Under the pieces are notes generated by a model. The model saw nothing but the letters and a program-made list of their open reading frames with translations. It ran no database searches and was not told the DNA's origin. Shown one piece after another: positions 1-64,000 of a stretch of 64,000 bases of DNA (positions within the stretch are counted from its first letter, which is position 1; the number at the start of each line of letters is the position of its first letter). The DNA is from Podarcis vaucheri. Taxonomy: Eukaryota. The stretch is from the NCBI GenBank assembly GCA_965113315.1, contig OZ220374.1; one strand, given 5' to 3'. A program made the translations under genes and the position numbers.

Positions 1-1535
1 GAAGGGAACCTGTAGCCCTCAATATGTTGCCCACATGGGGTGAAGCTATCAAGCAATTGCTTCGCTACAAACTCAGCTCAGCACAGAGCCATTCAGCTGC
101 CATACTGACTGAATCAGGTTGGTTGTGTGAAGCAGCTTTTACTTGCAGGCCTTTGTTTACCATACGTCTTTTAATTTTTTTAAAAAAATCTAATTTTGTT
201 TGTAAATAGGCTTTTATGCTAATGGTCTAATGAGGAATCTGGTTAATTGCGAACTAAACCTCATATTATGTAGTCACTGGTATGTGTGATGTTGCAGCAA
301 TATCTAGAAATTAATTTATTTTAATTATTTTGTGTCCCAGCACAGAGACAAATGCATCTCAAGTAGTGATCAAGCAGAAGGGTGTTACCACATACACATA
401 CACATTCATTTTTATTTTTATTTTTGAATCTGAGACAACTTTTGGGTGTTTTTCATAGCACTGCATTTAATACAGAGACCACTGCATAGAATGAATCTTA
501 GTTTCAAGGTCTGAATTAAAATGCACATTGAATTGAATTACTTTTGTATACTTCATGCAAGCACTTTCAGTTTGCAAGTACTAGCAAGCAGAACAACCAT
601 TGCGGAATGTATACAGAAATAATTCTATTACATATCTGAGTCACATCAGAATCAAGGAAGCTGGGGCTTCTTAATAACTGTTTTGAGTTATCTTGAATAT
701 TTTTGACAAATATAGGTTGGATCAAAGAGTGGTTGATGAAACAGTAGCATTGTTTGGATCCCTATAAAAAGAGATTCTTCTTTTATGCCTTAGATCAATT
801 TAAGCAGCTCTTTTCAGACTATTTGGATGTCTTAAGATCTTTTATTCAGTAGTTGTGTGTTACAGATGGTATGACTGCATAATCTGGCAAAAGTACTTTG
901 GCTCCAGTTGAGCACCTGGGCACATAAACCTAAGTTTAGTTTTGATGGCATATAGGAATGAGTAATTGCATACAAGCTTAGATATATGGATGCAATCCTG
1001 CTCTTTCCCAATGGAGCATCAGGTGTAGCAATTCCAAAGGTCATCTGCTCCATCTGTTGGTGCATCCAGAAATCCTTAATTTAATCCCGGTGAGAGGCAG
1101 GGATGTGCTGTGCATGACTATCTGCTGCCTCATAAGAAGCAACAAAGGTCTGAAAATGGAAGTTCTAATGAGCGGGATGAGGAAAGGGGAAAGGGGCCAG
1201 ACTAGGCTGGTCTATGCCTCCCTCACCGTAAATGTAGAGGGACACTTCTCACAATTACAATTGCATCTGCCACTGACTGGGCAACAAAGGGACATATTGG
1301 GGAAGAGAGGACTCTACTTCCTCCTCCCATGCCTGTTGCATCTTCATTTCTCTCATGCACTGACATTCACTCCCTGCCCTCAGCAGAGAAGAAGCAGGAC
1401 TTCAGCCTGTGAGAAGTGAGTTGATTTACAAATGTTGAATCTTGTAGTCAGAGACAGGCACTTAGCTTTGACCACATGACCTCGCTGAGTGCAAATGAAG
1501 CCACTCCTGAGCGAGGGCAGGCCTTTCTGCATTAG

Positions 1536-2300
1536 TCATAGAATCATAGAATCATAGAGTTGGAAGAGACCACAAGGGCCATCGAGTCCAACCCCCTGCC
1601 AAGTAGGAAACACCATCAGAGCACTCCTGACATATGGATGTCAAGCCTCTGCTTAAAGACCTCCAAAGCAGGAGACTCCACCACACTCCTTGGCAGCAAA
1701 TTCCACTGTCGAACAGCTCTTACTGTCAGGAAGTTCTTCCTAATGTTTAGGTGGAATCTTCTTTCTTGTAGTTTGGATCCATTGCTCCGTGTCCGCTTCT
1801 CTGGAGCAGCAGAAAACAACCTTTCTCCCTCTTCTATGTGGCATCCTTTTATATATTTGAACATGGCTATCATATCACCCCTTAACCTCCTCTTCTCCAG
1901 GCTAAACATGCCCAGCTCCCTTAGCCGTTCCTCATAAGGCATCGTTTCCAGGCCTTTGACCATTTTGGTTGCCCTCCTCTGGACACGTTCCAGTTTGTCA
2001 GTGTCCTTCTTGAACTGTGGTGCCCAGAACTGGACACAGTACTCCAGGTGAGGTCTGACCAGAGCAGAATACAGTGGCACTATTACTTCCCTTGATCTAG
2101 ATGCTATACTCCTATTGATGCAGCCCAGAATTGCATTGGCTTTTTTAGCTGCCGCGTCACACTGTTGGCTCATGTCAAGTTTGTGGTCAACCAAGACTCC
2201 TAGATCCTTTTCACATGTACTGCTCTCAAGCCAGGTGTCACCCATCTTGTATTTGTGCCTCTCATTTTTTTTGCCCAAGTGCAATACTTTACATTTCTCC
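1536..2300 (-). mobile_element. 5'-truncated CR1 LINE (ORF2 C-terminus and 3' tail)
   Basis: ORF 1616..2326 contains [35 protein letters not shown] and [12 protein letters not shown]-like motifs; (CATAGAAT)n tail at 1536-1560. Confidence 0.95.
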
Positions 2301-3468
2301 CATGGATCATTCCAGCCAGTCGGCAAACATATTGTGAACGGGATGAAGTCATAATGCTACATCACCGAGTAAAAACAAAGCCAATGCAGGAAGCATTGTC
2401 CTCATTCTGAATAGGCAAATATTTTAAGTTCCTTTGAAGGAATCACTAAAAATTTGCTATAAAGGGGGTGTTTTCTGTCATTGCCAAAAAACAACAACAT
2501 GTGCCCTCCATTTTGACTTAGATCTAGTTATAGTTCTGGAATGCCAAACATCTTTTTGTTTTGTGTTTTTTAAAAAACTGGCTGGGCATGTGTGCATGAA
2601 TGAGGGCCACTAGAGTCATTTGCAGAAAATCAAATACACGACGCTGGTGATAAGGCCAAATAATTAGTTGTCATCCCACTAATGACAGTAATCTAGATTT
2701 CTGTAAGGAAATGTATCTGCAATAGGCACCGCTCATAGAGCTTACTATTGCACATCAAATGAAATTATCAGCCTCGCCTCTTTTCTACAGAAAATGTGTA
2801 AAAAAAACCTGCTAAAGGAGGGTGGGGGTGGAAATGCAATTCCCTTACCGCTGGTGATTTTCAATGCAAGCATCAATATGGAACTCTGGTCACCGTGCCT
2901 CTTTGATTTGCATTATGTTCAGTAAGGAGAAAAACAGCAGAAATACAAGGAAGATCCATACAGTGCTTTTTAATGCGGATATTTATAGAGATATGAATTT
3001 CCCCACATTTGAATGAAATAAAGAAAAGCTTGTAAATATTTCCTTGGGTTAGCAATAAACACTCTTCTTCTATTCCATAGAGCTTTTGTTCTTAAAATGA
3101 GGATTCCTCCCCCACACACAATTTGTTCTGCATCCATATGCAATAAGGGGAAGTCAGTTTGCATGTGAAACTGTTACTACACCCGTCTGTTGGTAGAGTA
3201 CAAACACCACCTCCCCACGTCCCTAACATGAATCACATATTTATTCACCAACAACTTCTGAACAGATGCCAAACCAACATGTTTGTAGACTACAGTGATA
3301 CACATGTAAAGCGAGATTTGGGAGCAGACAGTTAACAGGAGCTTTTTTCTTTATTTTTCTATTCAACTTCCTCTATGGCTATTTGTTTTATTTATTTATT
3401 ATCTGAAATTGTAGGCCACACTTCATTAACTTATAGGCCTGGTTCACATGTCACTTTAAACCATAGTT

Positions 3469-3710
3469 AAGGTAAAGATAAAGGGTAAAGGGACTCCTGA
3501 CCATTAGGTCCAGTCGTGACCGACTCTGGGGTTGCGGCGCTCATCTTGCTTTATTGGTCGAGGGAGCCGGCGTACAGCTTCCGGTTCATGTGGCTAGCAT
3601 GACTAAGCCGCTTCTGGTGAACCAGAGCAGCACACAGAAATGCTGTTTACCTTCCCGCCGGAGCGGTACCTATTTATCTACTTGCACTTTGACGTGCTTT
3701 CAAACTGCTA
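3469..3710 (-). mobile_element. 5'-truncated Sauria SINE
   Basis: (AGGTAA)n tail and body shared with the full copies at 21966, 34080, 45543 and 47413. Confidence 0.9.
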
Positions 3711-4257
3711 AAACGTAGGGCTTATTCATACCTACATTTTGCCCAGCTCTTTCCAGGCACAGATCCACACTTAAAAGCTGTGTGTCTGAGCTTTTAGTTT
3801 CTTTGCTTTTTGCCCCTTAAAAAAAGCACTTGGTGCAAACACTGGAGCAAAAGGAAGTGCGGATAAGCCCTAAACTATGGTTTAAACTAAGCAGTGGTTT
3901 CAATGTGAGTGTGCCGTGTGCTGGTGCAAGCCATTGAAATCACAAATGCTTCTCTCTCCACCATTCCACTGCTGCCAGGAAGCAAGCCTAGATCTGGCTT
4001 AGGGTTACATCAAAATCCAAGATTGTGCTTTGTTCCTCTCCAAACCATGACCACTCTTGGCTTACCACTCATGGCTTGTTTGAGAGAAACAAACCAAGGG
4101 CACAGGATCAGATATAATGCTAAGCCAGGCCACAGTTTATTTTCAAGCAACACAACAGTAGCAGGAATAGAGATGAGTGAAGCTCCCACAGATTCAGATA
4201 AGTACAACAGCATGCATTTAAGCTTAGCTTAACAGTCGTTTAAGCAGATGTACTATT

Positions 4258-4840
4258 TTAAGAGCCTTGGATAGAAGATCACCAGGTTGATGGACTAAAT
4301 GGAACGGATAGAAAGGACTGACAGAACCCGAGACCAGGAAGAAGAGACGGTGGATGAAGATTGGAAGAAAGTTTAAAAATTCATTTAGAGAAATATTGTA
4401 AAATTAATGAGTGTTAGATAAAATGTTGGAATGAAACTATTTGGCTTTAGTAGAAATGCTATAAGGAGTTATGTACAAATAAGTTTTTGAGTTTTAGGGC
4501 TTTTTATGGCAAGATAAGGTTAAAATAAATTAAGATAATTTAATGACAGAACATAGTGAAAGACGGAAAGGATTTGCTGAGATAATTAATAACTAGAATA
4601 CAAAAAAGGGAGGTGTGAGGAGGTCGATGAAACAAGATAACGAAAGATAAAGTTTTGGGAATATTGGATTTGTTTTTAATTCTTTGTTTGCCTTTGATTT
4701 TGGATTTGATGTATTGTGTGTTTTGTTCTCTTTTTTCTTTTTATTGACTTGTATTGTTTAATTTCTTTTTTCTTTTTCTCTTTTTCTCTTTTTTCTCTGT
4801 AATTTTAAATTCTCAATAAATATCGGGGGTTTTTTAAAAA
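4258..4840 (+). mobile_element. 3' fragment of an L1-clade LINE
   Basis: Homologous to the 3' end of the 55725-57060 element (GAAGATTGGAAGAAA = EDWKK); AATAAA plus A tail; TSD AAGCA(G/A)ATGTACTATT at 4242-4257 and 4841-4856. Confidence 0.8.
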
Positions 4841-5453
4841 AAGCAAATGTACTATTGAGGCCATACTAATTCTAGTGTGTCTTCCAGAATATCAGAAAAT
4901 AGATTGGTAGTGGTTCCAAGGAGAGCATCTCAAATACTCTTTGGTAAAACAACAACAATCCCTAAACTCTCAGTACTCTCAGTATTATGATAGAAATGTT
5001 CAAGTAAAGAAGCTGGGGGAAAGTAGGCTAGTATAGCCTTTATGCAGCCATTAGGAATGAAAAACTAGTTCTCATTCATTCCTCGTAATGCATAAAGGCA
5101 GACGAGCACTGACTAAATAAGTATTTGAGATGTCTTTGATAGAAAGCAGGAGCTGGGGGAAAATCTAGTTAGTCACGGTAAAGGCATAAAGACTCTGAGG
5201 AAAACAAAAAAGACAGTGGGAATAAAGAGCACTGGGGCAAGCTGGAAAAAGCCTGAGAGGAAACGTCAATGTATGGAGCAGGATTGAGAAGACAGGGTCA
5301 AGGGGTTGAGTAACCAATCCAGTTCATGTTTAGCTACCCTTGATTTACAATTAAATATACCATACAAAGCATACAACTATGGTTTTCCTTCCCAGTTCAG
5401 ACATTTTGACCTCCCCCCCAACTGGCTGTGACATGCACTGTGATGTGGTAGAG

Positions 5454-5599
5454 CAGAGTTGGGGAACCTGTGGCCTTCCACATGTCATTGAATTTCATTC
5501 AGCTCACATCAGCCCTGGCCAATGTGGTCAGTGATAGATAAGGGATGATGAGACTTGCAGTCCAACAGACTGGTGGAAGGTCACAGGTTTCCTACCCTG
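5454..5599. mobile_element. Older palindromic hAT MITE
   Basis: Ends CAGAGTTGGGGAACCTGTGGCCTTCCA ... TGGAAGGTCACAGGTTTCCTACCCTG; TSD TGGTAGAG / TGGTAG(GG), with the right copy split by the next element. Confidence 0.65.
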
Positions 5600-5605
5600 T
5601 GGTAG

Positions 5606-6036
5606 CAGCGGCGTAGCGTGAGTTATCAGCACCCGGGGCAACGCAAGTAATTTGCGCCCCCTAACCCGGGGCAAGGCACGTAATTTGCGCCCCCCCAACC
5701 CCTAACATGCGAGTTGCCGCTGGCGCTGCTGCCCAAACGACGCCGCTTGCCCCGAGGAGGAGGGGGCAGAGAGGCGAGGAAAATGCAACGGCCCAGCAGC
5801 TGCAGCAGCGGCGGCGGAGGCGGGGCTGTGAGGAGGGGCTGCCTGGTGCGTCCTCCGCGGCGAGCGCTGAGAGCCGCTGCCTGCCAGGCGCCTTCAGCCG
5901 GGCGCCGCGAGACATGCGGCTCTGCTACAGCCTGCGCTGGAGGCTCTTCGGCGACTCCGGAGGCAGCGAGCGCGCCCCCCCAGATGTTGCGCCCGGTGCG
6001 GCTGGCACCCCTGGCACCCCCCACGCTACGCCACTG
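5606..6036. mobile_element. Non-autonomous hAT (Tip100-like TIRs) element with CpG-rich internal cargo
   Basis: TIRs CAGCGGCGTAGCGTG / CACGCTACGCCACTG; identical 8-bp TSD TGTGGTAG at 5598-5605 and 6037-6044; duplicated subterminal ACCCGGGGCAA...GTAATTTGCGCCCCC. Confidence 0.9.
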
Positions 6037-8288
6037 TGTGGTAGGGGATGTGGTGGCACAAAGTTGAGTTGTGATGACACCAATGTTTGGACAAAGGGGA
6101 AGCCATGGTTGCAAACTTAGCAGCTTACTCCTTGAGACCTTTCTTGGCAAGCTCAAACTGCAGTGAAACCAGTCCCTTTTGATTTAGAGAATCTTGTTCG
6201 AAGGATCACAACTTCAACACTTGGTGCTTTCAAGCGCATTTTGTAATGCAGAAAAAGATGACTAAAGAAAGGCTCCAACTCTCTTATATAAAGCTAAGAT
6301 AATGCTAAAATAAATGAATGAATGAATAATCCATCTATGTTGAGGAACACATCACTATCAATGAATAAAAAGTCATCTTTCTTTTACCATACTGCATAGA
6401 TCAGTGTACACACAAGAACATCTGATCAACCCTGCAGAAAGCAGTTGCTGCAATGTAAATGAAACGTCAAAACAATCTGAAAAACATCATTAATTAGATA
6501 GTGTTTGTAGATCTCTTTTGGATGAAACATTGTGAGCAAATACTGATTTGTATTCATTTGACCAATTTTCATTCCTGACCATAGATGAACACATAAACCA
6601 CGGCATTTTCTGCTTCTGTTTACAGCTGAATTTCCCGACACCCCTATGTGTCATTAACTTTTTTTCCTCAGCCTGCTCCTCCAATGAGTTTTTTCTATCT
6701 ATCCCAATATTTTGAATGAATAGCATATGTTTGGTCTAACACATCTGAAATTGTTCCTGTGGCAGATAACCAAGATGAGTTAAGACAGAAATATTTTCTT
6801 TCTGAACAGATAAATGGTGGAACTAGTTCATGGAACGTGACATATGACTAGTGATGGCAACAACATTTGAAAAAGACTAATCATTGCCAAGTTACAAGCT
6901 CATCTCTTGGTGTCACTCATGCCTAGCCTTGACCCCACTACCAGACACTGAGTCTTCACAGGAAAACCTGATAGCCTACAGACCAAGGACCCTGGAGAGC
7001 AAACAGGATCCCCTGGAACCAGTGCTGACGATTCTTTTGTGGGATCTTCCTGGGTGATACCCATTGAAGAAGGATTGTGGCTGTTGGAGGAGGAGACAGA
7101 GCCACCTCTCAGCTCTCAAGAATGCCAACACCAAAAGATCCAGGATGAAGAGTGATGAGGTAGTATGCAACTCAACAGTAGGGATGTAAGAAGGCATTGT
7201 TTTCCATTTTGCTCTTCATTTGTCTCATGCAGGACCGTTTCCATTCTGCTGCAGTTCATCTTCCTTAAAATTTTACATAATTTGTCTCAATGTCGTGGAA
7301 TTATATAATTTACATAATTCATTGCATAAGTTATTTCAGTGGAAAGGAAACACAACACAAAGGGTGCGTGCAATCAATCATATATCATTTGCGAACTGAA
7401 AGCAACAAAAGCAGTGAATACTTATCATATTCACTGCATTGATTTCTATTCCAGACACTGGGGACCTGGGCACCCACAAAAAAAATTGTTGAAGATGCTT
7501 GGCACCCGCACCGTGGGGCCTCCGATGCAACTTATGGGGTTCCCAGGCGCTGCTGTGTAACATGTGACGTAAGGTGACATCATGATGTCACCTTACATTG
7601 CACACACCGCTGGGGACCCATAATTTGGGGCCCGAGTTGGCTCCCCTGATTATTCCAGACAGGGGATGTATAAGCAAACACCAGCAGTTTCCGCTCTTGT
7701 TTCAGTCAGAAGTCTCTGACAATGCTCCTCACCACCCGTGGAGGTCTCAGTGAGACTTGGGGTTCGCCACGAGAACAAGCAATAATACCTGAAACAAATT
7801 TAGCACCAGCAGCTGTGACTAGGATGTGGTATAGGAGGCCATAATATAGGTCCCCGACTTCTTGAATCTGAACCTAGCTCCTCTATTTAGATTCTTTTTG
7901 GCATTGACCTTGGATGGTTGCTTGTCCTTGCCTTGGGATTATGTTCTGGACTTGGACTGATGCCCTGTGCTTGACTTGGGTTGTTTTAAACACACCTGTG
8001 CCTTCATCCCAGCTCTCATTGGTGAGTGTTTTGGGTAGGAGGCTCAAACCACCCTGGACTGGAATTCTAGTCCCTGATGGTAGGTAATGGAATATGACAC
8101 CTGAGCCACTTCTGAGCTGATCCAAACTCCAATGAAATTAAGGCCCCCTCAGGAAAAGCTTGCGTATGTCATAATCTCACCACAACAATTATATTCTCTT
8201 GTAGCTGTGGCAACAGGAAGGTCTCAGCTGCATATATAAGCCTTGTAGGCAGAAATGCTGCATTTTAAAATGTTTAAGCCTGGGGGAT

Positions 8289-8438
8289 TCATAGAATCCT
8301 AGAGTTCGAAGGGACCCTGTGGATCATCTAGTAGTCCAACGCCCTGCAATGCAGGAATATGCAGCTGTCCCACACGGGGATTGAACCTGCAACCTTGGTG
8401 TTATCAGCACAGCGCTCTAACCAACAGAGCTATCCAGG
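8289..8438 (-). mobile_element. Short tRNA-head / CR1-tail SINE (POM/Squam2-like)
   Basis: The reverse complement begins CCTGGATAGCTC..GGTTAGAGC (A box), has a GGTTCAATCCC B box, and ends in a CR1-like CCCTTC..ACTCTAGGATTCTATG tail. Confidence 0.75.
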
Positions 8439-10669
8439 TGCAAATATGCAATGTTTTCCATGTGAAACAAGAGTAAAATCTGCATAAATTAGCAACTTAT
8501 TTCTGGACTGGAATATGGCTGGCACCCCTGACTGTACATGCATTTCCCCCTTTTAAATTCAGGTACCTTTTCTTGACTTGAAATTGTCAGAATTTAGCTT
8601 TTTTTAGGTAAGTGAATAATAGGCATCCATTACTAACTACCATATTATGTACAGTGAAAATAATGGTGACAGAAAGAAGAAAAAGGTATTGCCAGTAATA
8701 TATTATTCCTTCAGCAAGAAATACCAAATACAATAATTAGTCTATTCCCATGAAAAATTACCTACTTGCACTTCTGGTCTCTCCCCAATCCTTTTTATTA
8801 GCTTGATGCAAGAATTATTTAGTGGTATTCTATAAATCATGCTCTGCAGTTTTATCCAGAAGACAGAATCACAGCACAGATGTTGATCATATCGCAGAGG
8901 CTCCTCTTAAGATCGATAGCTGTTCAAAACAGAATATTTTAGAGTACACTGATTCAGCTGTACTACTATTGATGCCTCTGAATAGAGCTGTATTTGCCAC
9001 TTGCTTGGAAGGATCTTAAATTGGGCTTGGTTCTTGAGCTGGATGACAAATTGCAAATATGGAAATGAAGGTACTGAATAGGACTTTGAGAAAAGGTGAA
9101 ATTTGATTTAAATTGGGAAACAACTTCAACTGGTACTTTAATACAAAAGACTTTCTATTGAATTATCTAGCAACCGACAAGAAGCTCTGTGTTGTTTATC
9201 CCTGAACAGCTCTCAGGCTCAGAAAGAGAATACGCTCATAAAGATTCTCTCCTCCCAACTTTAGCTTTTTTTATAGACCCAGGATTCTTTTAGATGACTT
9301 TGCAGAAGGCTGATAGAGGTACTTCTGCTCGTTTCAACAAGACATGGTTAGTTCTCATTCTCCTTTCATACTCCAGATCAAGCAATACAGAAGTATAGTA
9401 AGTCTCCCAGTGGCATGGACCATTCTGGCTGGAGCTGATGGGAGTTGGGAGCATACGAATGGCCACAAGTTTCCCTATCCCTCTGTTACAATTCTAATCA
9501 GCTGCCAGTGAGATACAAGAAACACACAGCCAATTATGCCTTTGAAAACCTCTTAAAATCACATCCACTGAATAATATTTTTCTTGTGCCATTGCAAATA
9601 TACTTCTGCATTGCCAACATGCCTCTTAACTTTTGCTGCTTAGGAAAGGCAATGTGATTAGGACTACAGGGAAGAGCAGTCACTCACAGTGGGATATTTT
9701 TATTTGCTGTATATATACGGTTTGTATTTTGCAAGTGCCATGTGACCATTATTGACACCACACACCCACACACAAAAGATGAGTCCAAGACATTTCATTG
9801 CCTTGGATAAAAGAAAAGCTGGCATCCCCATTTGACATACATAAGCTGATCAATCTGTAGGCAGCATTTTCCACCACACCTAAATGGCTGTAAGGTACAC
9901 AAAGCAGATCTGCCTTTCCCTTTCTCTGTGCTTTCAGAATTTCCAGAGATGCTACATCTCTACAAGGGATGTATAAGAAGCAGCATTCCTATATGTGAGC
10001 AGGGCTCAGATCCTGCAGCACTCTACGATTCCCACAGGCTCAAGCAAGATAAGTCCTTGCACTACTTCCTCAAACTTTCCTGACACATAAGAGAAGAATC
10101 TCTGCAAGGCAATGTGCCTCCTTTCCAGCTCTTCACAGCAATTCAGGAGGATTTCATGGCTGATGGTACTTGGAGGCTGTTGAGAAACGGAGGAAATTCA
10201 AAAGGGACACACTTCTGATATCTCCCATTTAGTGTTATTCTAAATGGGACAGCCAAGAAAGCTTTGTACAAAAATCAGGTCTGAAGCCAGATTGAAATGG
10301 GACCATATAATCAATGAAAACTTGAGCTGGCCAGCCATAAGAATCAAGGATAAAAAAAAACATGTGGCTCTTTTACAGACCATGCCAAACGTCTGATCCG
10401 CATCATCAGTCAGCAATAACTGAAACTAATCCTAGCAATGAGCCAAGGCCTTGGTACAGACCCTGTCACCAAACAGGAATTTTAAGTGTGAATGAATGTG
10501 AGAGATTTCATCGGCAACATGTTTTAGCAAACATGTCCGCACAAGTTGCTGAGCCATCGGGATTCTCTGCAGAAGGCCTAAGCATAACTAGGTCGTGAAA
10601 TACTTGGGGAAATTCTGCTGGATGACACTATGCAGACACAATTGTATGAAGTCTTCGTACAATAGATTA

Positions 10670-10862
10670 AGGCTGTGCACAAACCATACCCTTCAAACCG
10701 CATTCAAAGCACATTATTTCCTTCAAAGTATTCCAGGCACTGCAGTTTACCCCTCACAGAGTTATAATTCCCAGCAATTCTTAACAAACATTAGTACGGA
10801 GAATTCTTTGACCAGCGAAATGTGCTTTGAACATTCTTTAAAGGGATACTACGTCAGACACT
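10670..10862. mobile_element. Degenerate palindromic MITE (same family as about 47135-47790)
   Basis: TTCAAAGCACATT...AATGTGCTTTGAA inverted arms; internal AGAGTTATAATTCCCAGC is shared with 47210. Confidence 0.5.
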
Positions 10863-12357
10863 TCTTAGAGCAAGTTTTTAGATTTCAGGTATCTAACAAT
10901 TAACATTTGGCAGCTTTTTATTTTTTTTAAAAAAACCCTGAATATCAATAACTGGGGAGCAAAAGCATGCTTTGGTTGTGGGGTTCCTAGCTGGCTACTG
11001 TGAGAAGCAGAGGGTTGGATGAGATGGGCACTTGGGGTTCATTCAGGTGTTAGTTTTCTTATCTATAATGCTAGTGCTCCTGAACAAGTAACACTACTTT
11101 TCCACTGCATGACCTGTTGGCATTATGGAACTGCAGCTTGATAGTAATGCACTGCCATGCCGTGCTAAACTTTATTCAAACCAGTGGATGTGGTGTAAGA
11201 CGACAGCTGGTGTCATTGGACCCATGTCACCACCCTCTATGAACATCCACGCTTCTGTTCCCCCATGATTCACCCATGAAAACGGCAGGAAAGAACTGTA
11301 TGATGCAATAACACCCCACATTTCATCATATGGCATGAGTCACGAAAATGGCAAGAAAATTTTGCGGCAAAACTCCCATGATTTCCCAGCATATCAATTG
11401 ATACAGAAATGAGTGTTAAACTTCCACTAGATTTCACTCAATCTTACATTGTGTTAAAGATCACATAAATTGTGGAAGTGAGCTGGTCAGGAAACACAGA
11501 GGAAATGGAATAAAGTGAATGCAGCCTTGGTATTACCCAGCAGCCTTCTTGTGCTCTTATTTTTCATTTTAACAAAAAACTTTAAAAGGTTCGCTAATAA
11601 TTGTAGTATCTAATCTGAACAAAGATGTGAGGAGCAATGCAGAAATGTCTAAACACTGAAGGAACATTGTGTAGCATTCCTTTTGGAATCAACAATTTTA
11701 TTTACTTATTTTTAGCCAAATTGCTATGCTCCTTGATGTCACTGTCACTATGACAACATTATGATAAGAAAGGACTAGTCACTCTAGGCTACCTAGAAAA
11801 AAGATTTGTCATCTACATTTTTGCATAAAAGTATAAGAGCTACTGTGTGAGAGTTTATTGACTACAATGCTAGGTGGCTTGTGGTGAACTGCAGCAGTGA
11901 CTGCTTGGAATAATAATAAAAAAAACACCCTGCTCTTTGTGAAAGGTAAGAATTTATTCAACCTAACTGTTATTATTATTTTTACTCCAAAGCAATCACA
12001 AGGGAAGTAAGGATGAATATTGCCATACTGTTGGATGCTTAGTTTTAATTCCCCAAAATGTAATTGCTATGTTACTGTTCAAACTAATATTCTGAAGAGC
12101 AGGGTTGGGGGACTGAATGCGGCCCTCCATAACTCTTTACCTGGCCCTTGGTACTATCCCCAGCTACACAACCTCTCTTAAGCCCATTCTCTTCACTGCC
12201 CCTGCTCAGTGTCCTCCTTGAATGTTTTTGCTTGGCTGGAAGATGTCCTTGAATGCTTACCTAACTGTTAAAAAGCAAACTTTGCATGCATTGCTCCACC
12301 TATTTTTTCTCTTTCCCTGCCCACAACTCACATGTGGCCCTTGGAATGTTTCTAGTA

Positions 12358-12597
12358 CAGTGGTACCTCAGGTTAAGTACTTAATTCATTCCGGAGGTCC
12401 GTTCTTAACCTGAAACTATTCTTAACCTGAAGCATCACTTTAGCTAATGGGGCCTCCCGCTGCCACCGCGCCGCCAGAGCATGATTTCTGTTCTTATCCT
12501 GAAGCAAAGTTCTTAACCCGAGGTACTATATCTGGGTTAGCGGAGTATGTAACCTGAAGCATATGTAACCTGAAGCGTATGTAACCTGAGGTACCTG
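12358..12597. mobile_element. TcMar-Tigger-like MITE
   Basis: TIR CAGTGGTACCTCAGGTTA with TA flanks; same family as 18076, 38910 and 61515. Confidence 0.85.
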
Positions 12598-13723
12598 TAA
12601 GGGGATGTGGCTGTTCAAGTGAAAAATGTTCCTCAGCCCTGTTGTAGAAGATGTTTGAGGAGATCTAAAGCCTGCTTTTGTAACTACTGTGGAACTGAAC
12701 ATTGATGATCTTAGCTCAGGTATTTTTATTCCTTTTTTTTAAAGAAAAAAAACTGCACTTCAACCTCTAATTTCCTTTTTATTTTATTTATAGGAGGTTA
12801 CAATATTAACTTTTAATGTGCAGGATCAGAGTCATTAAAGTTCTAATTTAAATTCAATTTTGCAACCTCAGGTTCTTCCCCCATGTTAAAAATATTATAA
12901 TTGCACTGGCAAAAGTATATTCCACTTCAACTGCAGAATCATCCTGCTCCTATTCTGCTTTCCTATAGTGGCCTGCCAACATTATGACACTTGCTTTTTA
13001 GGAATATGCAATGTGATTGTGGCATGGGAGTATGATTATATAAATGCTGTTTTCCCTGGCACTGTTTGAATTCTTACTGAATATAAGCTGAGTCCCAGCC
13101 AACATTGTTGGAGGGACTGTTTATGTCTCTGCGTTGGCTGTCTCTTACTGCACAAGCCTAATTAGTTTAATATATCCACAGTGTGCTGACTTGCTTTATC
13201 TTCTTGGCTTACTTGTTACAAAAAGGAGAGAAATTATCAATGAAGGAGGGAGGAAACCCGCCCCTCTTGTTGCCATTAAAAAATACTTAGCCGGTGGGAA
13301 GCACATTCTGGTCCCATCTGTTGGCAAGAAGAGTAAGGGCCACTGAGAGATTGCACCTGCTTCCTCCCAATGAGACATCATGGCAAGGAGAGAACCATTT
13401 GACTCTAGCTCTTGGTCAAAGAAGCAGCAGCTGCAGGGAGCTTACTTCCCTCCTCCCTGCCATAAAGAATGCTTCCCATTGCCATATGGTTGACCCATGT
13501 TTGAGCAACAATGCTGGACTGGATAGGCTTTTGGTACGATCCCACAGGGATGCTCTTAAGCACTCTGGGACCTTGGACTATTGGTCCATCTGTCGCAGTA
13601 ATGTCAACATTGACTGGCAGCAGCTTTCCAAGATTTCAGACATCTTCCAGCCCCAACTGGAGATGCTAAGGATTGAACATAGAATCATAGAATGATTGGA
13701 TCATAGAGTTGGAAGGGACCTTG

Positions 13724-14003
13724 GAACCAGTGTGGTGTAGTGGTTAAGAGCGGTAGTCATGTAATCTGGGAAACCAGGTTCATGTCTCTGCTCCTCCACA
13801 TGCAGCTGCTGGGTGACCTTGGGCCAGTCACACTTCTGTGAAGTCTCTCAGCCCCACTCACCTCACAGAGTGTTTGTTGTGGGGGAGGAAGGGAAAGGAG
13901 AATGTTAGCCGCTTTGAGACTCCTGAAGAGGAGTGAAAGGCGGGTATCAAATCCAAACTCCTCCTCCTCTTCTTCTTCTTCTTCTTCTTCTTCTTCTTCT
14001 TCT
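13724..14003 (+). mobile_element. tRNA-derived SINE with (CTT)n tail (Squam3-like)
   Basis: CCAGTGTGGTGTAGTGGTTAAGAGC A box; body shared with 36063 and 59804; (CTT)n tail. Confidence 0.85.
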
Positions 14004-14244
14004 GCATGCAAAGCAGATGATCTACCGCTGCGTTACGTCCCTTCCCACTCTCTGCAAAGCGCCCTTTGACCTGGGACGGCTGACTCAAAACGAAGTGTAC
14101 TTTGTCCTCTTGATTAGCCTGTCTACTAAGGCCCTCTAAAACAACACACAGTCTGTTGTGAGGATCACTTTGAAGATCATTCAGCTGAAAGGCAGGCTAG
14201 AATTCAAAATAATAAATTAACTGTGCAGTCCTATATGAATATAT

Positions 14245-14435
14245 GTTGTTTAATCGTTTAGTCGTGTCCGACTCTTCATGACCCCATGGACCAGAGCACG
14301 CCAGGCATTCCTATCTTCCACTGTCTCCCACAGTTTGGTCAGGCTCATGTTTGTAGTTTCGAGAACACTGTCCAACCATCTCATCCTCTGTCGTCCCCTT
14401 CTCCTTGTGCCCTCCATCTTTCCCAACATCAGGGT
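14245..14435 (-). mobile_element. 3' fragment of an RTE/BovB LINE
   Basis: The reverse complement encodes TLMLGKMEGTRRRGRQRMRWLDSV...VHGVMKSRTRLND*; 14-bp TSD CTATATGAATATAT at 14231-14244 and 14436-14449. Confidence 0.9.
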
Positions 14436-14452
14436 CTATATGAATATATAGG

Positions 14453-14881
14453 AGACCATATAACACTGGTCTGAAAGACCTACATTGTCTTCCAGTACCT
14501 TTCCAAACACAATTCAAAGTGTTGGTGCTAACCTTTAAAGCCCTAAACGGCCTCGGCCCAGTATACCTGAAGGAGTATCTCCACCCCCATTGTTCAGCTC
14601 AGACACTGAGGTCCAGCTCTGAGGTACTTCTGGCGGTTCCTTCACTGAGAGAAGTGAGGTTACAGGGAACCAGGCAGAGGGCCTTCTTGGTAGTGGCACC
14701 CGCCCTGTGGAAGGCTCTCCCATGAGATATCAAGGACTTTTCTGACTTTTAGAAGACACCTGAAGGCAGCCCTGTTTAGGGAAGTTTTTAATGTTTGATG
14801 TTTTACTGTGTTTTTAATATTCTGTTGGGAGCCACCCAGAGTGACTGGGGAAACCCAACTGGATGGGTGGGGTATAAATTA

Positions 14882-14930
<49 letters not shown>
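14453..14930 (+). mobile_element. L2-clade LINE 3' fragment
   Basis: VLTFKALNGLGPVYLKE...RAFLVVAPALW; (ATT)n tail. Confidence 0.9.
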
Positions 14931-14931
<1 letters not shown>

Positions 14932-16553
14932 CTGCTGGATCAGGCCACTGGCCCATCTAGTCCAACACTTTGTTATCACAGTGGCAAACCAGACAGCTGT
15001 GGGGAATCCTACAAGCAGGATTTGGGCCCTTGAATACTCTCCCCTCCTGTAGTTTCCAATAACTGGTTTCCAACATGTTTGCTTAGACCTAAGTACCATT
15101 GTTTTCAGTGATGCCTACTCCCAGTTGAATGCTGACAGCGTTGCAGGGGGAATAATTCAAATGTCAATGAAAGATGAAATACTTTATCTCATTTGGAATC
15201 AAGTGATGTTTTTGCCCAATCTGAGCATGCTTTATTTATTTCACCTTTGCGGAGAGATTATTTTGAGTGAGAAATAAACATGCTTGCTCTCTAGGGCTTG
15301 TCATTTTTTTCTATGTTTCTCCTTATTACACTGAGAGCAAGCAATGGAGCCATTTCAAAATTACAACTAAAAATAACAGTATACTATAAACTTCAGGCGG
15401 TTTGTAAAGATTAGATTACGATGATGATTCAGACAGTACCAACTACTATTTCAGCAGAGCTGGGGAAACTAGAAAAAAAAACCTAAGTTGCAATCCTAAA
15501 CTGCTTTCCTGGAAGTAAGTCTTGTTGAACTCAATGAGGTTTATTTCTGAATAGGCATCCATAGGATTGCACTGTTAATGCATTTTCTCTCTAGAGTGAA
15601 ATGCTGCCTCGGCATTAGGAGTATCAATGCAAGCTAGTTGTCATGTGCTGATCAGTATTTCAAATGATGCCTGTTGCTTCAAATTAAACCTATAAGTAAG
15701 GAGCAGCTCACCATGAGAGCTGGGTTACTTTCTCTATGCTGCGACAAAGAACATGCAGAACTCCTCCTTGCTATTCTTCTCACACACCTTCTCCAGAGTG
15801 ACCCTTGGAGCCAATCCTCAGTGGCTGAATCACCTCCTTTCACTCTGATTGGCCTCAGTCAGCACAAAAGGTGAGAAGGCTTCCCTGTGGTTGAAACTCT
15901 TCCCTTTCATGTTGATTGGGCAGCTTGAAGATGCTGGAGACAATGACCTTGCTGGGACTCTGCTACAGAAACACTCAAGGGTCTTTCACCTCCCCATGAC
16001 CCTGGATCATTGTACCTCTTATGTTTTGTCATTGCATCCATCCTCCAAAAGCAATAGGGAGGAGGAGGAGCATCCGTGCTTACAATGTACTTTGGAGAGT
16101 CCCCACGTTTTGCTCCTGGCGAGGAGGGTGGAAAGTCCCTGGGAGCATGCAGAATGCTGTGCGCAGTGCCTTGGATTCTGGTTTACTCCTTTCCAGCATG
16201 TGGGGTACAATTGTATAAATGTCTTGAGGTTGGTGGTATCACACCTGCTCATATTTCTCAACTCTTCATCATCTCAGGACTTGAAGAACAAGTGAGATAT
16301 TGCCCAATGCAAGAGGTATATCATCATATGGATATTGGGTCCCTTAGGTGGAAGATAAAGACATTCAACAACAATTGGAACCTTGCATAGTAAATTCCTA
16401 GAAGCAGAGAAATACAGAAGGCAAATTCTCAACTGAAGGGATCTTGAGGCGGCTTAGTCTCAGAGATACGGTAAATTCCTCAGTTTGTCTTGGAATAGTA
16501 CCTTGCCAATCACAAAGTAGTTGCCAGAAATTGTTGATAGAAATAACTATTTA

Positions 16554-16979
16554 CCGTACTTTTCCATCTATAAGACAGGGGTTTTTAATTTAAAAATTAG
16601 CTTCAAAATTAGCCCTCTTCTTATACATAGGTAGTACAGAGGGGAATTGGGCAATTGGTCTCAGCCGTGAGCAGGAGATTCTCAACAGTGATAGTGCAGG
16701 TGATTGGTGGCTGTGAGAAGGGCTGCAGGCAATTGGCTGCTGCTTTGAGGGTGGCCGTTTTGCGGGTGCGTGTCTTCGGCCAAGCATGCAATTGTCAACA
16801 GTGGGTGAGCGATTTTTGGCTCCCCCCCCCCAAAGAAGCTCAACAACTCTGAGAAATCCAAATCCTCCCCCCAAAAAAGCTAAACAACTTTGGGCCATCC
16901 TCCCATTTTCTTAATTTTGAGTCCCCAAAAATAGGGGGCGACTTATGCATGGGGGTGTCCTACAGACAGAAAACTACGG
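16554..16979. mobile_element. Tc1/mariner-type non-autonomous element
   Basis: TA|CCGTACTTTTCCATCTATAAGAC ... GTCCTACAGACAGAAAACTACGG|TA inverted ends. Confidence 0.75.
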
Positions 16980-18075
16980 TAACCCCCCACAAAGTGATCA
17001 TAAATTTGCATTCCCATTTAGCAACTGATATGGGCATGGGGGTCCTGATCCATGCATAGGACACCTCATTTCCTAGGACAGGTTGTTAAGACTTCAACTT
17101 CCATTAGCTCCAGCCAGCATGGTCAATGGTAAATGATGATAGGAACTAGGTGATAGATTGTCTAACAGCATCTGGAAGACCTCAGGTTCCCCATCTGTGC
17201 ACTTGTAAAAACACATCTCTAAGTGCATTCCTTCAATGTATGCAGAGGCTCTATATGTCTGTCACATAAGTTGGTTGTTTGTGCCCGCCATTTTTGTTGG
17301 ATGTCTATTGTAGGAGACCTGCTGAGTGCTGGAAGTTCCTTACCAACTGCATGATAGAGATAAGCATTGAGTTGAATTAATTAGCTGTTTCGTGTACAGT
17401 GCTTGAAAACATTGAAATAACAATGTTTAATTAATGGGGGAAACAGAACATTGTGGGGGAGTCTCAAATGTACTGATTGTTAAATCTAAAGGAAGAATGC
17501 CATTTACTTTTAGACTTTAAGCAATTATGTGAACCATGAACCAATGCTGGAGTTTCTAGGTTGCTGCTTGCTAACATGTTTTAGATAAACACAAATATCA
17601 GGTGTTGAAGTGATCTGGCAAGTTCTTAGCTTTAACACTGTTAGTGTCAGCTGTTGGGGACAATTAAATAAGGAATCACAAATTATAAATGGAAGTAGAA
17701 TAGGGTAAAAAAAAAATGCCTGTTTATTTTGAAGATCAAGAAAGAGTGAATAAAAGACCCAACTAAAGCTTATTCTAAGTCAATTCATGAAATTATTATT
17801 ATTATTTTTAAGGGCTACAGGCTTGGGGCTTTTCTGATGGCAGGGTGGGGAGGTTTGAACTGAAAACAATAAATGAATTTTGTAACCAGAACAGCATTCT
17901 TGTGATATATCACATTATCTCTGAATATGTTCACCTAGATCATAGAATCATAGAATCAGATGGTCTCCTTCTGTTTGATAGGTGTTGATTTTGTGTGTTT
18001 AAATGTAGAATTCCTTTTTAGAACATAGTAGGTGTGGCTGGCTGAGCTAACCATTCTAACCAAATTGTGTTGGTA

Positions 18076-18314
18076 CAGTGGTACCTCAGGTTACATACGC
18101 TTCAGGTTACATACGCTTCAGGTTACAGACTCCGCTAACCCAGAAATAGTGCTTCAGGTTAAGAACTTTGCTTCAGGATGAGAACAGAAATCGTGCTCTG
18201 GCGTGGCGGCAGCAGGAGGCCCCATTAGCTAAAGTGGTGCTTCAGGTTAAGAACAGTTTCAGGTTAAGTACGGACCTCCGGAACAAATTAAGTACTTAAC
18301 CTGAGGTGCCACTG
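18076..18314. mobile_element. TcMar-Tigger-like MITE
   Basis: TA|CAGTGGTACCTCAGGTTA...TAACCTGAGGTGCCACTG|TA. Confidence 0.9.
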
Positions 18315-18483
18315 TATTTCTAAATCATTAATAAAACTGGCTATCCTGGGAGGGTTCCTTTATTGTTCATTGCAAACAAATTTTTGATGAAATTTACAGT
18401 TTTAATTACACTGGCTTTTATTTCCACCTTCCCAGTGGGATGCTTACTGCAAAGATTCTCCAAACTAGAGCTATGCATAGACT

Positions 18484-18485
<2 letters not shown>

Positions 18486-18534
<49 letters not shown>

Positions 18535-19474
18535 TTTATTTATATCCCGCCCTCCCCAGCTGAAGCCGGGCTCAGGGCGGCTAACGACACTAAAATAGTG
18601 CAACATTATAAAAACATCATAAGAATTAATTAAAATCAAAATTGATGGCAACCATAAACTAAAGTATTGTAAAGATTGCCAAAGGAGGGAGTCAGGCTGT
18701 GCCCTAACCAAAGGCCTGGTGGAACAGCTCTGTCTTGCAGGCCCTGCGGAAAGATGTCAAGTCCTGCAGGGCCCTTGTCTCTTGTGACAGAGCATTCCAC
18801 CAGGTTGGAGCCGCAGCCGAAAAAGCCCTGGCTCTAGTTGAGGCCAGCCTAACCTCTCTGTGGCCTGGGACCTTCAAGATGTTTTTATTTGAGGACCGTA
18901 AGTTCCTCTGTGGGGCATACCAGGAGAGGCGGTCCCGTAGATACGAGGGTCCTAGGCCGTATAGGGCTTTGAAGGTTAAAACCAGCACCTTAAACCTGAT
19001 CCTGTACTCCACCGGGAGCCAGTGCAGGTGGTATAGCACCGGATGAATGTGATCCCGCAGCGAAGACCCCGTAAGGAGTCTCGCTGCGACATTCTGCACC
19101 CGCTGGAGTTTCTGGGTCAGTCTCAAGGGCAGCCCCACGTAGAGCGAGTTACAATAATCCAGTCTGGAGGTGACCGTCGCGTGGATCACAGTGGCTAGGT
19201 CAGGGCGAGAGAGGTAAGGGGCCAACTGCTTAGCTTGGTGGAGATGAAAAAATGCCGCCTTTGTTATAGCTGCAATCTGCGCCTCCATGGAGAGGGAGGT
19301 ATCGAAGATTACACCCAAACTCTTAACGGACGGTGCTGGCACTAATTGCACCCCCACAAGAGATGGGAGTTGCCCCCTCAATCCCATATTGTCCCGTCCC
19401 AGCCAGAGGACCTCTGTCTTCGAAGGATTTAACTTCAACCGGCTCCCACGTAACCATCCAGCCACAGCTTCCAA
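18486..19474 (-). mobile_element. 5'-truncated L2-clade LINE (a second subfamily)
   Basis: ORF 18704..19474 contains LKLNPSKTEVL, SRLDYCNSLYVGLP and LHWLPVEYRIRFK; (AAT)n tail. Confidence 0.95.
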
Positions 19475-21965
19475 GCATCCAAGCTGCCTACGTATGCGAC
19501 TTTAGCATTTTATTTTAATACTTCATCCGCTGAAACAGAGGATCCCTTGTAAGTGACAAGACCTCTGTGCAATTGTGTCTCTTGTGTTTGGTATTATGCT
19601 AGATAGAACCCCCATGAAGTAAGGGAAACATGACAAAGTCCCATTGGAATTAACAAGGTCTAAGTTTACAATTAATCACATTTAAAAGCAAGGGGCAGTT
19701 TGTGCCTCATGTGGGTATCGCAAAGCGGAACAGTTAAAATTTGTAAAAGCATTTTTCATATTAAAAGTGCCGTTGGAATATTCTCATGGTTCATTTGTTT
19801 CTGTGTATGGCTGATCTGCTGTCACCTGTGTTGGCTGGTGTCTATTGGTAGGGCAGGAGGCGGGGAGGCCAATGGTAGGTGGAGCCAGAGTGAATAACAG
19901 GCAGAACCAGCACATTATCATTTTGACCCTGTCTTTCTCTCTGCGAACCTCTACAGAATCGACACTAAGATTAAGGAGGACGGAGCCAGCAGTCAAGGCC
20001 AACTTGTGAGATGGAAGAGTGGTTGAAAGCACATTGAGGTTGGTGGGGCAATGTCATATTCCTTCTAACAGAACAAACTCCACTGTCCATAAAGAAGGAA
20101 TATTTCAGAAAATTAAAGAAGTAAATCTCAACTCAATAAACATGGTCCACCATTCTAGGGGAAAGGGGATGGCTTGAACAATATTTTTTAAAAAATGGGT
20201 TGGTGCACAAATTAGATTCCCATTGGGAGAATGAACCAAGACCTTTTCTGAGCAAAATATCTGCAGTGGAAGAATTACCCCCCCCCCTTTTAAGAGGAAC
20301 TACAGAGAAAAAGAGGGTTAAAAAAATGACACCCACTCACAGACTAGCTCAGTTAAGTGCTAAGCATTGTTATTTTCAGAGACGCTAAAAAGAAATCCAT
20401 TTCTCCCTAGAATTGATTATTTGATCTGTCACTTCCTTGACAAAAGTGACAGGAGATTTAAAAACTATTGATTTCTCTCCTTTTTTATCATCTAAGCATA
20501 ATTAGAAAAGAAAAATGTATGGTGAGGAATTTTTCCATATTTGTGTCTAACTAAAAAAAGGCCGAGGGCTTATTTTACTGCTGCATAAATATCTCATTGG
20601 AGATGGACAAGGTGTTTGAAACACGTCCAACAGCTCTGTATTGTCTACACTGGCAGCAGCTGTCTAGGATTTCAGTTGTGTTAAGTATAATTGGTTTAAT
20701 TCACACAGAAATTGTGAATGCTTGTGTATTGCTGAAAGGGCTTTAACATGGGGATTTCCCATGGGCTATATTAAAGCCAAGAGATGGTCTCTGAACTCCT
20801 TGATAATTAACTATTGTTTTCTGCTAGCTAACACATGAGTGTTTAACCTTAGATCATATGAGAGGTACTGAACTGAAATTTCACCATCTCTGAAGGGTTG
20901 TGGCTGGGGTCATTATTCTCTGACTTGATGAGAGTGAGGACATAAATGAAGCTCTCCATGTAAACAGCTTAAGGCAGGAGAGACAGACCTTTGCTTTTGA
21001 GTCTGTTTGGAGTATTTCATATGGAGTGGCATATTATCTTGTGGAACTGTTTGGATGTATCATTCTGTTTTGTTTTGAAGAAAGTTCTGCATGTTAAGTT
21101 TTGAATAATACCTAATGGGTCTGGGCAATGCTTCATTTCCAGAAGGAGTCAGTTTTCATGTATCCAGTCACTTCAAAATGCACAATATTAATATCTGGTT
21201 GTACCTGGAGATGCCAGGGATTGAACCTGGGGGGCTTCCTGCATGCAAAGCTGTAGCTCTACAGTGAGCTATGGTCCTTAGCCAGCCAGCATTTGTCAAA
21301 ATGCTGTTGAAATGCACTGTAGTGTCGTAACAGCTGAGGAGCCAATTGCCTGTCTTAAAGTACACCAACACCACCTTGTTTGTGGTGCTAGTGACTCACT
21401 GAAAGGCTTTTGCTGATTCTCTCTGATCATTAAAATGCAAGAAGAGCACGAAATTACTATAATTTGAGGCTTAAATGTATGACACTGCACTGACTTTTTT
21501 TGCTTGCCTGTATTTGGGGCTAAAAAGGTTAGATTTCTATAAATAGCACACAATCCAATAATCGGTAGAGTTGTCTGTCTCTGGCTCCTGGGAATCTTCG
21601 GCATTTTCTTTTCTTGATACCAAGCTCAGGAGCTTTAGTTAACAACAATTTGGAAGGAAGAAAATAAATCCTGGATTGATTGCCTGCCACTTTGCATTTC
21701 TTTCTTAAATTTGCCAAGCTTTTGCAGCATTGTCTCATGCCAAAGAATAGCCAGTTCTCTTGGAGAGGGTTTTTGGGTTTTGCATTAAATCATGTGTGTG
21801 TGTTTCATTGTGTTCAAATTATCCTTGCAAATGGCCTTTCCACATGCCCAAGAAAGGGCTCCACAGAGTTTTCCTAGCTTAGAGGTTACAGGTTTGATCC
21901 TAAATGTGCTTATGTAGAAACAAATTCCACTGAAATCATTTGACCTCTGATAGTAAGTGGCCCAA

Positions 21966-22319
21966 GGACGCGGGTGGCACTGTGGGTTAAACCACAGAGC
22001 CTAGGACTTGCCAATCAGAAGGTCGGCAGTTCGAATCCCCGCAACAGGGTGAGCTCCCATTGCTCAGTCCCTGTTCCTGCCAACCTAGCAGTTCGAAAGC
22101 ACGTCAAAGTGCAAGTAGATAAATAGGTACCGCTCCAGTGGGAAGGTAAACGGCGTTTCCGTGTGCTGCTCTGGTTCGCCAGAAGCGGCTTAGTCATGCT
22201 GGCCACATAACCCAGAAGCTGTACACCAGCTCCCTCGGCCAATAAAGCGAGATGAGCGCTGCAACCCCAGAGTCAGTCACGACTGGACCTAATGGTCAGG
22301 GGTCCCTTTACCTTTTCCT
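21966..22319 (+). mobile_element. Full-length Sauria SINE
   Basis: GGACGCGGGTGGC head, GTTCGAATCCC B box and ACCTTT tail; 15-bp TSD TAGTAAGTGGCCCAA at 21951-21965 and 22320-22334. Confidence 0.95.
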
Positions 22320-23980
22320 TAGTAAGTGGCCCAAATGCATGGCTGGCAGGTGTTGGCATATGTGACACCAGAATATGTGCCAGCTGACGAATCTTTGCTG
22401 TCTCTTTCATTAAGGTCTTCATGTCTGGGTTGTTCTGAAACCAGTCACCTCTTTGAATCTGAAAAGAGAATTTGGTAGCTCCCTCCCTTCACACATTCGG
22501 TGACTATGGGAGCTTTCCTACTGGAGCTTATAGCAATTTAGGAAGGCTGTGACTTAGTGGTAGCTCTGCATGCAGAACATCTCAGTTTCAATCTACTGGC
22601 AGTGCTGGTAGACCCTTCGATGAAATTCAGGAGAGCTGCTGCCAGCCAGTGTAGGTAACGCTGAGCAGGATGGCCAACGGTCTGACTTGAAATAAGGCAG
22701 CTCCCCGTGTTCAGGGAGGTGGATTCTTGTGAGGTCCACAGCAGAAGAGGACCAGGCAAACCTCCCTTCCTGCAGTAGTCCAGCTGGCCACCCCTCAGTG
22801 CATTAATTATCATTCTTGTTTAAAAAGAAAAAGAAAAGGAACACTGTCATGATTCCAAGTGATATATCTTGCCTCGTTTGGTCCTGATAGTGCTATACTT
22901 GCTGTTTGAAAATAGTGTGAATTGGTTCTTAGCCTCTGGGTGTTGGTCGAAGGCTCTTAGATGTCCTGTGACAGATGGGACATTCTTCTCTTTCTGCCAG
23001 GACATCTCTATCTCTACTACTGTTTTGCCTTTTGGACAGCTATAAATAAGACTTCTAAGACTCGTGTGGCTAGTGAATAAGTCTCAACGATCTTGAAAGC
23101 AGCCATACAATGAAAAGCAATTAGAGATGACTAATGTGTGTGCATCAGAGATGCTATGCTATAAAGGCTTTACTAAATTGTGGTTTTTCTTCTTAGGCGA
23201 GAACCATTGTGCAGTCTGCAATGAAGAACATTTCCCCCCCTAAGGTTAATTGCTGCACTGGGCAGGGGGCATTATTATTTTGAGTACTGGTGAGGCGTTG
23301 AACCTCCTTTTCTTGGTGTGTTGTGGTGCTGGTGAACACACACACACACACTTTGTGTTAAAGAACACAAAAGCAAGCACAGACAAAGCTCCATGCTGAC
23401 CATTTAATGTAATGTGTAGCAGGGCCCTAACCTCACCTTGAAAAGCAAACCCTCAAAACGAACATTAAGCCGAGCAAACAGGATAAATGGGTGCATGTTA
23501 ATATGCTAATAAACGTACAAGTGAGGTCACTGCCAAATGCACTTTTCTTCCATGATAATTAAAGTCTAAGGGCTGCTGTGCCCCTTTCAGACTTTCAAAT
23601 TCCATCTATAAATGCATATAACAGGAGTCATGTCTGCTGTCCGCACTCTGGACCCCAATGTGTTGATCAGCTTTGTGTACATTTTGTACCTGTGAAGACT
23701 CAATTCAAGCAAGGCCCCTGCTTCCCTTTCTTTTCCTTTGCATGTTGATTTCAGCATCTAGGTTTGATGAGGCGTGTGGCCCTCACCTGTTCTGGACCTA
23801 CCCCAGCTGAGGAATCACACACCTCCCAGAGCTAGCCACCCCCACCCCTCACCTGGCTAGCTACAGAGCTGGGCTGTGGGTTCTTGCCTGTCTCAGCCTC
23901 CTAGAGCAGTGTTTCCCAACCACTGTTCCTCCATCCCTGCACCCGGCCTCTCCCCCTCCGTCCCCGGCGCGGGGGCTGCC

Positions 23981-24078
23981 GGGATCTGTAGTCCCCTCGC
24001 CCTTGGGCTCCGCGCCCGCGCTGGGTGCGCGAACTACGTTTCCCAGCGTGGCCTGGCGGGCTGGGTGTTTTGTTTGAA
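23981..24078 (+). promoter_or_regulatory. Promoter motifs inside the transposon cargo: two ZNF143/ACTACA-type motifs, E2F-like TGGCGGG, CHR-like TTTGAA
   Basis: GGGATCTGTAGTCCC at 23981-23995 (reverse complement GGGACTACAGATCCC); ACTACGTTTCCCAGCGTGGCCTGGCG at 24033-24058; TGGCGGG at 24054-24060; TTTGAA at 24073-24078. Confidence 0.6.
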
Positions 24079-24190
24079 GCGCTCTTCTCCCGACCATGGA
24101 ATGAGCGCAGCAGCGGCGGCCGGGCGGGCAGGGGCTCTTCCGCGCAGACCGTGCAGCCTGCCTGCGCCCCCGCGGAGATCGGGCGGCAGG

Positions 24191-24241
24191 ATGGAGCCCG
24201 GGAATCCCCGCGGAGGCGGAGCGGCAGAGGCTGCCCCCCAG
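24191..24241 (+). pseudogene. Putative captured first coding exon (MEPGNPRGGGAAEAAPQ, phase-0 donor CAG|GTAGGG); source gene not recognised
   Basis: ATG in context GCAGGATGG, an in-frame upstream ATG at 24101 (MSAAAAAGRAG...), donor at 24242, and a second donor CAG|GTGAGG at 24436. Confidence 0.4.
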
Positions 24242-24687
24242 GTAGGGCTGCGTCGGGGGTTTTTTATTTTTGCAATGCTGCATCCGCGCCGGAGGGGACG
24301 CATCGGACCGCGGGGAGACCCCTTGGCGGGCGTGCAAGGCAATGCATGCGTGCAGGCGTTGCATGGAGTGCAGTGCAATGCAATGGCAACGCGGCGCCCT
24401 GCATGCAACTTCCACCGGCGCTCCGGACTTGGCAGGTGAGGGGGGTCCTCAGTGGGCGGCAGAGAGAGCCGGGAGGGTGAAGGGGGCGAAGGGGAGCCGG
24501 GGGGAGCAGCGCTGCTCCCCGAGCCGAGCCCGGGGGGAAACTTCGGCGTCGTTGCGCCGGGTGTTGGAAGCGGAGGCTGGCGGGGGCCCCTCACCTGCAA
24601 AACCTGGTCGCCTCTCATATATTTCGTGCATTGCATTCATCGCCCGCTTTCTCCTCCAAGGAGCTCCCGGGGGCGCGCGTGGTTCTC

Positions 24688-24805
24688 CCTGTGTTATCCT
24701 CGCAACAACAGCCCTGCGAGGTGGGTCAGGCGAGTGGCCCAAGGGAGCACCCAGGGATTGTCCTGGCCAGGTGGGGTGATTTGAACCCTGCTCTCTGCCC
24801 GGTCT
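24688..24805 (-). mobile_element. Old degenerate tRNA-derived SINE fragment inside the hAT cargo
   Basis: ATCCTCGCAACAACAGCCCTGCGAGGTGGG...TGGCCCAAGG...CACCCAG...GATTTGAACCC resembles the antisense body and B-box of squamate CORE/tRNA SINEs. Confidence 0.55.
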
Positions 24806-26208
24806 TCGTCCTCATTTAGCCCCCACATGTGCATGACTGTGCATGACTGAGGTTTTCCCCCCTCGTCTTGGCTATGGTGTGAGTCTGTGCTGTTAATTAA
24901 TGGGGTTCTGCCTTCGGAGAAGATGAGCCAGCCCTCGAGGAGGTGATTATGTAATTTGCTAGCAATTCATGTCCCTCCCGGCGTGACGCTGCGCGCTGAC
25001 GTCACGGGGCTGTAATGGTGGTGTGCCTCAAGATTTTTTTCATGAAACAAGTGTGCCTTTGCCCAAAAAAGGTTGGGAAACACTGTCCTAGAGCATCCCT
25101 TCCAGTGCTCCCTATGCCTCAGAGCCTGCCATGTTCATGGAGACAAGGGCCCTCTGGCACTGGTGATGGGTCCTGCTTCTCTGGTTCCTGTGCACTGACT
25201 CCCATCCCCTCGCCATCCTGCATCACCCTGTAAGTACTTCCTACACCAGCCGCTCTGCTCCCATCCCCAGCTTGCAGCTTGCCCCAGTGTGTCCCAGTCC
25301 TGGCTACACCCCTCTTTAGGATCTTCCTTCCCCCATTGTCCTGCCAGTTCATGACAAACAGACCAATCTTTGATCAGTTTGAGTCAATGGAGCAACAACA
25401 GCAACAGCAAATGGCCTTCCCCAACCTGGTGCCTTCCCACCATCGACTCCCACCATCCCTGATGATTGGCCATGCTAGCTGGGTGCACATTTCAAAGGAC
25501 AGCTACATTTCACTTCGTGTATTTTTTCAGGAAATGCAAATTAGTTAGGTTCACATTAAAATGCAAACCAAACTGAATTTCTGCCCCATTGCTACTTCCA
25601 GCTGAGCCTATGCTTGTACAAACTGTGTGCCCCATTTGCACCCTACAACATTTAGGGCACACATTGCATGGAAAGAGACTACATGGATCCAGCTTGTACC
25701 ATGTATGATCTATTCAAAAATCCTAATGAAGGTTAGAGTCAGGGGCAGCAGCTGCAATCTTGCTCTATCCCCCTAAGCCTGATTTCTGTGTCACGTAGGC
25801 CTTATGTTATGGGTAATCGTCCATATTAATGAACAATGCACAATAATATATATCTTTTATACGTATTTGGCTAGTCCTGTACTTTTAAAAAATGTTTTGA
25901 AGAGTATTTGCTGGACATTGTTGTTCTTAAATGTACTTTTATTTTACGGGAACTCTCTGAACAGTACTAGCCTTTCTGATTTGATTTGTGATATCAATAA
26001 GTTTTTAAGCACAGAGAATGACCTTAGTACATTTGAAGAAAGGTTAGTACATGTTGGAGGGTTAGAAAAGCTATTGCACTCTGTTTTCATTTTTTAGGAT
26101 ATCGGCTTACAAATGGTTGTCCAACAAACCTGCCTTTACTGCACATAAGTAGGCTATAAATAGCCCTCCAACTTAGAACGGTTTCAAAAATGCTATTGAT
26201 TTGTATAG

Positions 26209-26394
26209 AATGGTGATCTCGGTGGGTGCTCCAGTTTGATATATGTCATAGGGTGATCCTTAACCTTGATGAACCCTGCCAAAGAATCAACCAGCAGATG
26301 GGTTGATGCAAGATTATTTGGCAGAGTTCACCAAGGTTAAGGATCACCCTATGACATATCTCAAATTGGGGCAGCCCCCCCTTAGATCACCATT
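26209..26394. repeat. Long inverted repeat (arms of about 80 bp, spacer of about 23 nt)
   Basis: ATATGTCATAGGGTGATCCTTAACCTTG is mirrored by CAAGGTTAAGGATCACCCTATGACATAT; the arms extend to AATGGTGATCT / AGATCACCATT. Confidence 0.9.
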
Positions 26395-27015
26395 TTGGGG
26401 GGATCTATGGCCCATCAGCTGCAGTCTGACAGAAGCACTTTCCCCTGGATCCCTTTAATGGAGTACCCTGATTCCTTCGAGAGGATATCATATGTAATTG
26501 GCTTCCTGATGTCTGGGTCTGGAGGGGTGGTGGTGCCTATGGCAGCCCTCCAGCAGCTTGCATACATGGAAGTAATAACAGGGGTTGGGAAACTGGAGCA
26601 ATTTCCAAAAGAATGTGGTTGCGGCTACATGCAAGGGCATGGTCTTGGCAGCTAACCCCCATTCTTTATGGGACATCTTCCTCCCATTCATGAGAGAGAT
26701 GCGAGCCCACCCCAAACTGTGACCTAAAGGCTTCACAAAAATTCCATGTCCTAGAGTATGCTCGGAATGTGGAAGGAATAACAGGATTGTAATACTCTCT
26801 GCATCACAGTGTGCCTCCAAGTGCTCACAGGATCTCGGGAAAGGGCTCTGGCTGAGCCCCGGGTGCCAGAGCTTGAAAGTGATCATTCTGAAATCAAGGC
26901 CGAGCTTATGCTCTGCTGTCACTGAAACAAAACTGGCTGAAAAGAATATGCTAGCCTGCAAATACTGGAGCGTCAACTGAAACCGAGGCCTGAGTGTGGC
27001 TGGCTTTTACAGCTA
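26300..27015 (-). mobile_element. Degenerate DIRS/Ngaro-type tyrosine-recombinase retrotransposon fragment (RNase H end and recombinase N-terminus)
   Basis: Frameshifted minus-strand peptides occur in the expected order: LTLQYLQASIFFSASFV and FQNDHFQALAPGAQPEPFPE (RNase H C-terminus), then PSTFRAYSRTW and GLAAKTMPLHVAATTFFWKLLQFPNPCYYFHVCKLLEG (recombinase N-terminal domain). Recognised from memory of family motifs. Confidence 0.65.
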
Positions 27016-28094
27016 GGGAGTGGACCAGAGGGAAAAAGTTCTCCTTCTGGTCCTAGCATGGCTGGTGGAGAAGGCTGCACCAAAGTTGGAAGGTCACCTA
27101 CTTGCCATAGGCTGTGTCAGCCCACAACTGGCAGTAAACATCCACTATTTCTTTAAAGTCACTATGATCTAATATTTATATTAATCCTGGAGAAGGGAGG
27201 GATGATTATGAGCTACGTATTTGCAAATATGCTTCCTCTAGAAAAAAAAACACCTCCTGAAATTAATTATGGCGGGAGAAACATTATTTTTAGAAGTGAC
27301 AAATCATTAGTGTACTTAATTATATACTTGATGATTGTGAATTTTAGTCCAGAAATTGGATTTAAGTTCATACATCTGTTAATGGGCATTTAATCAACAT
27401 GCAGTTCATGTTGGGTTTTGACAGGGTCCTAAAGTCCTCCTGTCTCCTTCCCAAAGCCTAATTGGTGCTTTCCCAGCTTTGGGAGAGCTTTGGGATCCTG
27501 CCAGAGCCTCCTGCCCAGTGCCTCCCTTAGCTGACTTTGGGAAGGCAGCACAAAGACTGAGGGGGCATCAGATTTTGGCCTTGCTCACCCTACGTGTGAC
27601 GAGGCAGTGTGCAGCCCATGGGTTCCATGTTGAAATACTCTTGCGGCCCACTTGATATGAAAAAGTTGGACCTCCCTGGGTTAGATGGCTGAGTAATATC
27701 CCAGCAAGACCCAGTATCCCACTCTTGACTGACTCATACACCATGGCAGCCATACTTCATCCAACCTGGGCATCTTGAGGGGCTTCCCCTCCTTTTACCT
27801 TCCACTCAGAGCTTGATAAAACTGTCAAGGGGCAGCAGTCTTGAGTTCTGGTAGCACTAAAGTCTCTACCTTGTAAGATTTCCATCCTGAGGCTAGATGA
27901 AGCCAGATTGTATTAAGGCGAGGGAAAAGATCCCTATGTACCAGCCTAACAACCAAGAAACAGGATTTTTATGTATTTTATTGAATGGTCTCATCTCAAT
28001 AAGGAAAGAGACATATGGGGTTGCTGATCAGTGTCTTAGCACCATGGACAGCGATTAGACAACAGCAGGGGTTGTCTATGGCATTATTAATTAA

Positions 28095-28630
28095 ATTAAT
28101 TAAATTTATATACTGGCCTTCATCCAAGGATCACAGGGTAGTTTACAATATTAAACCACACAAATACATAACATAGTAACAAACAAAAACGAATACCCCC
28201 ACCGGTTTTAAAGGCCAGATATTGTTCACTTAGCCAAAGGCCTAGGAGAAGAGGGATGTTTTGCCTGGTGCCTAAAGATACATAACGAACATAATGATGA
28301 ATGCTCCAGGTGAGCCTCCCTGGGGAGAGCCTTCCACAAGCTGGGAGCCACCACAAAAAGGCCCACTCTCATGTTGCCACCTTCCATACCTCTTGTGGAG
28401 GAGGCACACAAAGAAGGGCCTCAGATGATGATTGCAGGGTCTGGGTTGGTTCATATGGGGTATGGATATCATCACCTGTTGGATGGCTTACCACCTGTTG
28501 TGGAGCTTACTACAATACAGGAGCTTCCCTGGGAAAAGGAGGTGGCCATAAGGTGCAACTCCATCCATCTTGGTGTATATTTCATGGTGTGCCTCATGTT
28601 GTGTTGGCAGGTGGGAGCTTCTACCATAAA
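28095..28630 (-). mobile_element. Old L2-clade LINE 3' fragment
   Basis: The reverse complement gives FVVAPSLWKALP; the 3' UTR-like end resembles the other L2 copies. Heavily decayed. Confidence 0.55.
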
Positions 28631-29333
28631 TATATAGACCCTCAATGGTTGTATTTTCAGTACTGGTTTGGACCCTCAAATATTTTTATAACTTGGCACA
28701 AGTAAGCCATAATGCAGCAGGTGGCCTAGTTTTGTCAATGTTGTGCAATTGCTTTCCATGTTACTATGATATCTGAGAGCAAAATAGAACCTTTTATCAA
28801 TGTTCTGTAGTACATTTTAATCAGCTTCTAGAACAGTGTTTAGCTTTCTTAATTTTGTTTAACAAGGCTCTTCATGTCAGAGTGCTTACATTTTTATTTC
28901 TAAAAGCACGGTACAGACTTTTTAAATTGGGATGGCAGATATGTGAAACACTAATCACAGTTAACGAGAATTGCAGAGCATGTAAATAAAAGTGTTTTCC
29001 ATTTAGACATCTTGATTGCAGATTCCATAAGCCTATTTTGCAGCCTTAAGAATATCTGCGGCAAATGTTTATTTATTTATTTAAGCATCCCATTCATCAG
29101 TCCCCAAGAACAATCAATTTCCCCTCAAAATAAAAACAGATTAAACATCACAATTCCAGTGAAGCAGGAATCAATAAAGCTGCAAATAAAAGAACTCTAA
29201 AAACAAAACAATCATCCTGAAACAGAGAACTAGAGAGTAAAGCATTACAATAATCAATTAATAAAGAAAGCCAAAGGGATAAATTCCATAGAACTAAACC
29301 ACTGTGTTAAAACCACAGTATAATGAACATCAT

Positions 29334-29334
<1 letters not shown>

Positions 29335-29366
<32 letters not shown>
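29335..29366 (+). repeat. (GA)n microsatellite
   Basis: Read directly. Confidence 0.95.
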
Positions 29367-29368
<2 letters not shown>

Positions 29369-30013
29369 AGTTTACATATTTTAAAGAAGTCAGGGAAAAC
29401 AAAATGGGGTTTGCCTGATGCTGAAAATACATTTAGGTAGGTGCCAGACTGGACTGTTGGGGGGGGGGGGAAAGCTAATCACTCTATGACCAAGAGGGCA
29501 GTGTTTGTGTCTGTTTAAGTAATCAGAGGCTTGGTAGGTGCATGCAAAAGATTTCAAGGGCAGTTTGGTGCCCATAGGTACCACATTGGTAACCCCAAGA
29601 TTCCCTGCAGCTTCCTAGAGACTGAACTAGGTGGCCTGCAAGATTCCTTACTCTCCAATGCTGCTTCCCAGAGTTAGCTCCACTGAAGCTAATAAGCCTT
29701 TCTTCTGAACAGACATTAGGATTGCACTGGTTATGGAGAACAAGGCTCTCAACTGCTACTAGTCACAATGGCTATATGTTCTTCCTCCACTGCCAGGGAC
29801 ATTAGGCTTCTGAATGCCAGTCTGCTGGGAACTGCGAGTGGGCAGAGCACTCTAGGGTTCACATCCTGCCTGCTAGGGTTGATCTACTATGAAACGAAGA
29901 TTAAGCTTCAGGGCCCCTAATCCTGGAGGAGCCCCAGAAGCAAATTTAGTCCATGATGGGTCTGGTTGACCCAATTTGAGTCGCATGACTCACATGGATT
30001 TTTGTGGTTGCCT

Positions 30014-30298
30014 AAGGTCGGCAGTTCGAATCCCCACGACAGGGTGAGCTCCCATTGCTCAGTCCCCGCTCCTGCCAACCTAGCAGTTCGAAAGCACACC
30101 AGTGCAAGTAGATAAATAGGTACCCCTCCAGCGGGAAGGTAAGCGGCGTTTCCGTGCACTACTCTGGTTCACCAGAAGCGGCTTAGTCATGCTGGCCACA
30201 TGACCCGGAAGCTGTACGCCGGCTTCCTCAGCCAGTAAAGCGAGATGAGCGCCGGAACCCCAGAGTTGGTCACAATTGGACCTAATGGTCAGGGGTCC
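30014..30298 (+). mobile_element. Sauria SINE truncated at the 5' end and lacking its tail, fused to the Rex1 LINE
   Basis: The body matches 22020-22305 and ends at GGTCAGGGGTCC with no ACCTTT tail. Confidence 0.9.
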
Positions 30299-31866
30299 AG
30301 AATGTAGTAGTCTCTGTGGAAAAAGAAGAGATGAGGAAGGTGTTGAAGGAAATCAACCCAAGGAAGGCCACAGGGCCAGATAGGGTAGCTGGAAGGGTAT
30401 TGAGAGACTGTGCAGATCAACTAGCAGGAGTTTTCACTGGGATCTTAAATCGATCCCTAGCCCAGGCTATTGTTCCATCCTGCCTAAAGTTCTCTACTAT
30501 CGTTCCAATAGCAAAAAAATCTAACCCGGAAGATCTGAATGACTTTTGTCCAGTAGCACTCACACCTATAATCATGAAGTGCTTTGAAAAGCTGGTACGA
30601 AATTATGTCATTGCCTGCCTACCGGAGGGACTGGACACATTCCGATTTGCTTATAAAATGAAAAGATCGACAGAGGACGCTGTGGCGATTGCCCTCCATG
30701 CCGTTCTTGCACATTTGGAGCAGCGGGGGGGGGGGGGGTATGCCAGACTGCTTTTTTTTTAGATTTCAGCTCGGCATATAATACCATTCTACCACAACGT
30801 CTGATGTCTAAACTGGAAGATCTGGGGCTTCCGTTATCACTTTGTGGGTGGATATTGGACTTCTTGTCAGACCGCCCCCAGAGGGTTCGGTTGGGCCCTT
30901 ATACCTCTAGTATGCTTAAGACTAACACAGGAACACCACAGGGATGCGTACTCAGTCCGCTCCTTTATATTCTCTACACGTACGATTGTGTCGCTGCTCA
31001 CCCTAGTAATAGGGTTGTCAAATTTGCAGATGACACAACCGTGATTGGGCTCATCTCTGAAAGGGAGGGTGAAACGGACTATAGAGATGAGGTGGAGCGG
31101 CTGACAGAGTGGTGCAGAGCTAACAACTTGCTCATAAATACACGGAAGACAAAGGAGCTTGTGGTGGGCTTCAGGAGACAGAAGAGCAATGTCCAGCCAC
31201 TTTTGATTGATGGGGTCTGTGTGGAGAGGGTAACAACGTTCAGATTTTTGGGCATTGAATTACAAGAGGATCTGTCCTGGAGTGTCAACACAAGGGGGCT
31301 TGTGAAGAAGGCACAGCAGAGACTGTACTTTTTGAGAATTCTAAGGAAAAACCATCTTCCGCAGAAACTGCTGCTTGCCTTCTATCACTGTGCCATTGAG
31401 AGCGTGCTCACTTATGGCTTATGTGTGTGGTACGGAAGCTGTACTACCCAGGACAGGTTGGGGTTGTGCAGAGTTGTTAAGGCAGCAGAGAGCATTGTTG
31501 GCTGCCCACTCTCCACCTTAGAGCAGATTTATGCCACAAGGTGCCATAGGAAGGCACTGGACATAGTAAAAGATCCATCGCATCCTGGTCACTGTCTCTT
31601 CGAGCTCCTGCCGTCGGGACGGAGATACAGGATGATGAAGACAAGAACGAGCCATCTTAAGAACAGCTTCTTCTCCAGAGCGATCTCGGCCCTGAATGGG
31701 AAGCCCGGACTTTGAAAGTCATCTAATCTTCCTTGCTGTATTATACTGTATTGTTTTAATTAGTGTTTTTATAGTTGTTTTGATTTTGTGTGGAGTGCCC
31801 TACCTGGGTGGATGGAGCAGCCAAGTAATTTCGTTGTCCCCGAGAGGGGGCAATGACAATAAAGAT

Positions 31867-31900
<34 letters not shown>
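30299..31900 (+). mobile_element. 5'-truncated Rex1/Babar-clade LINE with a nearly intact RT domain
   Basis: ORFs 30316..30762 and 30804..31715 contain [66 protein letters not shown] and LLPSGRRYR; (GTT)n tail at 31867-31900. Confidence 0.9.
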
Positions 31901-31901
<1 letters not shown>

Positions 31902-32063
31902 CTGAGAGTCAGCAGCAGAGAAGTTGCAAAGTGTGGTGATCTATCATGGAACAACCCCATTGAAGAAAGGCTTACCCAGACCTCCTTGCTGGTTGCAAAT
32001 GGGGGGGGCATAACAGTTCAACCCCCCCCCATGTAGGTCTGCTACTGTGCCCTGCTTCCCACA

Positions 32064-32223
32064 CAAGGGTGCCAACTTGAATAAAATATTGGAGGGGGGA
32101 GGCACACCCTGTCCCACATAATCACGTGACACAACACACACACCCCTCTATTTGAATGCCCATCAACTCAAATATTGGAGAGGGGAGCAAATGGACCTCG
32201 GCCCCTAGGAGTTGGCTCATATG
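32064..32223. mobile_element. hAT MITE inserted at the 5' edge of the DGKB CpG island
   Basis: Ends CAAGGGTGCCAACT / AGTTGGCTCATATG; identical 8-bp TSD TTCCCACA at 32056-32063 and 32224-32231. Confidence 0.85.
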
Positions 32224-32229
32224 TTCCCA

Positions 32230-32915
32230 CAGGAGCAGGCGAACAGGACGCCGGCCTAGACGGCTCCAGACGATTCCATCATCTCCAGGTGAGGAGGCTG
32301 CGGCGAGCGCGCGGCGTTTCCTCGCAGCACCTGGCGGAGCAGCAGCAGCAGCAGCAGCAGCAGCGACCATTCGGCGCCTGCCGCCTCCGCCGCCCCGCAG
32401 CCGGCAGCCCCTTACGCGCCGCCCCCGGGAGACCCGGCGGCCACACGGCGCGGGAGACTCCGGGGCCCGCGTCGTCAGCCCTGCTCCGCCGCCTCCGTGT
32501 CCTCGCGAGGGAGCTGGCGGGCGCGCGGGCGCGGGCACACACACACTCTCTCTCGCTGCCCGGAGGGAAAGCGCCTCATAAGGAGCCGAGGCAGCGGGGC
32601 GAGGGGAGGAGAGCTCGCCGCGGCTGGCGGCCAACAGGTAAGGAAGGCAGTGGCGGCTGCGTTTGGGCGCGCCGGGCTGAGCGAGGAGAGGCGCCCGCTT
32701 GGCTGTCCCCCAGCCCGGCTGCCCCCCAGCGAGGGGGAGGCTGCGGCGGGGCGTCCTGCTCCCTGGGCGAGGGCAGCCTGTGGCGCTGCCCCGCACTGGA
32801 GGCTTCCTGCGTCGAGGCGAGCAAGTAGGGCTTGGGGTGCAGATACGTGTATGTATGTATGTGTTTGTTTGTGTGAGAGGGTCCGGGTGCGCGCGCGCTA
32901 TGGGCGCGCGAGACT
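32230..32915 (+). promoter_or_regulatory. DGKB: CpG island: probable DGKB promoter and non-coding first exon, ending at donor CAG|GTAAGG (exon end 32637)
   Basis: Dense CpG/GC sequence not bounded by TIRs or TSDs, a strong splice donor at 32638, (AGC)9, and sense orientation to the DGKB coding exon. The TSS cannot be located from sequence; the link to DGKB is inferred. Confidence 0.75.
32338..32364 (+). repeat. (AGC)9 trinucleotide repeat in the DGKB CpG island
   Basis: Counted directly. Confidence 0.95.
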
Positions 32916-34079
32916 CTGCTGCTGCAAAGCCGGAGCTTGGATGCTTGCTGTGTTTCTGCCTAGTTGGTATTATCTCCTGTCTTCGCCACCCCAAAATCAT
33001 AACCCGTGCTATCCTGTAATTGAAATGCATGCAATATCCTCGGTCTGCATTGCACCTGCAGCAAGTTAGCAAAATCCCTGCCTGGGTGGCTGGATCGATT
33101 GCAGCGTCGGGAGGCTTGGGGGCAGCCTTTATTTATCCCTCTGTTTGTATGCGTGGCTGTTTGTTCGGCTTCTGTTTTTCCCCTTCTTCAGTGTATGCAT
33201 GTAAACATGCCAAGGGAACCTTAGGAAGAAAGTTGTGGCGAGCAGCCTTGATGCTCTTCCATTCATATCTTCCTAACTTCTGCCTTTTTTCCCCCAGCTC
33301 AGTGAGTCTACTCTAAATTTATCTGTGACGTTGGGGTGATGTCATACGTGTCATGTTGGTTTATGCTGGGTTTATATATGCTGCCTTGGTGATACAAGCA
33401 ATTTTTTAAATATAAAAAACGTGTTTTGTCTGCAGACAGAAAGTTCTGCAGTGGCTGGTCACTAGAAACTTTACTTCATTTAAGGTGGCAGATTCTCCCC
33501 ATCCAAATGACTTGGGGAAATGTGATGCTTGCTCGAAGCTATATGGCTGCTGTATACAGTCCTATGCCAAAGCGAGCCTCACTGGGTTCAGTGGAGCTTA
33601 TTCCTAGTGCATAGCACTGGAGTCTAGCATTACAATCTGCACAATTCAACTTTGATTGTACATTTTCCAGAGGACCTAGGCTATTGGGTGACTAAGAAAT
33701 ATATTAAAAAAATGAGAATTGGTCTGCAGCCCTATACATACTAATCTAGGAACATGTATGAACTCATTGGGACTTTCAGTGTGAATCAGAAGTATATCAA
33801 TTTATGGACAATTTGTGTTTTGTGCTAGTAAAAAATAAAAAAATGAAGGGTCCTTATTTAAATTGTTGGTTTCTGAAAGGTGATGCACCTGCTAGGCTTT
33901 CTTTGCACTGTTAAAATTCTGCAATGTTGAATTCTGTTTTGGTTTTTAAGTGTTCTTGCAACACTAAGAAAACAAACAATGGGTTTGAATTCACACTAAT
34001 GCTTTAATCTTGACCGCATTTATCTGAGGGTAAGCCCCACTGAATTCATTTGGTGAGCATGCTTTAGGCTCCACTGTAA

Positions 34080-34435
34080 AAGGTAAAGGTAAAGGGACCC
34101 CTGAGCATTAGGTCCAGTCGTGACCGAAACTGGGGTTGCGGTGCTCATCTCACTTTATTGGCTGAGGGAGCCAGCGTACAGCTTCCGGGTCATGTGGCCA
34201 GCATGACTAAGCCGCTTCTAGAGAACCAGAGCAGCGTACGGAAACGCCGTTTACCTTCCCGCCGGAGCGGTACCTATTTATCTACTTGCACTTTGACGTG
34301 CTTTCGAACTGCTAGGTTGGCAGAAGCAGGGACCGAACAACGGGAGCTCACCCCGTCACAGGGATTCGAACCGCCGACCTTCTGATTGGCAAGTCCTAGG
34401 CTCTGTGGTTTACCCCACAGCGCCACCCGTGTCCC
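34080..34435 (-). mobile_element. Full-length Sauria SINE
   Basis: TSD AGGCTCCACTGTAA at 34066-34079 and 34439-34452. Confidence 0.95.
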
Positions 34436-36062
34436 TCCAGGCTCCACTGTAAGTAGTCCTATTTGGGGCCCTGTTGACAGTGAGACCTAAGCCCAACAGA
34501 CGTAGAGTTTATAGGGCTTATTGTAGTTTTCAGTGTGATTCTATCAGTATTTGCTTTGAAGTAAGTCCTGTGGATTTCACTCAAGCTTATTTCCAAAAAA
34601 GTGTACCTGCAACTGCTGACCAGGTCTGGTTTTGACTTAATATTTCAGTCATCTTTTAAGTAGAAGTTACCTATGAAAACATGCCATTGGAATGTATTCT
34701 GAAGCCATGAAGCAGAGGACAGTGCTGTTTCTGAAGGGCATCACAGAAACAGATTTTCTGCTCATGGGTTCTGGACTGCACTGGTTTTAAGCAACTGGTG
34801 TTTCTTCTCCTGCCTCCTGTGCACCCCTCCCACACAACTCCACAGTGGTGAAATGTGGATGCCTTGATTCCTTCCTTTCTGATGTCTCTGATTACCGCCT
34901 TTTTTTGGGGGGGGGAAGGGATAGTTTAGAGGCCCTCTTCTCCATCCAACTGAAAAGATGATAAATGTTGTAAAGCAACTGATTAAAAATATCTTCCACA
35001 TCAACTAGATTAAGAACATAGGAACTAGCTTATACAAATCACTGGTCCATGTCCATCTAACTCATTACAGTAGAAAATGACTTGCAGTGGCTCTCCGAGA
35101 TTTTGGATAAGGTCTCTAAGCTGTACCTGGAGAAGCCAGGGGCTGGACCGGGGAACTTTTGCATGCAAAGCAGATGTTCTACCACCAAGCTATGGCCCTA
35201 AAAGAATTAGGTGGGCATTTATCAGTATCTTAAATTCTTGTTTAATTACATTTTGTAAAAATGTGATTTTAGAGATAGTAAACCCACCTCACAGTGGCCT
35301 CAGTTGTGTGTTTTAAAATCAATATCTGCCCAGTGTGAGCTTAGAATCATAGAATTGTAGAAGTGGAAGGGATCCCAAGGGTCATCTAGTCCAACCCCCT
35401 GCAAATAGCCATGCGCTTTGGATTTTGTGAAATGCCAACTCTGAAATTCTGGTGTGCCTAGCCCTCCCAAAATAGCATATGTAAACTGACAGCACCCCTG
35501 AGCAATATTTCTATTCTTTAAAAATATTTCTGAGCTTCATAGCTTCATACTCCAAGCACAGGTAATTAAAATGAGGTGCTTTTAACTTTCCGTAGCCAGT
35601 ATGGAACATATTGTGATAACTCTGTGTGATGCTTAGTTTCTCTTTAAATTGTCTGAAGATTTTATAATTGTGTGCTGTGTTAAACACATGTGCTCCAAGT
35701 TAGTAACATACAAGTTTTTAATACAGCTGTGTTTAGCAGCTATTTATTTCTGTGTCATGTTGTTTTAATTAATGCAAATCGGCACACTGTGGTGAAAGGC
35801 ATCAATATTTCCATAGTCAGGTCACATGAACCAATGCATGTGAAGATTTTTACGCTCTTAGTTCATGCATATAGTGCGTTCATTCCCTGATAGAAGCGTG
35901 TACTGAAATTGCCTAGTCAGAAGCAACTAAACTGTAGCATTTACCAATAATGGCTAACATTGTACAACTCTTACATCACAAGCCTAGGAATGTCTACACT
36001 GAAGTAAGCTCTGCTGAGTTCAATGGGGCTTACCCCCAGGAAAGTTTGCATCAGATTGTACT

Positions 36063-36309
36063 GAGAGCCAGTGTGGTGTAGTGGTTAAGAGCGGTAGACT
36101 CGTAATCTGGTGAACCGGGTTCGTGTCTCTGTTCCTCCACATGCAGCTGCTGGGTGACCTTGGGCTAGTCACACTTCTTTGAAGTCTCTCAGCCCCACTC
36201 ACCTCACAGAGTGTTTGTTGTAGGGGAGGAAGGGAAAGGAGAATGTTAGCCGCTTTGAGACTCCTTCGGGTAAAGCGGGATATCAAATTCAAACTCCTCT
36301 TCTTCTTCT
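36063..36309 (+). mobile_element. Squam3-like tRNA SINE
   Basis: GAGAGCCAGTGTGGTGTAGTGG head, GGGTTCG B box and (CTT)n tail. Confidence 0.85.
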
Positions 36310-36409
36310 ACTACTGTAGCCTTTAAAATGCAGCCTTCAGCAATATTTTCTGCATATGTTGTCTGAAACAATGGCAGCATCCCAGTATGGCCCCTGAACT
36401 CTCCTAAGG

Positions 36410-37450
36410 ATATAAAAACAGCCATACTGGCGCAGACCAGTCAGTCATATAGTTCAGCATCCTGTTTCTCAAACACCCTGTTCCAGCTCTGCCCCAAAAG
36501 CAGGATACCAGGACAATTTCACTCTCCTGCTGTTCCCCAACAAGTGGTATTCAAAGGCTTACTCCCTCTGATCCTGGAGGTAGTATATAGTCATCCTTAC
36601 TGGTATCCAATGATACCATTATCATCCATAATGTTTTCTAATTACTTTTTAAAGCCAACTAGGTTAAGTATGAATCATAAGGCTTGACGGGACCACGAGG
36701 ATCATCTAATCCAACCTCCCTGCAGTGTAGGAATCTTTCACCCAATGTGAGGCTCTGTGGTTGATGGCCATCATCATATCTTGTGGTACTAAACTCCATA
36801 GTTGAACTATGCATTGTGTACACGGTATTTCATTTTGTCTGTCCAGCAATTACAGATTCACTGGTTGACCATGGGTTCTTGTGTTAAGAGAGAGCTATAA
36901 TTTTCTCTCTCTATTTGCTGGCTCCACACCCTGCATAATTCTATTCTTGTTGTTTCCTCCACCCCATTTGCTTGCCTTTTTTTTCTCAGCTCCAAACGTA
37001 ACCATGCCCTTTGGAGAGTTATTTGGTCCTCTAATCACTTTTGGTTGCCCTTTTCTGCCCTTTTCCCAGCTCTACATTCTTTTGAAATGCAATGTCCAGA
37101 ACACAATACACTGACTGTGGTCCCAGCATAGATTTGTTGGCCCTTTCCTAATTCTCCCCAGTACGAAATTCACCTTTTTTCACAGCAGTTGCACACAGGG
37201 TTGGCATTTTTATTGTGCCCGTAAGATGTCTTTCCCGGTTGCTTACAGCAAGCTCAGATCCTATCTATATATATGTAGAGTTTGGATTTTTATTTTTATT
37301 TTTTTTGCCTCCGGTTTCTCCATTGGCTACTCGGAACAGCATTTGCTGTTTTAATGCCATTCACCCAATTTGGAAATAACCTTCTGAAGCTGCTCATAAT
37401 CTCTTTCTATTTTCACCACCCTAAATAATTTGGGCTGTGTATGCATTAAC
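36410..37450 (-). mobile_element. Old, decayed CR1-type LINE interrupted by a short SINE fragment (about 36670-36755)
   Basis: TTCACCACCCTAAATAATTTGG (reverse complement similar to TKLFRVVK), GTCCAGAAC..AATAC (similar to YCVQFW), and a CR1-like 3' UTR. Confidence 0.55.
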
Positions 37451-38415
37451 ATTTACTCTGCCTCCAGTGTGCTCCCACCACTAGTCTTTGAAGCTGTGTA
37501 TACAGAGCTGGCCTGCCTACGAGGCAGAGTGAAGCAGCTGCCTCAGGCGGCAGAAACACAAGAGGCAGCGCCCCGTCCGTCCCACCACTTTTGCCAGGGG
37601 CGGAACACTCTTTGGGAGCGCTGCTTTGCTGTTCATATTCTCTCTCCCCCCCCCCCCATTCTGCGTCAAAGCACTGCAGAATACTTCCCCAGGGGGTGTG
37701 CTCTGGCATGCAGCCTAAATGGGGTCAGGGCTTGGGGAGCAGGTAGCAGCACATTCAAGTAGTGAAGGAGGATGGGCTGCTTCTGTATGTACACATACAT
37801 GAAATATCCTGTTGTTTCCTGAGAAATACTCCTGTTTGATGCATATCCCCTCAAAACAGTTTCCATCCCATTTTAAAATGTATGCCACCTTCACTTCGTA
37901 GTTAACCTGAAGTGTGTACATTTGAGAGATCCATTGCACATGTGCAGATGATGGTGAATGGACAGGCAGCCTCATAAATCTCTCTCTCTCTGTGTTGCTG
38001 GTACAGTGAAACCAAAAGGGTAATAATATGCACTGGGTGAAGACATCCCTGCCTCCTCTCTGGTTTGTACAGCAATGTGCAACAGCGGTTTGAAGTGCAG
38101 CAGGGAAAAGCAACCTTGCTGTTTTTCAAGCTGCTAATGTGTACCTAGCCTTAGTGTCATTAGTAAGCTTGACCCATCTCTGTGCTCCGATCTCATCTCA
38201 TTTACAAAAAAAGTTTGGGAAAGCCAGGGGGTATTCAGAGACAGTTTGTGAAATGGCATGAGGCTGTGCTGCTTAAATCAAAATTCCACTGGGCACACCC
38301 AAGTTTTTGGGCATGCTTGAGGTATATATTTTTACAAAGGTTGCATGCTACCCCCTAATCTCTGCCGAGTGGTGCATGTGATTCCAGGGGGTTCCAGGTG
38401 CTCACATAGGGGCTG

Positions 38416-38902
38416 TGTTCCCTTTGAGAAACAAGACACAGTGGAGGCTGTAGTGTCTTTAAGAAATATGGTTTAATTACACATATTTGCGTCTGAGTTT
38501 AGATGAAGGGGGTGCAGATATTACAGCATTGTAATCTCAAGAGCAGCTTGTTCTTCATAGCAGCCCAGCACTGGAGACAGAACCATCCTAAGCATTATTC
38601 CTTTGTTCCTGCTTCCCAGCCAGCTCTAATGTTCTGCCCTTCAGCCCCTGTATTATATTCTCCAGTTTTGTTCCTTCTCCTTCCCAGAACATCTAGCCAA
38701 GCCCAACACCTCCTCCTCTGCCTGGTCACCCCTTTTACTAAGCCTTGAGTCCAAGAGGCAAACTTTCCTGAGTGGCCTGAGGCCCTGCCCATCAAATTGC
38801 CATCCCTTGTTTTGCACAGACCCAAACACCTTTCTTGATGAGTAGATGCCTGGCCAGCTAAACCCAGGAATTTCCATGGCACAGTTCAGGAGAACTGCAA
38901 CA
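38416..38902 (-). mobile_element. Candidate solo LTR
   Basis: TGTT...AACA termini; near-TSD GGCTG/GCCTG; possible minus-strand poly(A) signal TTTAAT at about 38473. Confidence 0.4.
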
Positions 38903-38909
38903 GCCTGTA

Positions 38910-39135
38910 CAGTGGTACCTCAGGTTACATACGCTTCAGGTTACAGACTCCGCTAACCCAGAAATAATACCTCGAGTTAAGAACTTTGCTTCAGGATGAG
39001 AACAGAAATCGTGCTCTGGCAGTACGGCGGCAGCAGGAGGCCCCATTAGCTAAAGTGGTGCTTCAGGTTAAGAACAGTTTCAGGTTAAGAACGGACCTCC
39101 GGAACAAATGAAGTACTTAACCCAAGGTACCACTG
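38910..39135. mobile_element. TcMar-Tigger-like MITE
   Basis: TA|CAGTGGTACCT...AGGTACCACTG|TA. Confidence 0.9.
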
Positions 39136-39685
39136 TATCTTCTCTTCAATGTTCCAAATATGATCTAAATCCTACTACTGATTAATTCCTAACATTCACT
39201 AACAGACTCTTGTACCCTGGCTATTGTACTATCCCCTTCTCAAAAAGGCATCTGACCAGAGATGTGATACAAGACATTAACTCATTTCCAGGCAATTCCC
39301 AGCTCCCCTGGAATTTTTCAGGCTTTCCCCTTGGGGTACACTCTGGTCAATTCAGCATCCTAATACAGCTTACCTATTCACCTACATTGCCCTAATGGTG
39401 GTTTTCATAAGTCAGGATGCAAGCCTTGTTGCCAGTTATCTCACCCAAAAGCCCTTCTCCATTATTATCATCATCATTACTTATCAGAACAATTCCTAAA
39501 CTCCGGTATTCCAAAGCACTTTTTAAAAACACACACTGGAAAAGCCCCATAATCTCCATCGCTGTTCAGTTCTCCGTTCCCCATGTCAAAATGTTTACCT
39601 CCAGGGAGGAAGAAAGGGCAGTGGTGGGGTACTCCCATGGATGTATTAAATCCCAGGAAATCTGGTGGTAAAAGAAGGTCCACGT

Positions 39686-40102
39686 TGTCAGGAGTTCAGC
39701 CTACCCTTGAGTAGGACCCCGGCAGAGACACATGCCTGACTGGCATGTTCCCTCCCTCCTGGTTGTTTGTTCAGGAGCTTCAAAAGCTTTCTTCTGCCCA
39801 AACATCACAGCGACCGATGCCAACAGATACTGGCACACTTAGGGATCTGCAGAGTCTTCGCAGCTTTTCGTGACAGACCTCAGCAACTCAGCATTTTGGC
39901 TAATCTACTTTATTTACATATAAACACACACGGAGCACTGCAACATGGCTCCCTCTCTCTCTAGCATCAGACAGCAAAGAGAAAGAACAAAGGACAATAG
40001 TCCCACGTCTCCGTCACTTCCCACTCTGTGGGGTCAAAACATATTCTGTCATGTGAAAGTCAACAATCCCATGACTGCAATCATGGAGCAGGAATTCTAA
40101 CA
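39686..40102 (-). mobile_element. Solo LTR (417 bp)
   Basis: TGTCAG...CTAACA termini; 5-bp TSD CACGT/CATGT differing by one CpG-type transition; minus-strand AATAAA (TTTATT at about 39909). Confidence 0.65.
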
Positions 40103-42364
40103 CATGTAACATTTGCAATCAAGGAAGGGGCTGCAAAGGAAGACATATGTGGGAATGTCTGCCACCACCTTTCATTTCTTCTTCCCCAAGGTAAGGTTTC
40201 TATGAGGTTTTTTGTTTTTGTTTTTGGTGTTTGTTTGTTTGTTTGTTTACATTGGGAAAGGGAGAGGAAATGAATGGAAAAGATCAGAGAGGCCTGCTCA
40301 TTGTGGGCTGTGCTTGCCACACTTCAGCTCTCAAGAACTGATTCAAGAGTGCTTGATTGTTATGAGAACTCCTCAATATGCAGAGGTCTTTACATGCCAA
40401 GTTTATACCTGATGCCCAAACTTTACATCTGATGTCAGAATTGTTGAGAGGGTCACAAATGAAGGAGCTGCTGCAAATATATTTTTAAAAATTGTATCTG
40501 TATTTCTGTATACCATATACTGTTAGAAAAAGGTGTTGCTAGGTTTTCATTTCATAATGTCTGAAGATGAAATGGCATCTGTAAAATAAATAAATTGCTA
40601 AATTGGCAATTGCTCAGATTATTGGCTTTTTTGAGTGGTTTCTAATAGATCAGTACAAACAAAAGAATTAATGAAGGCATTCCACAGGCAGACAATTTTG
40701 TGAGGAGAGAAACAGAGTTGCTTTTTTAATCCATAAAAATGCCTCTGTCCTGCAAATCTATCTAAAATGGTTTTGCAGGACTTATTTATTTCTAAGTAGT
40801 ATTTTGCAGTTCAGTTTGGGGAGTACGTACTTAGGTTTAAGATAAAGTATGTGAGCATTTTTAGTAATGGGTCCATATATATGTAATCACTTTATTCACA
40901 CACACACACACACACACAATGCTTAATATTTAATTGAGAATAAAAGGGAACTTATTAATAGTTTGTTCTCATTAGTGCTGCTATTCAGTGTCAGTTGTTG
41001 GCACATTGTAACTCTCTTTATTATGCTGGACATGAATGTCCCCATTCCATTTTTAATTAGAGAAAATCCTGTTCTGTTTGGACAAGTTTAGAGGCCCTGC
41101 TTTCATATAGTGTTTGGGTTTTTTTAAAGATCGTTTTCAAAATGTAAGGATATTATACAGTGTTTTGTAGAAAGTTCTGTAGCTGTGCATTGGCAAGCTT
41201 TTTTCTTTTTCTTTTGGCTTTTAAAATCTGTGCATATTTACCCAGAAGTGAGTCCTACAGATACTTGGAAAAAGTAAGAATAACCACGGTGACCTGCATT
41301 TTATCTTTTTCTGCAGGGTTTTTTTATGTGTGTTTTTTAAAGCTGAAATTAGAAACTGCAAATTACATTGCGGGAGGGAGAATCTGTGACTTGCTGTAAA
41401 TGTACAAGAGTGAATGTGACAAATTTCATTCAGGGTTTCCAGCAGCCCAGACTGTTGTTTTAATATTTCACTTCTACAGCTGTACTGACAGAATGTTGAC
41501 TACATAAGCAAACTTTGAAATAATTAAAGCTGTTATGTTGACAGCTAAGCAGCCAACGTGATATGTATCCTGTGTCCCTAAAGCTGGTCCTAATATATTT
41601 GCGAATATATTATTAAAAATTGGCTTCCAGCATTTTGATACTATGCATTTGTCATAGCTCTCTTGTTCTGTTGCAGAGTCAATGGAACATGGTTTCAAAG
41701 AGAGCTGAATCAACACTGTGGCCTGGGTCATGCATCTGGCATCCTTGTGGAATGTATGAGGCTGTTGACAGGCTCATGAGCTGGGGCCCATGTGGAGAGC
41801 CATGTGGTTCATGTAAAAAATGAATAATAATGATGCAAACATGCAGATCCAGGGCACCATGTTTCATAAAAACATACTCTTCTAACTAGCCCTGTATTTT
41901 GTGATGTTGTACCAATATCGCCACAACCCAGGCAGGCACAGAAAGCCTTCTGAACACTTTTTTTTAGGCCTTTCTGGACTATTTTTTTAAGCACATTGGT
42001 TGTGCAATTCTTGTAGGAGGCCGCAACATCTTTCCTCAAGACAGTTCTCTTGTGCTATAAATATCTTACCTTCTGAGCACACAAACAGCAGTATTCTGTT
42101 ACTGGTAAAAGGTTCAGTTATTTCCCCCATGGCAGTTCAATCTCTTGTGATCATGGGTATTGTGTGGAAGGAGGTAAGTTACGGATGTTTGTCACTGAGT
42201 GCCCATAACATAACTACAGTAGTGATGAATGACACAACTCCCTCCACCCCCATATCCTTGTTATTTTAGTTGTACATCATCAAGGGATGGGAGTGCTGAT
42301 TCCATATGAAGTACCTACATGATTATTTAACTGCAACCAGGCCACATAGAAGTCACACACAGAA

Positions 42365-43006
42365 AATAATAATAATAACAATAATAGTAATAATTTATTA
42401 CTTATACCCCACCCATCTGGCTGGGTCTCCCCAGCCACTCTGGGTGGCTTCCAACAGGAGATTAAAAATACATTAAAACAACAGTCATTAAAAAACTTCC
42501 CTAAACAGGGCTACCTTCAGTTGTCTTCTAAATGTCAGATAGTTGTTTATTCCTTTGACATCTGATGGAAGGGCGTTCCACAGGGTGGGAGCCACTACCG
42601 AGAAGGCCCGAGAAGGCCTGGTTCTCTGTAACTTTGCTTCTCACAATGAGGGAACCATCAGAAGGCCCTTGACGCTGGACCTCAGTGTCCGGACTGAACG
42701 ATGGGAGTGGAGATGCTCCTGGTAGACAATTGCCCTGGACACAGAATTGACCTGCACCTTCATGGACAGCTGTGAGTCCAAAATGACTCCCAGGCTGCAC
42801 ACCTGCTCCTTTAGGGGCACAATTGTCCCATTCAGGACCAGCGAGTCCCCCACCCCTGCCCACCCCCTGTCCCCCCAAAACAGTACTTCTGTCTTGTCGG
42901 GAATCAACCTCAATCTGTTAGCCGCCATCCATCCTCCAACCACCTCCAGGCACTCACATAGGACTTTCACCACCTTCATTGGTTCCGATTTGAAAGAGAG
43001 GTAGAG
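42365..43006 (-). mobile_element. L2-clade LINE fragment with an internal deletion
   Basis: ORF 42641..42979 joins SRAIVYQ directly to EHLHSHRS, relative to the adjacent longer copy. Confidence 0.9.
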
Positions 43007-43333
43007 CTCTCTTTCTGATTAGAAAGAGAGGTAAAGTGTTTCTTGCCTATGGAAAGTCTATTTTAAAGAGTTATTTCAACAGAGGAAGAAAACTGGTTGG
43101 AGTCTGTTACTTTGTGAGTTTTTTGTGATACATTTGTGATACCACTGTATATAAATATATGTATAAATAAATCATAAATCACTGTTACATAGTAAGTGTT
43201 TGAGGAATTACATCTTTCCTAAGTCTTGTACACAGTGGCTTGATCCACATTTTTTGGACGAATGCATGGGTTGCAAATTAGTTGTCCACTGGATTTTGCA
43301 GTTCTTTGAATGCTGTGACAGTTCTTGGAAGTT

Positions 43334-43334
<1 letters not shown>

Positions 43335-43380
<46 letters not shown>

Positions 43381-44593
43381 TATTTATTATTTATATCCCG
43401 CACATCTGGCTGAGTTTCCCCAGCCACTCTGGGCGGCTCCCAATCAGTGTTATAAACAGTACAGCGTTACATATTAAAAACTTCCCTGAACAGGGCTGCC
43501 TTAAGATGTCTTCTGAATGTCAGGTAATTATTTATCTCTTTGACATCTGATGGGAGGGCATTCCACAGGGCGGGCGCCACTACCGAGAAGGCCCTCTGTC
43601 TGGTTCCCTGTAGCCTCAATTCTCGCAATGAGGGAACCGCCAGAAGGCCCTCGGCGCTGGATTTCAGTGTCCGGGCTGAACGATGGTGGTGGAGACGCTC
43701 CTTCAGGTATACAGGACCGAGGCCATTTAGGGCTGTAAAGGTCAGCACCAACACTTTGAACCGTGCTCGGAAACGTACTGGAAGCCAATGCAGATCTCTC
43801 AGAACTGGTGTTATGTGGTCCCGGCAGCCACTCCCAGTCACCAGTCTAGCTGCTGCATTGATTAATTGCAGTTTCCGGGTCACCTTCAAAGGTAGCCCCA
43901 CGTAGAGTGCATTGCAGTAGTCCAAGCGTGAGATAACTAGAGCATGCACCACTCTGGCGAGACAGTTTGCGGGCAGGTAGGGTCTTAGCCTGCGTACCAG
44001 GTGGAGCTGGTAGACAGCTGCCCTGGACACAGAGTTAACCTGCGCCTCCATGGACAGCTGTGAGTCCAAAATGACTCCCAGGCTGCACACCTGGTCCTTC
44101 AGGGGCACAGTTACCCCATTCAAGACCAGGGAATCCCCCACACCAACCCGCTCCCTGTCCCCCAAAAACAGTACTTCTGTCTTGTCAGGATTCAACCTCA
44201 ATCTGTTAGCCGCCATCCATCCTCTAACCGCTTCCAGGCACTCACACAGGACCTTCACTGCCTTCACTGGTTCTGATTTAAAGGAGAGGTAGAGCTGGGT
44301 GTCATCTGCATACTGATGAACACCCAGTCCAAACCCCCTGATGATCTCTCCCAGCGGTTTCATATAGATACTAAAAAGCATGGGGGAGAGGACAGAACCC
44401 TGAGGCACCCCACAAGTGAGAGCCCAGGGGTCTGAACACTCATCCCCCACCACCACTTTCTGGACACGGCCCAGGAGGAAGGAGCGGAACCACTGTATGA
44501 CAGTGCCCCCAGCTCCCAGCCCCTCTAGACGGTCCAGAAGGATGTTATGGTCGATGGTGTCAAAGGCCGCTGAGAGATCCAGCAGAACTAGGA
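43335..44593 (-). mobile_element. 5'-truncated L2-clade LINE with an open RT domain
   Basis: LVLLDLSAAFDTIDH, GVPQGSVLSPMLF and HQYADDTQLY; (AAT)n tail. Confidence 0.95.
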
Positions 44594-45542
44594 AAATAAG
44601 CATATAAATATGTAATTTGAGAGAAAAAAACATATATTTAAGTAAGTACATATTTATTTTGTATTACATATGTATATGTATTTTTAAAATCAGAAAGCAA
44701 ATACTTATGGGTAAAACCATGCGAAATGAAAACACATATATTGTCCATTCCTAAACTGTCTACACAGTTGAGTTTCCTGGCAGAAGGAGAGGATGTAAGG
44801 CCACGTTTCTCCCAAATTCTCTGGGTTAGCTTTCTTCTTAAGGTTCCTTGAGCAGTCAACTCCACCCCCGTGTAAAATTACCATTCCCCAATCATCTCTC
44901 CTGTTTTATCTGAGAGTAAAATACTCTACTACAGTTCTTATTTTTGCAAAGAAATGGTTGCCATGGGGAAATAGTCAAGGTGCTTTCCTGATCCTTTATT
45001 GTATATCACATGAATAGTTTAATGCAGTAGAAAGTGACTAATCCTAGTCAATTTTCTTCCACGCCTAGTGCATAAGAGCTGGAATACGGTCTATGATCTT
45101 AACAGTTGCATGTTGGAACTTCTCCTGGAGAGCGTACTGCAGTTTGCATTGAAGGTGAGGGATTACCTGTTTGAGTGCATGTGCCTGTTCATACAAAACA
45201 GCATGTTAGAGAAGGATTCTCGTTTGGGGTATGAAGGAATAATTTTAATTGGGAGGAAAAGAAAATTTCTAAGCTGACATGGGGTCAATGTCGTAAGCGA
45301 GCTTGTTTCTATTATATACAGGACTTTTCAAGTGGCATTTGTCTTGAATTGTGATGAAGCAGACTCTGCAGCACAATTTAGACACAATAGGGCTAGCACT
45401 TAAAAGGCTTTAATTTCAAAGAATAAAAAAGTGAAAGTTTACATATCTTTGGCAAACAGATCTTTGGCAAACACATGTCCATGCCCCCAATACAGACAAA
45501 GTTAGTTGTGCTTAAGTCTGAAATGAGTGATGTTTGCCTTTA

Positions 45543-45898
45543 GGTAAAGGTAAAGGGACCCCTGACCATTAGGTCCAGTTGTGGCCAACTCTGGGGTTGC
45601 GGCGCTCATCTCACATTATTGGCCGAGGGAGCTTCCGGGTACAGCTTCCGGGTCATGTGGCCAGCATGACTAAGCCGCTTCTGGCGAACCACAGCAGCGC
45701 ATGGAAACGCCATTTACCTTCCTGCTGGAGTGGTACCTATTTATCTACTTGCACTTGGATGTGCTTTTGAACTGCTAGGTTGGCAGGAGCAGGGACCAAG
45801 CAATGGGAGCTCACCCCATCACGGGGATTTGAACCACCGACCTTCTGATCGGCAAGTCCTAGGCTCTGTGGTTTAACCCACAGCTCCACCCGCGTCCC
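45543..45898 (-). mobile_element. Full-length Sauria SINE
   Basis: TSD GATGTTTGCCTTTA at 45529-45542 and 45902-45915. Confidence 0.95.
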
Positions 45899-47412
45899 GT
45901 GGATGTTTGCCTTTACCCTCTCTTAATTGAGCCATGCCTTTTTAGATATGTTCTAGAGCAAGTGAGTATCGCCCCACCTTAAATCACAGTCCCATACTGT
46001 CTGGACTGAAGTAAGTCCCATTGAATTCAGTGGATATAGGACTGAAGCCCTCATCAGTTTGTTTTGCTTTGTGACATGTTAACTGTCCATCATTAAATGT
46101 TCCATATTGCACCAAAGGCTCGAAGCACAAAATCTCATATTGGTCTTGCAGAAGCTACTAAGGCATCACTTGAAATTATCATGATGGATCCGTATGAATT
46201 TCATTCTTGGTTAACATTGCTCAAGATACCATTACCGTTTGGTGAGCTTTTCTTGTCTCTGTGATGAGAAAAATAAACTTGACGGATGATCCAGCATTTG
46301 AAATGCACAAGATTGAATTCTTACTTCAGCGTGGATGAACATAAGGTCACAGGCATGCTTTTTGTCATTGACAACACAGGAAGAAAATCTGAAAGCTCTC
46401 CAAACAGAATTTTGTGGCTCTTAAAATTGCAGTGATAATTCTTTTAGACTAAAATATTCCTGATGGTCACATACAAAATGGACATATAAATGAAAAATGT
46501 TAAATATAACCAGGATATAATAGCAGTATGCATCTATGGGAATTGTTATCTTTTCTATATTCAAAGTTTAGACACTTAACAAGCGATTAAAGTTTTAAAT
46601 TAGAACCAGCTATTAACAGTGACTGCATTTTTACATGTTCTACATTTGTTTTGACAAGGGGTTGTTGCATAACTGTGATAGGATAGTCCATGTAAAAGGA
46701 ATGAAACTCGGGGATTAAGAGAGAGTTCTTATTTTTGCATTCCCCACCCCACCCTGCAAGATAGATGAGTTCCCCAAATATATGCTGCATGTACTGTTGC
46801 TGCCAATATCTTATGGTTGATGAATTTTAGTTAGGTACCTAGCTTGCCTTTTTAGTCAAACCATACACCTACACCAATCCTGCAGTCTTGCAAAGCTTCT
46901 GTTAAAACTGTTCTATGCAGCTGAACAGAAAGCATTCACCTCCTTGACTTGTTTGATGGAAGAGAGTCAGGGCCCATCTAAGACATTCTGCTAAAAGTTG
47001 CAAGACATTCTGAAGGAAAGGACAAAAGATGTCTGCTGCCCCATTTGCCACATACAGAAGCTGACTGGAATGGCTGTGAACTTTACTTCACAGCTGGTGA
47101 TGGGAGAGCAACCATCATTGCACCTGAGTCATGCAGGCCACAACACACATGTAAAGCACATGTTTCCCTCCTATCAAAGAATCTTGGGAATTGTAGTTTT
47201 CCCCTTGTAGAGCTACAATTCCCAGCGACCTTTAACAAAATGCAGTCCCCAAGGTTCATTGTGAGAAGCAGTGTGGTTCAAATATGCTTAAAATGTGGGG
47301 CTTTTTTCCCAGCCAGAACTTGCCGGAACTCTCATGTGGCTGCCATTGCCTGTATAAGGGAACAAGGGAGGCATTCATGGTGAGTTCTGGTACCTCTTTT
47401 TCTAGAAAAATA

Positions 47413-47750
47413 AGGTAAAGGGACCCCTGACCATTAGGTCCAGTCATGACCGACTGGGGTTGCGGCGCTCATCTCACTTTATTGGCTGAGAGAGCTGGCG
47501 TACAGCTTCCAGATCATGTGGCCAGAATGACTAAGCCGCTTCTGGCGAACCAGAGCAGCGCACGGAAACGCCGTTTACCTTCCCGCCGGAGCGGTACCTA
47601 TTTATGTACTTGCACTTTGACATGCTTTCGAACTGCAGGAGCAGGGACCGAGCAACAGGAGCTCACCCCGTTGCGGGGATTCGAACTGCCGACCTTCTGA
47701 TTGGCAAGTCCTAGGCTCTGTGGTTTAACCCACAGCGCCACCCGCGTCCC
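47413..47750 (-). mobile_element. Sauria SINE nested in a hAT MITE
   Basis: TSD TTTCTAGAAAAATA at 47399-47412 and 47751-47764. Confidence 0.95.
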
Positions 47751-48516
47751 TTTCTAGAAAAATAGCACTGTTTAAATGTATGGAGTGAGTATTAGAGGCA
47801 GGTTAAGTGGCATACACATCTCCAAGAGAGGAAAACATCTGGGGGATTCAGAAAGAACAGCTGGGTGTTCCTCTGTTGATCTCTTCCCTCCCAGAGCCCA
47901 CTAGCTGAGGCAGATGCCCTACTCTGCCAAATTGGCCCTGAGAAAACAGTGACCGTGTAAAATTAAGAAAGGATATATCTGGGTAACTTTGAGGTATTAG
48001 TCATTGCATCTAGTAGGTCCTGACCTAGTGACTGTGGCTGTAATCTTCAGATACATGTGCCAATGGAACAGTACACAGCCTCTCTTGCATATGCTGGTCT
48101 GTAACTGCTGTCATGGTGGGCTTGCAGCAAAAGTGAAAGCAAATTAATTGTAATTCAAATGACCATACAAGAAGTAAAAACAGTTGTGTGTGGTGTTGTT
48201 TTTTAAAACAAGCCCATAGCCCAGGGGAAACAAATATAATGCAGGAACAGGTTAAAAGACTCAAGGTGGTGGTGGGGAGATATTTGCCTGGAGTTGAAAT
48301 GACATCAAGGTAGGCTCCAGATAAGTCTCTCTGGAGAGGGCATTTTGTAGCCACCATTCAAAGGGCTGCCTCCCTAGTTGCCATTTCTCACACTTCACCT
48401 GGCAGGGGCACTCTTGGAATTCCCTCTTGCTTGCTTTGAAAAGCAAGGTCTCTGGTTTTGTCCCAGATTTTGTATCTGCACCAGTCCTAAATATGGTTAA
48501 TGCTAACCATCTTAAC

Positions 48517-48652
48517 TAGGCATAGGCAGACTCGGCCCTCCAGCTGTTTTGGGACAACAACTCCCATCATCCCTAGCTAACAGGACCAGTGGTCAGGGAT
48601 GATGGGAATTGTAGTCCCAAAACAGCTGGAGGGCCGACTTTGCCTATGCCTG
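48517..48652. mobile_element. Palindromic hAT MITE (136 bp hairpin)
   Basis: Near-perfect fold-back; identical 8-bp TSD ATCTTAAC at 48509-48516 and 48653-48660. Confidence 0.9.
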
Positions 48653-51600
48653 ATCTTAACCATGGTTTGCACACCTTGATGACTGTTAAAAATTGTTAGT
48701 TTTGATGCAGATGTAATGTGAGAATCCAGGGGTAGTCAACACATGGTATCCTCCAAATGCTCACAGAATCACAGACTGTAGAGTTGGAAGGGACGACAAG
48801 AGTCATCTAGTTCAACCCTCTGCAATGCAGGAATCTTTCACCCTATGTGGGGCTTAAACCCAGAACCCTGAGATTAAGAGTCTGATGATCTACAGTTCTT
48901 GTCATCCCCAGGATGTAAAACCAGGGATTGTGGATGCTGCAATTCACACCATCTGCAGGGTATCACATTTGTTATCTTTGTGCAAGACTAAGAGATTGTG
49001 CACTATTTATCATGGTGGAAGCGTATTGTACGGTACGGAATGAGTCACATCCATGTTATTCAGAATGCCATTTCATAGACACATTATGGATATACTCTTC
49101 GAATTTCTGGAAACTGATTGTCATATAAGTGACTCATGGCAGAGATGGATTTGATTACAAAGAACACTGATTCTTTCTATATGCCCAAGTGAACTTTGGA
49201 CTTGTGTTTTCAAAGAGCAATCCCCCATGTTGCATGGAAAACTTTGATTGACACTAATGAAGTTTTCAAAAGCAATTTTAGTTATGGCCTAGGAGCCTGT
49301 TGTTCCAAAAGAAGAGAAAATCAGAAATTATGCTTGGCACATTCAAACACATCTCTTGGATCCTGGCCATTGCGTATTATCAGAACTGTAGCAGAATTTT
49401 ATTTAGCTAGTTTAATACTTACAGCATAATAACCTGTAAGATTCCTTTAGAAATGGAAAGCATTGTAAAACTATAGTATTGCATAAACCCCAGTTTCCTA
49501 CTGAAATCATTGTAAAAATATTTTTATGCCATTATTTAACTTCTGAATAACTTTTTCCCTGTATTTATAGTGCAGCTGCATATGTAATGAAGTTTGAAGT
49601 AATATAAGCTGTTAAATATTTTCATGAGGAGTGCAGTGTTTATTGCTTATTAGATTAATGTCAACTAGGGTTGGGCTGTAATCCATGAATAAAATCTACA
49701 ACTTCCAGAAAAATATATATCTACTTTGTTTCTTAGGGACTGAAGCTGAACTGTTTCATAAGATCTATATCAATTTTGAAGGAGCTAATGCAGTCATTTT
49801 TTTATTTTTTTTTACAATTAAAAAAGGGCATGTCTTTAATCAAGCAAAACTATAAATTGAAGCCTGGCAATTTTTGTTTGGAACCTGAGTGGAGTTTTTG
49901 TTTCTTAGCCACAAGTAATTATAATTTTCAGGGTTGAAGTTTGGACATATACTTTTTTCTTATAGAATACTTTAAACACATCAACATAATTTTGCCTTGA
50001 ATTAAATTAAGTAGTCTAAAATCCCATGTCTGCAATGAAAGAGCATGTGCTACAATTCCCTTCCTGAATTCAAATGGTGTTAAATATGCTCGCATTTGGT
50101 TGGAGTGTTTCCAATGACCAGGATCTAAAGAGCTCCTTTAGGAGCACCCAAGACCTGGTATGCCCAGTGGGCTTTTTCTTCTTCTTTCTAACCTTCGCAT
50201 TCATAGACTCCTGTGCTGTATCACAACCTGCTTTTGAAGTTCCAGGTGAGGTTTGCTGCTGGTCAGACTCTCATTCAAGAAAAAAAATTCCAAATCTCTC
50301 TTGGGCAAATGCAACTAGTCATACAGTTATCTGGATCTACTCCAATGTTTTTAGGATTAGGCTGCCAGTAAACTGTTTTGATTCATTCCTAGAAAGCACA
50401 ATAGGGGGAAAATGTTTTCCTATGAACCTCATAATTTCTTGGGCAAATGAAAATGATTCATGGCGCTGCTGCATCTGCGCTGTGCGTCTTATCTGGCTGT
50501 TTACCATTTTCTCATTGACTTGCCTTTGTTCTAAGGGAGTAGAAGCCTGAAAAAAACTGATAAGTGGAGGCCGGGCTTCATGCCTTTTTAACACGCCCAG
50601 GGTGTGCAGAAAATTAAATGAGTCATCACTGAAATATCAATAGCTGTAGCAATGCGAGTTGGAAAATGATATATGCTGTTGTTGCGGTAAGTTGGCAGGT
50701 GTTGCAGGCAAATAGGTAGTACAGATATTAGGAGGGGGATCTATCTATTTATTTAGTTCATTTAAAGGATTTTCATCGCGCTCTTCGGCTGCAAAAGGCT
50801 CCCAGGGCAACTTACAACAACTAATACTAAAGACAGTCTAATGTTTACAGTCTAAAAGGCATGACACAAAGGGAAAAGGGATTGTGAGGGGCTTCACCAG
50901 GGTGAAGGCTTCAGCTGTAACCAGGTGGGTGGGAAGATACCACGGGCCATAATCAGTTCAGGTAACTAATTAAAGCTACAAGGTGCTTTGGGGATGAAGA
51001 TAGGACACTGGTCGCTTTGGATCTGCTTTATCCAAACCCCAACAGACCTGATCCTGGGACTCCTTGGCTTGCTAGCCTGGCACTAGCATACCCAAAACTA
51101 GCAAAATGACTGCTATCCCCCCCATCATCTGCTCTGGCTGATGTGAGCAAAGCTTAATATTTGGCAGTGGGTCTGCCCCTCCGCTCCTCCCTAGCCCCGC
51201 TTAGGGCTGTCCAGTTACTCGGTTTAAAAATGCCACTGGGAACAGATAATTGACACTGGAAGTGCTAATGAGGAAGGGGGATTGGTTTTGTACTGATGGG
51301 TGGTTAAGTGTAGCAACCAGTGCTGTTCTCTTTGCTGTAAAGTTACAAAACCGCTCCCAGCAGCTATAACAGTATACTGCATTGAATCTTTTTCTTTCTT
51401 TCTAAAGGCATAAGCATAAAATTTCCCACCTACTGCATGACTAATGAAGCTGTAGGCTTATACAAAGAAGTGTGTTCACAGCTAATAAAGCTGAAGACCT
51501 TTATTCGGAGCACCCCAGTATTGGACGTTTCATTTTCAATGTTTTCCAACTGAAAAAGCAGAATAAAAACAAACATATTTTTTATGTCAACTGATATTTC

Positions 51601-52265
51601 ATACAATGCATATTTTTATGTGTGTAATATGAATATGAAGATGCACACACACTTGGGAGATCTAAGCCCTTGATGCCCTGTTTCCCCCTAACCCTTTTTA
51701 TTCTTCTGTGAACTAGTCAGCTACCAGCATTCAAACTGTAAAGAGCATTGACATAATTTGTAATAAAAGCAAAGCTGAAGCATAGGGAAGGTGAAAGAGA
51801 ATTGCCAGAATCTGTAGCTATTCTGATCTGCTGGGTAGTCTCTTCCAAATGTGATCTTGAACAGTTAAAGCAAACCAACTGAAGATTCCCTTATTGGCTT
51901 GTGTTTTTCCTTTGTTTTTAAGTGTTGTTTCAGTTCAAGTTAAAGTTGTGCATCCCTATCCTAAGCATAGGTGCCACTAAGGTTGCAATCCTGTACCCCC
52001 ATACCTGAGAGTAAGCTCTATTGGATTCAGCGGGACTTTCTTTTGACATGCATAGGATTGTGTTGTAAATCTACTTGCAACGCTGTAACATTCTTTGTAG
52101 CATTGTTGTGCGATCACAGCCCTGTAAAGTTGGCCCTTACTGTTATCCCCACATTCTAGGTTCCTGGCTAAGAGACAGTGACTTCTTTAAGACCTCCTGG
52201 TGTGTTATATGACTGAGTTGACATTTGAACCAGCCATCTTTGGATTGCTGCTCATTCTCTTAGCC

Positions 52266-53845
52266 CAGGGGTCTGCAACCTTTAAGACAAAAAGAGCCAC
52301 TTGGACCCGTTTCCGAAAAAACAACAACAACTGGGAGCCGCAAAAACATTGCAACATTTAAAACAAATATAACACTGCATATATTGTTTCTGGCCTTAAT
52401 GCTATATATACAGGATCGTGCAGTCAGCTGTCAATCTCAAGAAAAAAGGACATTGCAACATTTAAAACAAATATAACACTGCATATATTGTTTCTGGCCT
52501 TAATGCTATATATACAGGATCGTGCAGTCAGCTGTCAATCTCAAGAAAAAAGGACAAATTAATAGCTAATTAAAATATTTAATTTACAACCAGGTAACCA
52601 GGTTAATGGGACTTTTGCTCCTGAACCTCAGTGCTCAGTGTCTGCACATCAGGGCTGTAAGACGTCACCTTCATTTTCACACAGGCTTGCAAGCTGTCAT
52701 CTGTGAGGCGTGATCGGTGTTTGTTTTTAATATAGTTCATGTTGGAGAAGACCTGCACACATACATATGTGGAAGAGACCACAAGGGCCATCGAGTCCAA
52801 CCCCCTGCCAAGCAGGAAACACCATCAGAGCACTCCTGACATATGGTTGTCAAGCCTCTGCTTAAAGACCTCCAAAGAAGGAGACTCCACCACACTCCTT
52901 GGCAGCAATTCACCAAACTTTCACCTGCTTAAGTTTAAAAAGGGGCTTCAAGCAACTAAAAAGGGGCTTCAGGCAACTAACTCCACGTGGAATTCCACGC
53001 GACCGCGACTGCATAATCAATGCCACAAAATGCCAAAGAAAATTAACCAGGGCCCCAGTGAACCATAAATCATAATCAGTGCCTGATGTAAATAATAATT
53101 AATAATGAGGGCCCAATGTCATCCTCGTCATTATAAAAATAATCCCTCTCTTCGTGCCGCCCAGCCTCCCAAGAAAAAAACCCCACTTCAAACGGTCACA
53201 AAGCACAAATTCCATGCGACCGCGACTTGCTATGCCCAATAATCAATGCCCCAAAATGCCATAGAAAATTAATCAGGGCCCCAGTGTACCATAAATCATA
53301 ATCAGTGCCTGATGTAAATAATAATTAATAACGAGGCATTCGTCATTATAAAAATACCGTATTTTTCGCCCCATAGGACGCTCCATCCCATAGGACGCAC
53401 CTAGTTTTTTGGGGGGGAAATAAAGGGGGAAAAAATTCCCTTTATTTCCCCCCCAAAAGCAGGTCGGGGAAACCGAACCAGGTTGAGGAACAGCGGGATG
53501 GCGGCGCTGCGCCTCCCTGCTGTCCCCCGAGCTTGTGGGGCTGGCTGATGTCTGCCCCACGCGAGGGGCGCTCTGCATCAGGGCGCCCCCCCTGCGGGGC
53601 GGCAGGCTGCTATCCGCAGTGTCGGGAGCCTTGCCGGGAAGTCCGGCAAGGCTCCACACGCTGCGGATGTCTGCCTGGCGAGGGGGGCGCTCTGCTTTAG
53701 GGCGCCCCGCCCGCCGGGCGGCAGGCTGCTCACCTCCGCCCCTCGCCTCCGCCCCTCGCCTCCTCCCCTCGCCACCGCCCCGGAGCCGCAGCAAAGGCTT
53801 TAAAGAGCCGCATGCGGCTCTGGAGCCGCAGGTTGCCGACCCCCG
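52266..53845 (-). mobile_element. Composite internally deleted hAT transposon (transposase C-terminus, CR1 filler, truncated Tc1/mariner-type MITE)
   Basis: TIRs CAGGGGTCTGCAACC / GGTTGCCGACCCCCG; identical 8-bp TSD TCTTAGCC at 52258-52265 and 53846-53853. It is inserted into an older antisense SINE. Confidence 0.9.
52603..52773 (-). pseudogene. hAT transposase C-terminal (dimerisation-domain) remnant
   Basis: STYVCVQVFSNMNYIKNKHRSRLTDDSLQACVKMKVTSYSPDVQTL...QKSH* matches the STYxCEQxFS-x-M-x-K-xxRSRLTD motif of Charlie/SPIN/GTF2IRD2-like hAT transposases. Confidence 0.85.
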
Positions 53846-54031
53846 TCTTAGCCACTGCAGAACACCATCTCTGTATCTAAATCAACTCTGGCAGCTTTGA
53901 GACCAGTGGCTTAAGAATGTTTTTCACTATTTTAGATTTTTAAAAAATAATAATTATGTGTTTGGAATCCATTGGGAGGAAGGGCAGGGTACAAATTCAA
54001 TAAATAATTTTTAGGAATAGTTTCCTTGCTC

Positions 54032-54368
54032 ACATGGAGTGTCTCCACCCCCATCGTTCAGCCCAGACACTGAGGTCCAGCGTCAAAGGCCTTCTGGTAG
54101 TTCCCTCACTGCGAGAAGTGAGGTTACAGGGAACCAGGCAGAGGGCCTTCTCGGTAGTGGCGCCCTCTCTGTGGAACGCCTTCCCATCAGATGTCAAGGG
54201 AATAAACAACTATCCGACTTTTAGAAGACATCTGAAGGCAGCCCTGTTTAGGGAAGTTTTTAATGTTTTAAGTTTTATTCTTTTTTTTATATTCTGCTGA
54301 AAGCTGCCCAGAGTGGCTGGAGAAACCCAGCCAGAGAGGCGGGGTAGAAATAAATTATTATTATTATT
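54032..54368 (+). mobile_element. L2-clade LINE 3' fragment
   Basis: RAFSVVAPSLWNAFP...FRRHLKAALFREVF; ATT tail. Confidence 0.9.
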
Positions 54369-55202
54369 GCAGCTTTAAACTTGGACGCTAAGGCAATGTT
54401 GATTTAACCTTCTAGAAACAATAATCCATGATGCTTTAAGGCAGACCGGATTTCTCCTGGTATTACCCCTTTTCTCCCCCTTAAAAACAACAGCCACACA
54501 CTTATTATTTTGTGAAGAAGTAAAAGTGGTATTTACTTACATAAAATGTAAAGCAGCAGTTGCAGTAGCAAAATCAAGGCAGGTTTATAACTAATATCTA
54601 AGTTAAAAAGTACAGAATCTAAGTTCAAAATGGTGCAGAGCTCAGACATGCATGTGTGGTCAGCTTCAATGCATGGTGAAGAAAAAGAGAGATGCCCAGG
54701 CCCAGCTGTAGTGTTACAGCTTCTTGTCAGCACAAACAAAGGAAGTGATCTCAGAGTTCTCTCGAGCAAATTTTATAGGAAAGCTGTGAGTGCCTCGGCT
54801 CTTTCATGTGCCTATCCAGCAAAACATGAATGGTTGGTTTGACTGCAATAATGTCCCACATAAATAATAAATAGTGAATGTTAGGGTTTTCCCCTGTTGT
54901 AATTGTTGGGGGCCTTATGCCTGTGATGGCCACCCACTACTCTTTATCTTTTTCTCCCTCTTTACTCTCCATCCAGGCAATTGACTGAGGTCTGAACTGA
55001 TAACTTGCAGATACTTTTTGTCCTCCTTTCACCACTCTATTTGTTTTCAGCTGAGGGCCTTATGCTGTTGCCCTCAGCACTTGAAGCTTGTTTATTATAA
55101 TTCTACAAGATTAATTAGTGTCTAAGTAATCTTGCGGAAGAATAATAAACAGACCTATGATGCTAGGAGCAACAGTTGATTAATTCCCATTCCCCCTTCC
55201 AG

Positions 55203-55203
<1 letters not shown>

Positions 55204-55239
<36 letters not shown>
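55204..55239 (+). repeat. (AC)n microsatellite
   Basis: Read directly. Confidence 0.95.
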
Positions 55240-55241
<2 letters not shown>

Positions 55242-55724
55242 ACACGTGTTCTTCGACAAATGGTTCTTTATGTTAGGCTAAGACACCCCCCCATCCCATG
55301 TGCATTGCATAGTGAAAGCAAGTCCTTTCATAGAGATCCCTTTATTCTTCCAGAAGTGCACATGCTTTGATGCAGTGATGGAGAATTTGTTTCTGTTTGA
55401 GGGCCACATTCCCTTCTGGCCAACTTTATGGGGGCCACATGGCATTAGTGGGTGAGGCCAGTGGATAGAAAGAACAATGAATGTAAATTGAGCAAGAGAT
55501 TTTGTCGGAGTTCAATGACACGTTCCAACTAGGCAAAAAAACAACAACAAAAAAACAGGTGTGTGAAGCAGAGCCAGTGAGGGGGGTGACCTGGGGAAGA
55601 ATTGCATTGGAAGAATTCCAAATGCCAAATAAAGGGCTATGGGGGGGGGCAAATTTGGGCCTCAGGCCTCAGGTTCTTCGACTCTGATGCCATACGATCC
55701 CATGGGTGAGTGCCCACCAACATC

Positions 55725-57060
55725 TTTGTTTGTTTTTTTAAAAAGATATTTATTAAGGTTTTTAACAGTAAATCACCAAACACAGAAAGTACCATCACCA
55801 TAATACAAAGAAAGAAAGAAAAAAGAAAAAGACAAAAGAGTTAAACACAAAATAGAAAACATACAACAAAATCCAGTGTCCAGAAACCTTGTTTCCATCA
55901 CCTTTCGGGCTTCCTCACATCTCCCTTTCCTGCGTTCCCAATATAAAGTTATGAGCAGCAATTTATCACCTTATTTCAGCTCTTATTTTGTAATTTTCAA
56001 ATATTATGTCTCCAACTTTGGATATTTTTATCAAATACTTAAGTAATTTAAACATAATATTAATCCAAATTTCATCTTTGTTCTTAAACATCACTTATTC
56101 TCATATATCTTTCAACTAAGTTGCTGGTGCCATGTTGTTTTCTAACCTGCATCTTCTTAACATTCAGACAGTTTGCAATATTTTTGTAGGTAGTCCTTAA
56201 ACTTTTTCCAATCCTCTTCCACTGTTTCTTCTCCCAGGTCTCGGATTCTGCCAGTCATTTCTGCCAATTCCATGTAGTCTATCAGTTGCGTCTGCCATTC
56301 TTCCAGAGTGGGCAAATCTTGGGTCTTAATGTTTTGCGATAAGTATTCTTGCTGCTGTTGTTGCATACATAAAGAAAGTTCGGTCCTTCTTTAACACTCT
56401 CTGACCAACAATGCCCAAAAGGAAAGTCTCTGGTTTCTTAGGGAAGGTATACTTAAATACCTTTTTCAACTCGTTATAAATCATTTCCCAGAAAGCCTTG
56501 ACCCTTGGGCACGCCCACCAAAGGTGAAAGAATGTTCCTTCAGTCTCTTTACATTTCCAACACTTATTGTCTGGCAAATGATATATTTTTGCAAGCTTGA
56601 CTGGGGTCATGTACCACCTATAAATCATTTTCATAATATTTTCCTTTAAGGCATTACATGCCGTGAACCTCACACCGGTGGTCCATAACCTTTCCCAGTC
56701 AGCAAACATAATATTGTACCCAATGTCCTGTGCCCATTTTATCATAGCTGATTTAACCATTTCATCTTGAGTGTTCCATCTTAACAGCAAGTTATACATT
56801 TTTGAAAGTACCTTAGTCTTAGGTTCTAGCAATTCTGTTTCTAGTTTCGATTTTTCCACCTGGAAACCTGTTTTTCTATCCAAATTAAAAACCTCCCTAA
56901 TCTGAGCGTAATGTAACCAATCTCGCACTTTATCCTTCAATTTCTCAAAACTCTGCAATCTCCAAGTGTCTCCATCTTTTTCTAATATTTCCCAATACTT
57001 CAGCCATTTGGCCTCCATATTGAGTCTTTGTTTCTGATTTCTACCAACTGGAGTTTCCAA
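55725..57060 (-). mobile_element. 5'-truncated L1-clade LINE (ORF2 C-terminal zinc-knuckle region, 3'UTR, poly-A)
   Basis: YRWYMTPVKL..CWKCKETEGTFFHLWWAC CCHC motif; minus-strand AATAAA and A-rich tail at 55725-55755. Confidence 0.9.
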
Positions 57061-58376
57061 AGGATCTTCAGAAGCTGGTCCCATGCACAGTGCATTACAG
57101 TAAGAGTTTGAGGAAACGGTATGTAATGTGCAGGGTTAGAGCTTGTTATGGCCCATATGAAAGAAGGAAAGGGGATCCCAAACAAACAAGCTGTCATCAA
57201 TCCAAGCAGAAGTGCCAGTGTAAAGGCAGCTTGTCTTATTGCTGGTTAAGGAAGGGAAAGGTCCTTGGAAGCACACATTGCACTGTGCTTCCCATTCCAA
57301 ACATTGGGAACCCCAAATCCACTAGGGTCTCTAGTCTGTGTTTGCTGGAAGCGACGAGCAGTGGTACATATCCCTATTTCACCTTTTCTGCCTTCAGTCT
57401 GTTCTGTCTATTCTTTTCAGTGGCATTTTCTCTTACAATAGATAAACTAAAAGTTACAGCCAGTATCTGAAGTATATTATTGTTCCAGTTATAAATGTTA
57501 TGTATAATGAGTGGATCCGAGAAGAGAGATCGTATCTGAGAGAAAACATTTTTCTTACAATAGCAGAATTAAAAAGATACCGAATATGTTTTCATTATTA
57601 TGCAGGGGCACGTATACAGATTACAATGGAAGACTTTTTTGCTGCTTTATAGTTTAAATCAGACATTCTTTCGAATTACAATAAAGCATTTAGAATTCTG
57701 AAAACAAGGTCCTTGAGATTTTTTGTAGAAAGCTCTTGAATTAAGTATTCACTTGTATGACTCAAAGTAATATCAAGTCTGAAAGATAATTCGATTTAGC
57801 TTTGTCACCCAAAAGGCACTCCCAACTGGAAAAGGAAGGAGCTTTTGTGTGTCCAGAATTTTAACTAGCACATTTTAAGCATTTTTAAAATAATTAGCAT
57901 GGGTGCGTTGTTTTTTAGAGAGAAAGACCAAAAATGTGAAACATGAATTGAAATATTCACTGCAGTGTTTAAAAAATGATATTAAATACAGTATGGTCTT
58001 TTTAAACTAAGGAAAATATACTAGTGGTTGGATCCCAACTTAATCATACTCAAGCATATATTCATTGAAATAGGTGAGTAAAATCCCATTGCTTTCAGTG
58101 GGGTTGACTTCAACCCAAAGCTCTTATTGAGTCTTCCTGTACTCTAGTGGATCAGCTTTCTTAAACACTGTGAGCTCTTTTCAGATGATAAAATAAATGT
58201 GTGGCTGTCAGGCGGTATTAGGATTGTGCATTCACTCCATGCAAAACATCTGAAAGGAGTTTTATGTTTGTTGAGTTGACTCCTGATAAACTTTTGCAGG
58301 TGTGGAAGAGTTTTCAATATTTTTTCACCTCTCTCCATTCCTACTAGAAATCTGTCAAAAGTATTTGATTTGTTGT

Positions 58377-58422
58377 CTTCCTTCCTTCCTTCCTTCCTTC
58401 CTTCCTTCCTTCCTTCCTTCCT
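58377..58422 (+). repeat. (CTTC)n microsatellite
   Basis: Read directly. Confidence 0.95.
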
Positions 58423-59692
58423 GCTTCATGTTGGAATCTCTTAGTCATATAATGTTCTTCCAACGTTCTAAGACCTTTTCTCCTTTGCAGTTAATTTGCC
58501 AGATTTATCATTAAAGCTTCTAATGGTTCTATTGTTCTCTACATCATTGACCCAAGAACTGGCCTTGTTTGGACACATTGCTGGCTATAAGCCATAGTTA
58601 GACAAAGTAGTACATGTAGCTTGAATACTCCCTGCTGTGCTGCTTCCTTCCTTGAGCAGGAAAACAAATTATATAGTGGCTGGTTTACGGTTATGTCCTA
58701 ACACACACCTGTGGTCCTTCTTCCCACCCAACGAACTTTGATTGAGAAGCCAAATTTAAGGTAATACAAAGTCAGCTGCTCAGTGGTTTGTTTTCTTGCT
58801 CAAGGAGGGGAGAAACAAAGTGAGGAGGGATTGAGAGGGGTGCACAACCACGCAGCATGTTCACAGACTAATTTGGCTAATAACATGCTTTATGGTCAGT
58901 GATATGTGTAAATCATTTATGTCTAAATATGTCTATGGTCAGTGATGACTAAAAGTGATGACTGGTTTACACACAGCATCATCATTTTACCAGACAAGAG
59001 CGTCTGTCCTATTTCTTTTTCTTTCTCTGAGCTTACAATAGCTTCTTGATCAGCTGTTGATGTGAATGTTGATGCTGATTTGTTCAAATGAAATCTCGTT
59101 TATTAAATTGCTGAAGCAGGCTGTCACTGAACTCTGCACGCTGACATTAAAGCTCTGGAATGTAATATAATTAGCAATCCCAGTAGTAGCTTTAATAGCA
59201 TTAAGTGTTAAGACAACAATAAATTACATGGGACATCTATTTAAAAATAAGCTGGTTTTCAGAAAAATAATTCACCGTAACCTGAAATGAAGCCTCCATG
59301 ATTTTATTGAAAGTTCCATTGTGAACTTTTCCTCCTTTGACATATTAATTAACCAGAGAACATCCTCAAATTTTAACTGTAGACGAATGGCAGAATGAGC
59401 TGCACTGACTGTAGATCTTTCTTTCCCCTTTTTTATAGCTTGCTGGAATCAGAGGAGAAGAGGTTTGGGGCACCAGTAAGAGTTGAGTCTACAGCTTCCC
59501 AAGGGTGCTATCTTTGTGCTACTAGCTTTGTACAGTCAGTACAATATGTCTCCTTGCTATGTACATGCCTGGCATAGGAGAACATTCTGTCAGCATAGTT
59601 ATGTTCAGTACGCACCTGCCTTCCCATTGTGGAGGTTGCTGGTGGTAGCAGAGGGGAATAAGGCTGCAGAGAGGTAGCCATAGTGTGGTGAT

Positions 59693-60094
59693 AATAGAAT
59701 CCTAGGGTTTGAAAGGATCCTGAGGATCATCTAGTCTAACCCTATGTAATGCAGGAATATGCAGTTGTCCCATACGGGGATTGAACCTACAACCTTGACT
59801 ACTGAGCCAGTGTGGTGTAGTGGTTAGGAGTGGTAGACTCGTAATCTGGTGAACCGGGTTCGCGTCCCCACTCCTCCACATGCAGCTGCTGGGTGACCTT
59901 GAGCCAGGCACACTTCTCTGAAGTCTCTCAGCCCCACTCACCTCACAGAGTGTTTGTTGTGGGGGAGGAAGGGAAAGGAGAATGTTAGCCGCTTTGAGAC
60001 TCCTTAGGGTAGTGATAAAGCAGGATATCAAAGCCAAACTCTTCTTCTTCTTGACATTATCAGCACCATGCTCTAACCAACCGAGCTATCCAGG
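59693..60094 (-). mobile_element. POM/Squam2-like SINE interrupted by a sense Squam3-like SINE (59804-60050)
   Basis: Both halves match the 8289-8438 copy; CTTGAC is duplicated around the insert. Confidence 0.8.
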
Positions 60095-61514
60095 TGTGTT
60101 GGATTGACTCCACCACTATGTCTGTCCCACACTGACCTCCCTACCCCTCTCCCCCTTGGCTGCTAGCAGTGACCTCTACACTAGAAAGTCAGGTGAGCAG
60201 TGCCTCCCCATCATGCTCTGCCCAGCCGACTGCTTTGAGTTAGTATTAGTGCCAACTTTAAGTAAATACAGACGGAGACCAGCAATAAAGCATTGCAGTG
60301 AATCACCAGGTCCATTTCTATTAAGGATTCCAGCCAGCCCAGGAATTTTGTAGCGGGGAAAGGGTTAAGTTTATTCTTGCTGCACCTCCTGAAACCTCCC
60401 CAGTGTTGTATCTAAAGAGCTTAGGTTTGAGGCTAGCTGCTACTCTTGAAACTGGTTAGGGAGTTTTCTGGAGAGGGAGAAAGGGGAGAGAGAGTATCCT
60501 TTTTAATTTCTTTCCTCTTGAAAGAAGTGCAGGGCAGGAAACAGTGTTGTTCATAAACTCATGTTGCACATCGCTTTCCAGATCGTGGCTACAGCTGCAA
60601 GCAGGCTGGCTTGTTCTCTTTCCCCCAACCCACAATATGCACTCATCATTCCACAGGTACTTGAAGCGAGTGAGCTTGTCGAGTCATTTGAAAAAATTAT
60701 AGCAATTTGCAGGCTAATGTCCTTTTGTGTACCTGAGTCCCTCGAGTGCACAGAAACCATGACCTTATGATTAGGTGGCCCTGTTTCACCAGCAAAATGA
60801 TAGGCAAGGGACCACACAAGTTCATTGCTAGAAGGATGGTAATTCTTACCTTGCTGACATTTTTGTGGCTTGTTTACAGTGCTAGTTATATAGTTTGTAT
60901 GTGCAGTTTTCTATTGTAACCTTTCAGGTTCTATGTTTTGTATGCTACCTTGCACAATGTTCTATTTGAAAAGTGAAGGATAAATCCAGAAAGTAATAAG
61001 ATGCCAACATCCACTTTTGGGAGACAACTAGACCACTGTGAGTTTCAGCAAAAGGACTATCATCATGCAAATATATGATGAAAGATTAATATATAGGTCC
61101 CTAAATGCATGTTTGGGTTAAAAGTGGGTCTTGGGTTTGAAAAAGGTTGACCTAGACTACTGAACACTAGTATTATGTGCTAGTATGCATGGGACTGTAG
61201 CCATAGCCGTGGATTCCCTACGACAGTTACCAGATGCTCTTCAGTAAACTAACTTTCTTTATTTTGATGACAGAGCTCTTGTGCCTTTGTAACAGCAGCA
61301 TGGTTGACAGAAATCAAGCTTGTGGAACTTCCTTAAAAATGCACCTCTATGGGACAGAAAACACCACAAATTGAATTTCTGCCTATTATGTGACTTTTGC
61401 AAAGGCTCAAGAGTCCTCCCAAAAACTTCACTCATACTCTGTCCCTTGCCTCCAGCCCTGCAATGGATGACATGCAACATCATGCTTTAGAAGGGGGAAA
61501 TCTTTTGACCATTA

Positions 61515-61721
61515 CAGTGGTACCTCGGGTTACATACGCTTCAGGTTACAGACTCTGCTAACCCAGAAATAGTACCTTGGGATGAGAACAGAAATTGTGT
61601 GGTGGCGGTGCAGCGGCAGCAGGAGGCCCCATTAGCTAAAGTGGTGCTTCAGGTTAAGAACAGTTTCAGGTTAAGAACAGACCTCCAAAACAAATTAAGT
61701 ACTTAACCCGAGGTACCACTG
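61515..61721. mobile_element. TcMar-Tigger-like MITE
   Basis: CAGTGGTACCTCGGGTTA / TAACCCGAGGTACCACTG. Confidence 0.9.
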
Positions 61722-63204
61722 TTTTGTTCACCAGAGTCCCTTTCCTCTGGAACTATTACAGTTCATTTGTTCGTTTACTGCAAATTTTTTTTACATCTCA
61801 AAATAATTAACAACTTGGCATATGAGGGGAAAATATGATTTAGGAAGCAAAGGTGCCAGCTGAGCTGAGAGAGTGCTTTATTCTGCTTGCCAACTAATTA
61901 ATGCCAGGTTTAGATGCTGAATCCAGAAAATAAAAGTCTCCAAGGGAACTCCTTCAGTAATTATTGACTTTGGTGCAGTAGGATCCTTGTTTTAATAAAA
62001 CAATTGGGGGAGAGACTAGGATAAAAGAGGATGAAAGCTTCTATTGAGACACATCCGTATTACACCTTGAGGTGAAAAGCTCTAAAATAGTTTATTATAA
62101 CGGGAAGTATTAGGTGGCATGCTTGGCATAAGGGGCATGAATTCCACTGGAACAGCCCTGGAAAAGTAGCACAGAGGTTTGAAGAAGGTTCCTATCACAA
62201 CATGTACCATTCTAATTCTTAACCATCCTTGTCTGGTTTATATGTTATGTAAGCTTTTACTTCTGCTCTGCAAGTTATTGAACAGTATGTCATGGATATT
62301 TTCCGGCTCACATTTTTCTATATAAAGAAATCTTCCTATCCTTGTTGAAAGTGTGTTCCCTCCTAACACATTGCAGATTTAACTTGCATTCTTAAACTTT
62401 TTTGAATCTTAACAGTTGTATCCAAAGTAGCGCTGCCTGAATGTTCTGTTAGTGCAAGGATTACCGTGTGTGCAATCAATTTTTAATATATGTTTAAAAT
62501 GTGTATTTGAAGTTACGGATATAAGAAGCCATCGGTTTCCATTCTAACTTGTTTGCTGCATGTACCATTGCTTCTGTTCCACTGCACTCCAGTTTCTGAA
62601 AAGCTATGTCATTCATCTCACTGGCCGGTGTGGTGGAATTTTCCATAATTATAGGGAACCCAATGCAAAAGGGGAGAAATGTCATGTATTGCTTGCAGAC
62701 TGACAACAATGAATGCCAATCATAGTTGCTGGATTGATTTCTCTTCTAGACATGGGATGAGTCAGAGAACATAGGCAGTTTCTGTTTCTGTCTGAATTCT
62801 TCAACATCCATAATTTGAAATGAAGTTGTTACGTCATTTGATGAGTATATAGTAGGGTCCAGTCTTACTGTTGTCCAGAGATCTTAGTTCCTTCTCATGC
62901 AGTGTGTGAAACCTGCTTGACAGTCATGACATTAGGGTCAAAATTCCAGCCATGATCTTCAGCATTGTTGACTTCTGAAAAGTGTAACTAAAAAGTATAC
63001 CTAATAAAGCATAAAACTTTGGAGGGCAACTAACTGCATAAAGTCTGGCAGTTTCCCATGTCTAAAGCTGTTGGTGGTTGTGGCAGACCCAAATGATTTG
63101 CCATACTCGTGGAATGTTTAGGAATATTTTAGCATATATCATCAAAAGCAGCACATGCACATTTCTGCATCTCCTAATCGTGGCTTTTGCTTTTCTTTTA
63201 ACAG

Positions 63205-63469
63205 TGTTTTCATATACCATCAGTGCCAGAAGCTTCAGAAAATTGGCACCATCTAGAAGTTAGCGCAGATTGATTTTCTTCTTCCTGGATATCTGATAAT
63301 TTGAGAAACTAAACTGTAAAAACTGCTGGGGGGTATTTTGATTACCTCCACCTGAAGCAGACAAGAAGACTGGTATGTAAACTGCACTTTGCCATCATTA
63401 TGATGAACACGGAGAAATGGGCTAACCTCAGTCCTTCGGAATTCTCTCAGCTTCAGAAGTATGCAGAAT
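63205..63469 (+). other. DGKB: DGKB exon containing 195 nt of 5'UTR plus the start codon
   Basis: Branch-point-like CTAAT at about 63174, pyrimidine tract GCTTTTGCTTTTCTTTTAACAG ending at 63204, and GTAAGT donor at 63470. Confidence 0.85.
63400..63469 (+). CDS. DGKB: First coding exon of diacylglycerol kinase beta (partial CDS, 70 nt, phase-1 donor; gene continues beyond the window)
   Basis: ATG at 63400 translates to [23 protein letters not shown] plus 1 nt, then GTAAGT at 63470. This matches the vertebrate DGKB N-terminus as I recall it (human [24 protein letters not shown]). Too short for the ORF track. Confidence 0.95.
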
Positions 63470-63656
63470 GTAAGTACTCAATTTTTTTAAACTTTTATAT
63501 TTCTGTGTATTTGTATCAAATTTTCAGCTATATGAAAATGTAAGACATAAAAGTGTCCAAATGCAATTTGATGTCATAACAATTTTTTTGTAAGTAAATA
63601 TATGTATATATAGAGAGAAATTATTCAGTTGTGTGTGTGTCTGTGTGTGTCTGTTT

Positions 63657-63900
63657 GTACTTGGTTTTCGAACAGCTTAGTTCTCCAATGTTTTGGCTCC
63701 CGAATGCCGCAAACCCGGAAGTGACTGTTCCGGTTTGTGAACTATTTTTGGAAGCCAAACGTCCGACAGGGCTTCCACGGCTTCCGATTGGCTACAGGAA
63801 CTTCCTGCAGCCAATCAGAAGCCACACTTTGGTTTCTGAACATTTTGGAAGTTGAACGTACTTCTGGAACTGATTCCGTTCGACTTCCAAGGTACAACTG
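63657..63900. mobile_element. Degenerate Tigger-like MITE in DGKB intron 2
   Basis: CCAAGGTACAACTG right end; repeated TTCGAAC/TCCGAAC-like motifs and an internal GATTGGCT..CAGGAA/TTCCTGCAGCCAATC palindrome. Confidence 0.6.
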
Positions 63901-64000
63901 TGTTTATATATATATTCTGCCTTGACAATAGACTCTTGAATGCAGAAAGGTCCCCATTACTGGGAACTCTTCCAAAACTCGGTATCAATTAATGAAAGGC

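What the first reader, a model, noticed from the sequence alone, without database searches (positions are those of the whole stretch)
23899..25093. Pack-hAT: a DNA transposon carrying a whole captured gene 5' end (promoter, first exon, start of intron), landed upstream of DGKB
Seen: a 1.18-kb segment bounded by perfect 15-bp TIRs (CAGTGTTTCCCAACC) and a perfect 8-bp TSD (TCCTAGAG), the hAT signature. Only about 23 bp of transposon-like sequence remain at the left end. The interior reads like a vertebrate gene start in natural order: CpG island, ZNF143-type motifs, ATG exon, CAG|GT donors, GC-rich intron, then an old decayed SINE. An old SINE inside a young element is best explained by copying of genomic DNA, and a retained intron argues against retroposition. 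Known: TIR elements that carry host DNA exist (Pack-MULEs in plants, Pack-TIRs in animals). Inference: a lizard hAT family is mobilising a promoter module. I do not know of this family having been described.
Basis: partly seen in the sequence, partly recalled or inferred. Interest (0 to 1): 0.9.

Follow-up and report, generated by a model that had tools for sequence, protein, structure and literature searches.

The report
High-copy lizard hAT transposon, promoter-like core
This is a real cut-and-paste (hAT-type) transposon insertion, but its gene-start-like interior is not a private captured gene: it is the shared core of a transposase-less family present roughly ten thousand times in wall-lizard genomes, and no source gene could be found.

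Summary
The structure is real. Perfect 15-bp inverted ends (23907-23921 / 25071-25085) and a perfect 8-bp target duplication (TCCTAGAG) bound a 1,179-bp element. Its first 720 bp form a CpG island (GC 69%, CpG o/e 0.85).

The interior is not single-locus cargo. Contigs of three lizard species laid on the region give about 10^4 times single-copy depth from end to end of the element in two species. In the third, depth is about 3,000x for the core and 13,000-21,000x for the right end. Depth steps sit at the inverted ends.

This copy sits inside an older repeat and is probably absent at the matching site in the third species. At least nine substitutions separate it from the family majority, seven of them CpG decay, so it looks methylated and silent.

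No source gene emerged: two protein searches on the main + strand frame, Pfam on ten ORFs and solved-structure searches on three found nothing, and there is no codon periodicity. ZNF143-like motifs also occur in an ordinary hAT MITE in this window.

An ancestral host-promoter capture remains plausible but untested. The scan found the same kind of element on other pieces of this genome. Moderate interest: a new member of a known kind.

The parts
23899..23906 (.). Left copy of the 8-bp target-site duplication TCCTAGAG
   Evidence: (D16).
23907..23921 (+). Left terminal inverted repeat CAGTGTTTCCCAACC. It is the only transposon-like sequence at this end.
   Evidence: Summed contig depth rises from about 3e4 to 6e5 between bins 23808-23908 and 23909-24009.
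23922..24640 (+). CpG-island-like core shared by the whole family. It holds two ZNF143-like motifs (about 23977-23992 on the - strand, 24033-24052 on the + strand), a 17-codon ATG mini-ORF at 24191-24241, and donor-like sites at 24242 and about 24436.
   Evidence: - GC 0.69 and CpG o/e 0.85; motifs and donors.
- Summed depth is 6e5-1.4e6 in organisms A and B, against a single-copy depth of about 50-60.
- No protein or Pfam match and no codon periodicity.
- A minority of contigs (8-12 of roughly 50-70 per position) have other sequence before 23928, which indicates a longer variant.
24640..24830 (-). SINE-like segment with a tRNA-derived-SINE-core look. Its identity is not verified.
   Evidence: Its depth matches the rest of the core, so it is part of the family unit. 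It has no other copy in the window. The resemblance to a squamate SINE rests on memory only.
24831..25070 (+). Right subterminal region. The last 70-115 bp (from about 24971 or 25013) are a backbone shared with other subfamilies that have different interiors. A palindromic TGACGTCA lies at about 24999-25006.
   Evidence: In organism G, depth is 5.9e5-9.3e5 here against 1.0-1.6e5 in the core. Loose ends 'before' 24971, 25013 and 25015 show three other interiors joined to the same end. Sequence.
25071..25085 (-). Right terminal inverted repeat (GGTTGGGAAACACTG on the + strand)
   Evidence: Heterogeneous loose ends begin exactly behind 25085 (13 contigs in X10, 143 RNA reads in X23), which means many different insertion sites.
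25086..25093 (.). Right copy of the TSD TCCTAGAG
   Evidence: The organism-G contig (record 13) aligns from exactly 25086, with 23 unaligned letters to its left.
23707..23898 (.). Left part of an older, lower-copy repeat into which the element inserted
   Evidence: Depth is 2.5e3-3.8e4, against about 50 further out. Joints 23905-23908 -> 25106-25160 are paralogous copies without the insertion.
25094..25625 (.). Right part of the same older host repeat(s)
   Evidence: Depth is 3e2-7e4. Sequence.

Best explanation
Window 23907-25085 is one copy of a very abundant, transposase-less hAT family of wall lizards.

**How it moves.** It is mobilised in trans: an autonomous hAT transposase encoded elsewhere recognises the 15-bp ends, cuts the element out, pastes it in and makes an 8-bp target duplication.

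**What the interior is.** The unit has a CpG-island-like core, a SINE-like piece and about 100-230 bp of right-end backbone. This unit is the family's common body, not cargo picked up at this locus. The core was most likely added once to an older hAT backbone, since the same right end occurs with other interiors. That chimeric element then amplified to roughly 10^4 copies in two species and several-fold fewer in a third.

**History of this copy.** It inserted into an older repeat. The site is about 7 kb upstream of an unbounded CpG island and about 38 kb upstream of a DGKB-like first coding exon. The insertion probably came after the split from organism G. Since then the copy has lost CpGs, which suggests germline methylation. 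It therefore behaves as a silenced repeat, not as a working promoter.

**Shown:** the ends, the TSD, the multicopy nature, the family boundaries at the TIRs, the nesting and the CpG-biased decay.

**Inferred:** trans-mobilisation, a single ancestral acquisition of the core, timing, and silence.
For: - **Ends and TSD.** Both are perfect and unique in the window, with 0 such structures in 100 shuffles.
- **Copy number.** laid 10,870, 12,640 and 5,692 contig pieces in X1, X3 and X10. Summed word depth is 6e5-1.4e6 across 23909-25120 in A and B, against 50-60 for unique flanks. In G it is 1.0-1.6e5 for the core and 5.9-9.3e5 for the right end, against 44.
- **Boundaries.** Depth steps coincide with the TIR ends, and flanks behind 25085 are heterogeneous.
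- **Variants.** Other interiors are joined at 24971, 25013 and 25015, and a minority variant has other sequence before 23928.
- **Decay.** Almost all other contigs differ from this copy at nine positions: 23987, 24022, 24062, 24066, 24112, 24152, 24226, 24937 and 25030. Read, seven of these are CpG->TpG/CpA changes in this copy.
- **Nesting.** Paralogous uninterrupted copies of the flanking repeat appear as joints 23905-8 -> 25106-25160.
- **Timing.** Record 13 of X10 has 1 mismatch in 104 and depth 34. It starts exactly at 25086 with 23 unaligned letters, which fits an empty site in organism G.
- **RNA.** Only 610 reads were laid, 567 of them only partly, and 0.9 of them run on into unlike sequence. 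Both strands are covered, and no splice joint is among the listed joints.
- **No coding content.**
Against: - The tool warns that summed contig depth is not a copy number, so 10^4 is an order of magnitude only.
- No other full copy could be fetched and aligned. The family consensus, other TSDs and the share of full-length copies are therefore inferred from short contigs.
- No autonomous partner with these TIRs was seen.
- The tables are truncated (49 differences, 106 joints and 736 loose ends are not shown). The count of substitutions, the empty site in G and the absence of splice joints are all incomplete.
- Silence is judged from one RNA library of another species.
Confidence: 0.85

Rival explanations
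1. Multicopy Pack-hAT. The core was copied once from a host gene's promoter, first exon and start of intron (with a resident SINE) into a hAT backbone, by gap repair or template switching, or by two nearby ends moving the DNA between them. The chimera then amplified. This refines the best explanation and does not contradict it.
For: - The core looks like a gene start in natural order: CpG island, motifs, a Kozak-like ATG, and 2 donor-like sites against 0.2 expected.
- A SINE-like piece inside the unit fits genomic DNA.
- The same right end occurs with other interiors.
- Earlier notes on this genome report hAT elements carrying identifiable pieces of RANBP9, TAL1, CDK5R2 and PKD2 (not checked by me).
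- hAT is the commonest Pack-TIR carrier in animals (PMC8277862).
Against: - No parental locus or source protein was found.
- The proposed exon is only 17 codons, and there is no codon periodicity.
- ZNF143-like motifs also occur in an ordinary hAT MITE here.
- A variant that extends further left is itself multicopy (8-12 contigs), so it is not the single-copy parent.
Confidence: 0.35
2. The core is the transposon's own 5' region. The element is an internal-deletion derivative of an autonomous hAT whose own promoter, 5' UTR, first exon and intron are CpG-rich. On this reading nothing was captured from a host gene.
For: - The promoter-like part starts right behind the left TIR and points inward, as a transposase promoter would.
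- A longer variant exists to the left of 23928, and several other junctions lead into the same right end. Both fit a series of deletion derivatives.
- The classical Ds-del elements of maize arise this way (PMC3260210 abstract).
Against: - Only 15-21 bp of left-end sequence precede the core, and there is no subterminal region mirroring the right end.
- No transposase remnant appears in any frame.
- From general knowledge, CpG islands are not typical of vertebrate hAT 5' regions.
Confidence: 0.2
3. One reading: a young, essentially private Pack-hAT that picked up one gene's 5' end and landed here as a rare event.
For: Perfect TIRs and TSD, and a single copy in the 64-kb window.
Against: The interior is at about 10^4 times single-copy depth in two species and about 3,000 times in a third, with family boundaries at the TIRs. 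This copy also differs from the family majority at nine or more sites.
Confidence: 0.03
4. The core is a mosaic of other repeats, for example pieces of retroelement 5' UTRs, MITEs and a SINE, assembled inside a hAT shell by nested insertions and deletions. It only mimics a gene start.
For: - ACTACA..TCCC motifs are MITE-borne in this genome.
- A SINE-like part is present.
- Internal short repeats of GCAATGCA / TGCATGC type lie at 24329-24410.
- Another element in this window (52258-53853) looks like such a mosaic.
Against: - No part of the core matches anything else in the window.
- No internal TSDs or TIRs were seen.
- High CpG o/e is unusual for old repeats.
Confidence: 0.15

Closest known systems
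Pack-TIRs of animals (Tan et al. 2021, Nat Commun 12:4280, PMC8277862), e.g. Pack-hAT-N8_XT carrying 291 bp of the CAPSL 5' UTR in Xenopus tropicalis
   Same: A hAT-type shell with non-transposon-looking interior from a gene's 5' region. There are multiple copies with different flanks.
   Different: - That definition needs a unique, TE-free parental copy at 90% identity or more, and none is known here.
- Published multicopy animal cases number four families, with the frog examples at three to five copies. This family is at roughly 10^4.
- Only 15-21 bp of TE sequence remain at the left end.
Pack-MULEs of plants
   Same: A TIR transposon shell around GC-rich gene fragments, often 5' ends. About one third are multicopy (as cited in PMC8277862).
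   Different: They belong to a different superfamily (Mutator, 9-bp TSD), and their gene fragments are identifiable. Here the element is hAT-type and no gene has been identified.
Ds1/Ds2-type non-autonomous hAT elements of maize (PMC3260210)
   Same: They share only the short TIRs and little else with the autonomous element. The interior is unrelated, and they are mobilised in trans.
   Different: The maize interiors are short and AT-rich, not CpG-island-like. Copy numbers are far lower.
Other 'Pack-hAT'-like families noted by this scan in the same genome (s1-849511, s1-850194, s1-852778, s1-850575, s1-849501)
   Same: Non-autonomous hAT elements with CpG-rich, gene-start-like cores. Follow-up found them to be shared family interiors with tens to thousands of copies.
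   Different: Several of those carry a recognisable coding fragment (RANBP9, TAL1, PKD2, CDK5R2), and this one carries none. Whether they have the same TIRs is unknown. The two other hAT-like elements in this window have different TIRs.

Membership tests
hAT superfamily, non-autonomous element | 8-bp target-site duplication | tested here: met
   TCCTAGAG on both sides, perfect.
hAT superfamily, non-autonomous element | Short TIRs beginning YARNG (CAG/TAG type) | tested here: met
   CAGTGTTTCCCAACC, 15/15 complementary. The YARNG rule is from general knowledge.
hAT superfamily, non-autonomous element | TSD consensus nTnnnnAn | tested here: inconclusive
   TCCTAGAG has A at position 7 but C at position 2. 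One site cannot test a preference.
hAT superfamily, non-autonomous element | An autonomous hAT (BED/RNase-H/hAT-dimerisation transposase) with matching ends exists in the genome | not testable with these tools
   There is no access to the rest of the assembly. No transposase remnant lies inside the element.
hAT superfamily, non-autonomous element | Many copies at different sites with the same termini | tested here: met
   Depth steps lie at the TIR ends, and flanks behind 25085 are heterogeneous in contigs and RNA reads.
Pack-TIR (sensu Tan et al. 2021) | TE sequence on both sides of a non-TE interior | tested here: met
   TIRs lie at both ends, but the left end has only the 15-bp TIR.
Pack-TIR (sensu Tan et al. 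2021) | A unique parental copy of the interior, 90% identical or more, not flanked by the TE | not testable with these tools
   No genome-wide DNA search of this or related assemblies was available. Proxies were negative: protein searches, Pfam, PDB, and a metagenome scan for the family's right end, tried to fetch other copies. The variant that extends left of 23928 is itself multicopy.
Pack-TIR (sensu Tan et al. 2021) | The interior is not itself a repeat family (top hit unique) | tested here: not met
   The interior is at about 10^4 times single-copy depth in two species and about 3,000 times in a third. It could qualify only as a multicopy Pack-TIR, once a parent is found.
CpG-island promoter / gene 5' end | CpG-island composition (over 200 bp, GC above 0.5, o/e above 0.6) | tested here: met
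   719 bp, GC 0.69, o/e 0.85.
CpG-island promoter / gene 5' end | Transcripts that start inside and splice from the proposed donors | tested here: inconclusive
   One RNA run of organism G gave depth 1-17 over the core on both strands. 90% of the reads are chimeric, and no splice joint is among the listed joints. The tables are truncated and only one tissue and species was sampled.
CpG-island promoter / gene 5' end | Protection from germline methylation (no CpG-biased decay) | tested here: not met
   Seven of the nine near-fixed differences from the family majority are CpG->TpG/CpA changes in this copy. The numbers are small.
SINE fragment inside the element | Match to a known SINE consensus | not testable with these tools
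   No repeat library was available, and there is no other copy in the window.

The most novel reading that the evidence does not exclude
A hAT transposon of wall lizards once copied the promoter, first exon and intron start of a host gene. It then amplified that module to about ten thousand copies. That would be by far the largest gene-fragment-carrying (Pack-type) TIR family known in an animal. It would have seeded the genome with thousands of CpG-island-like, ZNF143-motif-bearing modules, and copy number differs several-fold between closely related species.
Probability: 0.3. Interest if true: 0.7.

Novelty: new member of a known kind. Interest (0 to 1): 0.4.

Why it matters
For this locus alone it matters little. 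It is one decaying copy of an abundant repeat, about 7 kb from the nearest unbounded CpG island, with no sign of activity.

The family is more interesting. In two of the three species sampled, the subfamily with a CpG-island-like core accounts for most copies that carry these ends. Its abundance differs several-fold between close relatives, which points to recent, lineage-specific bursts. In this 64-kb window, three of the four most CpG-rich kilobases lie inside hAT-type elements.

Two consequences follow:
- CpG-island and promoter predictions in lacertid genomes will be contaminated by transposons.
- If a source gene is found, this would be an amplified Pack-type family far beyond published animal cases, which reach at most a few copies (PMC8277862).

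That would make it possible to test whether transposons can spread ready-made promoter modules in a vertebrate.

Tried and rejected
- **Rfam on 22000-27000.** Nothing inside the element, so no snRNA-type gene explains the ZNF143-like motifs. ARAGORN found no tRNA.
- **Self-BLAST.** Neither the element with its flanks nor the SINE-like part nor the host repeat has another copy in the window.
- **Source-gene searches.**
  - The + strand ORF holding the proposed exon (23876-24436) gave 0 hits among proteins of 0.55-1.75x its length.
  - The same ORF gave 0 hits in an exhaustive phmmer of 1.84 billion representatives.
  - Pfam on ten ORFs of both strands found nothing.
  - The PDB sequence search on three ORFs gave only a chance-level hit (SoxX, E 0.09).
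  - A 17-codon exon is too short to be found this way, so these blanks are weak evidence.
  - The - strand ORFs were not sent to the large protein databases.
- **Metagenome scan.** An exact 26-mer of the right end found nothing. A second scan was not spent, because lizard DNA is unlikely in that collection.
- **Literature.** The TIR string occurs in no held paper, and no paper describes this family.
- **Findings index by sequence.** It came back blank.
- **Bacterial promoter and terminator scan.** Irrelevant here.
- **ZNF143 motifs as proof of a host promoter.** Rejected, because a plain hAT MITE at 48518-48651 carries the motif pair.
Full report
**1. Observation**

- TCCTAGAG lies at 23899-23906 and again at 25086-25093.
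- Directly inside these lie CAGTGTTTCCCAACC (23907-23921) and its perfect reverse complement (25071-25085).
- The 15-mer has no other match in the window at up to two mismatches.
- A scan for any perfect inverted repeat of 11 bp or more, within 4 kb and flanked by a perfect 8-bp direct repeat, found only this structure. It found none in 100 composition-preserving shuffles.

The interior 23922-24640 has GC 0.69 and CpG o/e 0.85, against 0.2-0.3 in the flanks and 0.33 for the whole window.
- An ATG at 24191 opens 17 codons that end at CAG|GTAGGG.
- A second donor-like site lies at about 24436. Two AGGTRRG sites on the + strand compare with 0.2 expected (p about 0.016).
- Two ACTAC[A/G]NNTCCC motifs lie at 24033 (+) and 23992 (-).

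Beyond the TIR the two ends share nothing, so the left end has almost no transposon sequence. The SINE-like segment (about 24640-24830) could not be verified. It has no relative in the window and no repeat library was available.

**2. The interior is a family body, not private cargo**

Runs from seven coded organism labels hold half or more of the sampled words of the region. I laid Logan contigs of organism A (X1, evidently the species of the window: 1 difference in 835 bases of unique flank), organism B (X3, about 1% flank divergence) and organism G (X10, about 2%), plus raw RNA reads of G (X23), on 23000-26000 at 90% likeness or more.

| Region | X1 (A) | X3 (B) | X10 (G) |
|---|---|---|---|
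| Contig pieces laid | 10,870 | 12,640 | 5,692 |
| Unique flanks, word depth | 59 | 50-56 | 44 |
| Core, summed depth | 6.0e5-1.05e6 | 6.3e5-1.4e6 | 1.0-1.6e5 |
| Right end (24919-25120), summed depth | 8.7e5-1.1e6 | 9.0e5-1.1e6 | 5.9-9.3e5 |

- Depth rises between bins 23808-23908 and 23909-24009 and falls after 25020-25120, which is at the TIR ends.
- The tool warns that summed depth is not a copy number. Order of magnitude is still the only reasonable reading: about 10^4 copies in A and B, about 3,000 cores in G, and 13,000-21,000 right ends in G.
- Loose ends begin exactly behind 25085 and are heterogeneous (13 contigs in G, 143 RNA reads), as expected for many insertion sites.
- Loose ends 'before' 24971, 25013 and 25015 show three other interiors joined to the same right terminal 70-115 bp. 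That stretch is therefore a backbone shared by several subfamilies.
- A minority of contigs (8-12 of roughly 50-70 per position in A and B) carry other GC-rich sequence before 23928 in place of the TIR. A longer variant therefore exists, and it is itself multicopy.

The subfamily with this core makes up most of the family in A and B but only about a sixth in G. That indicates lineage-specific amplification.

**3. This copy**

*Nesting.* The flanks 23707-23898 and 25094-25625 are themselves repeats, with depth 3e2-7e4. Joints 23905-23908 -> 25106-25160 are diverged paralogous copies of that repeat without the insertion. The hAT copy is therefore nested in an older element.

*Decay.* Nearly all other contigs differ from this copy at nine positions: 23987, 24022, 24062, 24066, 24112, 24152, 24226, 24937 and 25030.
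- Read, seven of the nine are CpG in the family and TpG or CpA here.
- One is a transversion at a CpG, and one goes the other way.
- CpG sites make up about 16% of the element. This bias suggests that the copy has been methylated in the germline. It has not behaved as a protected CpG-island promoter.
- The list is truncated, so nine is a minimum (0.8% or more).

*Timing.* One organism-G contig (record 13, depth 34, 1 mismatch in 104) aligns from exactly 25086 and has 23 further letters that do not align to the TIR. This fits an empty site in G. With about 2% flank divergence between A and G, an insertion after that split is consistent. This is an inference from a single contig.

*Location.* A CpG island at about 32230-32930 is not bounded by inverted repeats. 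An ORF at about 63400-63468 (+) reads [23 protein letters not shown], which I recognise from memory as a DGKB-type N-terminus. 'Upstream of DGKB' is therefore plausible: about 7 kb from that island and about 38 kb from the first coding exon.

**4. Is the core a captured gene start?**

The following were all negative.
- The reading frame holding the proposed exon has no relative among proteins of similar length.
- It has none among 1.84 billion representatives read exhaustively.
- Ten ORFs of both strands have no Pfam domain.
- Three ORFs have no relative in the PDB.
- GC content shows no three-base periodicity.

A 17-codon exon is too short for these searches, so the blanks are weak evidence. 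They do mean that nothing ties the core to a gene.

The ZNF143-type motifs are not diagnostic. A palindromic hAT MITE at 48518-48651 (57-bp arms, 93% complementary, TSD ATCTTAAC) carries the same motif in both arms, and first-reader notes report the same for MITE families elsewhere in this genome.

RNA of organism G gives depth 1-17 over the core on both strands. Of 610 reads, 567 lie only partly on the stretch and 0.9 run on into unlike sequence. That is read-through from other copies. No splice joint at the proposed donors is among the listed joints, though the tables are truncated.

**5. Mechanism**

*Shown:* a TIR/TSD-bounded unit that exists in very many copies with these termini.

*Inferred from what is established for hAT elements:* an autonomous hAT transposase encoded elsewhere binds the ends, excises the unit and integrates it with an 8-bp staggered cut. 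Only 15-21 bp at the left end appear to suffice.

The same right end occurs with several interiors, and the core looks unlike transposon sequence. I therefore think a single ancestral acquisition of GC-rich DNA by a hAT backbone, followed by amplification, is the most likely history. Three origins for the acquired DNA remain open:
- a host gene 5' end (Pack-type capture, by gap repair with template switching or by two nearby ends moving the DNA between them), about 0.35;
- the autonomous element's own 5' region, about 0.2;
- a mosaic of other repeats, about 0.15.

**6. Comparison with what is known**

Pack-TIRs in animals (PMC8277862) require TE ends on both sides and a unique, TE-free parental copy.
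- hAT is the commonest carrier (208 of 370).
- Only four families are multicopy, with the frog examples at three to five copies. One of them carries a 291-bp 5' UTR piece.

This element meets the first criterion. It fails the 'interior is unique' criterion, and the parental-copy test could not be run. I therefore do not file it as a Pack-TIR. It works like a non-autonomous hAT of the Ds1 kind (short TIRs, unrelated interior) at MITE-like copy number.

The TIR string is in no held paper, and I found no description of the family. hAT elements make up 2.3% of another lacertid genome (PMC9498476).

**7. Earlier notes of this scan**

The scan has found the same kind of thing on other pieces of this genome.
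- Follow-ups on s1-849511 and s1-850194 also concluded that CpG-rich cores are shared interiors of families with hundreds to thousands of copies, with no proven source gene.
- Others (s1-852778, s1-850575, s1-849501, s1-849503) report recognisable fragments of RANBP9, TAL1, PKD2 and CDK5R2.
- I did not check those claims. They raise the prior that hAT elements of this lizard do pick up gene 5' ends, but they do not show it for this element.
- Whether any of them has the same TIRs is unknown. The two other hAT-like elements in this window have different ends and share no sequence with this one.

**8. Verdict**

The element is a new member of a known kind: a high-copy, non-autonomous hAT family with a promoter-like core. 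The specific claim of a captured whole gene 5' end at this locus is not supported, and an ancestral capture remains open.

Interest is 0.4. It would be about 0.7 if a source gene is found, because a Pack-type family of about 10^4 copies would be without precedent in animals.

Noticed in passing
window 5598-6044: A second hAT-type element. Its TIRs are CAGCGGCGTAGCGTG / CAGTGGCGTAGCGTG (14 of 15) at 5606-5620 and 6022-6036, with a perfect 8-bp TSD TGTGGTAG. The interior is CpG-rich with an internal ATG. Its ends differ from the studied element and it shares no sequence with it.
   Followed up: partly
window 52258-53853: A third hAT-type element. Its TIRs are CAGGGGTCTGCAACC / CGGGGGTCGGCAACC, with an 8-bp TSD TCTTAGCC. 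The interior has a tandem duplication (about 52350-52560), AT-rich parts, and a CpG-rich block at 53460-53800. Together with the other two elements, three of the four most CpG-rich kilobases of this window lie inside hAT-type elements.
   Followed up: partly
window 48518-48651: A palindromic hAT MITE with 57-bp arms (93% complementary) and TSD ATCTTAAC. Both arms carry a ZNF143-like motif (ACAACAACTCCCATCATCCC in one, ACTACAATTCCCATCATCCC in the other). Such motifs are therefore transposon-borne in this genome.
   Followed up: yes
window 26243-26357: A perfect-looking palindromic MITE (ATATGTCATAGGGTGATCCTTAACC...). It scores against several plant miRNA-precursor families in Rfam, far below their gathering scores. 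This is a hairpin artefact, not a miRNA call.
   Followed up: partly
window 32230-32930 and 63400-63468: A CpG island that is not bounded by inverted repeats. It has a (CAG)n run and a donor-like CAG|GTAAGG at about 32637. It is likely the real promoter and non-coding first exon of the downstream gene. An ORF at about 63400-63468 (+) reads [23 protein letters not shown], DGKB-like from memory.
   Followed up: partly
window 24919-25120 (family level): In organism G the right-end backbone is about six times commoner than the CpG-rich core. In organisms A and B the two are about equal. The core-bearing subfamily therefore expanded several-fold more in the A/B lineage.
   Followed up: partly
window 23707-23898 and 25094-25625: The insertion site lies inside an older repeat with hundreds to about a thousand times single-copy depth. 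Part of it (25410-25490) resembles the decayed arm of a lizard MITE (ccccaacctggtgcc...ggccatgctagctggg).
   Followed up: no
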